NCBI GenBank assembly: GCA_030640585.1
Contig: DAOWIZ010000018.1
Location: 1-48,068 of the forward strand
DNA from: Thermoplasmata archaeon
GTDB taxonomy: Archaea; Thermoplasmatota; E2; DHVEG-1
Reading direction: 5' to 3'
Length of the DNA: 48,068 nucleotides
The position numbers were made by a program, and so were the translations under genes. Of the stretch, positions 1 through 48,068 are shown piece after piece (positions within the stretch are counted from its first letter, which is position 1; every line of letters begins with the position of its first letter). Under the pieces are notes generated by a model. It ran no database searches, was not told the DNA's origin, and saw nothing but the letters and a program-made list of their open reading frames with translations.

Positions 1-1333
1 CTCAGGAATTAATACCAAAGAAGATGTATTGAATACGGCAAAAAAAGAAAATATTGTTTTTGTTAGACTGCAATTTGTTGACATACTTGGTTTTCCAAAA
101 AATATTGTAATACCTGCTAGCAGACTTGAAGAAGCGCTTGATGAGGGTATGCCATTTGATGCATCATCAATAGCTGGATACGCAACAATAGAAGAATCAG
201 ATAAAATTGCAAAACCTGATCCTGAAAGTTTTGTAATTTTACCTGAAAGCATTGAAAAAAGAAAAACAGCAAAGATAAACTGCGATATTTATGAACCGGA
301 TGGACAACGGTTCATCGGTGACTCTAAATATATCCTAGAAAGAGTTGTAAATAAGGCCAAGAAACTAGGGTATATTTATAATACAGGGCCAGAATGCGAA
401 TTTTTCTTATTTAAAAAAGATGGCGATGATTTAACATTAACTCCTAATGATCATGCAGGTTACTTTGATCTGTCTCACCGTGATCTGGCAGAAGGAGTTC
501 GTGCTGATATCTCTATTGCGCTTGATGCTTTTGGGATAAAAACCTATACGGCACATCATGAAGTAGCAGGCGGCCAACATGAAATAAATTTTAGATATGC
601 AGATGCCCTTACAACTGCAGATAACGTTATTACATTAAAATATGTTACAAAAGTAATTGCCAGGAAACATAATTTGCATGCATCATTTATGCCAAAACCT
701 TTGTATGGTGTTGCGGGTTCAGGGATGCATACGCATATGTCTCTTTTTACAAAAGATGGAGAAAATGCTTTTTATAGCCAAGAGGATGAAAATCAACTGA
801 GTTCTTTGGCAAAAAATTTTATCGCTGGTTTGCTAATGTATATAAAGGAAATTACAGCAATTCTTAACCCAACAGTAAACTCTTATAAAAGACTTGTTCC
901 AGGGTACGAGGCTCCAACATACATTTCATGGGCAAATAGGAATCGTAGTGCATTAATAAGAATTCCAACTAGTAGGCAAAAAGGCACCCGGTGCGAGTTG
1001 AGAAGCCCTGATCTATCGGGTAATCCTTATCTACAGTTTGCTGTCCTACTTGCCGCTGGGCTAAAAGGCATCGAAGAATGTCTTGAACCACCGGAATCTA
1101 TTGAAAAAAACATATATAAATTATCAGATGAGGAAAGGAAAAAACATTGTATAACACAATTACCCGAGAGTCTTGGGCACGCAATCGCTTTAATGGAAGA
1201 TAGTAAACTGTCGAAAGAAGCATTAGGAAAACATGTTTTCAACAACTTCGTACATGTAAAGCGTAAACAATGGAATGAATACCGTACCCAGGTTACCAAA
1301 TGGGAAATTGATAAATATTTACCTGTTCTGTGA
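1..1333 (+). CDS. glnA: Type I glutamine synthetase (5' end lies before the window)
   Basis: Motifs VRLQFVD, GPECEFF, HHEVAGGQHEI, FMPKP..G..GSGMHTH, NSYKRLVPGYEAP, NRSALIRIP. The frame is open back to position 2 (SGINTKEDVL...), so TTG 29 is probably not the start. Confidence 0.97.
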   Translation, partial: SGINTKEDVLNTAKKENIVFVRLQFVDILGFPKNIVIPASRLEEALDEGMPFDASSIAGYATIEESDKIAKPDPESFVILPESIEKRKTAKINCDIYEPDGQRFIGDSKYILERVVNKAKKLGYIYNTGPECEFFLFKKDGDDLTLTPNDHAGYFDLSHRDLAEGVRADISIALDAFGIKTYTAHHEVAGGQHEINFRYADALTTADNVITLKYVTKVIARKHNLHASFMPKPLYGVAGSGMHTHMSLFTKDGENAFYSQEDENQLSSLAKNFIAGLLMYIKEITAILNPTVNSYKRLVPGYEAPTYISWANRNRSALIRIPTSRQKGTRCELRSPDLSGNPYLQFAVLLAAGLKGIEECLEPPESIEKNIYKLSDEERKKHCITQLPESLGHAIALMEDSKLSKEALGKHVFNNFVHVKRKQWNEYRTQVTKWEIDKYLPVL

Positions 1334-1432
1334 TTTTAAGGCAGTTTGTATACAAAAACACCTTCTAAACTTTTCATAGTTAAGTAAATGTTATAAATCG
1401 GTTTTTGTATTCTGCTTTTGAGGTTTTAAACT

Positions 1433-1879
1433 ATGGGTTTTGAAATGCAGATTGTAAGCAACACGCCGTTAATCGGTGAGGGCGATGCTGATGTCGTAGC
1501 AAAAATATTTTTTGAACAAATAGGTTATCTATCTAAAGGGGCAAATCCAGATATCCCTTACAAAATCTTTGCGGATTTTTTTATTAAACACCCAGATAAA
1601 GCATGGTATGTTGATGAAATTTCAGCAGAACTTAAAATATCAAAGCCTACAGTTTACAGACATCTTAACAAACTAAAAGGCTTTGACATTCTTGAAGAGG
1701 TTCAAGTTCTTGACGAAAACACTCAGCAGAATAAAAAAGCATATCGTCTGCGTTATGGAAACATTCAAAAAGCTTGGAACTTTGTAGAAGCACATCTTAA
1801 AGTTGCAATAGAAAATTATGGTAAAACGGTAGAGCACCTACAGAGCCTTATTGACAAACAAAGGAAGGGTATCGAATGA
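1433..1879 (+). CDS. Winged-helix (ArsR/HTH-like) transcriptional regulator
   Basis: HTH segment VDEISAELKISKPTVYRHLNKL followed by wing KKAYRL; SD-like GAGG upstream. Confidence 0.75.
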   Translation: MGFEMQIVSNTPLIGEGDADVVAKIFFEQIGYLSKGANPDIPYKIFADFFIKHPDKAWYVDEISAELKISKPTVYRHLNKLKGFDILEEVQVLDENTQQNKKAYRLRYGNIQKAWNFVEAHLKVAIENYGKTVEHLQSLIDKQRKGIE

Positions 1880-2163
1880 GTAAAGATAAGGACAAGGTGG
1901 AATTAACAGAAGGATCTGAATATAAGATATATTCAATTGGTGGGAAAGATCAGTTTCTTGAAACGGAAGGGATCTTCAAAGGTTACATGTCAATAGGTAT
2001 TGACGAAACAGGCCTCTTAATAGAACTTAACCATAACCACAGCGAAATGGCAGGTAAAATAAGAATTGTTCCACTGCATGCAATTCTTGCAATTGATGTT
2101 TTAAATGCTATTGAAAATGAGAAAAAAGATGATGATGGGGAAATATCACATTATGTTGGATAA
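1876..2163 (+). CDS. Small hypothetical protein, possibly Sm-like beta fold
   Basis: ATGA overlap with the upstream gene; beta-rich pattern G.FKGY...LLIE...RIVPL.AI.AIDV. Confidence 0.6.
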   Translation: MSKDKDKVELTEGSEYKIYSIGGKDQFLETEGIFKGYMSIGIDETGLLIELNHNHSEMAGKIRIVPLHAILAIDVLNAIENEKKDDDGEISHYVG

Positions 2164-2269
2164 TTTAACTATCCTCTCTCTTTTTTTAACAAGCCTTTAT
2201 AAATAAATTAAAAAATATATTAAGCAGCAATTATTTATAGTAGTTTATTGTTTTTTAACTAGAACCAGT

Positions 2270-3052
2270 ATGCCTGTAAAAAAACAACCCATAATACGAT
2301 TAGAAAGAGTCTGTAAAAATTATAAAGAATATGGGGTAGAGGTAAAGGCAGTAAACAACATATCTTTGAAAATATTTCCTGGAGAACTGGTATCTATAAT
2401 CGGCCCTTCAGGATGTGGAAAATCAACACTCCTTCATTGCATGGGACTTCTTGACCGTCCAACATCTGGAACGATATATATTGATGGAAAAGACACGTCA
2501 AAAATAAGTGGAAAAGAAATAGCCCTTTTCAGAGGGGAAAAACTAGGATTCGTATTTCAAAACTATAACCTAATACCAAGACTTACAGTGCTTGAAAATG
2601 TACTCCTTCCAGGACAAATAATGGAAAAAGATGAAAAAGATTTGAAAAAAAGATCTGAATCTTTGCTAAAGGATGTTGGTATCTCACATCGTGCTAAACA
2701 CAAAGGCATCCATCTATCAGGTGGAGAGGCGCAAAGAGTCGCAATTGCCCGTGCCTTAATTAATGAGCCTGTATTAATCCTAGCAGATGAGCCAACAGGA
2801 GCATTGGACTCTGAAAGCAGCGCGGAAATAATGCATTTACTTGTAGATATGAACAAGATGAGAAATGTAACCACTGTTTTTGTAAGCCATGATATGGAAA
2901 TAGCAAGATATGGAAAAAGAACACTTACTCTCAAAGATGGTAAAATCATCGGAGATACAAGTGGAAACTCTAAAGATTTTGATAATACTGCAAAAAAACT
3001 TGAAGAAAAAGGTAAAAAGAAGGGCAGGAGAAAAAAGGTTAATGGGCGTTAG
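2270..3052 (+). CDS. ABC transporter ATP-binding protein, LolD/MacB family
   Basis: Walker A GPSGCGKS, GFVFQNYNL, LSGGEAQRVAIARAL, LADEPTGALD, VSHD. Confidence 0.95.
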   Translation: MPVKKQPIIRLERVCKNYKEYGVEVKAVNNISLKIFPGELVSIIGPSGCGKSTLLHCMGLLDRPTSGTIYIDGKDTSKISGKEIALFRGEKLGFVFQNYNLIPRLTVLENVLLPGQIMEKDEKDLKKRSESLLKDVGISHRAKHKGIHLSGGEAQRVAIARALINEPVLILADEPTGALDSESSAEIMHLLVDMNKMRNVTTVFVSHDMEIARYGKRTLTLKDGKIIGDTSGNSKDFDNTAKKLEEKGKKKGRRKKVNGR

Positions 3053-4481
3053 CAGCAGATTTGCATTCGGCGAGTTGAAAGAGCATAAACGAATTTATGT
3101 AATAATAATTGTAGTAATCGCCCTAACAATGACCTCTTTTATGCTTGAAAATGCTTATATTAATTATATGATGCAAGTAGTAGATGATACCACTAAGCTG
3201 ACGACGGCTGATGCAGTTATTACAGACCCAAGTTGCAACATACGTGATGTTTATGGTACTGAAACAGAATTGAAAAATGCTGGTAAAATCGCAAGAGAAA
3301 TAGAAAAAAGACTGCCTGGGTACAAAACAAGTGTTCGGGTGACAGCACAAGGAACTTATGGGCTGGATATAGAAGGAGAAGCCGTTGACGCATGCACAAT
3401 ACAAGGCATTGACCCTGAGAAAGATGACATCCTTGTAGGAATAAAAGAAAAAATAGTTAAAGGCAGGTATTTCAAAGACAGTGATCCAATTACTAGGGGG
3501 CATACCCCTCTTTATATCAAATTTGAAGGCCCTGGCAACCTACCCGATTTTGCATATGGTTCTGGTGAAAAACTATTGGTAGACGAAGAGCCGTATCCCA
3601 TAATCATTGGTGCAACAGTTACAAAAATTCACCCCTCCATAAATATCGGAAAAACAATAATGCTTACCATGAGTACGTCCGGTAGAGAAACTAGTTATGC
3701 AAGTGTTAATGTTAAAGTCATAGGGTTGTATGAAAGCGGTACACCAACTCTTGATACTATGATATGGTTCATGCACGCAGACTCTTTAAGGGAAATAAAG
3801 GGATATGGAGAAATAACAGGACATGACTGGCATATACCGGGTATAGGCACAATCAGAGGTTACAAACCAATAGAGGTTGACAAAAACCGTGGAGATGTCG
3901 TAGTTGTAAAAGCACCGGAACCGTTTCATCAATTAAATCCTATTGGTCATTCTGAGAATATAAAAAAGGATCTTGTTTCACTTCTGCCAAACCACAATGT
4001 TTACACCTGGCATGATTTCCTAGTTTATATCGCCGGTAGTATGCAAGATGTTGTTACTATCATGCTCTGGGGGAGTATTGCAGTAACTCTTCTCTTATGT
4101 GGTGCTGCAATAAAATACGTTATGGATTCTATAGTGATGCGTAAAACAAGAGAAATAGGTGCTCTAAAAGCATTTGGTGCACGTGACAGGACTATTTTTA
4201 AAATATTTTTATATCAAGGGTTGATAATAGGTTTCATTGCTGGGCTGCTTGGAATTGCTTTATCAATAGTCGTTATGAATTTTGTAAACTGGTATGGTAT
4301 AAATCTACAATTTGTAGCAGGTACACAGATAAAACTTGGTTTTATTATAAACTGGCTTACGCTTTTAATAGCATTACTTTTACCGATCGTGCTTGCGGCA
4401 TTGGCTGCTGCAGTGCCTGCTAAAAAAGCAGCGATGCTTTCACCTGTTGAAGCATTAAGAAAGGGAGAGTTGTCTCTCTAG
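3042..4481 (+). CDS. ABC transporter permease, FtsX/MacB/LolCE family
   Basis: N-terminal TM, large extracellular domain, RKTREIGALKAFGA, C-terminal PAKKAAMLSPVEALR. Likely start is ATG 3042, overlapping the ATPase end, rather than 2910. Confidence 0.92.
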   Translation: MGVSSRFAFGELKEHKRIYVIIIVVIALTMTSFMLENAYINYMMQVVDDTTKLTTADAVITDPSCNIRDVYGTETELKNAGKIAREIEKRLPGYKTSVRVTAQGTYGLDIEGEAVDACTIQGIDPEKDDILVGIKEKIVKGRYFKDSDPITRGHTPLYIKFEGPGNLPDFAYGSGEKLLVDEEPYPIIIGATVTKIHPSINIGKTIMLTMSTSGRETSYASVNVKVIGLYESGTPTLDTMIWFMHADSLREIKGYGEITGHDWHIPGIGTIRGYKPIEVDKNRGDVVVVKAPEPFHQLNPIGHSENIKKDLVSLLPNHNVYTWHDFLVYIAGSMQDVVTIMLWGSIAVTLLLCGAAIKYVMDSIVMRKTREIGALKAFGARDRTIFKIFLYQGLIIGFIAGLLGIALSIVVMNFVNWYGINLQFVAGTQIKLGFIINWLTLLIALLLPIVLAALAAAVPAKKAAMLSPVEALRKGELSL

Positions 4482-4620
4482 AGGGCACTAGGGGTTTTGT
4501 ATTTTTTTTTGTTTTGACATTTTGACGGCATAGTTTTAAATAATATTATTGTCAAGAGTTAACAAGAAACACATTAACAAGACATAAGAAGAGGTTGAAA
4601 TAATTAGAAAAGGTGATTAA

Positions 4621-5394
4621 ATGGATCTACATACAATCCCTAAAATGATGATACATAAACCCACATTAAATAGATTCGTCGAAATCGATTTTCTAAGAGG
4701 ATTTGCAATAATGTATATGATATTTGTACATGTACTGTGGGACCTTGACTATTTTAAAATATATCCGCTAAACAGTACGGTGCAACAAACCAATGTTATT
4801 ATACAAGTTGTGTTTTTTTTACTTGTAGGAATATGTTTATCTGTAAACTATAACAAAAACCAAGGGCGTTCAAAGAAAAAACTATATTTTCATATGGTAC
4901 GTCGGGGTTCAGGGATATTTGCCTTAGGGATGGTTATAACCTTAGTAACATTGCTGTTTATGCCGGATAGGCCTATTTTATTTGGTGTGCTGCATTGTAT
5001 AGGTCTTTGCATTATTCTTAGCCCCCTATTTCTAAGATTTAAACATTGGAATTTTGTAATTGCGACAGTAATGATTTCTGCAGGTATAATACTAGGCCTC
5101 TTCCATGTTGAAAACCCTACAGTGCTCCATCTACTCATTGGTTTGCACCCTGCTGATTTTTGGATACACACCATTGACTATTTTCCGTTGCTCCTATGGC
5201 TTGGCGTATGCCTGCTAGGTACTGCCATCGGAAATGTATTATACCAAGGTAACAAAAGAAGGTTCAAATTTCCCGACATCTCAAGATATGCACCAATCAA
5301 AGCCATCTCATGGGTTGGAAAACATTCACTAGGTATTTATCTAGTTCATCAACCAATAATTGCAGGTGCAATAACACTTTACTTGCTCGTATGA
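4621..5394 (+). CDS. DUF1624 / heparan-alpha-glucosaminide N-acetyltransferase-like membrane acyltransferase
   Basis: RFVEIDFLRGFAI..MI..H, FGVLHCIG, DYFPLL.W, GKHSL.IYLVHQP. Confidence 0.85.
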   Translation: MDLHTIPKMMIHKPTLNRFVEIDFLRGFAIMYMIFVHVLWDLDYFKIYPLNSTVQQTNVIIQVVFFLLVGICLSVNYNKNQGRSKKKLYFHMVRRGSGIFALGMVITLVTLLFMPDRPILFGVLHCIGLCIILSPLFLRFKHWNFVIATVMISAGIILGLFHVENPTVLHLLIGLHPADFWIHTIDYFPLLLWLGVCLLGTAIGNVLYQGNKRRFKFPDISRYAPIKAISWVGKHSLGIYLVHQPIIAGAITLYLLV

Positions 5395-5494
5395 AAGAAA
5401 ACGCTGATAAAAACTATGTTTGTCAAAAAGAGTATGTGAAAATTATTTTTGAAAAATTGTAAAGCTTTATGTATGCAAATTTACATACCACTTT

Positions 5495-5652
5495 TGGGGG
5501 AATTTGGTAGACCAGTAGAGTTAGGGTAAAGGATGGGTCTTCCATTAAACCGATTCCTCAAAATAGTGTTTGAGTTTGAGGGGAACCAAATACAAGTTAT
5601 ACAGGCATGCACAGACATGCAAAAGAAACTAAAATGCTGCCTGATTCCCCCA
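5495..5652 (+). ncRNA. Candidate structured non-coding RNA, family not recognised
   Basis: Closing helix TGGGGGAAT(5495-5503)/ATTCCCCCA(5644-5652) with nested helices TTGGT/ACCAA, AGACC/GGTCT, CCTCAAA/TTTGAGG, CAGGCA/TGCCTG. TATA-like AAAGCTTTAT at 5461 and T-rich tract downstream. Confidence 0.45.
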
Positions 5653-5709
5653 CCAACATTTTAATTTTTATAATTTTCAAAAAAACACAAGTTTGTATAA
5701 AAACAATGT

Positions 5710-6969
5710 TTATATCAGACGGGTTTGCCCACGGATTTTGTAGCTGGCAAGTTCCTTAAACACATCATCTTCTTGTAAAATATTAATAATGTCACCTGTA
5801 GAAGATGATACCCTAATATCCCTGGTCCTGCCATACCGGCCTTTTGAAATAACACGAGCAGTAATAATACCAAGCATATCTAACTCAGAAATCAAATCAG
5901 CAACACGACGCTGAGTTAACGAGTCCATACGAATTTTTTTGCAAAGCCCTTTATATATTTCGTATACCTCACCAGTTGTTATAGCACCAGTTGTCGCTGT
6001 TTTTTTGTTGTGTTCATCCTGTAGAATAACGGAAAGGAGAATAAGTTTAGATTGTGTGGGGAGTGTACGGACTACTTCAACTACACGGTCTATCTCTATT
6101 TTATTTTGAGCGAGACGAACATATTTTTTTGTAATACGAGGAGATTTTGCCCTCTCAGCTATCTCTGCGGACATGCGTAACAAGTCAAGTGCACGACGGG
6201 CATCACCGTGTTCCTGGGCAGCAAGAGCAGAACAAAGAGGCACTACATCATTATCGATCACCCCTGATTTCAAAGCAATACCAACACGCTGCTTCAAAAT
6301 ATCCTGGAGTTCGCCTGCGTCATAAGGTGGAAAAATCATGTTTTCCTCACCAAGACTTGACTTTACACGAGGGTCAAGAAACTCCGTAAATTTAAGATCG
6401 TTTGAAATACCAACAATACTAAGTTTAGCGTTCTTAAGATCTGTATTGATCCTTGATAAGTTGTATAATGCCTCATCGCCTTTTAATTTGTCAACCTCAT
6501 CGAGGACAATAATAGCGACCCCGCCTGTTTTATCTATTAATTTAATAAGTTTGGAATATACTTCATCAGTAGGCCACCCAGTAAAGGGTATACGTTCAGC
6601 CCATTCGCTTATAAAATGATTTGTTATGTTTTGGAGGAGGCGGTATTGTGTATCTACAACTTCACAGTTTATATAGATAAAATTGACTTTTTTTCCTGTT
6701 TCTTCGCCTTTTTTTACAATCTCCCTTCCAACAAACTTTGTAACAGCAGTTTTGCCAGTACCTGTTTTGCCATAAATAAAAACATTGGAAGGTGTTTCCT
6801 GACGTAATGCAGGCACCATAATGGACGCGAGGTTATTGATCTCGGAATCTCTATGCAGAAGTATTTCTGGCATATATGTCGGCCTCATTGCCTCTCTATT
6901 AATGAATAGGCCTTTTGAATTTAATAAGCGGCCGAATATGTCACTATTTATTGTGTTCTTTTTACTCGT
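5710..6969 (-). CDS. cdc6: Orc1/Cdc6 replication initiator
   Basis: Walker A YGKTGTGKT, Walker B IIVLDEVD, GDARRALDLLR, C-terminal wH with SKGRYGRT. The frame extends 27 codons upstream of ATG 6888; the start at 6969 is tentative (see findings). Confidence 0.96.
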   Translation of the reverse strand, partial: TSKKNTINSDIFGRLLNSKGLFINREAMRPTYMPEILLHRDSEINNLASIMVPALRQETPSNVFIYGKTGTGKTAVTKFVGREIVKKGEETGKKVNFIYINCEVVDTQYRLLQNITNHFISEWAERIPFTGWPTDEVYSKLIKLIDKTGGVAIIVLDEVDKLKGDEALYNLSRINTDLKNAKLSIVGISNDLKFTEFLDPRVKSSLGEENMIFPPYDAGELQDILKQRVGIALKSGVIDNDVVPLCSALAAQEHGDARRALDLLRMSAEIAERAKSPRITKKYVRLAQNKIEIDRVVEVVRTLPTQSKLILLSVILQDEHNKKTATTGAITTGEVYEIYKGLCKKIRMDSLTQRRVADLISELDMLGIITARVISKGRYGRTRDIRVSSSTGDIINILQEDDVFKELASYKIRGQTRLI

Positions 6970-7029
6970 AAAATTACTCCCCCTTACTTCCTGTAATTAG
7001 TTATGCTATATTAAAATTTATGTATAATT

Positions 7030-7262
7030 TTTCCCTTTACTTATATCTGTTGGAACAAATGAAGGGGAAGGCCTTTGCTTCCAGTGGAAAAGGAAAGTGA
7101 ATGTGTTTTAATCTTTAAATTTTTTTATTTCTATATTTTTAAAAATGGAACTATTAAAATACTAAAAATTACATAACATATTGGATATACTCACGTCTCT
7201 CTATTTTTAACAAAAATCTTACTCACGCTTTAATAAGTTCCAAACGAAACAAAGGGGTCTCC
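7030..7262. other. Putative chromosomal replication origin (oriC): ORB-like boxes flanking an AT-rich stretch
   Basis: TTCCAGTGGAAA (7079-7090), GTTCCAAACGAAACAAAGGGGT (7237-7258) and TCTGTTGGAACAAATGAAGGGG (7046-7067) resemble the archaeal ORB consensus with G-string. AT-rich tract at about 7105-7180; directly upstream of cdc6. Confidence 0.8.
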
Positions 7263-7372
7263 CTCATTATATAGTATAACTAAAATTAATCTTTGATCTT
7301 TCGACTTCTTTAACAAGAATTTGCCTGTAAGAACTATTAAAGGAAAAAAACAAAAAAATTTTACGGGGTTGT

Positions 7373-7609
7373 TTATCCCCCAATAACAATTACATCTTTG
7401 ACTGATTTTATTGAGTTAAACGGAAATATCAAATGTCCTTGATTATCAAGATGATAGAGACGTGGGTCAACATCTTCTGAAGGCTCTACAAGAATAGTTA
7501 GCAAAGTACCTGTTTTGCTGTTGACAGTCGAATTTCGCATAACACCGAGATATAATCCTTCCTCGCTCATTACTGTTTTCCCTCTCAGTTCATTTTCAGT
7601 TATCTTCAA
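7373..7609 (-). CDS. PRC-barrel domain protein (CdpB-like)
   Basis: ELRGKTVMSEEGLYLG...TG.L..ILVEP...IPF..IKSVKDVIVI-type pattern; SD GGAGG before the TTG. Confidence 0.85.
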   Translation of the reverse strand: MKITENELRGKTVMSEEGLYLGVMRNSTVNSKTGTLLTILVEPSEDVDPRLYHLDNQGHLIFPFNSIKSVKDVIVIGG

Positions 7610-7640
7610 TTTTTTTTCCTCCTTTTTAATTTTTATTTGA

Positions 7641-10043
7641 TTACGTATATTGAATATCTTTGTCGCTTTTATCCTTTTTGGCTACACCGCTGCCAAGAGT
7701 TTCAGATATTTTGTCATAAAATTTAATAACATCTGGTGTGATTGACGCACGAACAAAACCCATTGCCTTATCAAAATGCCCCTTCGCAACAATCTTAGCT
7801 TTTTCGTTTTCCCTTAATGCGATCATCGCTGCCTCTCGACAGAGCGCTTCGATATCTGCACCTGAATAATTATCAGTACTGTTCGCCAACCAGTGATATA
7901 ATTTATCTTTATCAGGCAGAGAATTAAAATTCTTTATATTAAATGAAGTTTTCCGGTCTAATTTATCCACATCAGATTGAGACAAAATTTCACCTTTTAC
8001 TCCTCTTTTTAAAACATCTTCTTTTTCACGAATTATGTGATAATTTTTATTTTGAAAATCCTGTTTCATCTCTTCGACATCTTCTTTTGTTATTGACAAT
8101 GGCATGTTTTTTGTGTGTATCTTAAAAATTTCAAGGCGTGCTTCTTTATCAGGGGAACTAATTAAAACCAAACGGTCAAAACGCCCTGGCCTAAGCAAAC
8201 CCTGATCAAGAATATCGGGGCGGTTTGTGGCACCAATAACTACCACGCCATCCATGCTTTCCATACCATCAATACTTGTTAAAAGCTGATTTACAACGCT
8301 ATCTGTAACATGGGATCCTGTGTGTGTTCCTCTCATTGGAGCAATCGAATCAAGTTCGTCAAGAAATACGATAGTCGGTGCGACCTGCCTGGCTTTTTTG
8401 AATAGTTCCCTTACTGCTTTTTCACTTTCGCCTACCCATTTACTCATTACTTCAGGCCCCTTAATGGAAATAAAGTTAGCTTTTGACTCATGAGCAACAG
8501 CCTTTGCAAGCAAAGTCTTGCCTGTGCCAGGAGGACCATATAATAGAACACCGCGAGGCGCATGAATCCCCATTCTCTTGAAAACCTCTGGTTTTGTAAG
8601 CGGCCATTCAACAGCCTCTTGCAATTGTTGCTTAGCCTCTTCAAGCCCCCCTATGTCCTCCCATGAAACTTTTGGGACCTCAACAAAAAACTCCCGCATA
8701 GCAGAAGGCTCTATGCCACGATGCGCATTCACAAAATCATCCATTGTCACTTCCATTTTTTCAAGCACATCGACAGGGATCGGTTTTTCAAGATCAATAT
8801 CTGGTAGATGCCTTCGCAGCGCGTTCATTGCTGCCTCTCTTGCAAGAGCTGCAAGATCAGCGCCAACATATCCATATGTTATATCAGCCAGATCATCTAG
8901 GCACGTATCAACAGCATCCTTACTTATCGGCATACCGCGCGTATGAATTTGTAAAATTTCTTTACGCCCATTTCGGTCAGGAGCATCTATCCTGATCTCC
9001 CTATCAAAACGCCCTGGTCGTCGAAGTGCCGGATCCAACGAGTCTGGGATGTTTGTTGCACCAATAACAATGAGCTTTCCACGTCCTTTCAAACCATCCA
9101 TCAAAGTAAGCATCTGAGAAACAACGCGTTTTTCAACTTCACCATGTGTTTCGCTTCTTTTACCAGCAATTGCATCTATTTCATCAATGAAAATAATCGA
9201 AGGAGCATTTTTTTCCCCATCTTCAAATATTTTCCTAAGATTTTCTTCTGATTGCCCATAAAATTTCGACATGATTTCTGGACCATTGATCGTATAAAAA
9301 TTTGCGCCCGACTCGTTTGCCACTGCTTTTGCAATAAGTGTTTTACCAGTGCCGGGTGGCCCGTGCAGCAAAACTCCTTTTGGCGGGTCTATTCCAAGAC
9401 GGTCAAAAAGTTCAGGATGTTTCAGCGGTAGTTCTATCATTTCACGGACTTTCAAGATTTCTTCATGGAGCCCTCCGATATCTTCATAGGAAATTCGCGG
9501 TCCTTCTGCCTCTTCAATTTTTGCCGCTTCTTCCTTAACTTGTATAGTTGTAAATTCATTTATTGAGACAATTCCATTGGGGGTAGTATTGATTATAATA
9601 AAAGGTAGCGCACTTCCAAATAATGCTATACCTGGTATAATTACGTGATCTCCAGTTGTAAGCGGTCTTTTTAACAAGCCTTTTTTTATGAGAACCTCAA
9701 TTCCACCTCCAAATTGTATTTGTTGTCCTTTTGATATGAGTGGTGCGAGTACTACATTTTTTGCTTCTTTTACCTCTACTCGTCTTATTTTTACTCGGTC
9801 TCCAAGACCTGCCCCTGAATTTTTTCTAGTTAAATTATCAATACGAATTATTCGTTTCCCTTCGTCTGTTGGATGGGCTCTCCATACTACGGCTGCTGTT
9901 GTTTTAGTTCCCTCGATTTCTATAACGTCGCCTATAGACAAATCCAGTTCAATTCGTGATTGATGATCAATTCTTGCTCGTCCGTATCCTACGTCTTGTT
10001 GAAAAGCTTCTGATATTTTTAATATGACTTCTTTCATCTTCAT
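7641..10043 (-). CDS. cdc48: CDC48/VCP (VAT) AAA+ ATPase
   Basis: N-domain [10 protein letters not shown], two AAA modules with [17 protein letters not shown] and LRPGRFDR. Confidence 0.97.
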
Positions 10044-10159
10044 TTAGCTCCCACCAAATAATGCCTGTCTTTTTATGGCTAATGAGGAAGGATGTTATTA
10101 TAATTTATTCCCACTGGTTTTTATTTAGAAGCAATATTTAAATAACAATTTTATATTTA

Positions 10160-10819
10160 GTGCCTTATAAAATGAATTTGAAACTTAAACATTATTCCCT
10201 TCTACTGGCCATAACAGGAATCGTAGTTCTATATTTTATATCGCTTCTATCTCAACCAGTTTTAATAGAATTATCTGAACTGCCAGATTATGAAGATAAA
10301 CAGGTAATAGTTGAGGGAACCGTAACAGAATATCATGTTACAACCTATGGAAGCCAACTAATAACAATAAAAGACAAAAACAAATCAGCAACCATCTTTA
10401 TTGAGACAGAAATAGATGTTGAATACGGCGACCGAATAAGAGCAACAGGAAAAGTACAAAAATACAATGACGGCTGGGAAATAATTGTAAGCAACAAAAA
10501 ATTTATAGAAAATATTCATAAATGGCAAAACATTTCAATTCCTCTATGGCAACTTGCACAAAAACCTTCAAACTATCAGGGTTTAAACGTTAATGTTACA
10601 GGTGTTGTAGATTCACTATATGACAACTATCTTTATCTCACAGATCTGGATGGAACATATTCACTTATTGTATTTTACAACCCATACATGTACAATTCTT
10701 TATACCCTGGTCAAACGGTAATCGTTGAAGGTAAATTTGATTTTAATCAAGAAACATTCAGATACGCACTAACACTTTCTGAACAAAACCATAAAATCTC
10801 ACAAACATCCGGTGGATAG
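10160..10819 (+). CDS. Membrane-anchored tandem OB-fold protein
   Basis: N-terminal hydrophobic helix; two repeats of V.V.G.V...I.D...G..V...GK. The start may be ATG 10172. Confidence 0.7.
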   Translation: MPYKMNLKLKHYSLLLAITGIVVLYFISLLSQPVLIELSELPDYEDKQVIVEGTVTEYHVTTYGSQLITIKDKNKSATIFIETEIDVEYGDRIRATGKVQKYNDGWEIIVSNKKFIENIHKWQNISIPLWQLAQKPSNYQGLNVNVTGVVDSLYDNYLYLTDLDGTYSLIVFYNPYMYNSLYPGQTVIVEGKFDFNQETFRYALTLSEQNHKISQTSGG

Positions 10820-10825
10820 AATGCC

Positions 10826-11083
10826 ATGTTAGACCTAATTCTTGTCATCTTTTTCTGTATTATGGGTGTTATAACAGGTATTGCAACAGGCTTATTACCC
10901 GGCCTTCATGTAAATAACATAGCACTCATTCTACTATCTTTATCTGGTGCGATAATTGGGGTGTTTAGTTTTCTTTTTGAATATGGGATCTCTGAACAAT
11001 TCATTCTGTTATTGATTTGTGTTTATATCATATCCGTGTCAATCTCTCACACATTCCATGATGTAATCCCAACTACTTTCCTC
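10826..11083 (+). pseudogene. tctA: TctA-family (tripartite tricarboxylate transporter permease) 5' fragment, interrupted by the transposon
   Basis: G..TGLLPGLHVN and HTFHDVIPTTFL motifs. The frame terminates at a TAG inside the left terminal inverted repeat. Confidence 0.9.
11079..11083 (+). repeat. Left target-site duplication TCCTC
   Basis: Identical to 30096-30100; directly abuts the terminal inverted repeat. Confidence 0.92.
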
Positions 11084-11100
11084 CAGTAGTTCCGAATGTA
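11084..11100 (+). repeat. Left terminal inverted repeat CAGTAGTTCCGAA(tGTA)
   Basis: Reverse complement of 30079-30095 is CAGTAGTTCCGAAgGTA: 13/13 perfect, 16/17 overall. Confidence 0.92.
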
Positions 11101-11293
11101 TATTTTAAAGTTATGTTTTTTGATAATTTTGACAAACTTGATAAAAACAGAACTGTATTTTTTAATTAAAATCAATAAAAAATTGTTGGTTAGAGTGCTT
11201 TTGACTGGCATTTTTGTCTTATGCACCAACAATAAATATGATGCAGACTAAGGGATTTAAGAATTTCTATTAAGAACTGAATCGCAGGTCATG

Positions 11294-12907
11294 TTAACCA
11301 CCTGGATCAATCACAATCAACAACGTGCCAAAATACTTGGCAGTAATAATATGTCCATCGCCTACTTTACCATGAAGATGCAACCATATCAAAACATCAG
11401 CGAGTATCCATAAGTTATATAATAACACTGAGAATAAGAAATAGAACAAACGGATATGATAATTCTTAGAAGTGGTTTTAGCACGAAAACTATGCTTTTT
11501 AACACGATAACTGGTTTCAATACCCCAGCGTTTGCTATACAATAAAAATAACCGTTCAAGCAGGTCAACATCATTATTCTCAAAATGCATATTGGTCGAA
11601 AACACTCGTTTTTCACCTGTTTTGTCCTTAGCAACGATTAGATTAAAACTACAGGTTTTCATCCTGAAGCCAGTAATGACAGACGGCGCAGGAGAAAGTT
11701 CCATAGCACGCCTTATCGCATAGTTTCTCTGACCAGGCATCAGCCATTTCAACCCGAAACCATTCAACACACCAATAGACTTCGAGTCAAAGAACCCTCG
11801 GTCAAGATAAACATGGTTGATCTTAATCCGTTTTTTAGCATAATAAACAAGCCTTGTAAACAGGTCTTCCTTGGTGCTTAGAGCATTAACGGGCAAAGCA
11901 AGAAGTGTAAACCGTTTACCATTATCTACAATATTCAATGTGATAAACTTATAGCATCTATCAGTGCCCCGCTCAGGCATTTTACCAACGACCATCAGTG
12001 TCTTTCTATTTCCATAGTAGAACCATTCTGTATAATCAATGGCAACATCGACACGTTTGCGAACATCAAACATATTAGCCTGGCGAGCCATCTCCCAGAC
12101 AATTTCAAACAAAGTCTCATACATGCGCTGCATATCTTTAATATTATCATATTTCTTCAAATGATACAACAGAGTATCTGCGTCAGGGCAACGTTTACGG
12201 TATTCCTTGTAAATCTTACTTCCGCTCTCTGCGAAATTCTGATTTAAGCCCAGATGTATCAAGAGGTCAATAAACATTTTCTTGTTGTAGATGCAGTTTT
12301 TACCAAGATTCAAATCTATAAAAGGAGTAAAACGCTTTTTAAACAAACGGCAAACATCTTTTGTCTGTATGTTTCTCTGAAGTCTCTGGTTGCGCTCTTT
12401 CGTGTCTTTCTTTGGTTTTTCAGGTTCTAAGGTTTTAATATCAAACAAAATCCCAAACTTCTCAGAAACCTCAATTATTTTATCAACTGTAAAATCAAGA
12501 AGTCTTTTTGTTTCTTCATCGAGAATATGATTAATAAAATAACTAACAGTTGTCTGGTCAGGAGTTACACTAAAGCCTAGTTTGTATTTATCGCCAGGGC
12601 GTCTTTTCAAATATCTGACAAGTTTTGTTTGAAACTTAATTCCTTTTAGTTTCTGGTATAAAACAAGATTAATCATAGATGTATAATCATATTTTATTTT
12701 ACGATATGTTTTTTCCTGAAAAATTGATGTATCAAAACTTTGGAGGTATTCGGCAACGGTCACTTTAGGTTGCTTTTTGAATAGCTCAAAGGTTTTATAA
12801 ATCTCCAGTTCTATGTTTCTTCTGGAGACACGCATTCTGCTTTGGCTCATGTGTTGTCTCCAGACCCCTTGAGAAGGACCAATTCTCTTGGGGTCATCCT
12901 TTTTCAA
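11294..12907 (-). CDS. DDE transposase, ISH3 family (IS4-like), with long N-terminal extension
   Basis: VAIDYT..FYYG, GTDRCYKF...GKRFTL, YLDRGFF, YSKRWGIETSYR..K (YREK motif), RLFYFLFSVLLYNLW. Start uncertain (TTG 12907 or ATG 12850). Confidence 0.9.
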   Translation of the reverse strand: MKKDDPKRIGPSQGVWRQHMSQSRMRVSRRNIELEIYKTFELFKKQPKVTVAEYLQSFDTSIFQEKTYRKIKYDYTSMINLVLYQKLKGIKFQTKLVRYLKRRPGDKYKLGFSVTPDQTTVSYFINHILDEETKRLLDFTVDKIIEVSEKFGILFDIKTLEPEKPKKDTKERNQRLQRNIQTKDVCRLFKKRFTPFIDLNLGKNCIYNKKMFIDLLIHLGLNQNFAESGSKIYKEYRKRCPDADTLLYHLKKYDNIKDMQRMYETLFEIVWEMARQANMFDVRKRVDVAIDYTEWFYYGNRKTLMVVGKMPERGTDRCYKFITLNIVDNGKRFTLLALPVNALSTKEDLFTRLVYYAKKRIKINHVYLDRGFFDSKSIGVLNGFGLKWLMPGQRNYAIRRAMELSPAPSVITGFRMKTCSFNLIVAKDKTGEKRVFSTNMHFENNDVDLLERLFLLYSKRWGIETSYRVKKHSFRAKTTSKNYHIRLFYFLFSVLLYNLWILADVLIWLHLHGKVGDGHIITAKYFGTLLIVIDPGG

Positions 12908-13058
12908 ACTTTGATTGTATTTTTCTAAAGTAGTTTGAAAATAAGGTTTAGATATGTTTCTGGAGTCATAGAGTTATACCACCCCCAAAGTGGGGGTTTT
13001 GGAATGAAAGTATCTTTTTTATTTCTTTCCCAAATCAACTGCATTTATCGCTACCTTA

Positions 13059-13175
13059 TTTCCTACCTATTTAACTACATCTACAATCTCATATATAAAC
13101 TTTTAGGTAGGAAAATTAAAAGTGTTAAGGGTAGTTAAAAAAGCAGTAAAAGTTATATAATTAAACTGCCATTTA
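13059..13175. promoter_or_regulatory. Divergent promoters with inverted repeats, between the transposase and the AbrB/methyltransferase genes
   Basis: Leftward TATA-like AAAAGTTTATATAT (minus strand, about 13091-13104) flanked by the 11-bp IR TTTCCTACCTA (13059-13069)/TAGGTAGGAAA (13104-13114). Rightward AAAAGTTATATAA (about 13148-13160) flanked by GCAGT/ACTGC. Confidence 0.5.
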
Positions 13176-13188
13176 ACAATTGATATAT

Positions 13189-13368
13189 ATGGGATTTAAA
13201 ACCACAATTGCTAAAGCTTCTACCATCTCAAATTCCTTTAGAACAACAGTACCAGCTGCAATAATAAACCAGTTCAATTTAAACGATGGGGATAAACTAG
13301 ATTGGGAACTAAAAGCAGAAAATGGTAACTTAATTGTAATTATAAAACCTGAGAAGAAGGAGATGTAG
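13189..13368 (+). CDS. AbrB/MazE/SpoVT-family DNA-binding protein
   Basis: SFRTTVPAAIINQFNLNDGDKLDW pattern; ATG at 13189. Confidence 0.85.
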   Translation: MGFKTTIAKASTISNSFRTTVPAAIINQFNLNDGDKLDWELKAENGNLIVIIKPEKKEM

Positions 13369-13375
13369 TGAAAGC

Positions 13376-14995
13376 ATGCTATTGGTAGAACAAAAGAAGA
13401 GATTACAATTGAATAAGGTTACATTTAGACAATATCTTGCATTAGTATTTATAATTACTGAACTAAGGGAGGAATTTCGCTGTCCATCCCCTGACGAAAT
13501 TAAAAAAGAAATTCGGTTTTCAACAGATCGATTACTTAACACTACACTAAAAGCCTTGGAAAAAAAAGGATTTTTAATTTTTAATGGACTTGATAAAAAT
13601 CCGATAGTTGAATTAACCGAAGAAACTAAAAAGATAGAAGCAAATCTCATTGATAAATTATTTTTAATCGAAGAATACACACCCTATACTGAAATTAAAA
13701 AACAAATCAAAATCGTCGACACCCCAAAAAACTTTCTTAATCTATTAATAGAAACAAAAATCATTCCTGGGGGCAATATCATCTCACTTATTAATCAAAA
13801 AACCATCGTAAATAGATGGTATGGACTACTCGAAGAATTTCCACCAAGCCTTGTTTGGAACAAACTCAAAGAATACAATATAAAATCAGAACATACAGTT
13901 CTTGATCCTTGCCTTGGAAGTGGAACAACAATTACAACAGCAAGATTATACGGAACCAAAACAGTTGGTATCGATATAAATCCAACATCAACTTTTGTAT
14001 CCACAGTTAAAACAACATGGAATGTAGACCTAAAAGAGTTAAAAGAAGAGATAAATTCTATTTTAAATGAATACCAGACAGCATGTCCAATTCTCGATAA
14101 CATCAGAACAACAACCGAAGCATTAGAATGTATGACTTGGATGGAAAAACATCAATGGCTTAAACCAAGAAACCAAAATGATGTTGCATTTATCAAGGAA
14201 AGAATTAAAGAGATAAGAAATAATAAAATAAAGAATATCTTCCTGCTTGCCTTAATAGAAGCAGCAGTTGAAGCATCAAATGCCTCATTTTGTCCAGGGA
14301 CATCTTTTTACCCATTTAGGAAAAAACCAGAGTTTGGATATTGTTTCGAAAACAAACTTAGAATGATATATGAAGATCTTTTTTTAATTAAAAAAAGTGA
14401 TTTAAAGCCAAAGCCAACACAGATCTACAATAAAGATATGAGAGAAATGGCCGATTATATTGAACCAAACAGCATTGATTTTTTACTTACATCTCCACCA
14501 TATCCAAATGATTTGGAATATACAAGACAAACACGTCTTGATTTATTTCTGTTAGATTATGTTAAAAACATGGGGGATGTAAAAGAGATCAAGAAGCAAA
14601 TGATCAAAGGGAGTACTAAGCTGATTTTTAATGAAAGTAACAGCGCTCAATATATCCAAAAATTCCCGATAATAATGAACGTTGTCTATAGATTAGCAGA
14701 AAAGTTTAAAGATAAAAATTGGGGGTGGGACTATCCACGGATGATCCAGGAATACTTCGGAGACATATATTTGGCCTTAGAAGCTACTCAGAAGGTAATG
14801 AAAGACAATAGATATGCACTCTATGTTGTTGGAGACCAATCATACAAAGGGGTTCTAATACCTGTTGGCAGAGCGATGATTGATATTGCAAAAGATCTCA
14901 ACTATAAGAATGCAAAACTCGAAGAAGTAAGAATCAGAAGAAGCACACTTCATACTATGCCTTTAATAGAAGAAATTGTCATACTTCAAAAATAA
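13376..14995 (+). CDS. Amino-DNA methyltransferase (probably m4C, alpha motif order) with N-terminal LexA-like winged helix
   Basis: SAM motif VLDPCLGSGTT...GIDINP precedes catalytic LTSPPY; N-terminal PSPDEIKK...LKALEKKGFL. Confidence 0.88.
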   Translation: MLLVEQKKRLQLNKVTFRQYLALVFIITELREEFRCPSPDEIKKEIRFSTDRLLNTTLKALEKKGFLIFNGLDKNPIVELTEETKKIEANLIDKLFLIEEYTPYTEIKKQIKIVDTPKNFLNLLIETKIIPGGNIISLINQKTIVNRWYGLLEEFPPSLVWNKLKEYNIKSEHTVLDPCLGSGTTITTARLYGTKTVGIDINPTSTFVSTVKTTWNVDLKELKEEINSILNEYQTACPILDNIRTTTEALECMTWMEKHQWLKPRNQNDVAFIKERIKEIRNNKIKNIFLLALIEAAVEASNASFCPGTSFYPFRKKPEFGYCFENKLRMIYEDLFLIKKSDLKPKPTQIYNKDMREMADYIEPNSIDFLLTSPPYPNDLEYTRQTRLDLFLLDYVKNMGDVKEIKKQMIKGSTKLIFNESNSAQYIQKFPIIMNVVYRLAEKFKDKNWGWDYPRMIQEYFGDIYLALEATQKVMKDNRYALYVVGDQSYKGVLIPVGRAMIDIAKDLNYKNAKLEEVRIRRSTLHTMPLIEEIVILQK

Positions 14996-14998
14996 AAA

Positions 14999-15922
14999 CT
15001 ACACTCTTATTGTAAATCGATTGTTGATACATTGTCGGATTTTATCACGTAATAAATCTAACGTAATGTCATGTTGTTTACCTGTTATAGACTTTTGAAT
15101 GTCCTCTGGTGTTGTGACATAATATTTATCAGTAGATAAATTGAATTTATCCTGATTTTGATTATATACTAATTTAACAGTTAAAAAATAAAAAAACTTA
15201 TCCTTGGGTAGAGGAAGATTTGTCACATCCTGTAATGGAAAAGCAAAAGTCCTTCTAAAAAAAGCAAATAAATAATCTTGTAAAATCCAAATTGATGGAA
15301 CACGAATCTCTTCGAATAGATACCCTTTATCAATCATCTGTAAAGAAGACCCTTTAACTGATGCTTTAGAGTTCAATCCATATCCATAATTTTTACTAGT
15401 GACATTAATTCCATGGTAGGAATCTCGAATACATTCGACAATGCCCCTTGTGCCTGTAGTACTATCAGATTGATACTCAATATGCGCTACTCTTCCTATC
15501 CTTTCAAAACCATCCTGATCAATTATTTCACCTATCAAACCATCGGCAGTTCCAAATGGACGAATGCCAACCTCTCCTGTAACAACTATATTATTACCAT
15601 CAAAAAATTGCTGTTTTATCGAATTGAAAATAGTATTATCTTCAAAGAACCTATAGGGGCAAATAATTACTGGATATGGAACATCACTCCAACTTGGATT
15701 ATGCCAAGCTGTACATGCGCCTGTTTGGTGTGTTAGTAGCCGATTCCCTTCATCATCAGTTAAATTCGAAATTTTGTTATCTGGATCGCAAGGGCGGTTA
15801 TCAGACATGAATGGACAGATGTGGGTTCTTCTGTAACTCTGGGGTTTTTCAGATGTGTTTGTTGGTGGATAGCCAAAAATTTCTGCAACATATTTATTAT
15901 GTTTATTATCTGATGAAGCCAT
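14999..15922 (-). CDS. NotI-family type II restriction endonuclease
   Basis: AEIFG, four-Cys pattern CPF..C...GAC...VIICPYRF, then EV...D...IEYQ. Convergent with the methyltransferase (3-bp gap). Confidence 0.75.
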   Translation of the reverse strand: MASSDNKHNKYVAEIFGYPPTNTSEKPQSYRRTHICPFMSDNRPCDPDNKISNLTDDEGNRLLTHQTGACTAWHNPSWSDVPYPVIICPYRFFEDNTIFNSIKQQFFDGNNIVVTGEVGIRPFGTADGLIGEIIDQDGFERIGRVAHIEYQSDSTTGTRGIVECIRDSYHGINVTSKNYGYGLNSKASVKGSSLQMIDKGYLFEEIRVPSIWILQDYLFAFFRRTFAFPLQDVTNLPLPKDKFFYFLTVKLVYNQNQDKFNLSTDKYYVTTPEDIQKSITGKQHDITLDLLRDKIRQCINNRFTIRV

Positions 15923-16015
15923 TTAAATAACAAATCAATAAGATGCATAAAAAACCTCCGTAAAAAAAAATTATATGAAGTGGGAGGACAATATAAAAAA
16001 TTGGTGTGTAAATTT

Positions 16016-16987
16016 TTACACATTTTTCGTATCATCATATTCGTCATCTAAATTTTCTTCTTTTGAGGAATTGTATGTGAAAAAATCAGTTAAACTTGAT
16101 TGTTTTTTATCTTTTTCTTGTTCTATTGCCTCAAAAAAGTTTGAGGTTAATGCTTTAGATCCAGAAATTGAAGAATGACTTAATTTTGTATACTTTATCG
16201 TAAATGCAAATTGTTCAAGTGATACATTTTCGAACCATCCAACATGTCTTCCAATATTAACTGCTTCAGTCCATTTTTTTTCATTAATTATTCCATATGG
16301 TCTTAATATTTCTCCAAGCTTTTCTTTATTTATCTCAATTCCGTTTTTGTCTTCTCCATAATATTTTTCAATAGCTCGTAAAACAATAAATTGTAATAAA
16401 TAAATTGGATGGCAACTATTTTTTAATATTCTAAATGCCCCGATACCTTTTGATAACAATGGAACATTAATTTTTGGAAAAGATTTACTAAATTTTCCCC
16501 CAGCGCAACTAAAGAATTTTTGAGATTTTGGATAATACCAAAGAGTGAGACCCAACTTTTTCCCTAGTTTAGAACTAATATCTTTTTTACAAACATTAAA
16601 AACTTCTAAAGCAGTAGAACGATGATTCTGAGGGGACACAAGAAAGACATCAACATAAGGTATAAAGTCAGTTCCAGTTAGTAATTTAAGACTTTGAGGA
16701 GATATATTAGCATAAGCTAACAATTGATCTTTCTTGTTCGTCGGGTCACTTGTTTCTTCAATTAAAAGTACTGCATCTTTATTTTTAGAAACATATACTA
16801 AATCTGCTTCGAAAATATCTTTTTTTAATTTTATATCTTTATTTGTATGAAGTTCTACTTCATTTCCATAATATTTATAGATATTTTTATAGTTTTCAAA
16901 AATAGCTGAATCTATTTTTTCAATAAGACGATGTCTTTCAAGGTAGCCAAAATAATTTCTTTTACTACGTTCATCAATTTTTACCAA
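16016..16987 (-). CDS. Hypothetical protein, possible divergent PD-(D/E)XK fold
   Basis: 323-aa ORF; ADLVYV...VLLIEET segment; 3 bp from the upstream gene. Confidence 0.6.
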   Translation of the reverse strand: MVKIDERSKRNYFGYLERHRLIEKIDSAIFENYKNIYKYYGNEVELHTNKDIKLKKDIFEADLVYVSKNKDAVLLIEETSDPTNKKDQLLAYANISPQSLKLLTGTDFIPYVDVFLVSPQNHRSTALEVFNVCKKDISSKLGKKLGLTLWYYPKSQKFFSCAGGKFSKSFPKINVPLLSKGIGAFRILKNSCHPIYLLQFIVLRAIEKYYGEDKNGIEINKEKLGEILRPYGIINEKKWTEAVNIGRHVGWFENVSLEQFAFTIKYTKLSHSSISGSKALTSNFFEAIEQEKDKKQSSLTDFFTYNSSKEENLDDEYDDTKNV

Positions 16988-16990
16988 CTA

Positions 16991-18070
16991 TTACTCACCA
17001 ATGGTAATTTTTTGGAAGTCAATATCAGGATCAATGTAGGAAGCCATTCGAGAAACTAATCTTCTAATTGCAGATCTAGCTTCTGATGGATTTTCAGAAT
17101 AAATAAATAATTCATCGTCATTAATAGTCAGTTGTAATGATTTCCTTTCTCTCAGATCTAAAATATTGGCTCTATCTGGCCCCAAAGGAATGCCTATGTA
17201 TCCATGTGCCCCTCCAGATGATGTGAACATATTAAGTATTGCTTCATTACGTTTTTCTATCGTTCCTTTAATTTTTTTTATTGAAGGCATTTTAATTTTT
17301 ACAATATCTTCAATTTGACGATAAGATACACCATCAATCACTGTTTTATGTGATTGTGAGAACCCATATGATTCATCCCATTTTCTTAAAAAACTAACAT
17401 ACTTACCTGTAATGAAAATAATTGATTTTGATAAACCACTACTAAATGAAATTCTCCCTTGATTTGTCATTTCAAATTTGATAAGATCTCCATCATTCCC
17501 CATTTCAATTCCGATTTTACGTGGATGGAGCGCATGCTGTTTTTCAAGCCGATTTATCACTTCTTTTGTTTTTCTTCCTCGTACTTGGACAGTAATTCCA
17601 TATCCTGAATATTCATTATGTGGTTGGAACTGGGTTCTTTCAATAACAATTTTCCCTCCGTCTTTAACAAAGATGCGTGTCAATTCATAAAATCGTTCTT
17701 TATTTAACCAAGGGATTCGAAGAGTAGGATGTTGTCGAAGGAATTGTTCAATTTTTCTTGTTCCATCTTCATCCTGTGTATGATAAACTACAACTCCCCA
17801 GTCCCATTCATCAAAATAAAATTCAAAATCCTTGGTTGAATAATAAAATTCTTTTTCTCCCTTAGTTTCAACTGGCTTTCGTTTTTCTTTCTCAAATATC
17901 GAATGATTTGGACTAAAAAAGGCAATATATACTTTGAGATTTTTCGCTCTTGCACCTTTTTCCCAATCAACTGATTTACTCAGTAATTCTTTTAGGTGCT
18001 CTGTTTTCATCAAAGAAACCTCTTTTTGAAATATGTAATCTGAGCGGCCAGTATAACTTTTTCTATGCAT
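16991..18070 (-). CDS. Hypothetical protein, no family recognised
   Basis: Long ORF in AT-rich DNA; start likely ATG 18070 or 18010. Confidence 0.65.
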   Translation of the reverse strand: MHRKSYTGRSDYIFQKEVSLMKTEHLKELLSKSVDWEKGARAKNLKVYIAFFSPNHSIFEKEKRKPVETKGEKEFYYSTKDFEFYFDEWDWGVVVYHTQDEDGTRKIEQFLRQHPTLRIPWLNKERFYELTRIFVKDGGKIVIERTQFQPHNEYSGYGITVQVRGRKTKEVINRLEKQHALHPRKIGIEMGNDGDLIKFEMTNQGRISFSSGLSKSIIFITGKYVSFLRKWDESYGFSQSHKTVIDGVSYRQIEDIVKIKMPSIKKIKGTIEKRNEAILNMFTSSGGAHGYIGIPLGPDRANILDLRERKSLQLTINDDELFIYSENPSEARSAIRRLVSRMASYIDPDIDFQKITIGE

Positions 18071-18089
18071 AAAATCAACTTCTTTATTA

Positions 18090-18178
18090 TACAAGTAATA
18101 CTACTTAAATTTTACTTGTATATTACTTGATATACAAAAAATTTAGCAATATACAAATAGCTTATATTTGATATACAA
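18090..18178. promoter_or_regulatory. Operator-like repeat cluster in a divergent intergenic region
   Basis: ATATACAA at 18130, 18149 and 18171 (TTGATATACAA twice), inverted copy TTGTATAT at 18116, and IR TACAAGTAA/TTACTTGTA. Confidence 0.55.
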
Positions 18179-18203
18179 TTGATGTGAGGAGAATAGCATA
18201 ACT

Positions 18204-18395
18204 ATGCCAAAAAAATCATCTAGTGTAAAAACAAAACCCGTACCAATAAGATTATCAGAACCCATGATTGAAGCAATTGACTTTGCAATAGAACTTGGCC
18301 AAGGCAATGATAGAAACGATGTCATCCGAACAGCTATTGCTAATTATTTAAGAGAGTTAAACGTGACAAATGAAATGAAAAAAAGAAAAGTTTAG
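18204..18395 (+). CDS. Ribbon-helix-helix (CopG-like) regulator
   Basis: VPIRLSEPMIEAID...G...RNDVIRTAIANYL; SD GAGGAG. Confidence 0.85.
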   Translation: MPKKSSSVKTKPVPIRLSEPMIEAIDFAIELGQGNDRNDVIRTAIANYLRELNVTNEMKKRKV

Positions 18396-19837
18396 TTTGC
18401 AATCGTATATAATTTTTCATGTAATTTTACCATTGCAATTGTATCTTGTTTACAATATTTTAATAGATTTTGTTTATGCTTTTCTATTTCTTTTTTATCA
18501 TACTTTTTTAACATCATATATGCAAAAATTGCACTTGCTGTTAACCCATCAGAAATATCAAATCCGTCATAAGAAAATTCTGGAATTAAAACGGGACAAG
18601 TTACTTTTACTGAAGTTTTACCATGAAATTCTGGATTGTAATAATTATTTCTAATTATTGCCTCTAAATCAACTAATCTTTCTAAAATCACGTCAAAATC
18701 TTTTTTTAGATCTAGATATAGACCTTTAAGATAGTTAATAATCCTTTTCTCAAAACTACTATAGACAATAATACTTCCTGCTTCTTCTAAATCCAATATT
18801 AACTTTTTTGCGAGGTCTTCCCTGTAATCTCCATCAGGATTTGATAAAAATTCAAAATGGTCAACTATATGCCCAGGTTTTGAACATTTATGAATTGAAT
18901 ATTGTGTTGGAATTTGTTCATAAGGCTTTGTGTCGGGTAGTAATGGCAAAGCTGTCTGATAAGTTTCAAAATCTAAATAAAAAGATGGCCATATTATTTT
19001 ATCTAAATCTTTTTTTAGATTTTTATCTATATGTTGTGTATTATTTTTTACGCAGTCCTTCACTAAATTCTGTTTTGCAGATAATGAAAAACCATCAGGA
19101 ATGTCTTCAATAAATGTAACTCCCGACTGTAATAAAGTATTAAATTTTGTTTTTCCTAACCGAGGAATGTCAAAAAGATGATTTTTATATTTTTTCCCTA
19201 TACAGTCATTGAATATTTTACAATATTTACATTCATATCTGAGAGATGAAGTAGGTTTTTCATCAGTACTGGTAATATTATCTATTTGATCCCATAACCG
19301 ATCAAATTCTTTTACTTTTTCAATAACATCATCTGTATGATCAATTTCTCTAAAAAGATCTTTATCATCCATGCCCAGACGATAATCAGGAGAAATTAAA
19401 AATAAAGATATTTTTGATATATCAAATCCTGATTTATTCATTACCATTGTTGTATATGCCATATCATCAATATATTCATCTTTATCATTCATACCAGATT
19501 TTACTTCGATCATTTTCCATTTGTTATCTATTAACTCTAATATATCTGCTTTAGCTGCATAATTATCAACTAAAAAGGCGCTTTCAAAAAGAGTTGGCAT
19601 TATTCTCTTGTTTAACATATCACTTGTTTTTTTTGCATTTTCTTCAAAATTAGGTGCATATATAATCGCTCCATTTGGATAAAGATTTTGAGCTTTTTTC
19701 CCAATAGTCCTACCTTGCTCCATTAGAAATCTATCAGAGATAGTTAATGGTTTGGTAAATCCCTTGTTTCTTATAATCCATCCCAATGTTGGACAATTTA
19801 TTGCATTTAGAAATACTGTTTTATTAACATTATTCAA
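18392..19837 (-). CDS. DUF2779-type protein (RecB/Cas4-like nuclease plus RNase H-like domain)
   Basis: CP..W, AKADIL...IEVKS, C.YC....C, FYLDFET..PYEQIP.QYS.H, YSSFEK, YCKQDT. Likely start TTG 19837 after GGAGGG. Confidence 0.8.
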   Translation of the reverse strand: MNNVNKTVFLNAINCPTLGWIIRNKGFTKPLTISDRFLMEQGRTIGKKAQNLYPNGAIIYAPNFEENAKKTSDMLNKRIMPTLFESAFLVDNYAAKADILELIDNKWKMIEVKSGMNDKDEYIDDMAYTTMVMNKSGFDISKISLFLISPDYRLGMDDKDLFREIDHTDDVIEKVKEFDRLWDQIDNITSTDEKPTSSLRYECKYCKIFNDCIGKKYKNHLFDIPRLGKTKFNTLLQSGVTFIEDIPDGFSLSAKQNLVKDCVKNNTQHIDKNLKKDLDKIIWPSFYLDFETYQTALPLLPDTKPYEQIPTQYSIHKCSKPGHIVDHFEFLSNPDGDYREDLAKKLILDLEEAGSIIVYSSFEKRIINYLKGLYLDLKKDFDVILERLVDLEAIIRNNYYNPEFHGKTSVKVTCPVLIPEFSYDGFDISDGLTASAIFAYMMLKKYDKKEIEKHKQNLLKYCKQDTIAMVKLHEKLYTIAN

Positions 19838-19920
19838 TTTTTCTTCCCTCCATTCATATATGTAAATAAAAGATGCTTTTAAATAACATTTTAAGATATG
19901 AAACATGGAGTTTTTTAATT

Positions 19921-20493
19921 ATGGGTAAAAAAGTATTTTGGTTAGATGTAGAAACTACGGGTTTAGATCCTGAACAGCAAGATATTATCCAACTTGCTTT
20001 TTTAATAGAAATCGATGGCGAAATCGCTGAAAGCCAAAATATGTTAATGCAACCTTTTAATTATAATGAAGTGCAACAAGACGCTCTTGATGTTCATGGT
20101 AGAACCATTGAAGAAATAAAAACATATCCTGATCCTCGTAAAACATATACTGATTTAATTTCTGTCCTTGAAAAATATGTAGATAGATATAATCCTTCAG
20201 ATAAGTTTCATCCAGCTGGCTATAATGCCAGATTTGACATGGATTTTTTAAGACAGTTCTTTATTAAAAATGGAGACGTTTATTATGGATCTTGGTTTAA
20301 TTATAAAGCAATTGACCCGATGTCTTTATTACACATACTTGATGGAATTGGAAGTGTTTCAATAGAGAATTATAAACTAGAAACTGTATGTAAACACTTT
20401 GATATATGTCATGATGCTCATGATGCATTAAGTGATATAACTGCAACAAGAGAACTTACAAAACTTATTTGTTCAAAATATATTAAAGGTTGA
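19921..20493 (+). CDS. DEDDh 3'-5' exonuclease (DnaQ-like)
   Basis: WLDVETTGLDP, AGYNARFD, AHDALSDI; SD GGAG before ATG 19921. Confidence 0.92.
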   Translation: MGKKVFWLDVETTGLDPEQQDIIQLAFLIEIDGEIAESQNMLMQPFNYNEVQQDALDVHGRTIEEIKTYPDPRKTYTDLISVLEKYVDRYNPSDKFHPAGYNARFDMDFLRQFFIKNGDVYYGSWFNYKAIDPMSLLHILDGIGSVSIENYKLETVCKHFDICHDAHDALSDITATRELTKLICSKYIKG

Positions 20494-20514
20494 ATTTAGT
20501 ATTGTTTTGCATTA

Positions 20515-22350
20515 TTAAAAATCGTAGAGAGAGTCAACATAGAATTTATGATGAAACGAAGAAATATTTTTAGATAAAAAAGCTAAATAATTAGAATAAT
20601 ATTTTTCGATATACTCGCAATACATTTTTCCCTCAGGCGCAATCTCGAATTGATAGTAGGTATGATTTCTTTGATTAAAATAATCTAAAAGACTATGCCT
20701 CTTTTCAGGATCATAATCACGAATTGATCTTGATTTTTCTTCAATTGAAATTTTTAGCAATCCAATAGAACCGAGCTTCATTATGTCTTCAAATAATTCA
20801 GGAGAATATAGAAAGTCAAAATCCATATTAAATTTATAAGCAAAGGAGTTTTGATAATTTTTCTGAACCCACTCTATCATCTCATAAATCTTTGTAATAA
20901 ATATCATAGGCACCTGAAAGTCCCCATGTACTCTCAAATATTCATAAAAAAACAATAGCAGCAATTCGAGTTGATATGATTTTTTAATTCTTTCTTTATC
21001 TATTTTTTTTCCTATAATGTTTTTTATATCACACCAATTTTTCTTAATTAACTTATTGCATGATTTTATATTATTATCTTTTTGGCAGAAAAAATATAGA
21101 GAGCCGCTACCCAATATTTCCATAGTGAGACTAGCCGCTAGCTTAGATTCATCATATAAAAAACGATGTGTGTCGCATATTTTAACTCGTAGGGATTTCG
21201 GTATCCCCCGCAATGCCGTACTTCCTATGTAGATTCTTTGTTTTTGAATTATTTTATTTACTTCTTTCTCGACATCGCTAATTATTGAAGGATTTTGGTT
21301 TAACAATTCTATGTACAATTTAATGTCTGGAGTTATAGCATGGGCTTTCAAATCGCATGTGCAACAAAAAACTCCTCCCCCTCGCAATTCATCTATTAAT
21401 TTTTTAGCTTCGTTAGTACCTTTATTTTTGATAAAATTTAGCAAATCATTATCGTCATATTCCCAAAAGAATTTATCCAGTTCTTGTTCTACTTCCTTTT
21501 TACTACTTGTGTCTAAAAGTTTTTTAAGCGTATATTCTAAAGCTTTTATTAGCATTATATTAGCAGCTACATTTTTTGGATGATTTATTATATTTGAATA
21601 ATAATGATACCTAGATATTAGAAAAGCTTCTCCAAGATTTATAGAAACTATTTCATCAAAAGATCTGTTTTCACCTTTTTTACCAATAACTAATTTATCC
21701 TTATCTCTTGATACATTTTCCAATATATGTTCCAAATTAAAACCAATAAAATTAATTCCAGTATGTAAACCATCACGAATAAGATAATCTATTCTATCTG
21801 CATCAATTTCTCCAGATATTATGCTGGATAGAAATTTATCTTCTTCGCTTAAACTCTTTTTCTTACCTGTTGCAATATTACCAATATTCGTAAAAAAAGA
21901 ATTTGATTTTTCGGTTATCCCTGCCTCTTTCAAAGCTTCTTTCACAACTGATTTATTACCCAGATTTGCAATTATGTTTCTCGTATACGCTTCATGCTTC
22001 CTGTATCGAGGTTGCGCTATTTTCTCCATTCTTTTAAGCCCAAGCTCTATGGTATGAGAAAAGGCAGAATGTCCTATATCATGCAATAGGCCAGCTAAGC
22101 GAATCTTTTGTCGATGCGTTTCATTAAATTCATTTTTAAACCTTTCAAAAATCAAATCAGCTATATGCATAGTACCTAATGAATGCTCAAATCTTGTATG
22201 CAATGCTCCTGGAAAAACAACGCTGGCAACGCCCAACTGTTTTATTCTTTTTAATCTTTGAAACTGTGGTAAATCTATCAATGTTTTTTCTAGCTTTGTT
22301 AATCTGATATACTTGTGTACGGGGTCAGGTATAGATGAGTCTAATTCCAT
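20515..22350 (-). CDS. SAMHD1/YdhJ-like HD phosphohydrolase with C-terminal wHTH (YwgA/Panacea-like) extension
   Basis: DPVHKYI, FQRLKRIKQLG, HTRFEHSLG, LLHDIGH, DADRIDYLIRD; C-terminal YKF......YSPELFEDIMKL...G. Confidence 0.85.
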   Translation of the reverse strand: MELDSSIPDPVHKYIRLTKLEKTLIDLPQFQRLKRIKQLGVASVVFPGALHTRFEHSLGTMHIADLIFERFKNEFNETHRQKIRLAGLLHDIGHSAFSHTIELGLKRMEKIAQPRYRKHEAYTRNIIANLGNKSVVKEALKEAGITEKSNSFFTNIGNIATGKKKSLSEEDKFLSSIISGEIDADRIDYLIRDGLHTGINFIGFNLEHILENVSRDKDKLVIGKKGENRSFDEIVSINLGEAFLISRYHYYSNIINHPKNVAANIMLIKALEYTLKKLLDTSSKKEVEQELDKFFWEYDDNDLLNFIKNKGTNEAKKLIDELRGGGVFCCTCDLKAHAITPDIKLYIELLNQNPSIISDVEKEVNKIIQKQRIYIGSTALRGIPKSLRVKICDTHRFLYDESKLAASLTMEILGSGSLYFFCQKDNNIKSCNKLIKKNWCDIKNIIGKKIDKERIKKSYQLELLLLFFYEYLRVHGDFQVPMIFITKIYEMIEWVQKNYQNSFAYKFNMDFDFLYSPELFEDIMKLGSIGLLKISIEEKSRSIRDYDPEKRHSLLDYFNQRNHTYYQFEIAPEGKMYCEYIEKYYSNYLAFLSKNISSFHHKFYVDSLYDF

Positions 22351-22421
22351 AAATAAACAAATCTAATAAATTGATATAACTATATCGATAGTTGTCTTTT
22401 TTACTCTCCCCACCAAAACCC

Positions 22422-22446
22422 AGGGTTGTTTTTTTAAAGAAACAAA
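22422..22446 (+). repeat. Motif A copy 1 (AGGGTTG-N-TTTTTTAAAG-RR-ACAA)
   Basis: AGGGTTGTTTTTTTAAAGAAACAAA. Confidence 0.8.
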
Positions 22447-22513
22447 AGATTTATAAACTCTAATACTATTGCCCTCTACAATGTTAAGAAATAAAGAATA
22501 AAAGAGGAATAAG

Positions 22514-22942
22514 ATGACTAAAATAATAAGAATATCAGATGAAGTATGGAACGTATTGCGGGATATGGGGAAGACAGGAGACTCGTTTGATGATGTACTA
22601 AGAAAAATATTAAAGGTTGAATCTGAGAATCAAAAAGGCCAAGACCTTACATGTAGAGGTGGCAGAATCCCGCATGGAACAAAAGTAACAGCTACATATA
22701 ACAGAGAGAGATATGAAGCTGAAATTAAAAATGGTAAATTTCGATATAATGGTAAAGCATACAATGGACCATCTCCAGCAGCTATGAGCATTACAAATAG
22801 CTCAGTTAATGGATGGTCATTTTGGGGAATAGAAAAAGAAGGAAAATGGAAACCACTAGTACATTTCAGAAAACATGTTTTTAACCAAAAAAATAAAAGT
22901 AATTCATGGAAAAAATATAAGAGAGATAATGCCAAAATTTAA
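22514..22942 (+). CDS. RHH/antitoxin-like N-terminus fused to a RAMA/DUF4357-like modified-DNA reader domain
   Basis: KIIRISDEVWNVL...SFDDVLRKIL followed by YNGKAYNGPSPAA...VNGWSFW. Confidence 0.75.
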   Translation: MTKIIRISDEVWNVLRDMGKTGDSFDDVLRKILKVESENQKGQDLTCRGGRIPHGTKVTATYNRERYEAEIKNGKFRYNGKAYNGPSPAAMSITNSSVNGWSFWGIEKEGKWKPLVHFRKHVFNQKNKSNSWKKYKRDNAKI

Positions 22943-22992
22943 AGAATATCTTGAATTAAAATTAAAAAAATAATTACTGTTTAAAATCTTGT

Positions 22993-23013
22993 TTTTCATC
23001 ATCTTTTTATCCT
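22993..23013 (+). repeat. Motif B copy 1
   Basis: TTTTCATCATCTTTTTATCCT, 20/21 identical to 24277-24297. Confidence 0.7.
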
Positions 23014-23387
23014 ATAGTTTTCAATTCTTTATTGGCTTGAAAATTCCTCCTATCTAAACAACTTGTGCAATGAAGTTTAGAACGTGAATAATCAATAGGG
23101 TTTTTACCGCATTGCCTACAAAGCCCTTTAGCCACCCTTCTCTTTTCGTATATTTTGTTCATTTTCTCTCTTTTTTTCAGGCAGGCAGGACAATAGCGAG
23201 TCCATCCCTCAGGTCTTGGTTTGCCACAGTCATAGCAAAGACCTGCCTTCAGCCGTCTCCTATGCCATTCTCTGTGGTATTTTCTTTCACAGTCTTTGCA
23301 GTAACTTGACAACTTGTCTTTTTTCGAGTTATCATTATAAAACTGCGGTGCAGGCAGAAATCGATGACATCTAAAGCATTCCTTCAT
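23007..23387 (-). CDS. Basic multi-zinc-finger protein
   Basis: Six CxxC pairs; the N-terminal KECFRC...F......D.L.SYCKDC resembles phage HNH-associated Zn fingers. Confidence 0.7.
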   Translation of the reverse strand: MKECFRCHRFLPAPQFYNDNSKKDKLSSYCKDCERKYHREWHRRRLKAGLCYDCGKPRPEGWTRYCPACLKKREKMNKIYEKRRVAKGLCRQCGKNPIDYSRSKLHCTSCLDRRNFQANKELKTIG

Positions 23388-23436
23388 TGAACAACACGCT
23401 TACTCTTATCTGTTGATATACTAATTAAAGTTTCTT

Positions 23437-23461
23437 AGGGTTGGTTTTTTAAAGGGACAAC
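23437..23461 (+). repeat. Motif A copy 2
   Basis: AGGGTTGGTTTTTTAAAGGGACAAC. Confidence 0.8.
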
Positions 23462-23474
23462 TATTGTTTATTAA

Positions 23475-23972
23475 ATGATTAAAATGTATAAAAAACAATC
23501 TTTTGAAGATATGATGACATCTGAAAAAGAGGTTGCAGATTACCTGTCTCATCTTGGTATCTTTTGGGAGTATGAACGACCTGTTTTTGTATATGATGAT
23601 AAAGGCAGGCCAAGAGTTTGGACTCCTGATTTTTATCTACCTCAATTAGGTATATATGTTGAGGTCTGCGGTTCTAAAAATTTCAATTATGAATATAGGG
23701 AAAAAGTGTACAAAAACAATGGTATTTTTACTGTATTTATCCACTGGTATAAAGATAAACACAAATGGAAGAAATTTCTTGGCAAAAGATTACAAGAAAT
23801 TGAAAAATATTGGAAAAATAAAGTAGATATGATTACTAATGCTATTTTAACAGAAAAAAAAGTAGAATATCAAAAAGTTGAAAAAGGCTCTTGCCCTTAT
23901 TGTGGTTGTGATGTTTATCTCGGAAGTGAAAATACTGCCAAAATGTGTGGTTTATGTGGGGAAATATGGTAA
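23475..23972 (+). CDS. Small PD-(D/E)XK nuclease-like protein with C-terminal Zn ribbon
   Basis: SEKEVADYL...WEYE...WTPDFYLPQLGIYVEVCG; CPYC...CGLC. Confidence 0.75.
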   Translation: MIKMYKKQSFEDMMTSEKEVADYLSHLGIFWEYERPVFVYDDKGRPRVWTPDFYLPQLGIYVEVCGSKNFNYEYREKVYKNNGIFTVFIHWYKDKHKWKKFLGKRLQEIEKYWKNKVDMITNAILTEKKVEYQKVEKGSCPYCGCDVYLGSENTAKMCGLCGEIW

Positions 23973-24271
23973 AGAATGATATTGAAGAATTTATTTCAAA
24001 GTTTATTGGACAGGTTAAATCAGGTATACCAAAAGGTTGTGTGTTAAGTAGTAACTTTGATTTTGATCTTTCTGTTGTGACAACGAAAAAAAACAAAGGT
24101 AAATTAGACATACTCTTAGCAACTATGGAGCACACTTCCGATACAAAGCAAGTTCACAGATTAAAATTTTCAATCGCCGACAAAAAATCTCGTGAGGAAA
24201 GCACTCAATATTTAAATAAAGTGATACAAAATTTCGCATCAGAACTATCTAAATTAGATCAATCAAAATAA
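23966..24271 (+). CDS. Trypco2-like small protein
   Basis: DIEEFI...QVKSG...FDFDLSV...G.L.I...VHRLKFSI pattern; ATG 23966 overlaps the upstream gene. Confidence 0.55.
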   Translation: MVKNDIEEFISKFIGQVKSGIPKGCVLSSNFDFDLSVVTTKKNKGKLDILLATMEHTSDTKQVHRLKFSIADKKSREESTQYLNKVIQNFASELSKLDQSK

Positions 24272-24276
24272 CCTCA

Positions 24277-24297
24277 TTTTCAACATCTTTTTATCCT
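24277..24297 (+). repeat. Motif B copy 2
   Basis: TTTTCAACATCTTTTTATCCT. Confidence 0.7.
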
Positions 24298-24377
24298 CTT
24301 AATAAACCATTTCTACATGGGTAAAATATTTATCATAGGAGATATATAATAACATGTAGGTTTTAGACTCGATAAAT

Positions 24378-24815
24378 ATGACTAACGAATCAAAAATTGT
24401 AAACGGAATACAATACAAAAAATGCAGTAAATGTAAACAATTCAAACCACTACAACAGTTTTACAAAATAAAGCGTGGTACTTTTGGTGTAAAGAGTGAA
24501 TGCAAGAAATGTAGTATAATAAGATTTAATGACTGGATAGAAAATAACCGTTCTAAATATCTAAAAACAGGACGAATGTATGCTAGCAACAGATACAGAA
24601 ATGACCCCGTGCATAGGGAACGGGCAAAACAGATGAGTCGTGAATGGAGAAAAAACAACCCTGATTACCTAAGAAATTGGAAACTTAAAAACCCTGAACA
24701 GCAAAGAGAATGGGTAAAGGCCAATCCTGATTATCATAGAGAACGGCAGCGGATATTTAGAAAGGAAAACCCAGATTATTACAGAAATCTACGAGCAATG
24801 AAGCAGAAGGTGTGA
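24378..24815 (+). CDS. Zn-finger protein with W/F-x-K-x-NP(D/E) repeats
   Basis: KKCSKCKQFKPLQQFY...SECKKC; WRKNNPDY, WKLKNPEQ, WVKANPDY, FRKENPDY. Confidence 0.75.
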   Translation: MTNESKIVNGIQYKKCSKCKQFKPLQQFYKIKRGTFGVKSECKKCSIIRFNDWIENNRSKYLKTGRMYASNRYRNDPVHRERAKQMSREWRKNNPDYLRNWKLKNPEQQREWVKANPDYHRERQRIFRKENPDYYRNLRAMKQKV

Positions 24816-24829
24816 GTTTGCCAACAGAT

Positions 24830-24854
24830 AGGGTTGATTTTTTAAAGAAACAAC
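24830..24854 (+). repeat. Motif A copy 3
   Basis: AGGGTTGATTTTTTAAAGAAACAAC. Confidence 0.8.
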
Positions 24855-24886
24855 TGTTATAAAATATTATTTTAAGGTAGTAAAAG

Positions 24887-25039
24887 ATGAAAGAAGAATA
24901 TGCGGATAGACCATGTCCTGCTTGTGGGAATATGATTCCTGCAAAAAAGAAAGTTTGCCCATCATGTGAGCTTAGGGTTGGAAGAGTTAATAAAAATTCT
25001 AAAGCACCAGGTTCTTATAGGGGTTATATAAAAAAGTGA
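24887..25039 (+). CDS. 50-aa zinc-ribbon microprotein (not in the ORF track)
   Basis: MKEEYADRPCPACGNMIPAKKKVCPSCELRVG...; lies downstream of motif A copy 3. Confidence 0.65.
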   Translation: MKEEYADRPCPACGNMIPAKKKVCPSCELRVGRVNKNSKAPGSYRGYIKK

Positions 25040-25041
25040 AA

Positions 25042-26127
25042 TTAAGTTATTAAATTTTTTATCGTTTCTAAACTGTTCTCAATATCGTCCTTAATTCTCT
25101 CAAGATTTGTCCTAATATACGAACTAGCGTTGTCAATCTGAGTTAACTTCGACTCAAAACTTTTAAACATAAAAAGCTTTGATTTCATATCCTCAATTTC
25201 TTTTTGAATCTCTCCAATTGGGATCTCTTTTTTATCATCTTTTATTGTAACAAAAAGTCTAGCAACTCTAAATGCAAAATATAGCCCATATTCATCAAAA
25301 GAAGTAACAATATATTTTTTTGTTATTTTCACAGGACGAAGAGCTGAAGGTATTTGTTGTTGGTTCTTAAACAAAAATATACCAAATTTAGATCCTCTGT
25401 TCTTTATCGCGTCATTAACTTCATCTATAGTTCTTTTATGAGAATATGCTGGACTATCTTTACATTCAACTATGATTCTTTTTTTATTATCGCTATCTAT
25501 ATCTATATTAATATCACCAATTTTATTGGTCTTTCCTAATCTATCGCCGACATATTCAACTTTATCTTCATAGGGTGAACAAATTTTCTCAATTTGTTCC
25601 AGGACAGTATCCTCAAATTTCCCTCCTTTCAAAGTAGTTTTTGAAACAATTTCTTCTTTTACTTCTTCTTTTAATAATTCATCTCTCAACTCTTTAATTT
25701 TCTCAAAAACCTCTTCCTTTAGTTTCTTGATAGGTGAACCTTCTTCATAAGGGCTTAATAAATCACCAATTTTTCCTTTTTTTAAATCAAAATATTGTTC
25801 AAACATAAGACGAAATTTACCCATACAGCTAGCATTATTCTCCATATCAAACGTTTTTTCTATCATATCCTGTATATTTTCGTTTTGGTATTCAAATTGT
25901 TTTAAAAGTTTGTTAAATTCTTTCTCGATATAATCAACGTTTTCAGTTAAAGATAGATTCCTCAAACCTATTGTACCCATAATAACTGCTTTTTTAATGA
26001 ACTCTTCTCTTCTATCTGGCTTTATATCTTTTAAAATTTTATATGCATTAATATCATCGACTTCTAAATTATGAATTATTATTTTTTCATCTCGTAGCTC
26101 GATGTTTTTATCCGATCCAGAACTCAT
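25042..26127 (-). CDS. Coiled-coil PD-(D/E)XK nuclease-like protein (DUF2130/RmuC-like architecture)
   Basis: KGGKFE...KIGDINI...IIVECKD flanked by long coiled-coil segments. Confidence 0.7.
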   Translation of the reverse strand: MSSGSDKNIELRDEKIIIHNLEVDDINAYKILKDIKPDRREEFIKKAVIMGTIGLRNLSLTENVDYIEKEFNKLLKQFEYQNENIQDMIEKTFDMENNASCMGKFRLMFEQYFDLKKGKIGDLLSPYEEGSPIKKLKEEVFEKIKELRDELLKEEVKEEIVSKTTLKGGKFEDTVLEQIEKICSPYEDKVEYVGDRLGKTNKIGDINIDIDSDNKKRIIVECKDSPAYSHKRTIDEVNDAIKNRGSKFGIFLFKNQQQIPSALRPVKITKKYIVTSFDEYGLYFAFRVARLFVTIKDDKKEIPIGEIQKEIEDMKSKLFMFKSFESKLTQIDNASSYIRTNLERIKDDIENSLETIKNLIT

Positions 26128-26819
26128 TTTCTTTCCCCCAATTCTTCTTTAATAATTTTCCTAAGTTTCTTTTCAAAAACTTCAGCGAAGATTTCAGCTT
26201 TTTTACGCGTTTCAAACTCTAATTCTTCTTCATATAATTGTTGATATTTCTCAGTATTTTCTGGCTCTGTTTCTTCTTTATCATAAATTTGTAAAGTCTC
26301 TGGAAGTTTTTCAATATCATTAAAAATTTTTTCTATATTTATTTTAGGGCAATAGTCTATCTCTAAAGAATATCTATCCTTGATATAATCAATAATCTTA
26401 TTTTTATCTAATCGAAATTTATTATCTTCTTTTTTTTCTAAAAACCCTGCCAATGAATTTATTGTAAACCTGCTTGTATACATGTTATTAATTTCCTTAT
26501 TTATATCAAATAATCGATCAAGAGGCTCTTTACCTAACCATATATGCCTACAGACACCATTGCAGATTAATTTATAATCACAAAAGAAAACATCTTTAAA
26601 ATCTCTAATCGGCACTTCTTTTTCATCAACAAGAGACTTGCTTGCTTTCCAACGGCCTACAATATCTACAAGTCGTTCTAAATCCTTATTTACATCTTTG
26701 AAGTGAACAAAGTAAAAGCTGTTATCTATATAATATTCATGATCTTCAGCAATCTTAATCGCATCAGATAAACTTGGACTACTTGTTTTAGATGAAAATC
26801 TAATAATGAATTTTGACAT
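26124..26819 (-). CDS. Hypothetical protein
   Basis: ATGA-coupled to the downstream nuclease; C...C...C..H cluster; likely start ATG 26819. Confidence 0.6.
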   Translation of the reverse strand: MSKFIIRFSSKTSSPSLSDAIKIAEDHEYYIDNSFYFVHFKDVNKDLERLVDIVGRWKASKSLVDEKEVPIRDFKDVFFCDYKLICNGVCRHIWLGKEPLDRLFDINKEINNMYTSRFTINSLAGFLEKKEDNKFRLDKNKIIDYIKDRYSLEIDYCPKINIEKIFNDIEKLPETLQIYDKEETEPENTEKYQQLYEEELEFETRKKAEIFAEVFEKKLRKIIKEELGERK

Positions 26820-26948
26820 AAAATAAATATAAATGTCTTTTCTAATAAAACTTAGTATCAAGTTAAAAATTATATTTTAATATTTTACAACCTCTTAAAA
26901 TCTTGAAATTGAATAGATTTTTATACTACCAATTTCGCTTTTTCATTA

Positions 26949-27680
26949 ATGACAAGAATAAAGATGGTCCAAGAGCAGGTTGACGAAGCGCTTAAACTTC
27001 TTAAGCAAGGTTACACACCTAAACAACTTGCAGAGAAATATGGAGTGCATAGGTCCGTTATTTATAGAAGGGTTAAACAACCCAATGTTGCGAAGGACAT
27101 TCCAGTTAAAATTAAAAACAAAGTTATCAAAGCAATCAAAGACGGGCATACAAAAGCAGAAGCAGCACAGATGTATGGATTGAATATAGGAACTGTATAT
27201 AACTTTACTAAAGGCATTGCAGAAGGGCATAGATCACAAGGTAACCACATCATTAGAAAGAACGGGATAAAACTCCTAAATAGACTGATGACAGATGGTT
27301 ACCTTATCTCAGATTTCAACGTACCTGTTGTTAGAAATCTTCAGAGCAAATTTCCAATAATAAGAACAGCTCGTTATAAGGAGAAAACTTTTTTTTATCT
27401 ACCTGGCCGTGAGGAGGAGACAATTGAGGCTTTTTTCCGTGAGAAACCAGATAGAATAATTAGCTATGTGTCAATAGAAGAATTATCTTATCTTTTAGGT
27501 GTGAAGTTTTCCAGGAAAACCACGATGACACTTGTAAGAAAATATAAAGGCAAACATAAGAGTTATTGGAGAAGCAGACGTCTTATACAGAGGAGTATTT
27601 TTGACTGGGTAGATGATAACCCATTTAAAAACAATATTGAAACAAGTTTTAGATTAATGCCAAAAAAAGGAGAATGGTGA
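26949..27680 (+). CDS. Tandem helix-turn-helix protein with unknown C-terminal domain
   Basis: GYTPKQLAEKYGVHRSVIYR and GHTKAEAAQMYGLNIGTVYN. Confidence 0.75.
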   Translation: MTRIKMVQEQVDEALKLLKQGYTPKQLAEKYGVHRSVIYRRVKQPNVAKDIPVKIKNKVIKAIKDGHTKAEAAQMYGLNIGTVYNFTKGIAEGHRSQGNHIIRKNGIKLLNRLMTDGYLISDFNVPVVRNLQSKFPIIRTARYKEKTFFYLPGREEETIEAFFREKPDRIISYVSIEELSYLLGVKFSRKTTMTLVRKYKGKHKSYWRSRRLIQRSIFDWVDDNPFKNNIETSFRLMPKKGEW

Positions 27681-27722
27681 TAAGTAGTGGTAGTAAAAAA
27701 TAATTTTACTTATCCCCTTTTA

Positions 27723-28385
27723 CTATCTTAATTTTATCCCCCTAAAAAATCGTGCATAAATAAACATACTAATAAAACCAATAATGAAGGGGGCAATCCC
27801 TCCTAATAAAACAAATAGCCATGAGGCGGGGAAATCACCAAAAAATATTGCAAATCTATCTAGATTAGATATTACAGCTCCAAATATTGAAAAGAATATG
27901 CCTGTCCCTAGCACAAAATACATACTATTTTTCTTAGATTTTTTTGACTGCTCACTTATTATAGCTAATTCTTTTAAATCTTTACTCTCAAGATTTCTAA
28001 TATCATCTAACTGGTTGTCTTTAACAGATATCGCATCCTTTGGTGTTATTTCATCTAACTTATTGGAAATTTCTAAATATTTCAATTTAAAATTTGAATC
28101 ATCTATAAATTTGAACCAAAAAATACTATGTGATTTTCTAAGTATTTCAAGTCTCTTTTCACAGATATACGTATACATATTTAAAATAATTATATCCATG
28201 TTTTGATCGAGTAAATACCAATCTCCATCATCTTTAATGATTTCATCTAAAAATTCGTTTTTAAATTCATTATATTGTCCTTCAAAGACATATTCTTCTC
28301 CAAATTCCCTTGTAATTCTTGAATTTAACGTTTTATACTCTTTTTCGAATTTTTTAAATTTTAAAGTGATTTCTTTTTTATTCAT
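27723..28385 (-). CDS. Hypothetical protein with two C-terminal TM helices
   Basis: Likely start ATG 28385, immediately after the upstream stop; two hydrophobic segments at the C-terminus. Confidence 0.65.
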   Translation of the reverse strand: MNKKEITLKFKKFEKEYKTLNSRITREFGEEYVFEGQYNEFKNEFLDEIIKDDGDWYLLDQNMDIIILNMYTYICEKRLEILRKSHSIFWFKFIDDSNFKLKYLEISNKLDEITPKDAISVKDNQLDDIRNLESKDLKELAIISEQSKKSKKNSMYFVLGTGIFFSIFGAVISNLDRFAIFFGDFPASWLFVLLGGIAPFIIGFISMFIYARFFRGIKLR

Positions 28386-28386
28386 T

Positions 28387-28542
28387 TCAACCAAAAAGTT
28401 CCTCAAACCAACCTTTTTTCTTATTCTTTGGTTTTGGCTTATAAACACCTAGAATTTGCCCTTTTTTACCTTTTGAAGCATTTTTCTGTCTTAATCTATA
28501 ATACTTTCTTGTCGTAGGATTATAAATACGTTTTTTTGGCAT
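28387..28542 (-). CDS. Very basic 51-aa microprotein
   Basis: MPKKRIYNPTTRKYYRLRQK...GWFEELFG; stop codon 1 bp from the next ATG. Confidence 0.5.
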   Translation of the reverse strand: MPKKRIYNPTTRKYYRLRQKNASKGKKGQILGVYKPKPKNKKKGWFEELFG

Positions 28543-28807
28543 TATTACATTTTTCAAATACCACATCCTATTATTTACTTTCCTATTTAATTTCTTGTTA
28601 ATTCTGGTTAACTGATAAAAAAATCTATTCAAAAACCACCTCTTGACTGCATTATTTCATCCCCCCTCAAATTTAGGATCTTAACTCACTAGGAAGAGGC
28701 ATACTACTTTTACCCATCTCCCCTCTGTTAGAGATTCGTTCTTTCTCATTTTTTTACCTTAGCATCTACTGATATAGTTTAATCTTGCTTTTCATTACGC
28801 CTTTTTT

Positions 28808-28963
28808 ATGACAAATAAGAAACAAATATCTTTCCGTTTGTCAAAAGAACTAGACGACTGGGTAACAGCCCAAATAGAGTCAGGACGATTTGAATCCTGG
28901 ACTGAGGCTGTTGAACAGGCAGTAGTTCTTTTGCAGGAAAGATTAGGCGAAAAAAAACAATAG
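28808..28963 (+). CDS. 51-aa RHH (ParD/CopG-like) protein (not in the ORF track)
   Basis: MTNKKQISFRLSKELDDWVTAQIESGRFESWTEAVEQAVVLLQER. Confidence 0.8.
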   Translation: MTNKKQISFRLSKELDDWVTAQIESGRFESWTEAVEQAVVLLQERLGEKKQ

Positions 28964-29018
28964 ATATTTTATTTGTAATATCTAAGCGAAAGACTGTTTT
29001 TTAAAAATTAATTGAAGG

Positions 29019-29047
29019 AAGCAAATTCATCAAACGAGAATTTGCTT
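29019..29047. terminator. Hairpin between convergent genes
   Basis: AAGCAAATTC-9 nt-GAATTTGCTT followed by T-rich sequence. Confidence 0.4.
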
Positions 29048-29085
29048 TCTCTCTGATTTTTTGCTTTTGTGAACTAGTGTTTTTC

Positions 29086-29436
29086 TTATTCAGAGGGCAA
29101 TCGATAAAAAATATCTTTACGTGACAAACCTTCTACCTCAATATCTACTCCACCGAACCCATTATCTATAACAATTTCTATTTCTGATCCGCATTTATCA
29201 CAAAGATAGATCTCCTCTGTATATACTATACTTTCTTCATGATTTTCTCCACCCATATTAGGTGGATTAACCATGATTTTGTCAGATTCAAAAGATTCCC
29301 CGCATTTTGGACATTTACATTTCACTTCTATTGGTTCTTGTTCAATAGTGGCGATTCCTCCAAGCCGAGAAAAACTCCCATCTGAGTTATCGTTTTTACT
29401 TAATGGAAACCATTCTTTCATTAATTTTTCCTCCAA
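29086..29436 (-). CDS. Zinc-ribbon protein
   Basis: CPKCG...CDKCG; acidic. Confidence 0.65.
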   Translation of the reverse strand: MEEKLMKEWFPLSKNDNSDGSFSRLGGIATIEQEPIEVKCKCPKCGESFESDKIMVNPPNMGGENHEESIVYTEEIYLCDKCGSEIEIVIDNGFGGVDIEVEGLSRKDIFYRLPSE

Positions 29437-29521
29437 TTATTATATCAAGCATGTCCATCTATATTAAATTACTTATTACATTGTTGTAAAAGGATAATTA
29501 AATGATACAAATGAGCATTAG

Positions 29522-29995
29522 TTAATCAAGTCTTATCTGATGATCTGAAAAAACATCCCCATCTTTATTGGTTAATCTAACAATAGCATATTTGCAATCT
29601 GTAGCATGGATGTACTTGGGTAACAATCTTTTCTTGTTGTTACAATAGCCATACAAATTTACATGAGGTTTCCCATTACGATGCGTCTTTTTTTCATTAG
29701 GATCAAATTCAACACCAATCCAAAAAACAACATCATCACCTTCATTTTGAGGGATTATTGCACTACCACTTCCATTACATTGATGGTTGCTACTAGGATG
29801 AACAAAATATCCCTCTTCATTAACTCCATCTCTATATTCTACATCATTAAGATCAAAATCTTCTCCTTTTAGATAGTAATCACTGATATATTTTTTATTT
29901 GCAGTAAAATTTATAGATTTTTTTTCATCCCATGTTTGGCCTGAACAAATATGAACTCCAATCACTGATTCACACATAATACCACTCTTTCTCAT
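29522..29995 (-). CDS. Hypothetical protein, possibly frameshifted at the 5' end
   Basis: 157-aa ORF; an SD-preceded ATG at 30035 opens a different frame that overlaps its start. Confidence 0.55.
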   Translation of the reverse strand: MRKSGIMCESVIGVHICSGQTWDEKKSINFTANKKYISDYYLKGEDFDLNDVEYRDGVNEEGYFVHPSSNHQCNGSGSAIIPQNEGDDVVFWIGVEFDPNEKKTHRNGKPHVNLYGYCNNKKRLLPKYIHATDCKYAIVRLTNKDGDVFSDHQIRLD

Positions 29996-30078
29996 TTTCT
30001 AAATCATTTTCATCAATATTATTGTTTGTGCTCATAATCTTTTCCCTCCATATAAAATTTCATTCCTTCGTAGATTTT

Positions 30079-30095
30079 TACCTTCGGAACTACTG
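30079..30095 (-). repeat. Right terminal inverted repeat
   Basis: TACCTTCGGAACTACTG; core 30083-30095 is the perfect inverse of 11084-11096. Confidence 0.92.
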
Positions 30096-30100
30096 TCCTC
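30096..30100 (+). repeat. Right target-site duplication TCCTC
   Basis: Identical to 11079-11083. Confidence 0.92.
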
Positions 30101-31183
30101 GGTGCACCCAATGAAGACACTGCGCTATCTGTTCTCCCAGCACACACTCTCCTTATAGAGGGTAAAGGCTATGAGGCTGTTGCTTTGTCTGCAATGGGTA
30201 GTTATGGTGCTATTATATTTTGTTTTTTACTTCTTTTCCCAATTCGTTTTTTAATTGGTGAACCAATAATGTTCTATGAAACCTTACGAGAAATCATGCT
30301 TTTTGTTCTTATCGCAATTTCAATTCTTATGATAGGAACTGAGAAAGGAAAAATCGATGATTTCTGTAAAAAAGGAATAGCACCCTCTGTTGTTGGTATG
30401 CTTTTTGCTACTTTTGTCTTCTTTTTATCAGGTTTTTTCGGATTAATAATATTTGAAATATCTGTAGATTCTCCAATAGGGCTTTCGTCGCCTGTCTTGT
30501 TTCCTGCTCTTGCGGGATTGTTCGGAACACCAACGCTTCTTACTTCTCTTATGACAAAACCCAATATTCCAAAGCAAATAATTGAGGAACCCGTTCTTGA
30601 TAAAAAAACCAAGAAGTCATCAATCATATCTATTATTACGGGTAGTTTTGGTGGGATACTTGTTTCCATTATCCCAGGTATTACTTCTGCAACTGGTACT
30701 ATTCTTGCTATGAATGTACGTGGGGAGTCAAACAAAAGGCAAACAATTATCACGCTTTCTGCTGTGAATACTGCATGTGCATTTTTTGTCGTAGTTGTTA
30801 TGTTTATAATACTACGTTCTCGGAGTGGTGCAACACTTGCAGCAATGGAACTTATTGCGGTAGAGGAATGGACAACGTTACTAATGCCTGCAAATCTTGC
30901 TTATCTTCTAATAGCATTACTTCTTGGTGGAACTCTTTCTTATTTTTCAACATTAAAAGTAGGCAAAATATTTGCCAGCCATTTTTCAAATGTTCCATAT
31001 GCTTTAATCATTAAACTTACCATTTCACTAATAGTTATACTGGTATTTCTTTTCACAGGGATCATCGGCATATTGATTTTAATCGTTGCAACATTTATTG
31101 GCCTGTTGCCTGTTGAGTGGGGTGTACGAAGAAGCCATTGTATGGGAATTCTTTTAATCCCGATTATCCTCTATTTTATTTAA
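30101..31183 (+). pseudogene. tctA: TctA-family permease 3' fragment
   Basis: Reads GAPNEDTALSVLPAHTLLIEGKGYEAV... in frame with the 5' fragment; LFPALAGLFG, IIPGI, RSRSG, VRRSHCMG. Confidence 0.9.
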
Positions 31184-31637
31184 GAAACTCATTCAAATCA
31201 ATATCATATTCTTTACCAACAAGCAATGCTGCAACTTCTAATGTAATGTTTTTTTCTTTTTCTATTGATTTGATTTTTTCAAAAATTATTTGCCTGTCAA
31301 GATCTGTTTTTTCCATGATTTTGCTAACTATTATTTTTACTCCGTCTTGTTTTTCCTGTTTTTGAATTATAATTTCTTTTTTCTCAAAAGATTGTTTCGA
31401 TGGTTTAAAACCAGCAGGTATAACAACACTATTTATGTCGAAAGTTGGTTTTAACAAACCATATTTTTTTATCAGCAGTTCTTGATTTAATGCCATATAT
31501 ACAAAGGCCTTTGCTTCCTGTGGAGAAAACCAGTTTAAATCCATTGAAAGAGGAAGATAAAACTCAGATGGTTTTAGTTCTGTTTTTCCACTTCGTTTGA
31601 AGAGGAATGCAATGACGATTTCTGTTTCAGATCCCAT
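31176..31637 (-). CDS. DUF2240 family protein
   Basis: IAFLFKRSGK...LSMDLNWFSPQEAK...IPAGFKP...EVAALLV. Confidence 0.85.
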   Translation of the reverse strand: MGSETEIVIAFLFKRSGKTELKPSEFYLPLSMDLNWFSPQEAKAFVYMALNQELLIKKYGLLKPTFDINSVVIPAGFKPSKQSFEKKEIIIQKQEKQDGVKIIVSKIMEKTDLDRQIIFEKIKSIEKEKNITLEVAALLVGKEYDIDLNEFLK

Positions 31638-32245
31638 TTTTTCTTAAACACCTCTACTTTTTTCATATCAACAAGCAACCCTTTTACTCCTTGCTTCTTC
31701 CAGTAATTTATGTTGTCAGGGTTTGCTTCATAAACATATGTTTTATGCCGTGATGACAAATCTCTCAAGTGACCACCACATTTGTAATCTGATTCTACCT
31801 GGTCTTTATTGTTGAATATAACCAAACCGTCAACCTCATTGTAGATGGGTAATTCAATCCTTCCATTACTTTGATCTGTTAAATCAACTTCAGCATAAAT
31901 CCCATTCTCAGTAATTTCTCTGATGCGCCCAATATCTAATTTCTCCCAGAGATTTTTTCTTATTGTAATTGCATTTGCACCAGCCATAAAAGAGTCAACT
32001 ATGTCTCCGGGAGTCATGGGTCTTGAGTCAATCCATATTTCATAGTTTTCCGATAGTTTAGGAAATGAGCATAGATTTGGCTTATCTTTTTGTATGCCGT
32101 CAAGATCAAGTATGTAGATTTTTTGATCACCGTCAATTTTGTTAATGAAATCATCTAATGAGATGTTGTCTTCATTGTTTTTCATATGTATTCTCTGATG
32201 CTTAAAATAAATCAATGGTATGATTTCCATATGGGTGATAAACAC
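31574..32245 (-). CDS. HisA/HisF-related TIM-barrel protein
   Basis: IIPLI...IYILDLDGI....PN...IWID...DIVD.FMAGA. Confidence 0.7.
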   Translation of the reverse strand: MFITHMEIIPLIYFKHQRIHMKNNEDNISLDDFINKIDGDQKIYILDLDGIQKDKPNLCSFPKLSENYEIWIDSRPMTPGDIVDSFMAGANAITIRKNLWEKLDIGRIREITENGIYAEVDLTDQSNGRIELPIYNEVDGLVIFNNKDQVESDYKCGGHLRDLSSRHKTYVYEANPDNINYWKKQGVKGLLVDMKKVEVFKKKWDLKQKSSLHSSSNEVEKQN

Positions 32246-32318
32246 AACTTGTTCATAAAAACATTTTCTAATTATTTTGAGGCTCTATGGTGGAAGAGAT
32301 TTTGCTTCGTAGAGAACT

Positions 32319-34721
32319 TTATCTCCCCAGTCTTTGCTCCGCCTCAGCTATTTTAAGACGTGTTTTTATAACTGTATCTGGGTTAAGTGAGATACTGTCT
32401 ATTCCGCATTCTACTAGGAATTCTGCGAATTCTGGGAAATCAGATGGAGCTTGCCCACAGATTCCAACTTTTCTTCTTGGTTTATGACTGTGTGCTGTGT
32501 CTATTACTTGTTTGACAAGGCGTTTTACTGCATCGTTTCGCTCATCAAATATATGGGCGACAAGATCAGAATCTCGGTCAAGACCAAGCGTTAGTTGGGT
32601 GAGATCATTTGATCCGATACTGAAGCCATCGAAAATGTCTGCAAACTGATCAGCTAAAATCACATTGCTTGGTATCTCACACATAACATATACTTCAAGA
32701 CCATTTTCTCCTTGTTTCAACCCGAACTCGTTCATAACTTCAATGACTTTACGCCCCTCTTCAGGTGTTCTACAGAATGGTATCATTGGTTTTACGTTGG
32801 TAAGCCCCATTTCATCACGGACTTTTCTGAGTGCTTTGCATTCAAGTTCAAATGCTGGTTTGAATTTTTTATCATAGTAACGTGATGCGCCTCTCCATCC
32901 TATCATTGGGTTGGATTCTTCAGGTTCATACAAAAACCCACCTATAAGATTTGCATATTCATTGCTCTTAAAATCAGACATACGTACAATCACATCATTT
33001 GGATAGAACCCTGCTGCTATTTTTGAAATCCCTCTAGCAAGCGTGTCAACAAAAAAATCTACTTTATCTGCATATCCTGCGCTTCTTTCATCTATTTTTT
33101 TGACAACTTCTGCTATTTTTTGGTTTTCACCTGATATCTTTTTCAACCGGTCATATTCAAGAAGTGCTAGTGGATGTATTCCTATATGAGAATTTATTAT
33201 GAATTCTTCTCTTGCAAGTCCAACGCCCTGATTTGGTATTTGTCCTTGTTGGAATGCTTTTTCAGGTACACCCGTGTTCATCATAATTTTTGTTTTAGTA
33301 TCTGGTAAGTTGTCCAGCTTTAATTCATCAATTCTATATTTCAACATACCTTCGTAGATGTTGCCAACACCTTCCGAGCAATCAATTGTTATCTGAGAGC
33401 CGTTGGTAATATTTGAGGTGCCGTTGCCTGTTCCTATTACACATGGAATCCCTAGTTCGCGGCTAATTATTGCGGCATGACAAGTACGACCCCCCCTGTT
33501 TGTTACAATTCCTCCTGCTATTTTCATTATAGGCTCCCAGTCAGGATCTGTCATATCTGTGACCAGCACCTGTCCTTTTTGGAATTTACTGATATCTTTA
33601 GCATCTTCAATTATATTTACTTCTCCTTGCCCTATCCTACTCCCAACAGCTTCACCTTCAACAAGCAAGTTGCCTTTTTCTTCAAGTACATATGTTTGTA
33701 TTATCGCTGTATCTTTTTGGGAGTGAACTGTTTCAGGTCGTGCTTGAACAATAAAAAGTTCACCAGTTTCCCCGTCTTTTGCCCATTCAATATCCATTGG
33801 TTTTCCATAATGATCTTCGATAATACATGCCCATTTTGCAAGTTTAAGTATTTCATCATCTGAAATGACAAATTTCTTTTTATCTTTCTCACTGACCTGT
33901 TGTTGTTCAACTCCATGTTCTCCATATATCATACGTTTTTCTTTCGATCCAACTTTTTTCTCAAGGATGGGTTTAAAACCTTTTTTAAGAGTAGGCTTAA
34001 AAACATAAAACTGATCAGGGTTTACAGTGCCTTGTACAACGTTTTCACCAAGGCCATACGCCCCAGTTATATATACAGCATCTTTAAAACCGCTTTCAGT
34101 ATCAATACTGAACATCACACCAGCACTTGCAAGATCAGATCGTACCATTTTTTGAACACCAATGGAGAGGTATACGCTAAAATGGTCAAATCCCTTATCT
34201 GTCCTATATGATATTGCTCGATTAGTAAATAAAGAGGCAAAACATTCCCTACATTTTTCAATAAGATCATCTTCCCCTCTTACATTAAGATAAGTTTCTT
34301 GTTGACCTGCAAAACTCGCATCAGGAAGATCCTCAGCTGTCGCACTACTTCTAACTGCGACATCAACGTTTTCACCATAGCGTTTTTCCATTTCATGATA
34401 GTATTTACGGATGTCTTCTTCTAGTTCTGGAGGTATTGGTGTATTTTTGACGAGTTCTCTTATTTTTTGTCCACGTTCTGCAAGATTATTTACATCATGT
34501 GTATTAAGATCAGATAATATTTCTTTTATTTTAACATCTACACCTGCTTTTTCAATCATGTACTTATATGCATAAGCCGTGACTGCAAAACCAGATGGAA
34601 CGCTAACGCCCTTTTCCCCTAGGTTTTTAATCATCTCTCCAAGTGATGCATTTTTTCCACCAACACTCGGCACATCTTCGATTCGCAACTCCTCAAACCA
34701 TTTATTAAACTCTTCTATCAT
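32319..34721 (-). CDS. ppsA: Phosphoenolpyruvate synthase
   Basis: VGGKNASLGEM, VAVRSSATAEDLPDASFAGQQ, GGRTCHAAI, FSIGSNDLTQ; likely start ATG 34721. Confidence 0.97.
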   Translation of the reverse strand: MIEEFNKWFEELRIEDVPSVGGKNASLGEMIKNLGEKGVSVPSGFAVTAYAYKYMIEKAGVDVKIKEILSDLNTHDVNNLAERGQKIRELVKNTPIPPELEEDIRKYYHEMEKRYGENVDVAVRSSATAEDLPDASFAGQQETYLNVRGEDDLIEKCRECFASLFTNRAISYRTDKGFDHFSVYLSIGVQKMVRSDLASAGVMFSIDTESGFKDAVYITGAYGLGENVVQGTVNPDQFYVFKPTLKKGFKPILEKKVGSKEKRMIYGEHGVEQQQVSEKDKKKFVISDDEILKLAKWACIIEDHYGKPMDIEWAKDGETGELFIVQARPETVHSQKDTAIIQTYVLEEKGNLLVEGEAVGSRIGQGEVNIIEDAKDISKFQKGQVLVTDMTDPDWEPIMKIAGGIVTNRGGRTCHAAIISRELGIPCVIGTGNGTSNITNGSQITIDCSEGVGNIYEGMLKYRIDELKLDNLPDTKTKIMMNTGVPEKAFQQGQIPNQGVGLAREEFIINSHIGIHPLALLEYDRLKKISGENQKIAEVVKKIDERSAGYADKVDFFVDTLARGISKIAAGFYPNDVIVRMSDFKSNEYANLIGGFLYEPEESNPMIGWRGASRYYDKKFKPAFELECKALRKVRDEMGLTNVKPMIPFCRTPEEGRKVIEVMNEFGLKQGENGLEVYVMCEIPSNVILADQFADIFDGFSIGSNDLTQLTLGLDRDSDLVAHIFDERNDAVKRLVKQVIDTAHSHKPRRKVGICGQAPSDFPEFAEFLVECGIDSISLNPDTVIKTRLKIAEAEQRLGR

Positions 34722-34840
34722 AAGATGTCTCTCCTTGGTTGAGAGTATGTTAACATGAATATACATATAAATCCTTTATTAAATATGATTTAATTAAAGG
34801 AACTAAGTAAGGACATATAGAGATAATTGAATAACGGTTT

Positions 34841-35398
34841 TTATCTCTCTAAGAATACTGCAACAGCAATAACAGTGGTCCATAGACCATTTTTATCTCC
34901 TTTTGCAGTCTGTGTTATACTGTGTGTCCTTACAAATTGCCCGCTCATTTTGTATTCCTGCTTTCTTTCATCCCATGCTTTATCTGGATTAAAATCAAGT
35001 CCAAGTGTTGTTGCAAGCATTGTTGCTGCAAGATCCTCGGCATGATCCCCTGCTTTTTGTGCTGTTTCACCATAACTATGGTGCTCTGAAATATAGCCAT
35101 ACGTGTTTTTTTCTTTTGGCGTAGCAACACCAACAGATGCACCTATTAACCTGTTTGGTTCATTTGTTTTATTTTTTGATATGACACAATATGTTATCTG
35201 ACCTGGTTTTAGTTCTTTGACGCCCTTTTCTTTTGATATTATTTTACAGCCTGGTGGTACAATACTTGAGACTTTTACAAGGTTACATTTTTCAATACTT
35301 GCATTTCTAAGTGCAAGCTCAAAAGATTGCAATTCATGTTTATGCCTTCCGACACCCTTTGTAAAAAAAATCTTTTTAGGAACCATAATTTCCACCAA
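34841..35398 (-). CDS. pdaD: Pyruvoyl-dependent arginine decarboxylase
   Basis: [21 protein letters not shown] (SS cleavage site), YGYISEHH. Confidence 0.93.
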
Positions 35399-35433
35399 GA
35401 TTAAATTTTGTTTTATAAATATATCTATGCAAT

Positions 35434-36327
35434 CTACTTTTTTTCTTTACTTTCAGGCTCTTGTTCTTTATCTGATTCAGATTGCATTTTTAGAAGATCT
35501 CTCATTTGTTTTTGTATGTCAACTTGTTCTTTTTGAAATTCTACTTGCTCCTGTTGATATTGTGTTATTACACTTCCTTGTACCATTTTTTCAACTAGTT
35601 TCTTCACTTCTTTATATGGATAGACGCCGTGCAGCTCATAATAACTTCTCGCTCGTGGTGTTTGAACTTCTCTGCCACCTCCAAAAATCCCCATAAATTT
35701 GGCTTTTTTTTCACCAAGTTGTACACCACCTGCTGCAAAAGACGTATCAGATCCAAGACCAAAACCAGACAGGCTAATTGGTATAATTGTTCCAAAACCA
35801 AAAATCTGTCCGAGTACTCCTTGTTTTGAATTTACATCAGATATTTTATCATATCGTAGAGTTCTTTCTTCTTTGGTTATAATTCCTCCTTTGAAAATGA
35901 TACGTTGGTTTGATATTATATATTTGTGGGACAGTCGGTACCATTCTACTAATAGGAAGCCTACAATTGACATAGCAACTGAGTAAAACGGAATAAAAAT
36001 TTTCGCGTCAGTTAGCCAACCTCCTTGCCAGTACATAAGACCTATCCCACCAGCAACAATTCCAAGGTAAAGGAAAAAAATACGCCATCTAATCGTAGTT
36101 AATGATGCCATTATGCCAGCTATTAATAGCACTAAACTCCAAGCAAGTATAACACTCCAGTATCCGCTAAACAATTCTTTATATTCTGAAAAGTTAGCTA
36201 GCCACCCTATTAAAACACCCCAAATTATTAAGAATATACACAGTGATTGATAACGCATAAACGAAAGCGGATGAGGAGACAGCACCTTCTCTACTTTTTC
36301 ATTGCTCAATAATTCTTCTTGTTCCAT
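35434..36327 (-). CDS. Membrane protein with bacterial PH (bPH_2) domain
   Basis: Four TM helices, then YIISNQRII...GII....R.L.Y.KI.DV...QG.LG.IFGFG. Confidence 0.8.
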
Positions 36328-37372
36328 CTGGGTCCTCCTTGTTTTTCTTCCTCAAAGATTTCATACTTAGCTTGGTTTTAAATTTATTGGTTTTGTAACT
36401 TAACAAAAGAAAAGTTACTATTACTGTGGATAAAATCATAACGACCAGAGAGATAGTTAGGTAAAAATCTATTGGGTGAGCGTAGAAAAGTGCACGCATC
36501 AAAACATATGATGTTAGTAATGTAATATAAGGAAGTAGTTTCCAACGTCCTGGGATTTCATCTGTTGTTTTTATCAACATTGTTATCATCTGAGCAATAA
36601 ACAATGCAACAATGGCAACAACAGACAACCATCCAAGTATTGAAAACAAAAACACATACAAACTTGTCTTAGTAAGCACAGATAAATACGAAAGAAGATA
36701 TGGAAATAAAAACAAAAGCACTATGTATAATGGTTTACGAAAAACATGATTTTTGATGTTGGTTAGATCATAAAGCATGTCGACTTTTCTTCTTTTATCC
36801 TCTCCTATGTAACTGGGCCGTATTCCAAATCCAAGGAAAACAAGCAAAATAAAAAAGCCTAGTTGGACAGGATGTAACAGATCAATATTAACCATGAGAA
36901 CAAAAAACTTCTCCAAGAGAACATAGATATTTGTAAAAAAGTTAATTGAACATTCAGCAAAAGTATATTCCACTGACTGTACGGTTTCAATACCACCGGT
37001 TATCAATAAGAAGCAACCTAGAATCAACATCGCAGGAATAAAAAAAGGCCCAATGAATAGAAAAGAGTTCGAAATCCATTCAAACAATCCCTCTCTTTCC
37101 TTTTTTGGTTTTACTTTTCCATAGTGAACTGTTACTTTGAAATGGGCAATACCGCTTTTTGTAACAGTGTACCCCATTGCATGACATATTGTTTGAAATA
37201 GTATGCCTGTAAAATTTGTAAATCTACAAAGAGCAGGATGATTTCTCTTAATTTTTGACAGTAAAAGTTTTTGAAATTCGATGAAGAGTAGTTGTATAAA
37301 CCAGAGTAATAACACGCCAAAGATGGGTGCTAATGGTGCAAATATTACAATATCTACTGGTGAACTGGCCAT
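36299..37372 (-). CDS. Polytopic membrane protein, degenerate M50-like peptidase fold
   Basis: GILFQTICHAMG where HExxH is expected; IGPF; many TM segments. Confidence 0.55.
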   Translation of the reverse strand: MASSPVDIVIFAPLAPIFGVLLLWFIQLLFIEFQKLLLSKIKRNHPALCRFTNFTGILFQTICHAMGYTVTKSGIAHFKVTVHYGKVKPKKEREGLFEWISNSFLFIGPFFIPAMLILGCFLLITGGIETVQSVEYTFAECSINFFTNIYVLLEKFFVLMVNIDLLHPVQLGFFILLVFLGFGIRPSYIGEDKRRKVDMLYDLTNIKNHVFRKPLYIVLLFLFPYLLSYLSVLTKTSLYVFLFSILGWLSVVAIVALFIAQMITMLIKTTDEIPGRWKLLPYITLLTSYVLMRALFYAHPIDFYLTISLVVMILSTVIVTFLLLSYKTNKFKTKLSMKSLRKKNKEDPDGTRRIIEQ

Positions 37373-37417
37373 ATCTCTTCAAAGAAGGATAGCAGTGTTT
37401 TGTATATAAAATTGTTC

Positions 37418-37488
37418 AGAGAGAAGTCCGGAAAAAGCGGAATCGAGATGAGAGATTACCTCCCTAACTTCTCCAGACTCCCCCAAAA
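37418..37488 (-). ncRNA. Candidate small structured RNA or repeat related to 5495-5652
   Basis: Minus strand GGGGGAGTCTGGA...TCCGGACTTCTCT closing stem; shares TTTTGGGGGARTYTGG...AGTTAGGG with the 5.5-kb element. Confidence 0.35.
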
Positions 37489-37508
37489 GAATAATAACCC
37501 TTTTTGGT

Positions 37509-37925
37509 TTATAAAACCTTCATTTCTAACTCATTTCCATTATAGTCATAAGCCTTCCAGGACGTACTATTAAATGGATGTGCAACTATGATGTGCACCT
37601 TACCATGTTTTCTAAAAAGATGCAGATCCGCATCAGATGGGTTTGCAGATGGTGATGGATGGCTATGGACAGTTCCAACAACTGTAAAATCAATAGGAAG
37701 CATATGCATTCTAAATATAGCATGGGAGTCTCCTGAGACTGTTCCTGGTAGAATCATTATTTCATGGATGGCATCTTTTTGTTTTTTATCGATGCGAAGT
37801 AACCCTCCAAACTCGTTTGGATAATTTGACTTTGAACATTCCAGTATTAACTCAAGGCATTTTTTGGTAATTTTCCATTGTTTCCCCGGTCGTTCAACCT
37901 TGACCTTTTTCTTAAAAAACCTCAT
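37509..37925 (-). CDS. JAMM/MPN+ (Mov34) metalloprotease
   Basis: YPNEFGG and HSHPSPSANPSDADL. Confidence 0.92.
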   Translation of the reverse strand: MRFFKKKVKVERPGKQWKITKKCLELILECSKSNYPNEFGGLLRIDKKQKDAIHEIMILPGTVSGDSHAIFRMHMLPIDFTVVGTVHSHPSPSANPSDADLHLFRKHGKVHIIVAHPFNSTSWKAYDYNGNELEMKVL

Positions 37926-37930
37926 AATGT

Positions 37931-38743
37931 TTATCGCACCAGTTTAAGACGCACCATTTGGTAAAAACTCTCTCCAAACCTGATAAATCTTGCTTTTTTT
38001 TCTGAGCCTGTAATTATTATTTCACTCTCTGCTGTAACAGATTGAGCAGATTCCCCATCGATTACAAGATTGGTTTCCTTGCTTTTAGGAAGTATTTTGA
38101 TTCCAACTTTTTTCCCTAGTGGTATAACCCATGGACGTGCAGATAGTTTAAAAGGAGCAAGTGGCGCAATTACCATAGCATTTACAGCCGGGTCAAGTAT
38201 AGGCCCACCAGCACTCAATGCATAGCTTGTTGACCCTGTAGGTGTTGCAACTATTACTCCATCTGCGCCAAGTGTTTCAATAAGTTCGTCTTCTACGAAA
38301 AGTTGTAGGTACATAATTTTTGCAATATGCGCCGTCTGAACTGTTACTTCGTTTGTTGCATCTGGCAATCGTTTTCCATCAAGGGTTACTTTCAACTTTG
38401 ATCGTTCTACTATGTTGTAATCCTCTGCGATTACTTGCTTCAGACCACCTATTGCATATTTCGATTCGACTTCTGATAAAAAACCCATTCCACCAGCGTT
38501 TACTGCAAATATTGGTTTTTCTACGGCTACAAGTGCTTTTAGAATTGTACCGTCGCCACCAACCGTTACCACTATATCTGCTTTTTTATCTATTTCTCCA
38601 AGGGAGTATCCTTTTATTTCGATACTTTTTGCAAGATTTGTTTCTACAAAAACCTCTCCGTTTTCTTTTAAAAAATCATAAATATCACTAGCAACTGATA
38701 TTGTTTTTTTTATATGCAGGTTACAAACAAGTCCCCATTTCAT
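37931..38743 (-). CDS. nadK: NAD kinase
   Basis: GGDGTIL, G.GFLSE, NE, DGVIVATPTGSTSYALSAGGP. Confidence 0.96.
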   Translation of the reverse strand: MKWGLVCNLHIKKTISVASDIYDFLKENGEVFVETNLAKSIEIKGYSLGEIDKKADIVVTVGGDGTILKALVAVEKPIFAVNAGGMGFLSEVESKYAIGGLKQVIAEDYNIVERSKLKVTLDGKRLPDATNEVTVQTAHIAKIMYLQLFVEDELIETLGADGVIVATPTGSTSYALSAGGPILDPAVNAMVIAPLAPFKLSARPWVIPLGKKVGIKILPKSKETNLVIDGESAQSVTAESEIIITGSEKKARFIRFGESFYQMVRLKLVR

Positions 38744-38758
38744 ACCTTTTACCCTCCT

Positions 38759-39970
38759 TCATTTATCTTTTCTCTCTTCTTTTGATACTTTCAAAAGTGG
38801 TTTAAGTTTCATCAGCAAAGTAGGATGTTTTGTTACAAGTGCTTTGATAAGACCAAGTGTGCTAAGTTCTTCAAAGTTATATTCTTTTAACGAGTCCGCC
38901 AGCATGTTAAACGTTTTATCTTCCATACCAAGCAGTATTTCTTTAACCATATAATTTCTTTTTATCTTCCTTCCCACTGTTTCTTTCCATCTTGTTTCAT
39001 ATTCCATTAAGAAATCCTGGCTGAAATTTTTTGTTTTTACTGCTTTTCCAATAACTTCTCCAGCAATTTTACCTGCTTCCAGGCAATGAGTAAGACCTCC
39101 ACCTGTTATAGGATCAACATGTCTTGCCGCATCACCAACAAGTATTAGATTATCTCTTACTGTTTCAATTGGCATTGCAACTGGTACTGCTCCTGCTAGG
39201 AAACGTACTGGTTCTGCGTTTTTAAACCGCAAGTCTTTTTTTATAAAATCATCAAGTAGTTTTCTTGCCATTCCTGCTTCACTGAGGCTTGCTAGTATTC
39301 CAATTCCTACATTTGCAGAGTCTTTACCTTTTGGAAACACCCATATATATCCACCTGGCGCTATTTTTCTCCCGAGATAAAAATCACAATATGCATCTTT
39401 ACAGTCAATCCCTGTAAGAGTATATTGGGCACATGTTTCCAGGTCCTTTGGTTTAAGAGTAGTGTCAATACCTCCCCAATAACCAATTTTTGATTCTACG
39501 CCGTCAGCACCAACAACAATGTCTGCTTTAACTTCTAGTTCTTCATCAAAATGGTTTACCGTTATTCCTTTAATTTTTCCCTTCTCTTTTAACAAACCTG
39601 TTGCTTGTGCATTCATCATTATCGTTACACCAGCTTTAACGGCACGACGTGCTAATTCCCGATCAAAAATATCACGGTATACCACATATCCTGTTTCATT
39701 TCCCGCTTGGTCTGCACTTAGTGTTACACAAGTCTGGTCAGGTGAGTAGATACGGGCACCATCCATGCGCCCTGCAATCCAGCGGTCCCCTTCGAGCATA
39801 TCCCAGTCATCTATTTTTCTACTGACGCCCTCTCCACAAAGAACCGGTGTACCGATTTCCTGCCGACGTTCTATCATTAACACCTTTGCGCCGTTTTCTG
39901 CTGCAAAACGGGCAGTAACACTCCCAGCAGGTCCACTTCCAACAACGACTACGTCATATTTCATAGTCAA
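38759..39970 (-). CDS. Digeranylgeranylglycerophospholipid reductase (GGR family)
   Basis: VVGSGPAG, PVLCGEG, APGGYIWVFPK, VGDAA...DP.TGGG. Confidence 0.92.
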   Translation of the reverse strand: MTMKYDVVVVGSGPAGSVTARFAAENGAKVLMIERRQEIGTPVLCGEGVSRKIDDWDMLEGDRWIAGRMDGARIYSPDQTCVTLSADQAGNETGYVVYRDIFDRELARRAVKAGVTIMMNAQATGLLKEKGKIKGITVNHFDEELEVKADIVVGADGVESKIGYWGGIDTTLKPKDLETCAQYTLTGIDCKDAYCDFYLGRKIAPGGYIWVFPKGKDSANVGIGILASLSEAGMARKLLDDFIKKDLRFKNAEPVRFLAGAVPVAMPIETVRDNLILVGDAARHVDPITGGGLTHCLEAGKIAGEVIGKAVKTKNFSQDFLMEYETRWKETVGRKIKRNYMVKEILLGMEDKTFNMLADSLKEYNFEELSTLGLIKALVTKHPTLLMKLKPLLKVSKEERKDK

Positions 39971-40158
39971 AATCCTCCATCACCAGATATTGCCCCAACT
40001 GGGCATATCCTTATACAAATTGCACAACTAATACATTTTTCATCATCAACAAATGCTTTATTGCCAATCCATGAAATCGCGTCATGTGGACATACACTAA
40101 TACATCCTCCACACGCTAGGCATTTTTTTTTGTCAACTTTTGCTTTAGGCTTTCCCAT
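39967..40158 (-). CDS. 2x[4Fe-4S] ferredoxin
   Basis: CLACGGCISVCP and CISCAICIRICP; ATGA-coupled to the GGR gene. Confidence 0.93.
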   Translation of the reverse strand: MGKPKAKVDKKKCLACGGCISVCPHDAISWIGNKAFVDDEKCISCAICIRICPVGAISGDGGF

Positions 40159-40717
40159 AACTTTCACCTCGAGTTATACCAGATGCTATCAGATGAGCCA
40201 CACGAATAGGCTCAGGAATTACACCTCGTATTGTAGATATCTTTATTATTTCTTTTGCCTCATCAAGAGTAATTCCAACATATTTAATAAATATAGGATT
40301 ATGAGGTGTTTTTATTTCATGGAGAGTACCTTTTTTAATAAGAAATAATCTTTCCCTCCAATCCTTAAAATTATTTTTTAAAGCACTTTCAATTTTTTCA
40401 AAATCAGGATTGTCTCTTGTAACAGTTATTACAGGAATGTTGGTAGAATTATACAGTTCTTCTATATCTACAACATTAAAACCACCAAGTGAGATTCCAT
40501 CGAGAAGTATTGCTTTTAGCTGTATCTTATGCCTTGTCTCATTTATTAGGTTAATACATGCTTTAGTTGCATCATCTCCATCAATTTCGACAGCACTTTT
40601 GAGAACACACTCGATATAGCCTCCGCCACGCATTACAACTCCTATAATATCTGAATATTTTTCACTAAAGTTGAAAGGCGAATCATCAATTCCAATTAAT
40701 CTTATTTCATCTTTCAT
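40145..40717 (-). CDS. DUF99 family (endonuclease V-like) protein
   Basis: IGIDDSPF, DGDDAT, LDGISLGGFNVVDI, PEPIRVAHLIASG. Confidence 0.9.
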   Translation of the reverse strand: MKDEIRLIGIDDSPFNFSEKYSDIIGVVMRGGGYIECVLKSAVEIDGDDATKACINLINETRHKIQLKAILLDGISLGGFNVVDIEELYNSTNIPVITVTRDNPDFEKIESALKNNFKDWRERLFLIKKGTLHEIKTPHNPIFIKYVGITLDEAKEIIKISTIRGVIPEPIRVAHLIASGITRGESYGKA

Positions 40718-40898
40718 TTTGTAAACAACCTAAAACATTTGTTTTCTAATAATGTTTCTAATGGTTTACATGTTTTTTTTGACAGTATTAAAGAATATCA
40801 GTCCATTTACACTGCTATTCGAAGATCCAGGTCTTCTCACAGAGTATACAAAAAGAAGAAAATAAAAACCTTCTTTTTTCTTTTTTATCTAGAAAACT

Positions 40899-41261
40899 TT
40901 AGAGTAGTGGCAAATCACCAGTTACTTGGTCAATAATATTATCTGGTGCCGGGCCAAGCCCTAGAACTGTTTTTGTACCTACAGGAATCTCAGTATGACC
41001 TGCATCAGAAATAATATGGGCTGCTATTTTAAGTTGTATAGCCTGCTCTTTAAGTAAAAAAAAATCTTTTTCACAGTTTACTTTTACAACTGCTTTTTTG
41101 GCACCCTCATTTTGCCATTTGTTAAACCATTTAGAATTATTTTTTTTAGTAGAAAAAGCACATTCAACAGCAGCATGAGCAACCTGGGCGGCGAGTTTAC
41201 CGGGTGAAAGTTTCAAATCTTTACGTGTAACAATCACCATTTTATATTCAAATTCTTTCAT
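40899..41261 (-). CDS. pth2: Peptidyl-tRNA hydrolase Pth2
   Basis: RKDLKLSPGKLAAQVAHA, DAGHTEI..GT.TVLGLGP. Confidence 0.96.
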   Translation of the reverse strand: MKEFEYKMVIVTRKDLKLSPGKLAAQVAHAAVECAFSTKKNNSKWFNKWQNEGAKKAVVKVNCEKDFFLLKEQAIQLKIAAHIISDAGHTEIPVGTKTVLGLGPAPDNIIDQVTGDLPLL

Positions 41262-41643
41262 CTTTTTCGCCTTCTTCCATTTGATTTATTTCACGGAATG
41301 AGTTTTGACGCCATTCTTCACCCATTTCCTCTGCTTTATCATGGTCAATAAGGCCTTTTACTAAAAGAGTTTTTTCCTCTTCTTCAATATGTTTAAGTGG
41401 GACGCCCAGATATTTTGAATTTGCTTTTATAATTATAATATCTCCGTCTACTGCAACACTTTCACCGATTTTTTTGCCCGTTCCATCAAGAACAAAACGA
41501 CAAAGCAAACTATTTTTCATAGTTTCCTCCTTTTCAAACTCTTCATTTCTTTTACCGTTTTGTTTCTTAATATACAAAACTCCTGAAACAAGTTCAACTG
41601 CAATTATTAATGACAGAGTGCCAATGAAAATAATTAATTCCAC
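41248..41643 (-). CDS. Membrane-anchored PRC-barrel-like protein (DUF5749-like)
   Basis: N-terminal TM; RFVLDGTGKKIGESVAV...YLGVPL...A...GE.W. Confidence 0.65.
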   Translation of the reverse strand: MELIIFIGTLSLIIAVELVSGVLYIKKQNGKRNEEFEKEETMKNSLLCRFVLDGTGKKIGESVAVDGDIIIIKANSKYLGVPLKHIEEEEKTLLVKGLIDHDKAEEMGEEWRQNSFREINQMEEGEKDERI

Positions 41644-41704
41644 AGCCCCTGAATCACCGTTTTTTTTATAAATCTTATGCTATATACAACATCGGAAAAA
41701 TAAA

Positions 41705-42892
41705 ATGAAAATATATGATGTAGCGATTGTTGGCGGAGGCCCAATTGGGGGGTATACAGCAAAAAAGATAGCATCAAAAGGGTACAAAGTTGCAATACTG
41801 GAAACAAAAAAAGAAATAGGCATACCGCTAAAATGTGCTGGATTGGTAACTGAACGTGTTTTTGATTTCGTAAATATTCCAAAACAAAATATAGTGCAAA
41901 ACAAAATCAAAGGAGCACGCATCCATTCACCATCTGGTAAAATACTATCTATTGGTGGAGATAAAGTTCATGCTCTTGTAATTGACCGTGAAAATTTTGA
42001 TAAAGAAATCATAAAAAATGCTACCAATTGTGGTGCCAAACTCTATTTAGAAAACAAAGTAACGGCAGTACATAAAACAAAAAGCCATATCGAGATAAAA
42101 ACATCACAAAACATTGATATTAAATGTAAACTTTTAATCGGAGCAGACGGACCTTATTCAAAAATAAGAGGCCAGTTTTCTTTATCTCAACCAACAGAAA
42201 TTCTTAGAGGAATAGGGGAAGAAATAACCAATACTACTTTGGATCCTGATTTTGTAGAAATATTTGTTGGAAAAAATATAGCACCTGGTTTTTTTGCTTG
42301 GATTATACCAACAAATAAAGATGGAACAGAGGCAAGAATTGGTCTATGCACAAAACAGGATGCATCTCATCCACCAAACTATTATTTTTCAAAATTTTTA
42401 GAAAACAGTCAAACACAGCCATTTTTAAATAAATCTAAAATAACCAAGAACATAGGCGGAGTAGTACCACTTGGAACGCCTAAGGAGACATATGCTTCTA
42501 ATATACTGCTTGTAGGTGATGCTGCAGCACAGGTTAAACCAACATCAGGTGGCGGTATCTACACAGGATTGCTATGTGCCGGTCATTGTTCAACAGTTGC
42601 AGTAGATGCATTACAAAAAAACAATTTCACCGATGTCCTTCTTAAAAAATATCAAAAACTCTGGCAAAACGATATCGGTAGAGAACTATCGCGGGGTATG
42701 AAATTTAGACGTGTTTTTATAAACCTAACTGACAAACAAATGGATAAATACATTGAAAAATTCAATAACCCAAAAATCATAGAGACGATAAACAGATATG
42801 GTGACATCGATTACCCTTCAAAACTTGTAAAGCCACTTATTACAAAGAACCCTTCTTTAATCAAAATGCTACCAGGCCTAATTAAAAGATGA
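41705..42892 (+). CDS. Geranylgeranyl reductase family flavoprotein (second paralogue)
   Basis: IVGGGPIG, PLKCAGLV, APGFFAWIIP, VGDAAAQVKPTSGGGI. Confidence 0.9.
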   Translation: MKIYDVAIVGGGPIGGYTAKKIASKGYKVAILETKKEIGIPLKCAGLVTERVFDFVNIPKQNIVQNKIKGARIHSPSGKILSIGGDKVHALVIDRENFDKEIIKNATNCGAKLYLENKVTAVHKTKSHIEIKTSQNIDIKCKLLIGADGPYSKIRGQFSLSQPTEILRGIGEEITNTTLDPDFVEIFVGKNIAPGFFAWIIPTNKDGTEARIGLCTKQDASHPPNYYFSKFLENSQTQPFLNKSKITKNIGGVVPLGTPKETYASNILLVGDAAAQVKPTSGGGIYTGLLCAGHCSTVAVDALQKNNFTDVLLKKYQKLWQNDIGRELSRGMKFRRVFINLTDKQMDKYIEKFNNPKIIETINRYGDIDYPSKLVKPLITKNPSLIKMLPGLIKR

Positions 42893-42911
42893 GAAAACTT
42901 GTTTAAAATCA

Positions 42912-45104
42912 TTATCTGTTTGATGGCGGCGGTGGGATATAATAATCCTGATCTTCGTAACCCGTGACATCTTCTTCTACAGATGGCTTTATGGTTTTTC
43001 CACCTTTTCTCTTTTTTCTAATAATGTAGATTACAATCACTAGAATTATCGTTATAATCAGGCTTAGTATGCATGGCATGAAAATACTGACAATGAATAG
43101 AGGTGATGGTATTATTTTACATGTAACTTCATCTGTCAGGCTGTGTTCATCTGCATTGAATGTTATTTCAATGTACTGTCTGCCGTCGCCCATTTCTTTT
43201 ACATCTACCCGGTTCAATGTATCACTAACTTCTACTGTTGTGCCATGTGGAAAGATCATTCTGTATGTAACACTTTGTTTCTGCAAACCTCCAAAATTAT
43301 AGGTTTTTTCACCTATCTTAAAACTAGGAGGTATAACTGAGAGATCAAATGGTATGGTATACGAGCTATGGGCATACGACTTAACGTTAACTGGGCTTTC
43401 ATCATCCATGTCCATTATGTCGCCATCCCAATTTGTTATAGAGATGTCAAACAGGTCCCTGTCGATGAGACCATCAACTTCCAAATCGCCAAATATGTTT
43501 TTAAGTCTGGTTTCAAAATGATTCTTATTATCATTTAAAAACATGTCTACCGCATTCTTACTGAACACTTTTTCCTCTATGCACAATCTTATGGCGTCTG
43601 CATTCAAAAACTCAAGTATTACCTTGTCAGGTAGGTTTAAACCATCAGGTATTGTTGTCACGCTATAGTTCTTATTTTCCTGCAAAGATAACCCAAAATT
43701 CAGCTCAGTTTTACCTGTAAAAAAACTAAGTAAATTCAAATCAGTACTACTTATTTCAATTTCAACTACGGTATCAATTTTATCCTCCGTATAGTTTTCT
43801 GCAATATCTGATTCAAATATACCTATGATGGGCTTGCTTTGACCCCATATGTAAGTGTTATTTCCGTCTAAATAGAAATTTTCAGGTAGATACAAACTAC
43901 TACTATATTTGTAACCATAACCATTCGAAATCTCATCTAGACCTTCACCGAAATTAACATCCTCTGAAGTGATATTTACTTGTGCGCCTGTGTTAATCAA
44001 TCCAAACAATGCACGGCTAGAAATCCCGCATATCTCAAATGATATATCATTGTCTGTTAACATGGCTTTTACGGGGGTGCTGTTAGCCATATTTGTTATA
44101 ACATATGGTATAGAGATTTCTGTTGTTGTTTCAGGGTCCCAACTGAAAACCATGTCAAGTGTTTGATTAAAACTAGGGGTGTTTTCAACCATTGGTATGA
44201 TTTTATCTTCCACTTTTTCAATTGTTTTAGAGTAAAAATCATCCCAAGTGATAAGACCATTGTCAATAAACAATCTTATCCCGTCTGATGGTACAAAATC
44301 TAACTTATTTACAAAACTAGGTAAAATATCATACTCTCTAATATCTATATTCCTAGCAATAATGTTTGTTATTAAACTAGTTTGATCCATAGTTCTAGTA
44401 TCCAATTCAAATTCTAATTGTATGTCCTCTGATTTTAGTCTAAGTTGGTTATAGTTATCTAGTTTCATCTGCAGTTCAGCAAGGGCTGTAGGATGCATGC
44501 CGTTGCTATTATCCACTTGCCATTGTATCACATTTGCAGTTTCTTCACCATTTGTATAATGCCGTATCATAGGTGTGTTTAGTGAAAATGCATATGTATT
44601 AACCCAACCAGAATTTGCATGTAATGTGAATGTATAATTTGCTATTGCTCCCATATATAAAACGCCATTTGTAAAATTATAGGTGTTTATATTTTCATCC
44701 ATACCAAAAAACAAAGAAGTCAGGTTAACACTGAAATCATCATAAAATATAGCGCCTTCACGGGTAGGTTTTTCATTTAAAGCAGCAACGTTTGCATGTT
44801 CAAATGAATTTTTTAACTGTTCCTTTAGCGAATTTCGTAGAGTTAGCTTTATAGCTCCTATAATTTCTGAGTCATTCAAACTCTGTATTTCGCCACTGGT
44901 ATACGCATTGTCAAACACTGTTATCTGGTTAACGTCCATAGTAACACTGACTTTTAGATCAGATGCTGATGCAAACTCAATGTCAAGACGGGTGGATACT
45001 ATGTTTTCTGTCGGGTCTTCTGCAGATATTACATTACCAACAAAAAGCGAAGTTAACATCGATATGATTATTGTCAATTCTAGTAATTTATACGGTCTCG
45101 TCAT
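42912..45104 (-). CDS. Large acidic secreted protein with C-terminal membrane anchor
   Basis: Signal peptide, C-terminal TM plus RKKRK, many N-x-S/T sequons. Confidence 0.7.
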   Translation of the reverse strand: MTRPYKLLELTIIISMLTSLFVGNVISAEDPTENIVSTRLDIEFASASDLKVSVTMDVNQITVFDNAYTSGEIQSLNDSEIIGAIKLTLRNSLKEQLKNSFEHANVAALNEKPTREGAIFYDDFSVNLTSLFFGMDENINTYNFTNGVLYMGAIANYTFTLHANSGWVNTYAFSLNTPMIRHYTNGEETANVIQWQVDNSNGMHPTALAELQMKLDNYNQLRLKSEDIQLEFELDTRTMDQTSLITNIIARNIDIREYDILPSFVNKLDFVPSDGIRLFIDNGLITWDDFYSKTIEKVEDKIIPMVENTPSFNQTLDMVFSWDPETTTEISIPYVITNMANSTPVKAMLTDNDISFEICGISSRALFGLINTGAQVNITSEDVNFGEGLDEISNGYGYKYSSSLYLPENFYLDGNNTYIWGQSKPIIGIFESDIAENYTEDKIDTVVEIEISSTDLNLLSFFTGKTELNFGLSLQENKNYSVTTIPDGLNLPDKVILEFLNADAIRLCIEEKVFSKNAVDMFLNDNKNHFETRLKNIFGDLEVDGLIDRDLFDISITNWDGDIMDMDDESPVNVKSYAHSSYTIPFDLSVIPPSFKIGEKTYNFGGLQKQSVTYRMIFPHGTTVEVSDTLNRVDVKEMGDGRQYIEITFNADEHSLTDEVTCKIIPSPLFIVSIFMPCILSLIITIILVIVIYIIRKKRKGGKTIKPSVEEDVTGYEDQDYYIPPPPSNR

Positions 45105-45229
45105 TTTATTATTCCCACATCCAGCTTATAAAACTTAAATGTGTAGTATTATAAAAGATTTTGCTCACATTTTAAAATTTTTTACGAAAGCACTAAAAAC
45201 ACATTCGTAATTCCAACCTTTGTAAAGTT

Positions 45230-46093
45230 ATGTATATAATTGGTGGAACTGCATCAGAGTCAATTGCAAGAGATCTTTCAAAAAGACTTAAAGCACCAAT
45301 GGTAAAAACTATTTCTAAACGTTTTCCTGATGATGAGTTATATGTACGGGTTTTAGATGATGTCTCAAATGAACATGTAGCAATTATCCAGACTACTTAC
45401 CCTGATAAAAACATCATAGAATTGTTTTTGTTACAAAATGCTGTGAAAGAAGCAGGTGCAAAAGAAATCACAGTCATCATTCCATATTTTGGCTACGCCC
45501 GTCAGGATACTAAGTTTAAGGATGGTGAACCAATTAGTGCAAAAGCGATTGCGGATCTAATTGGTTTAAATGCTGACCGAGTAATTAATGTTGACCTTCA
45601 TAAGGAATACATCCTTGATTTTTTTTCTGTACCTGCTGAAAGTTGTTCTGCCATTCCTGAATTAGCAATTTTTTTAAAGGGAAAAAATGTTGATTTAGTT
45701 TTGGCACCAGACAAAGGAGCACTTAACAGAGCAAAAACAGCGTCTGAAATTATAGGTTGCGATTTTGATTATATGGAAAAAACCCGTATTGATGGTACGA
45801 CAATAGAGATAAAACCAAAAAACCTAGATGCGCAAAATAAAAACGTTGCAATAATTGATGATATTATTTCTACCGGTGGTACAATGGCTAAATCGATAAA
45901 GGAACTTAAGAAATACGGTGCGAACAAGGTTTTTATAGCATGCACCCACGGTCTTTTTGCTGGTGATGCAATAAAAAAACTTGTATCGGCAGGAGCAGAT
46001 GAAATCATAGCTACTGATACCATAAAAAGTGATTTTAGTAAGGTAAAAATTGCGCCAGCTCTTTATAGACTTTTATCTCCTAAACCAGAGTAA
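45230..46093 (+). CDS. prs: Ribose-phosphate pyrophosphokinase
   Basis: FPDDELYVR, PYFGYARQD, APDKGA, IIDDIISTGGT. Confidence 0.96.
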   Translation: MYIIGGTASESIARDLSKRLKAPMVKTISKRFPDDELYVRVLDDVSNEHVAIIQTTYPDKNIIELFLLQNAVKEAGAKEITVIIPYFGYARQDTKFKDGEPISAKAIADLIGLNADRVINVDLHKEYILDFFSVPAESCSAIPELAIFLKGKNVDLVLAPDKGALNRAKTASEIIGCDFDYMEKTRIDGTTIEIKPKNLDAQNKNVAIIDDIISTGGTMAKSIKELKKYGANKVFIACTHGLFAGDAIKKLVSAGADEIIATDTIKSDFSKVKIAPALYRLLSPKPE

Positions 46094-46159
46094 AAAATTT
46101 TAGATAACTTATTTATAAGGCTATAGTTTTACGGTTGTGTTTGTCCATAGGTGAAATTC

Positions 46160-48068
46160 ATGCGAAAAAGAGCACAGAGAAAGGCTAGATCTACTACTGA
46201 TGAGTTAAGGCCAAGGCACATTATGCAGAAAACAGAAATTCAGAGAAAACCAACAGACGGCATTAAAAAGAACTGGTGGGTAGCAGTAGCTCTCATTGGT
46301 ATTTTTTTGCTAGTGTTATTTTTCACATCATATTTCAATATCACAAGTGAAGTTGCTGTTAACCCAGATGGTACTGGACTTTCTAAATATTACCTTTCTG
46401 GTCCTGACCCGTATTACAATATGAGGCTTGTAGATCAAACACTTTATGGTGAAAATAAAGGTTGTTACCCTTTCTATAGTGATGTTGATCCATTGCTTAA
46501 TTATCCATTTGGGAGAAGTGGTGATCGTGCTCCGTTGTTTAACATGATGGCTATAAGTTTCAGTAGGTTTCTAGCACCATTCATGCCTGAGATTGATGCA
46601 GTTGGTTACGCTATGCAGTTTGTGCCGGCGCTTTTTGGAGCTCTTCTTGTATTCCCAGTTTATTTCATCGGTAAAACGATTTATAGTACGAAGGCAGGTT
46701 TGTTAGCTGCATTATTTATTGCAATTATTCCCATTCATTTAGGATCTGGCCACGGTTCATCTTATTCTCTTTTTGACCACGACTCTTTCAACTTATTTTT
46801 ATTTGCCTTGACATTTTTATTCCTTATAAAGAGCATCAAAGAAAAAAATCAGACAAGGTCTGTGTTGTATGCAATTCTTGGTGGTATTCCTCTTGCTGCC
46901 CTGTCTATGACATGGGTAGAAGCTCGGTTTCTGTATGTTGTTATAGCAGTTTATGCAATTGTACAAATGTTCGTTGATATTTTTACTGGTAAGATAAATA
47001 CTAGAGCATTCCTCACTCCAACGATATTGCTTTTTACGGGTTACATTATTTCCCTTCCAGTTATTATGTCAAAAGCTGGTGGTTATTCGGCAGATATCCC
47101 ACTATATTTATGTCTGGCTGTCGGATTGTTTGGATTAATATATATATCCTTCGGTAAAAAACGAATACCGTGGACATTGTCTTTACCTGCTGTTTTTGGT
47201 GTCGCAGGTATAGGCTTTCTCTTCTTATATTTCATTGACGAAGTTTCCAGGGTGGTACCAGCTTTTTCAAGCCTTTACAGATTGTCAGATATTGTATTTG
47301 GATCTGGTATTTATGGTCAGAAAGTATCACTTACAATTGCAGAGGCAAACACATATGCCATAAGCCGTACTGTTATGAGTTTTGGCCCAGCTCTTTATTG
47401 GATGGGATGGATTGGTTTCTTGTGTATCGTATATTACTATTTGAAAGACAAGGAACGTAAAGACTATCTGTTCCTTGCAACAGTATTTGTCATAGACATT
47501 TGGCTTGCTAGTATCGCTGGGCGTTTTATTAACGACTTAGTGCCATTGATTGCTATTTTTGCAAGTATATCTTTATGTGTCCTTTTGGACAAGGTTGATT
47601 ATAAGCAGATGTTGAAAAGCATTAAAGGTGCTGGTGGCGGACTACATGGTTTAAGGAGAGGTATAAACACTCTTCATATTTTTGGCATTCTTTTTATCAC
47701 GGTTATGATTATATTTCCAGGTGTTTATCTTGCCTTTGACGCCTCAGTTCCAGTCATAAAAAAAGGAGAGATAATGGTAAATCCTTTTGATGAAAGTCAG
47801 ACACTTGCTTCTGCTGGCTTTGGTCTTTATTTATACACTGAGCAGTACTGGGTTGATCCTCTACTTTGGCTTAGCACCCAAGATACAGATATAGAAGATC
47901 CAGCCAAGCGTCCTGCTGTAATGTCCTGGTGGGATTACGGGTTTTATGAATCAGCAATAGGCGGTCATCCTACTGTTGCTGATAATTTCCAGGATGGAAT
48001 TCCACCTGCATCTAATTTTCATACATCTGGTAGTGAGCAAGAGGCAGTAGCAATATGGATTATCCGTC
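46160..48068 (+). CDS. aglB: Oligosaccharyltransferase AglB (STT3), running off the window end (not in the ORF track)
   Basis: ATG 46160; GPDPYY, DPLLNYP, FDHD, TIAE, and MSWWDYG at 47921 in the same frame. Confidence 0.93.
   Translation, partial: MRKRAQRKARSTTDELRPRHIMQKTEIQRKPTDGIKKNWWVAVALIGIFLLVLFFTSYFNITSEVAVNPDGTGLSKYYLSGPDPYYNMRLVDQTLYGENKGCYPFYSDVDPLLNYPFGRSGDRAPLFNMMAISFSRFLAPFMPEIDAVGYAMQFVPALFGALLVFPVYFIGKTIYSTKAGLLAALFIAIIPIHLGSGHGSSYSLFDHDSFNLFLFALTFLFLIKSIKEKNQTRSVLYAILGGIPLAALSMTWVEARFLYVVIAVYAIVQMFVDIFTGKINTRAFLTPTILLFTGYIISLPVIMSKAGGYSADIPLYLCLAVGLFGLIYISFGKKRIPWTLSLPAVFGVAGIGFLFLYFIDEVSRVVPAFSSLYRLSDIVFGSGIYGQKVSLTIAEANTYAISRTVMSFGPALYWMGWIGFLCIVYYYLKDKERKDYLFLATVFVIDIWLASIAGRFINDLVPLIAIFASISLCVLLDKVDYKQMLKSIKGAGGGLHGLRRGINTLHIFGILFITVMIIFPGVYLAFDASVPVIKKGEIMVNPFDESQTLASAGFGLYLYTEQYWVDPLLWLSTQDTDIEDPAKRPAVMSWWDYGFYESAIGGHPTVADNFQDGIPPASNFHTSGSEQEAVAIWIIR

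Follow-up and report, generated by a model that had tools for sequence, protein, structure and literature searches.

Motifs A and B, two short repeats in the 48,068-nt stretch of Thermoplasmata archaeon DNA analysed here (GenBank GCA_030640585.1, contig DAOWIZ010000018.1; hereafter the window), are best explained, with moderate confidence, as promoter-like linkers at the joints of gene cassettes in ISH3-like cargo transposons and chromosomal relics, where short-homology recombination between copies likely inserts, deletes and re-orders the cassettes, probably by way of host enzymes. The repeats themselves, their restriction to one archaeal family, the swapping of neighbouring genes at them, their fixed orientation to a transposon HTH gene and the identity of B with the region upstream of that gene were observed directly.

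The motif array and its carrier transposon

As a sequence-only reading of the window had stated, motif A occurs at 22422, 23437 and 24830 and motif B at 22993 and 24277, every copy on the plus strand; no further copies of either were found in the window at 2-3 mismatches. With a chance expectation of 0.00 (A) and 0.03 (B) in 100 shuffles, both motifs are far above chance. They sit in a 19-kb ISH3-like cargo transposon that interrupts tctA, with the following features:

10826..11083, plus strand: 5' half of tctA (Pfam TctA 1-63), ending in the 5-bp target-site duplication of the left side, TCCTC (11079-11083)
11084..11099, plus strand: left terminal inverted repeat (TIR; CAGTAGTTCCGAA...) of the 19-kb element
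11294..12907, minus strand: ISH3-like DDE transposase, 537 aa, facing out to the left end (Pfam DDE_Tnp_1 and DUF772)
22389..22422, plus strand: degenerate B copy (B0) and CCCCACCAAAACCC spacer, forming a B-A linker with A1 (sequence; match to composite linkers elsewhere, 78-89%)
22423..22460, plus strand: A1, a GGRTTG-TTTTTTAAAG core (TATA-like) and tail; predicted promoter and exchange point
22514..22942, plus strand: cassette gene, RHH (VapB-like) and RAMA (Pfam)
22993..23013, plus strand: B1 (ATCC form), an exchange point and possible terminator that copies the promoter of the HTH gene but has a changed TATA
23007..23387, minus strand: zinc-finger ORF in the B1-to-A2 slot, its stop codon inside B1
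23438..23474, plus strand: A2, core with divergent tail
23475..23972, plus strand: cassette gene, PD-(D/E)XK-like nuclease
23945..24271, plus strand: cassette gene, weak Trypco2 lead only
24277..24297, plus strand: B2 (ATCC form), 6 nt past a stop codon
24378..24815, plus strand: second zinc-finger ORF, with 11-aa C-terminal repeats, in the B2-to-A3 slot
24831..24870, plus strand: A3, core and tail; the ATG is at A position 57, inside the family peak of 54-58
24887..25039, plus strand: cassette gene, 50-aa zinc ribbon (Pfam)
26918..26948, plus strand: leaderless promoter predicted for the HTH gene, with TTTTTATA at -31; in the family this promoter takes the form of motif B with its TATA intact
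26949..27680, plus strand: HTH243, a protein of HTH-HTH-winged-helix architecture encoded close to the transposon's right end
28756..28771, minus strand: internal right-end TIR, left over from the end of a nested or earlier element
30080..30100, minus strand: right TIR (to 30095), then the duplication TCCTC (30096-30100), followed by the 3' half of tctA

The order of genes between the A and B sites given by the sequence-only reading was confirmed from sequence and Pfam, and CxxC zinc-finger ORFs do occupy both B-to-A slots in opposite orientations. Both of these ORFs match endonuclease-VII/HNH N-terminal families (phrog_1035, 2255 and 5558), and since they share only 30% identity over 61 aa they are not a recent duplicate. 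Pfam supports its RHH(VapB)-RAMA call, and Pfam and profile families its nuclease call, while its "Trypco2-like" gene stands as a weak lead, with no Trypco2 match in Pfam and an atlas match of 0.89 to a cluster in which 11% of members have Trypco2. The degenerate B copy and spacer preceding A1 had been missed; because positions 22396-22459 resemble B-A linkers of other loci at 78-89%, the window array begins B0-A1.

The transposon has a 13-bp TIR and a 5-bp duplication, which is TCCTC here and TGCTG at two other loci (L309 and L310). Short TIRs starting with CAG and a 5-bp target duplication are traits of the ISH3 family, and the carrier shares them. Its transposase scores 149.8 bits against NF033541 (ISH3), below the cut-off of 225 but still its best match, and is therefore called ISH3-like. 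It resembles the ISH3 family (NF033541; PMC13343696), but differs in its 537-aa transposase under the cut-off, in cargo reaching 19 kb, in a terminal HTH gene and in repeated insertion at one tctA site. Element maps give the order TIR-transposase-B/A array-HTH-TIR. Arrays of relatives point towards the HTH gene, and the orientations of A and the HTH gene agree in all 13 loci with an upstream A. Close homologues of HTH243 occur in 21 of 108 family genomes, and 20 of these 21 contain A, compared with 19 of the other 87, related genomes not being independent. HTH243 has only HTH and winged-helix matches, and no catalytic fold was found in it; as a candidate recombinase it was rejected, with no Foldseek match at E<=0.001 and a best VIA Z of 6.3, to winged-helix and Myb-like domains. 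In the DNA retrieved around the loci, many arrays have neither a TIR nor an HTH gene.

Outside the window, a position-weight-matrix scan of the source genome gave seven matches to A and none to the reversed control, so A is not a common host promoter, a possibility that the sequence-only reading had raised; weaker or single motif copies lie on other contigs (C22, C58, C36 and C41). Of the 107 other genomes in this Thermoplasmatota family, 33 contain the exact A core, compared with 0 of 89 genomes from other families in the class; allowing one mismatch, it is present in 39 of the 108 family genomes. The family consensus of A is GGRTTGGTTTTTTAAAG-AAANAGATGTTATGAAA. Among relatives, B and A are often joined as a single linker with a spacing of 4-32 nt, and 173 of 293 A sites have an adjacent B, a share that is overstated because most loci were retrieved by the B-A composite pattern. 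Arrays reach nine sites in 5.6 kb, and the commonest cargo encodes Alba, Lrp/AsnC, TrmB/MarR, TBP, TFB and cold-shock proteins. A viral origin was rejected on the 0 matches in IMG/VR to composite or full-A patterns, the database giving two B-only matches that are unrelated, and Rfam gave no match at E<=0.1. A can be translated as VGFLKK, but the idea that it is a short coding sequence was rejected on the grounds of invariant third codon positions and frequent stops. Neither a description of these motifs or this system nor a report of such promoter-linker shuffling in archaea was found in searches of the open-access literature.

Promoter features of A and B

A has archaeal promoter geometry, with starts led by a Shine-Dalgarno sequence peaking at A positions 54-58, and is predicted to be a TATA promoter with transcription starting near A position 41, followed by the Shine-Dalgarno sequence and an ATG at 54-58; the TATA peak of the host lies at -32/-31, and TATA spacing in the motifs is like that of host genes. 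B matches the promoter of the terminal HTH gene of the transposon, with the TATA box usually altered, and its copies probably descend from that promoter by loss of the TATA box (TTTTTATA to TTTTTATCC). An ORF starts 30-32 nt downstream of 12 of the 29 B sites with intact TATA but of none of the 211 ATCC-type B sites, and the TATA and PPE positions given in PMC5316973 agree with this spacing. The A promoter would give each cassette expression of its own, and B copies, which lie a median of 46 nt past stop codons, may end transcription. No stable stem-loop terminator was found in the 120 of 169 linkers folded (mean MFE -5.5 kcal/mol, mean z -1.0, 26% below z -2), which have T-tracts instead. Together, the left part of B and the tail of A form imperfect inverted repeats (AACATCTTTTT / AAAGAGATGTT); this points to a protein-binding site and counts against the preferred reading.

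Gene exchange at the motifs

Site pairs rarely share DNA on both sides of a motif. Among 296 distinct A sites, the pairs with common DNA share it upstream only (136), downstream only (331) or on both sides (4), and among 271 B sites the corresponding numbers are 145, 126 and 3. A neighbouring gene was retained at 25 of 1109 motif junctions; for motif-free junctions the numbers were 285 of 1490 (nearby) and 129 of 378 (distant). Of 2464 block ends, 28% are no more than 20 nt away from a motif, where 5.7% would be expected. The homology of related loci thus ends at A and at B, as the shuffling idea of the sequence-only reading had it, and breakpoints in the cargo of relatives do fall at the motifs. 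The cassettes of the window are included: the 3' end of the RHH-RAMA gene and B1 are common to locus L182 at 83%, with different DNA downstream, and the first zinc-finger ORF and A2 are common to L006, L057 and L062, each with other DNA past the core, giving four different downstream neighbours in all.

A purely regulatory role, in which A and B are a promoter class and an HTH243 operator, unrelated illegitimate events shuffle the cargo and selection holds the breakpoints in promoter-side intergenic DNA, would fit the promoter geometry of both motifs, the co-occurrence of HTH243 with A and the general loss of synteny in genus g9. We regard it as distinctly unlikely, given that neighbours are retained about nine times less often where a motif marks the junction than at motif-free junctions nearby and that unrelated genes bear near-identical linkers. 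The shared operator over TATA boxes that the sequence-only reading had offered as its other option is partly right, TATA-box geometry being present in A and B. A pure regulon leaves unexplained that ATCC-type B goes with the upstream gene and not with its would-be regulatory target.

For recent exchanges, the brackets enclose the core of B as well as that of A; most fall in the two T5A cores, and others in the tail, at the start codon or at microhomologies. Six of the 296 A sites are joined to an intact HTH promoter with its leader, the point of fusion being precisely the HTH ATG, and at L308 the HTH leader is joined to B via TTTTTCAATC. Part of the shuffling is general, since 196 of 307 recent block ends lie away from any motif and synteny is broken genome-wide in g9. 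Under the preferred reading of recombination between linker copies, sibling elements would exchange through the conserved T5A cores, with other microhomologies used on occasion, these exchanges would concatenate and shuffle cargo upstream of the HTH gene, and the transposase would carry the whole array along. The identical cores are short (9-17 nt), far below the 104 bp of homology used by Int-pTN3 (PMC5495485), and ordinary homologous recombination on them may be inefficient. Int-pTN3, as presented there for Thermococcales, is an archaeal homology-driven rearrangement route outside RadA; it needs about 100 bp of homology, and the arrays described here have no such integrase tied to them.

The two fixed T5A cores account for most mapped crossovers, and hybrid cores of A and B were not found, a pattern that a site-specific system would also give. 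It is possible, though unlikely, that A and B each constitute a class of site-specific recombination site (cores TTTTTAAAG and TTTTTATCC) with promoter function built in, served by a trans-acting recombinase that may be recruited by HTH243. The crossover brackets are centred on the two cores, TTTTTAAAG is retained in tail-only and core-only sites alike, the A core is nearly invariant between genera, an inverted AACATCTTTTT box is found in A and B, and tyrosine recombinases, of which the family has more than 600, are encoded in 100 of 108 family genomes, with two in the source genome. Tyrosine-recombinase genes, however, make up only 4 of 89 ORFs scanned and none of 128 further near-motif ORFs (128 of 176 selected), HTH243 has no match beyond its DNA-binding folds, exchanges are found in tails and at ATG microhomologies too, and spacer length is free. 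The sequence-only reading had proposed A as a palindromic recombination site; its GTTG-N14-CAA dyad is present in the three window copies but in just 14 of 267 family A sites, and no dedicated recombinase acting on A is consistently linked, so that its shuffling proposal is supported without either of these two elements. A broader scheme appears comparably improbable, in which an integron-like system has a trans recombinase, guided by the HTH protein or TATA-bound factors, join two classes of TATA-derived sites and assemble self-expressing transcription and chromatin cassettes (TBP, TFB, Alba, Lrp, TrmB, cold-shock) that the fixed-target tctA ISH3-like transposon spreads between genera.

There is little reason to expect that each A-gene-B unit is instead a non-autonomous mini-transposon whose ends are inverted (TGGTTTTT...AAAAACCA), and that a DDE transposase placed such units side by side, with the variable spacer as a target remnant or the result of adjacent deletion. 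In composite linkers the first A bases follow the downstream gene and the spacer partly follows the upstream gene, AAAAACCA, which is complementary to TGGTTTTT, occurs in many spacers, and A often stands directly after a gene end without B. Against this, the upstream gene and A core stay while the downstream DNA changes, crossovers fall within the B core, many spacers lack AAAAACCA, the TIR of the element never occurs at joints, and a solitary unit flanked by a target duplication was not observed.

No clean empty/filled pair for a single cassette was found on comparing four loci of genome G085 with five congeners, a search that was fruitless because the synteny flanking these loci is lost. A-B hybrid cores were considered as empty sites, and none was convincing. 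In contigs from four sequencing runs (85% likeness), only B-A joints assignable to other loci were found, assembled contigs being unable to show circles.

Comparison with known systems

Promoter-linker shuffling is known from T4-like phages, and here it seems to extend to the chromosomes and transposons of a widespread family of uncultured sediment archaea. The PeSLs of phages RB49 and phi1, as PMC2839356 and PMC4122927 describe them, likewise are composite regulatory linkers (promoter, likely terminator and SD) repeated before small unrelated ORFs, at which genes are inserted, deleted and replaced without an identified dedicated recombinase. The 2010 PeSL paper (PMC2839356) reports no evidence at that time for such shuffling in cellular organisms, and its authors left occurrence in cells open. 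The archaeal system works like PeSL without being a member of it: its linkers are TATA-based rather than of the Sigma70 type of a T4-like phage, reside in cellular chromosomes and ISH3-like transposons, consist of two separable halves able to enclose a whole gene, have no strong GC stem-loop, and include one half that copies the promoter of the HTH gene in the same element. For PeSLs, mini-circles and promoter and terminator activity are reported; for the present linkers, the promoter and terminator roles are predictions. Because the commonest cargo is transcription machinery, the system could rewire gene regulation, with basal factors moved together with their own promoters. The probable origin of a cassette-boundary sequence can here be traced to the promoter of a transposon gene, which bears on how gene cassettes arise.

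Integrons and CALINs, including the archaeal ones described in 10.1101/2022.02.06.479319, similarly have same-direction arrays of small cassettes with a repeated site and often no integrase beside them. That the B-spacer-A linker itself serves an integron (CALIN) as a single-stranded hairpin site resembling attC is largely refuted and very improbable. The small genes in direct-orientation arrays and the imperfect inverted repeat with a variable loop would suit such a site, but B and the adjacent tail do not covary (8.27 of 11 pairs versus 8.24 +/- 0.04 permuted), folding is weak (mean z about -1), crossovers are not at GTT and breakpoints bracket the T5A cores, and the cassettes, unlike those of integrons, have their own promoter-like linker. 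The IntI profile TIGR02249 matched in 0 of 108 genomes, the control genomes likewise having no match, and four integrases near motifs scored 26-65 bits against a cut-off of 265.

In pdif modules (XerC/D), two alternating site types bound gene modules, and the sites are 28-bp dif-like sequences with an 11-6-11 layout, placed in alternating orientation. The A and B consensus sequences do not have this architecture; the two motifs are unlike in geometry, and each can be followed by another copy of itself (A-A, B-B).

Cassette shuffling at motifs A and B

All five motif copies proposed by the sequence-only reading were recovered in the window, with no rival sites elsewhere in it (100 shuffles gave mean chance copies of 0.00 for A and 0.03 for B), and a degenerate B lies upstream of A1. 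The genes listed between the motifs were also present, although the label "Trypco2-like" has a weak lead from the atlas behind it. The two zinc-finger ORFs of the B-to-A slots share only 30% identity over 61 aa; the second carries three tandem 33-nt (11-aa) repeats (window 24642-24740). The palindrome described for A holds for the window's copies, but the dyad occurs in only 14/267 A sites across the family, a single family of Thermoplasmatota.

Features in the window and in L-numbered loci from related genomes
22422, 23437 and 24830: motif A copies A1, A2 and A3
22993 and 24277: motif B copies B1 and B2
26949..27680 (+): HTH243, an HTH-HTH-winged-helix gene
11084-30095: 19-kb element interrupting tctA, with 13-bp TIRs, 5-bp TCCTC duplication and ISH3-like transposase; array inside
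11079-11099 and 30080-30100, L005/L307, L054, L294, L295, L296, L301, L306, L313: tctA-site elements
L061:12960-13607, L092:914-1609, L289, L293: distant HTH subtype
L012, L016, L045, L075, L087, L181: joints with ACCTGGTAGAAAC-like tail
L047, L052, L061, L069, L137, L144, L146, L185: extra TBP/TFB/Alba copies

The exact A core was found in 33/107 other family genomes versus 0/89 genomes from ten other families of the class, and B (one mismatch allowed) in 13/36 family genomes versus 0/24 others; 35 of the 38 genome contigs matching the composite motif (B, spacer and A) are titled Thermoplasmata, Thermoplasmatales or Thermoplasmatota. The earlier concern that A might be common in host promoters genome-wide was not borne out: a PWM scan of the own genome gave 7 matches and its reversed control 0, so A is not a general host promoter. 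Two further islets in this genome, both decayed, carry A, B and tails (C22:4300-5210 and C58:696-880), and the C58 B runs on into ATAGTTTT(T)CAATT, as does window B1.

In the family consensus, drawn from 232 partly redundant loci (1.3 Mb), B reads TTTTCAACA(T/C)CTTTTTATCCT, the spacer of 4-32 nt is often CCCACAAAAACC, and A, GGRTTGGTTTTTTAAAG, is followed by the conserved tail AAANAGATGTTATGAAATTGT. B lies within 80 nt of 173/293 A sites, an overestimate since most loci were fetched by the composite pattern; A-only joints, B-only joints and gene-filled B-to-A slots like those of the window are common. Several B-linked joints have a third linker type, in which a second conserved tail follows GGTTTTT rather than AAAG. 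Within an array, sites share one orientation in almost every map, and the longest array has nine A-type sites within 5.6 kb (L157).

Together, these motifs form a real, family-wide cassette-shuffling architecture. With identical sites collapsed, pairs of A sites shared upstream DNA alone in 136 cases, downstream DNA alone in 331 and both in 4, the corresponding counts for B being 145, 126 and 3. Gene neighbours were retained at 25/1109 motif junctions versus 285/1490 nearby and 129/378 distant motif-free junctions, from mechanically called ORFs and non-independent comparisons. Gene content does swap at the motifs, one of the two readings proposed earlier: ZnF1 (the reverse zinc-finger ORF of the B1-to-A2 slot) plus A2 recurs in three other loci with different DNA after each core, and the RHH-RAMA 3' end plus B1 recurs in L182 before other DNA. 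Recurrent cargo ORFs include Alba (16), AsnC/Lrp (11), TrmB/MarR (10), TBP (10), TFB (8), cold-shock (7), NYN and EarA.

Extra TBP, TFB and Alba copies lie in or beside arrays, often reversed and some with ribosomal protein S17e. In genus g9 of the family, synteny between congeners breaks down at nearly every gene. Other intergenic repeats of 100-140 bp, in dozens of copies, adjoin B sites (L033:8850-8960, L031:9240-9380).

Promoter geometry and HTH243

Host-gene TATA boxes peak 31-32 nt upstream of the start codon. Upstream of HTH243 genes stands TTTTCAACA(T/C)CTTT(A/T)TATAC, followed by 22 nt to the ATG; judged by sequence, this is B with its TATA intact at -31. An ORF starts at this distance from 12/29 TATA-type B sites versus 0/211 of the ATCC type (TATA altered), which lie a median of 46 nt past stop codons and travel with the upstream gene. 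Host TATA spacing applied to A predicts a start site near A position 41, SD-led ORF starts peak at positions 54-58, and this geometry agrees with archaeal TATA and PPE positions in PMC5316973. Geometry thus suggests promoter and terminator roles; that the motifs are regulatory only is improbable.

HTH243 homologues form at least 265 clusters, one homologue being named from an MBG-D single-cell genome, and the host therefore probably belongs to Thermoprofundales/DHVEG-1 (nomenclature of PMC9585477). The model (pLDDT 77.5) comprises two HTH units and a winged helix, and structural comparison of it for a catalytic fold gave no match. The close subtype occurs in 21/108 genomes, with A in 20 of those versus 19/87 others, a contrast inflated by kinship, and A and the HTH gene share orientation in 13/13 loci with A upstream. 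A AACATCTTTTT box is common to B and tail, inverted relative to each other, and HTH243 may bind it. Remnants of the HTH 3' end, and also stacked right-end TIRs, are consistent with accretion around the HTH gene. A second, distant subtype (22-35% identity to HTH243) terminates inside the right TIR; window 28690-28771 and 30040-30095 resemble relics of its gene end.

Exchange zones and mechanism

Blocks of 90% identity or more had 307 ends, 111 of them at motifs and 196 away from them. Blocks sharing downstream DNA begin at B position 13 or earlier in 14/15 and at A position 9 or earlier in 33/49, and those sharing upstream DNA stop most often right after the cores (A 17-22 in 13/20, B 21-26 in 11/27, the remaining B ends mostly earlier, at mismatches), bracketing two zones, TTTTTATCC and TTTTTAAAG. 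This concentration in two cores would also fit site-specific recombination at the motifs, an unlikely mechanism; tyrosine recombinases are plentiful elsewhere in family genomes, and one might act in trans. Tails were at most 65% identical in 29/116 pairs with a strongly shared downstream gene, and a few non-consensus tails stand before different genes, so some exchanges fall within tails or at start codons. In addition, 6/296 A sites have an intact HTH promoter with its leader joined on, precisely at the ATG, and in L308 the HTH leader joins B via a common TTTTTCAATC.

Four tyrosine-recombinase genes were found among 89 ORFs scanned and none in 128 further ORFs lying up to 1.8 kb from a motif (128 of the 176 selected; duplicates, ORFs scanned before, those >700 aa and some removed by hand made up the remainder). 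A profile search of 108 family genomes found no IntI, control genomes giving no match either. Since B and tail showed no covariation and linker folding was weak, an attC hairpin was rejected, and an attC-like linker is extremely improbable.

The several zones and microhomology joints favour homology-driven exchange, and short-homology exchange between linkers is, on balance, the probable mechanism. The nearest known system is PeSL, the promoter-early stem-loop linker of T4-like phages, which works alike as described in PMC2839356 and PMC4122927; unlike PeSL, the present linker has a predicted archaeal promoter, lacks a strong stem-loop and is carried by a cellular transposon, and it is not a PeSL member. 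Neither motif nor system was found described in the main texts of the open-access literature searched, and we regard this as linker-mediated modular shuffling in a form not found described before.

The carrier transposon

The window's gene content is archaeal (Cdc6, CDC48, geranylgeranyl reductases). Sibling elements share a layout that runs from the left TIR through an outward-pointing transposase, cargo bearing B/A sites and an HTH gene to the right TIR; there is little probability that the motifs themselves are mini-transposon ends. ISH3-like elements occupy the identical tctA position, directly before the GAP codons of TFLGAP, in nine loci of different genomes and in both orientations, suggesting that these DDE transposons target one fixed gene; the loci had been fetched for other reasons. 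L313 is a 637-bp miniature element with the same TCCTC duplication, back-to-back elements 5 bp apart occur in L295, L311 and L312, and the 13-bp TIR CAGTAGTTCCGAA was found in 80/108 family genomes. Window 13376-15922 likely holds restriction-modification cargo, a wHTH-fused N6/N4 methyltransferase and a convergent NotI-like endonuclease, adjoined by an AbrB/MazE-like gene (13180-13368).
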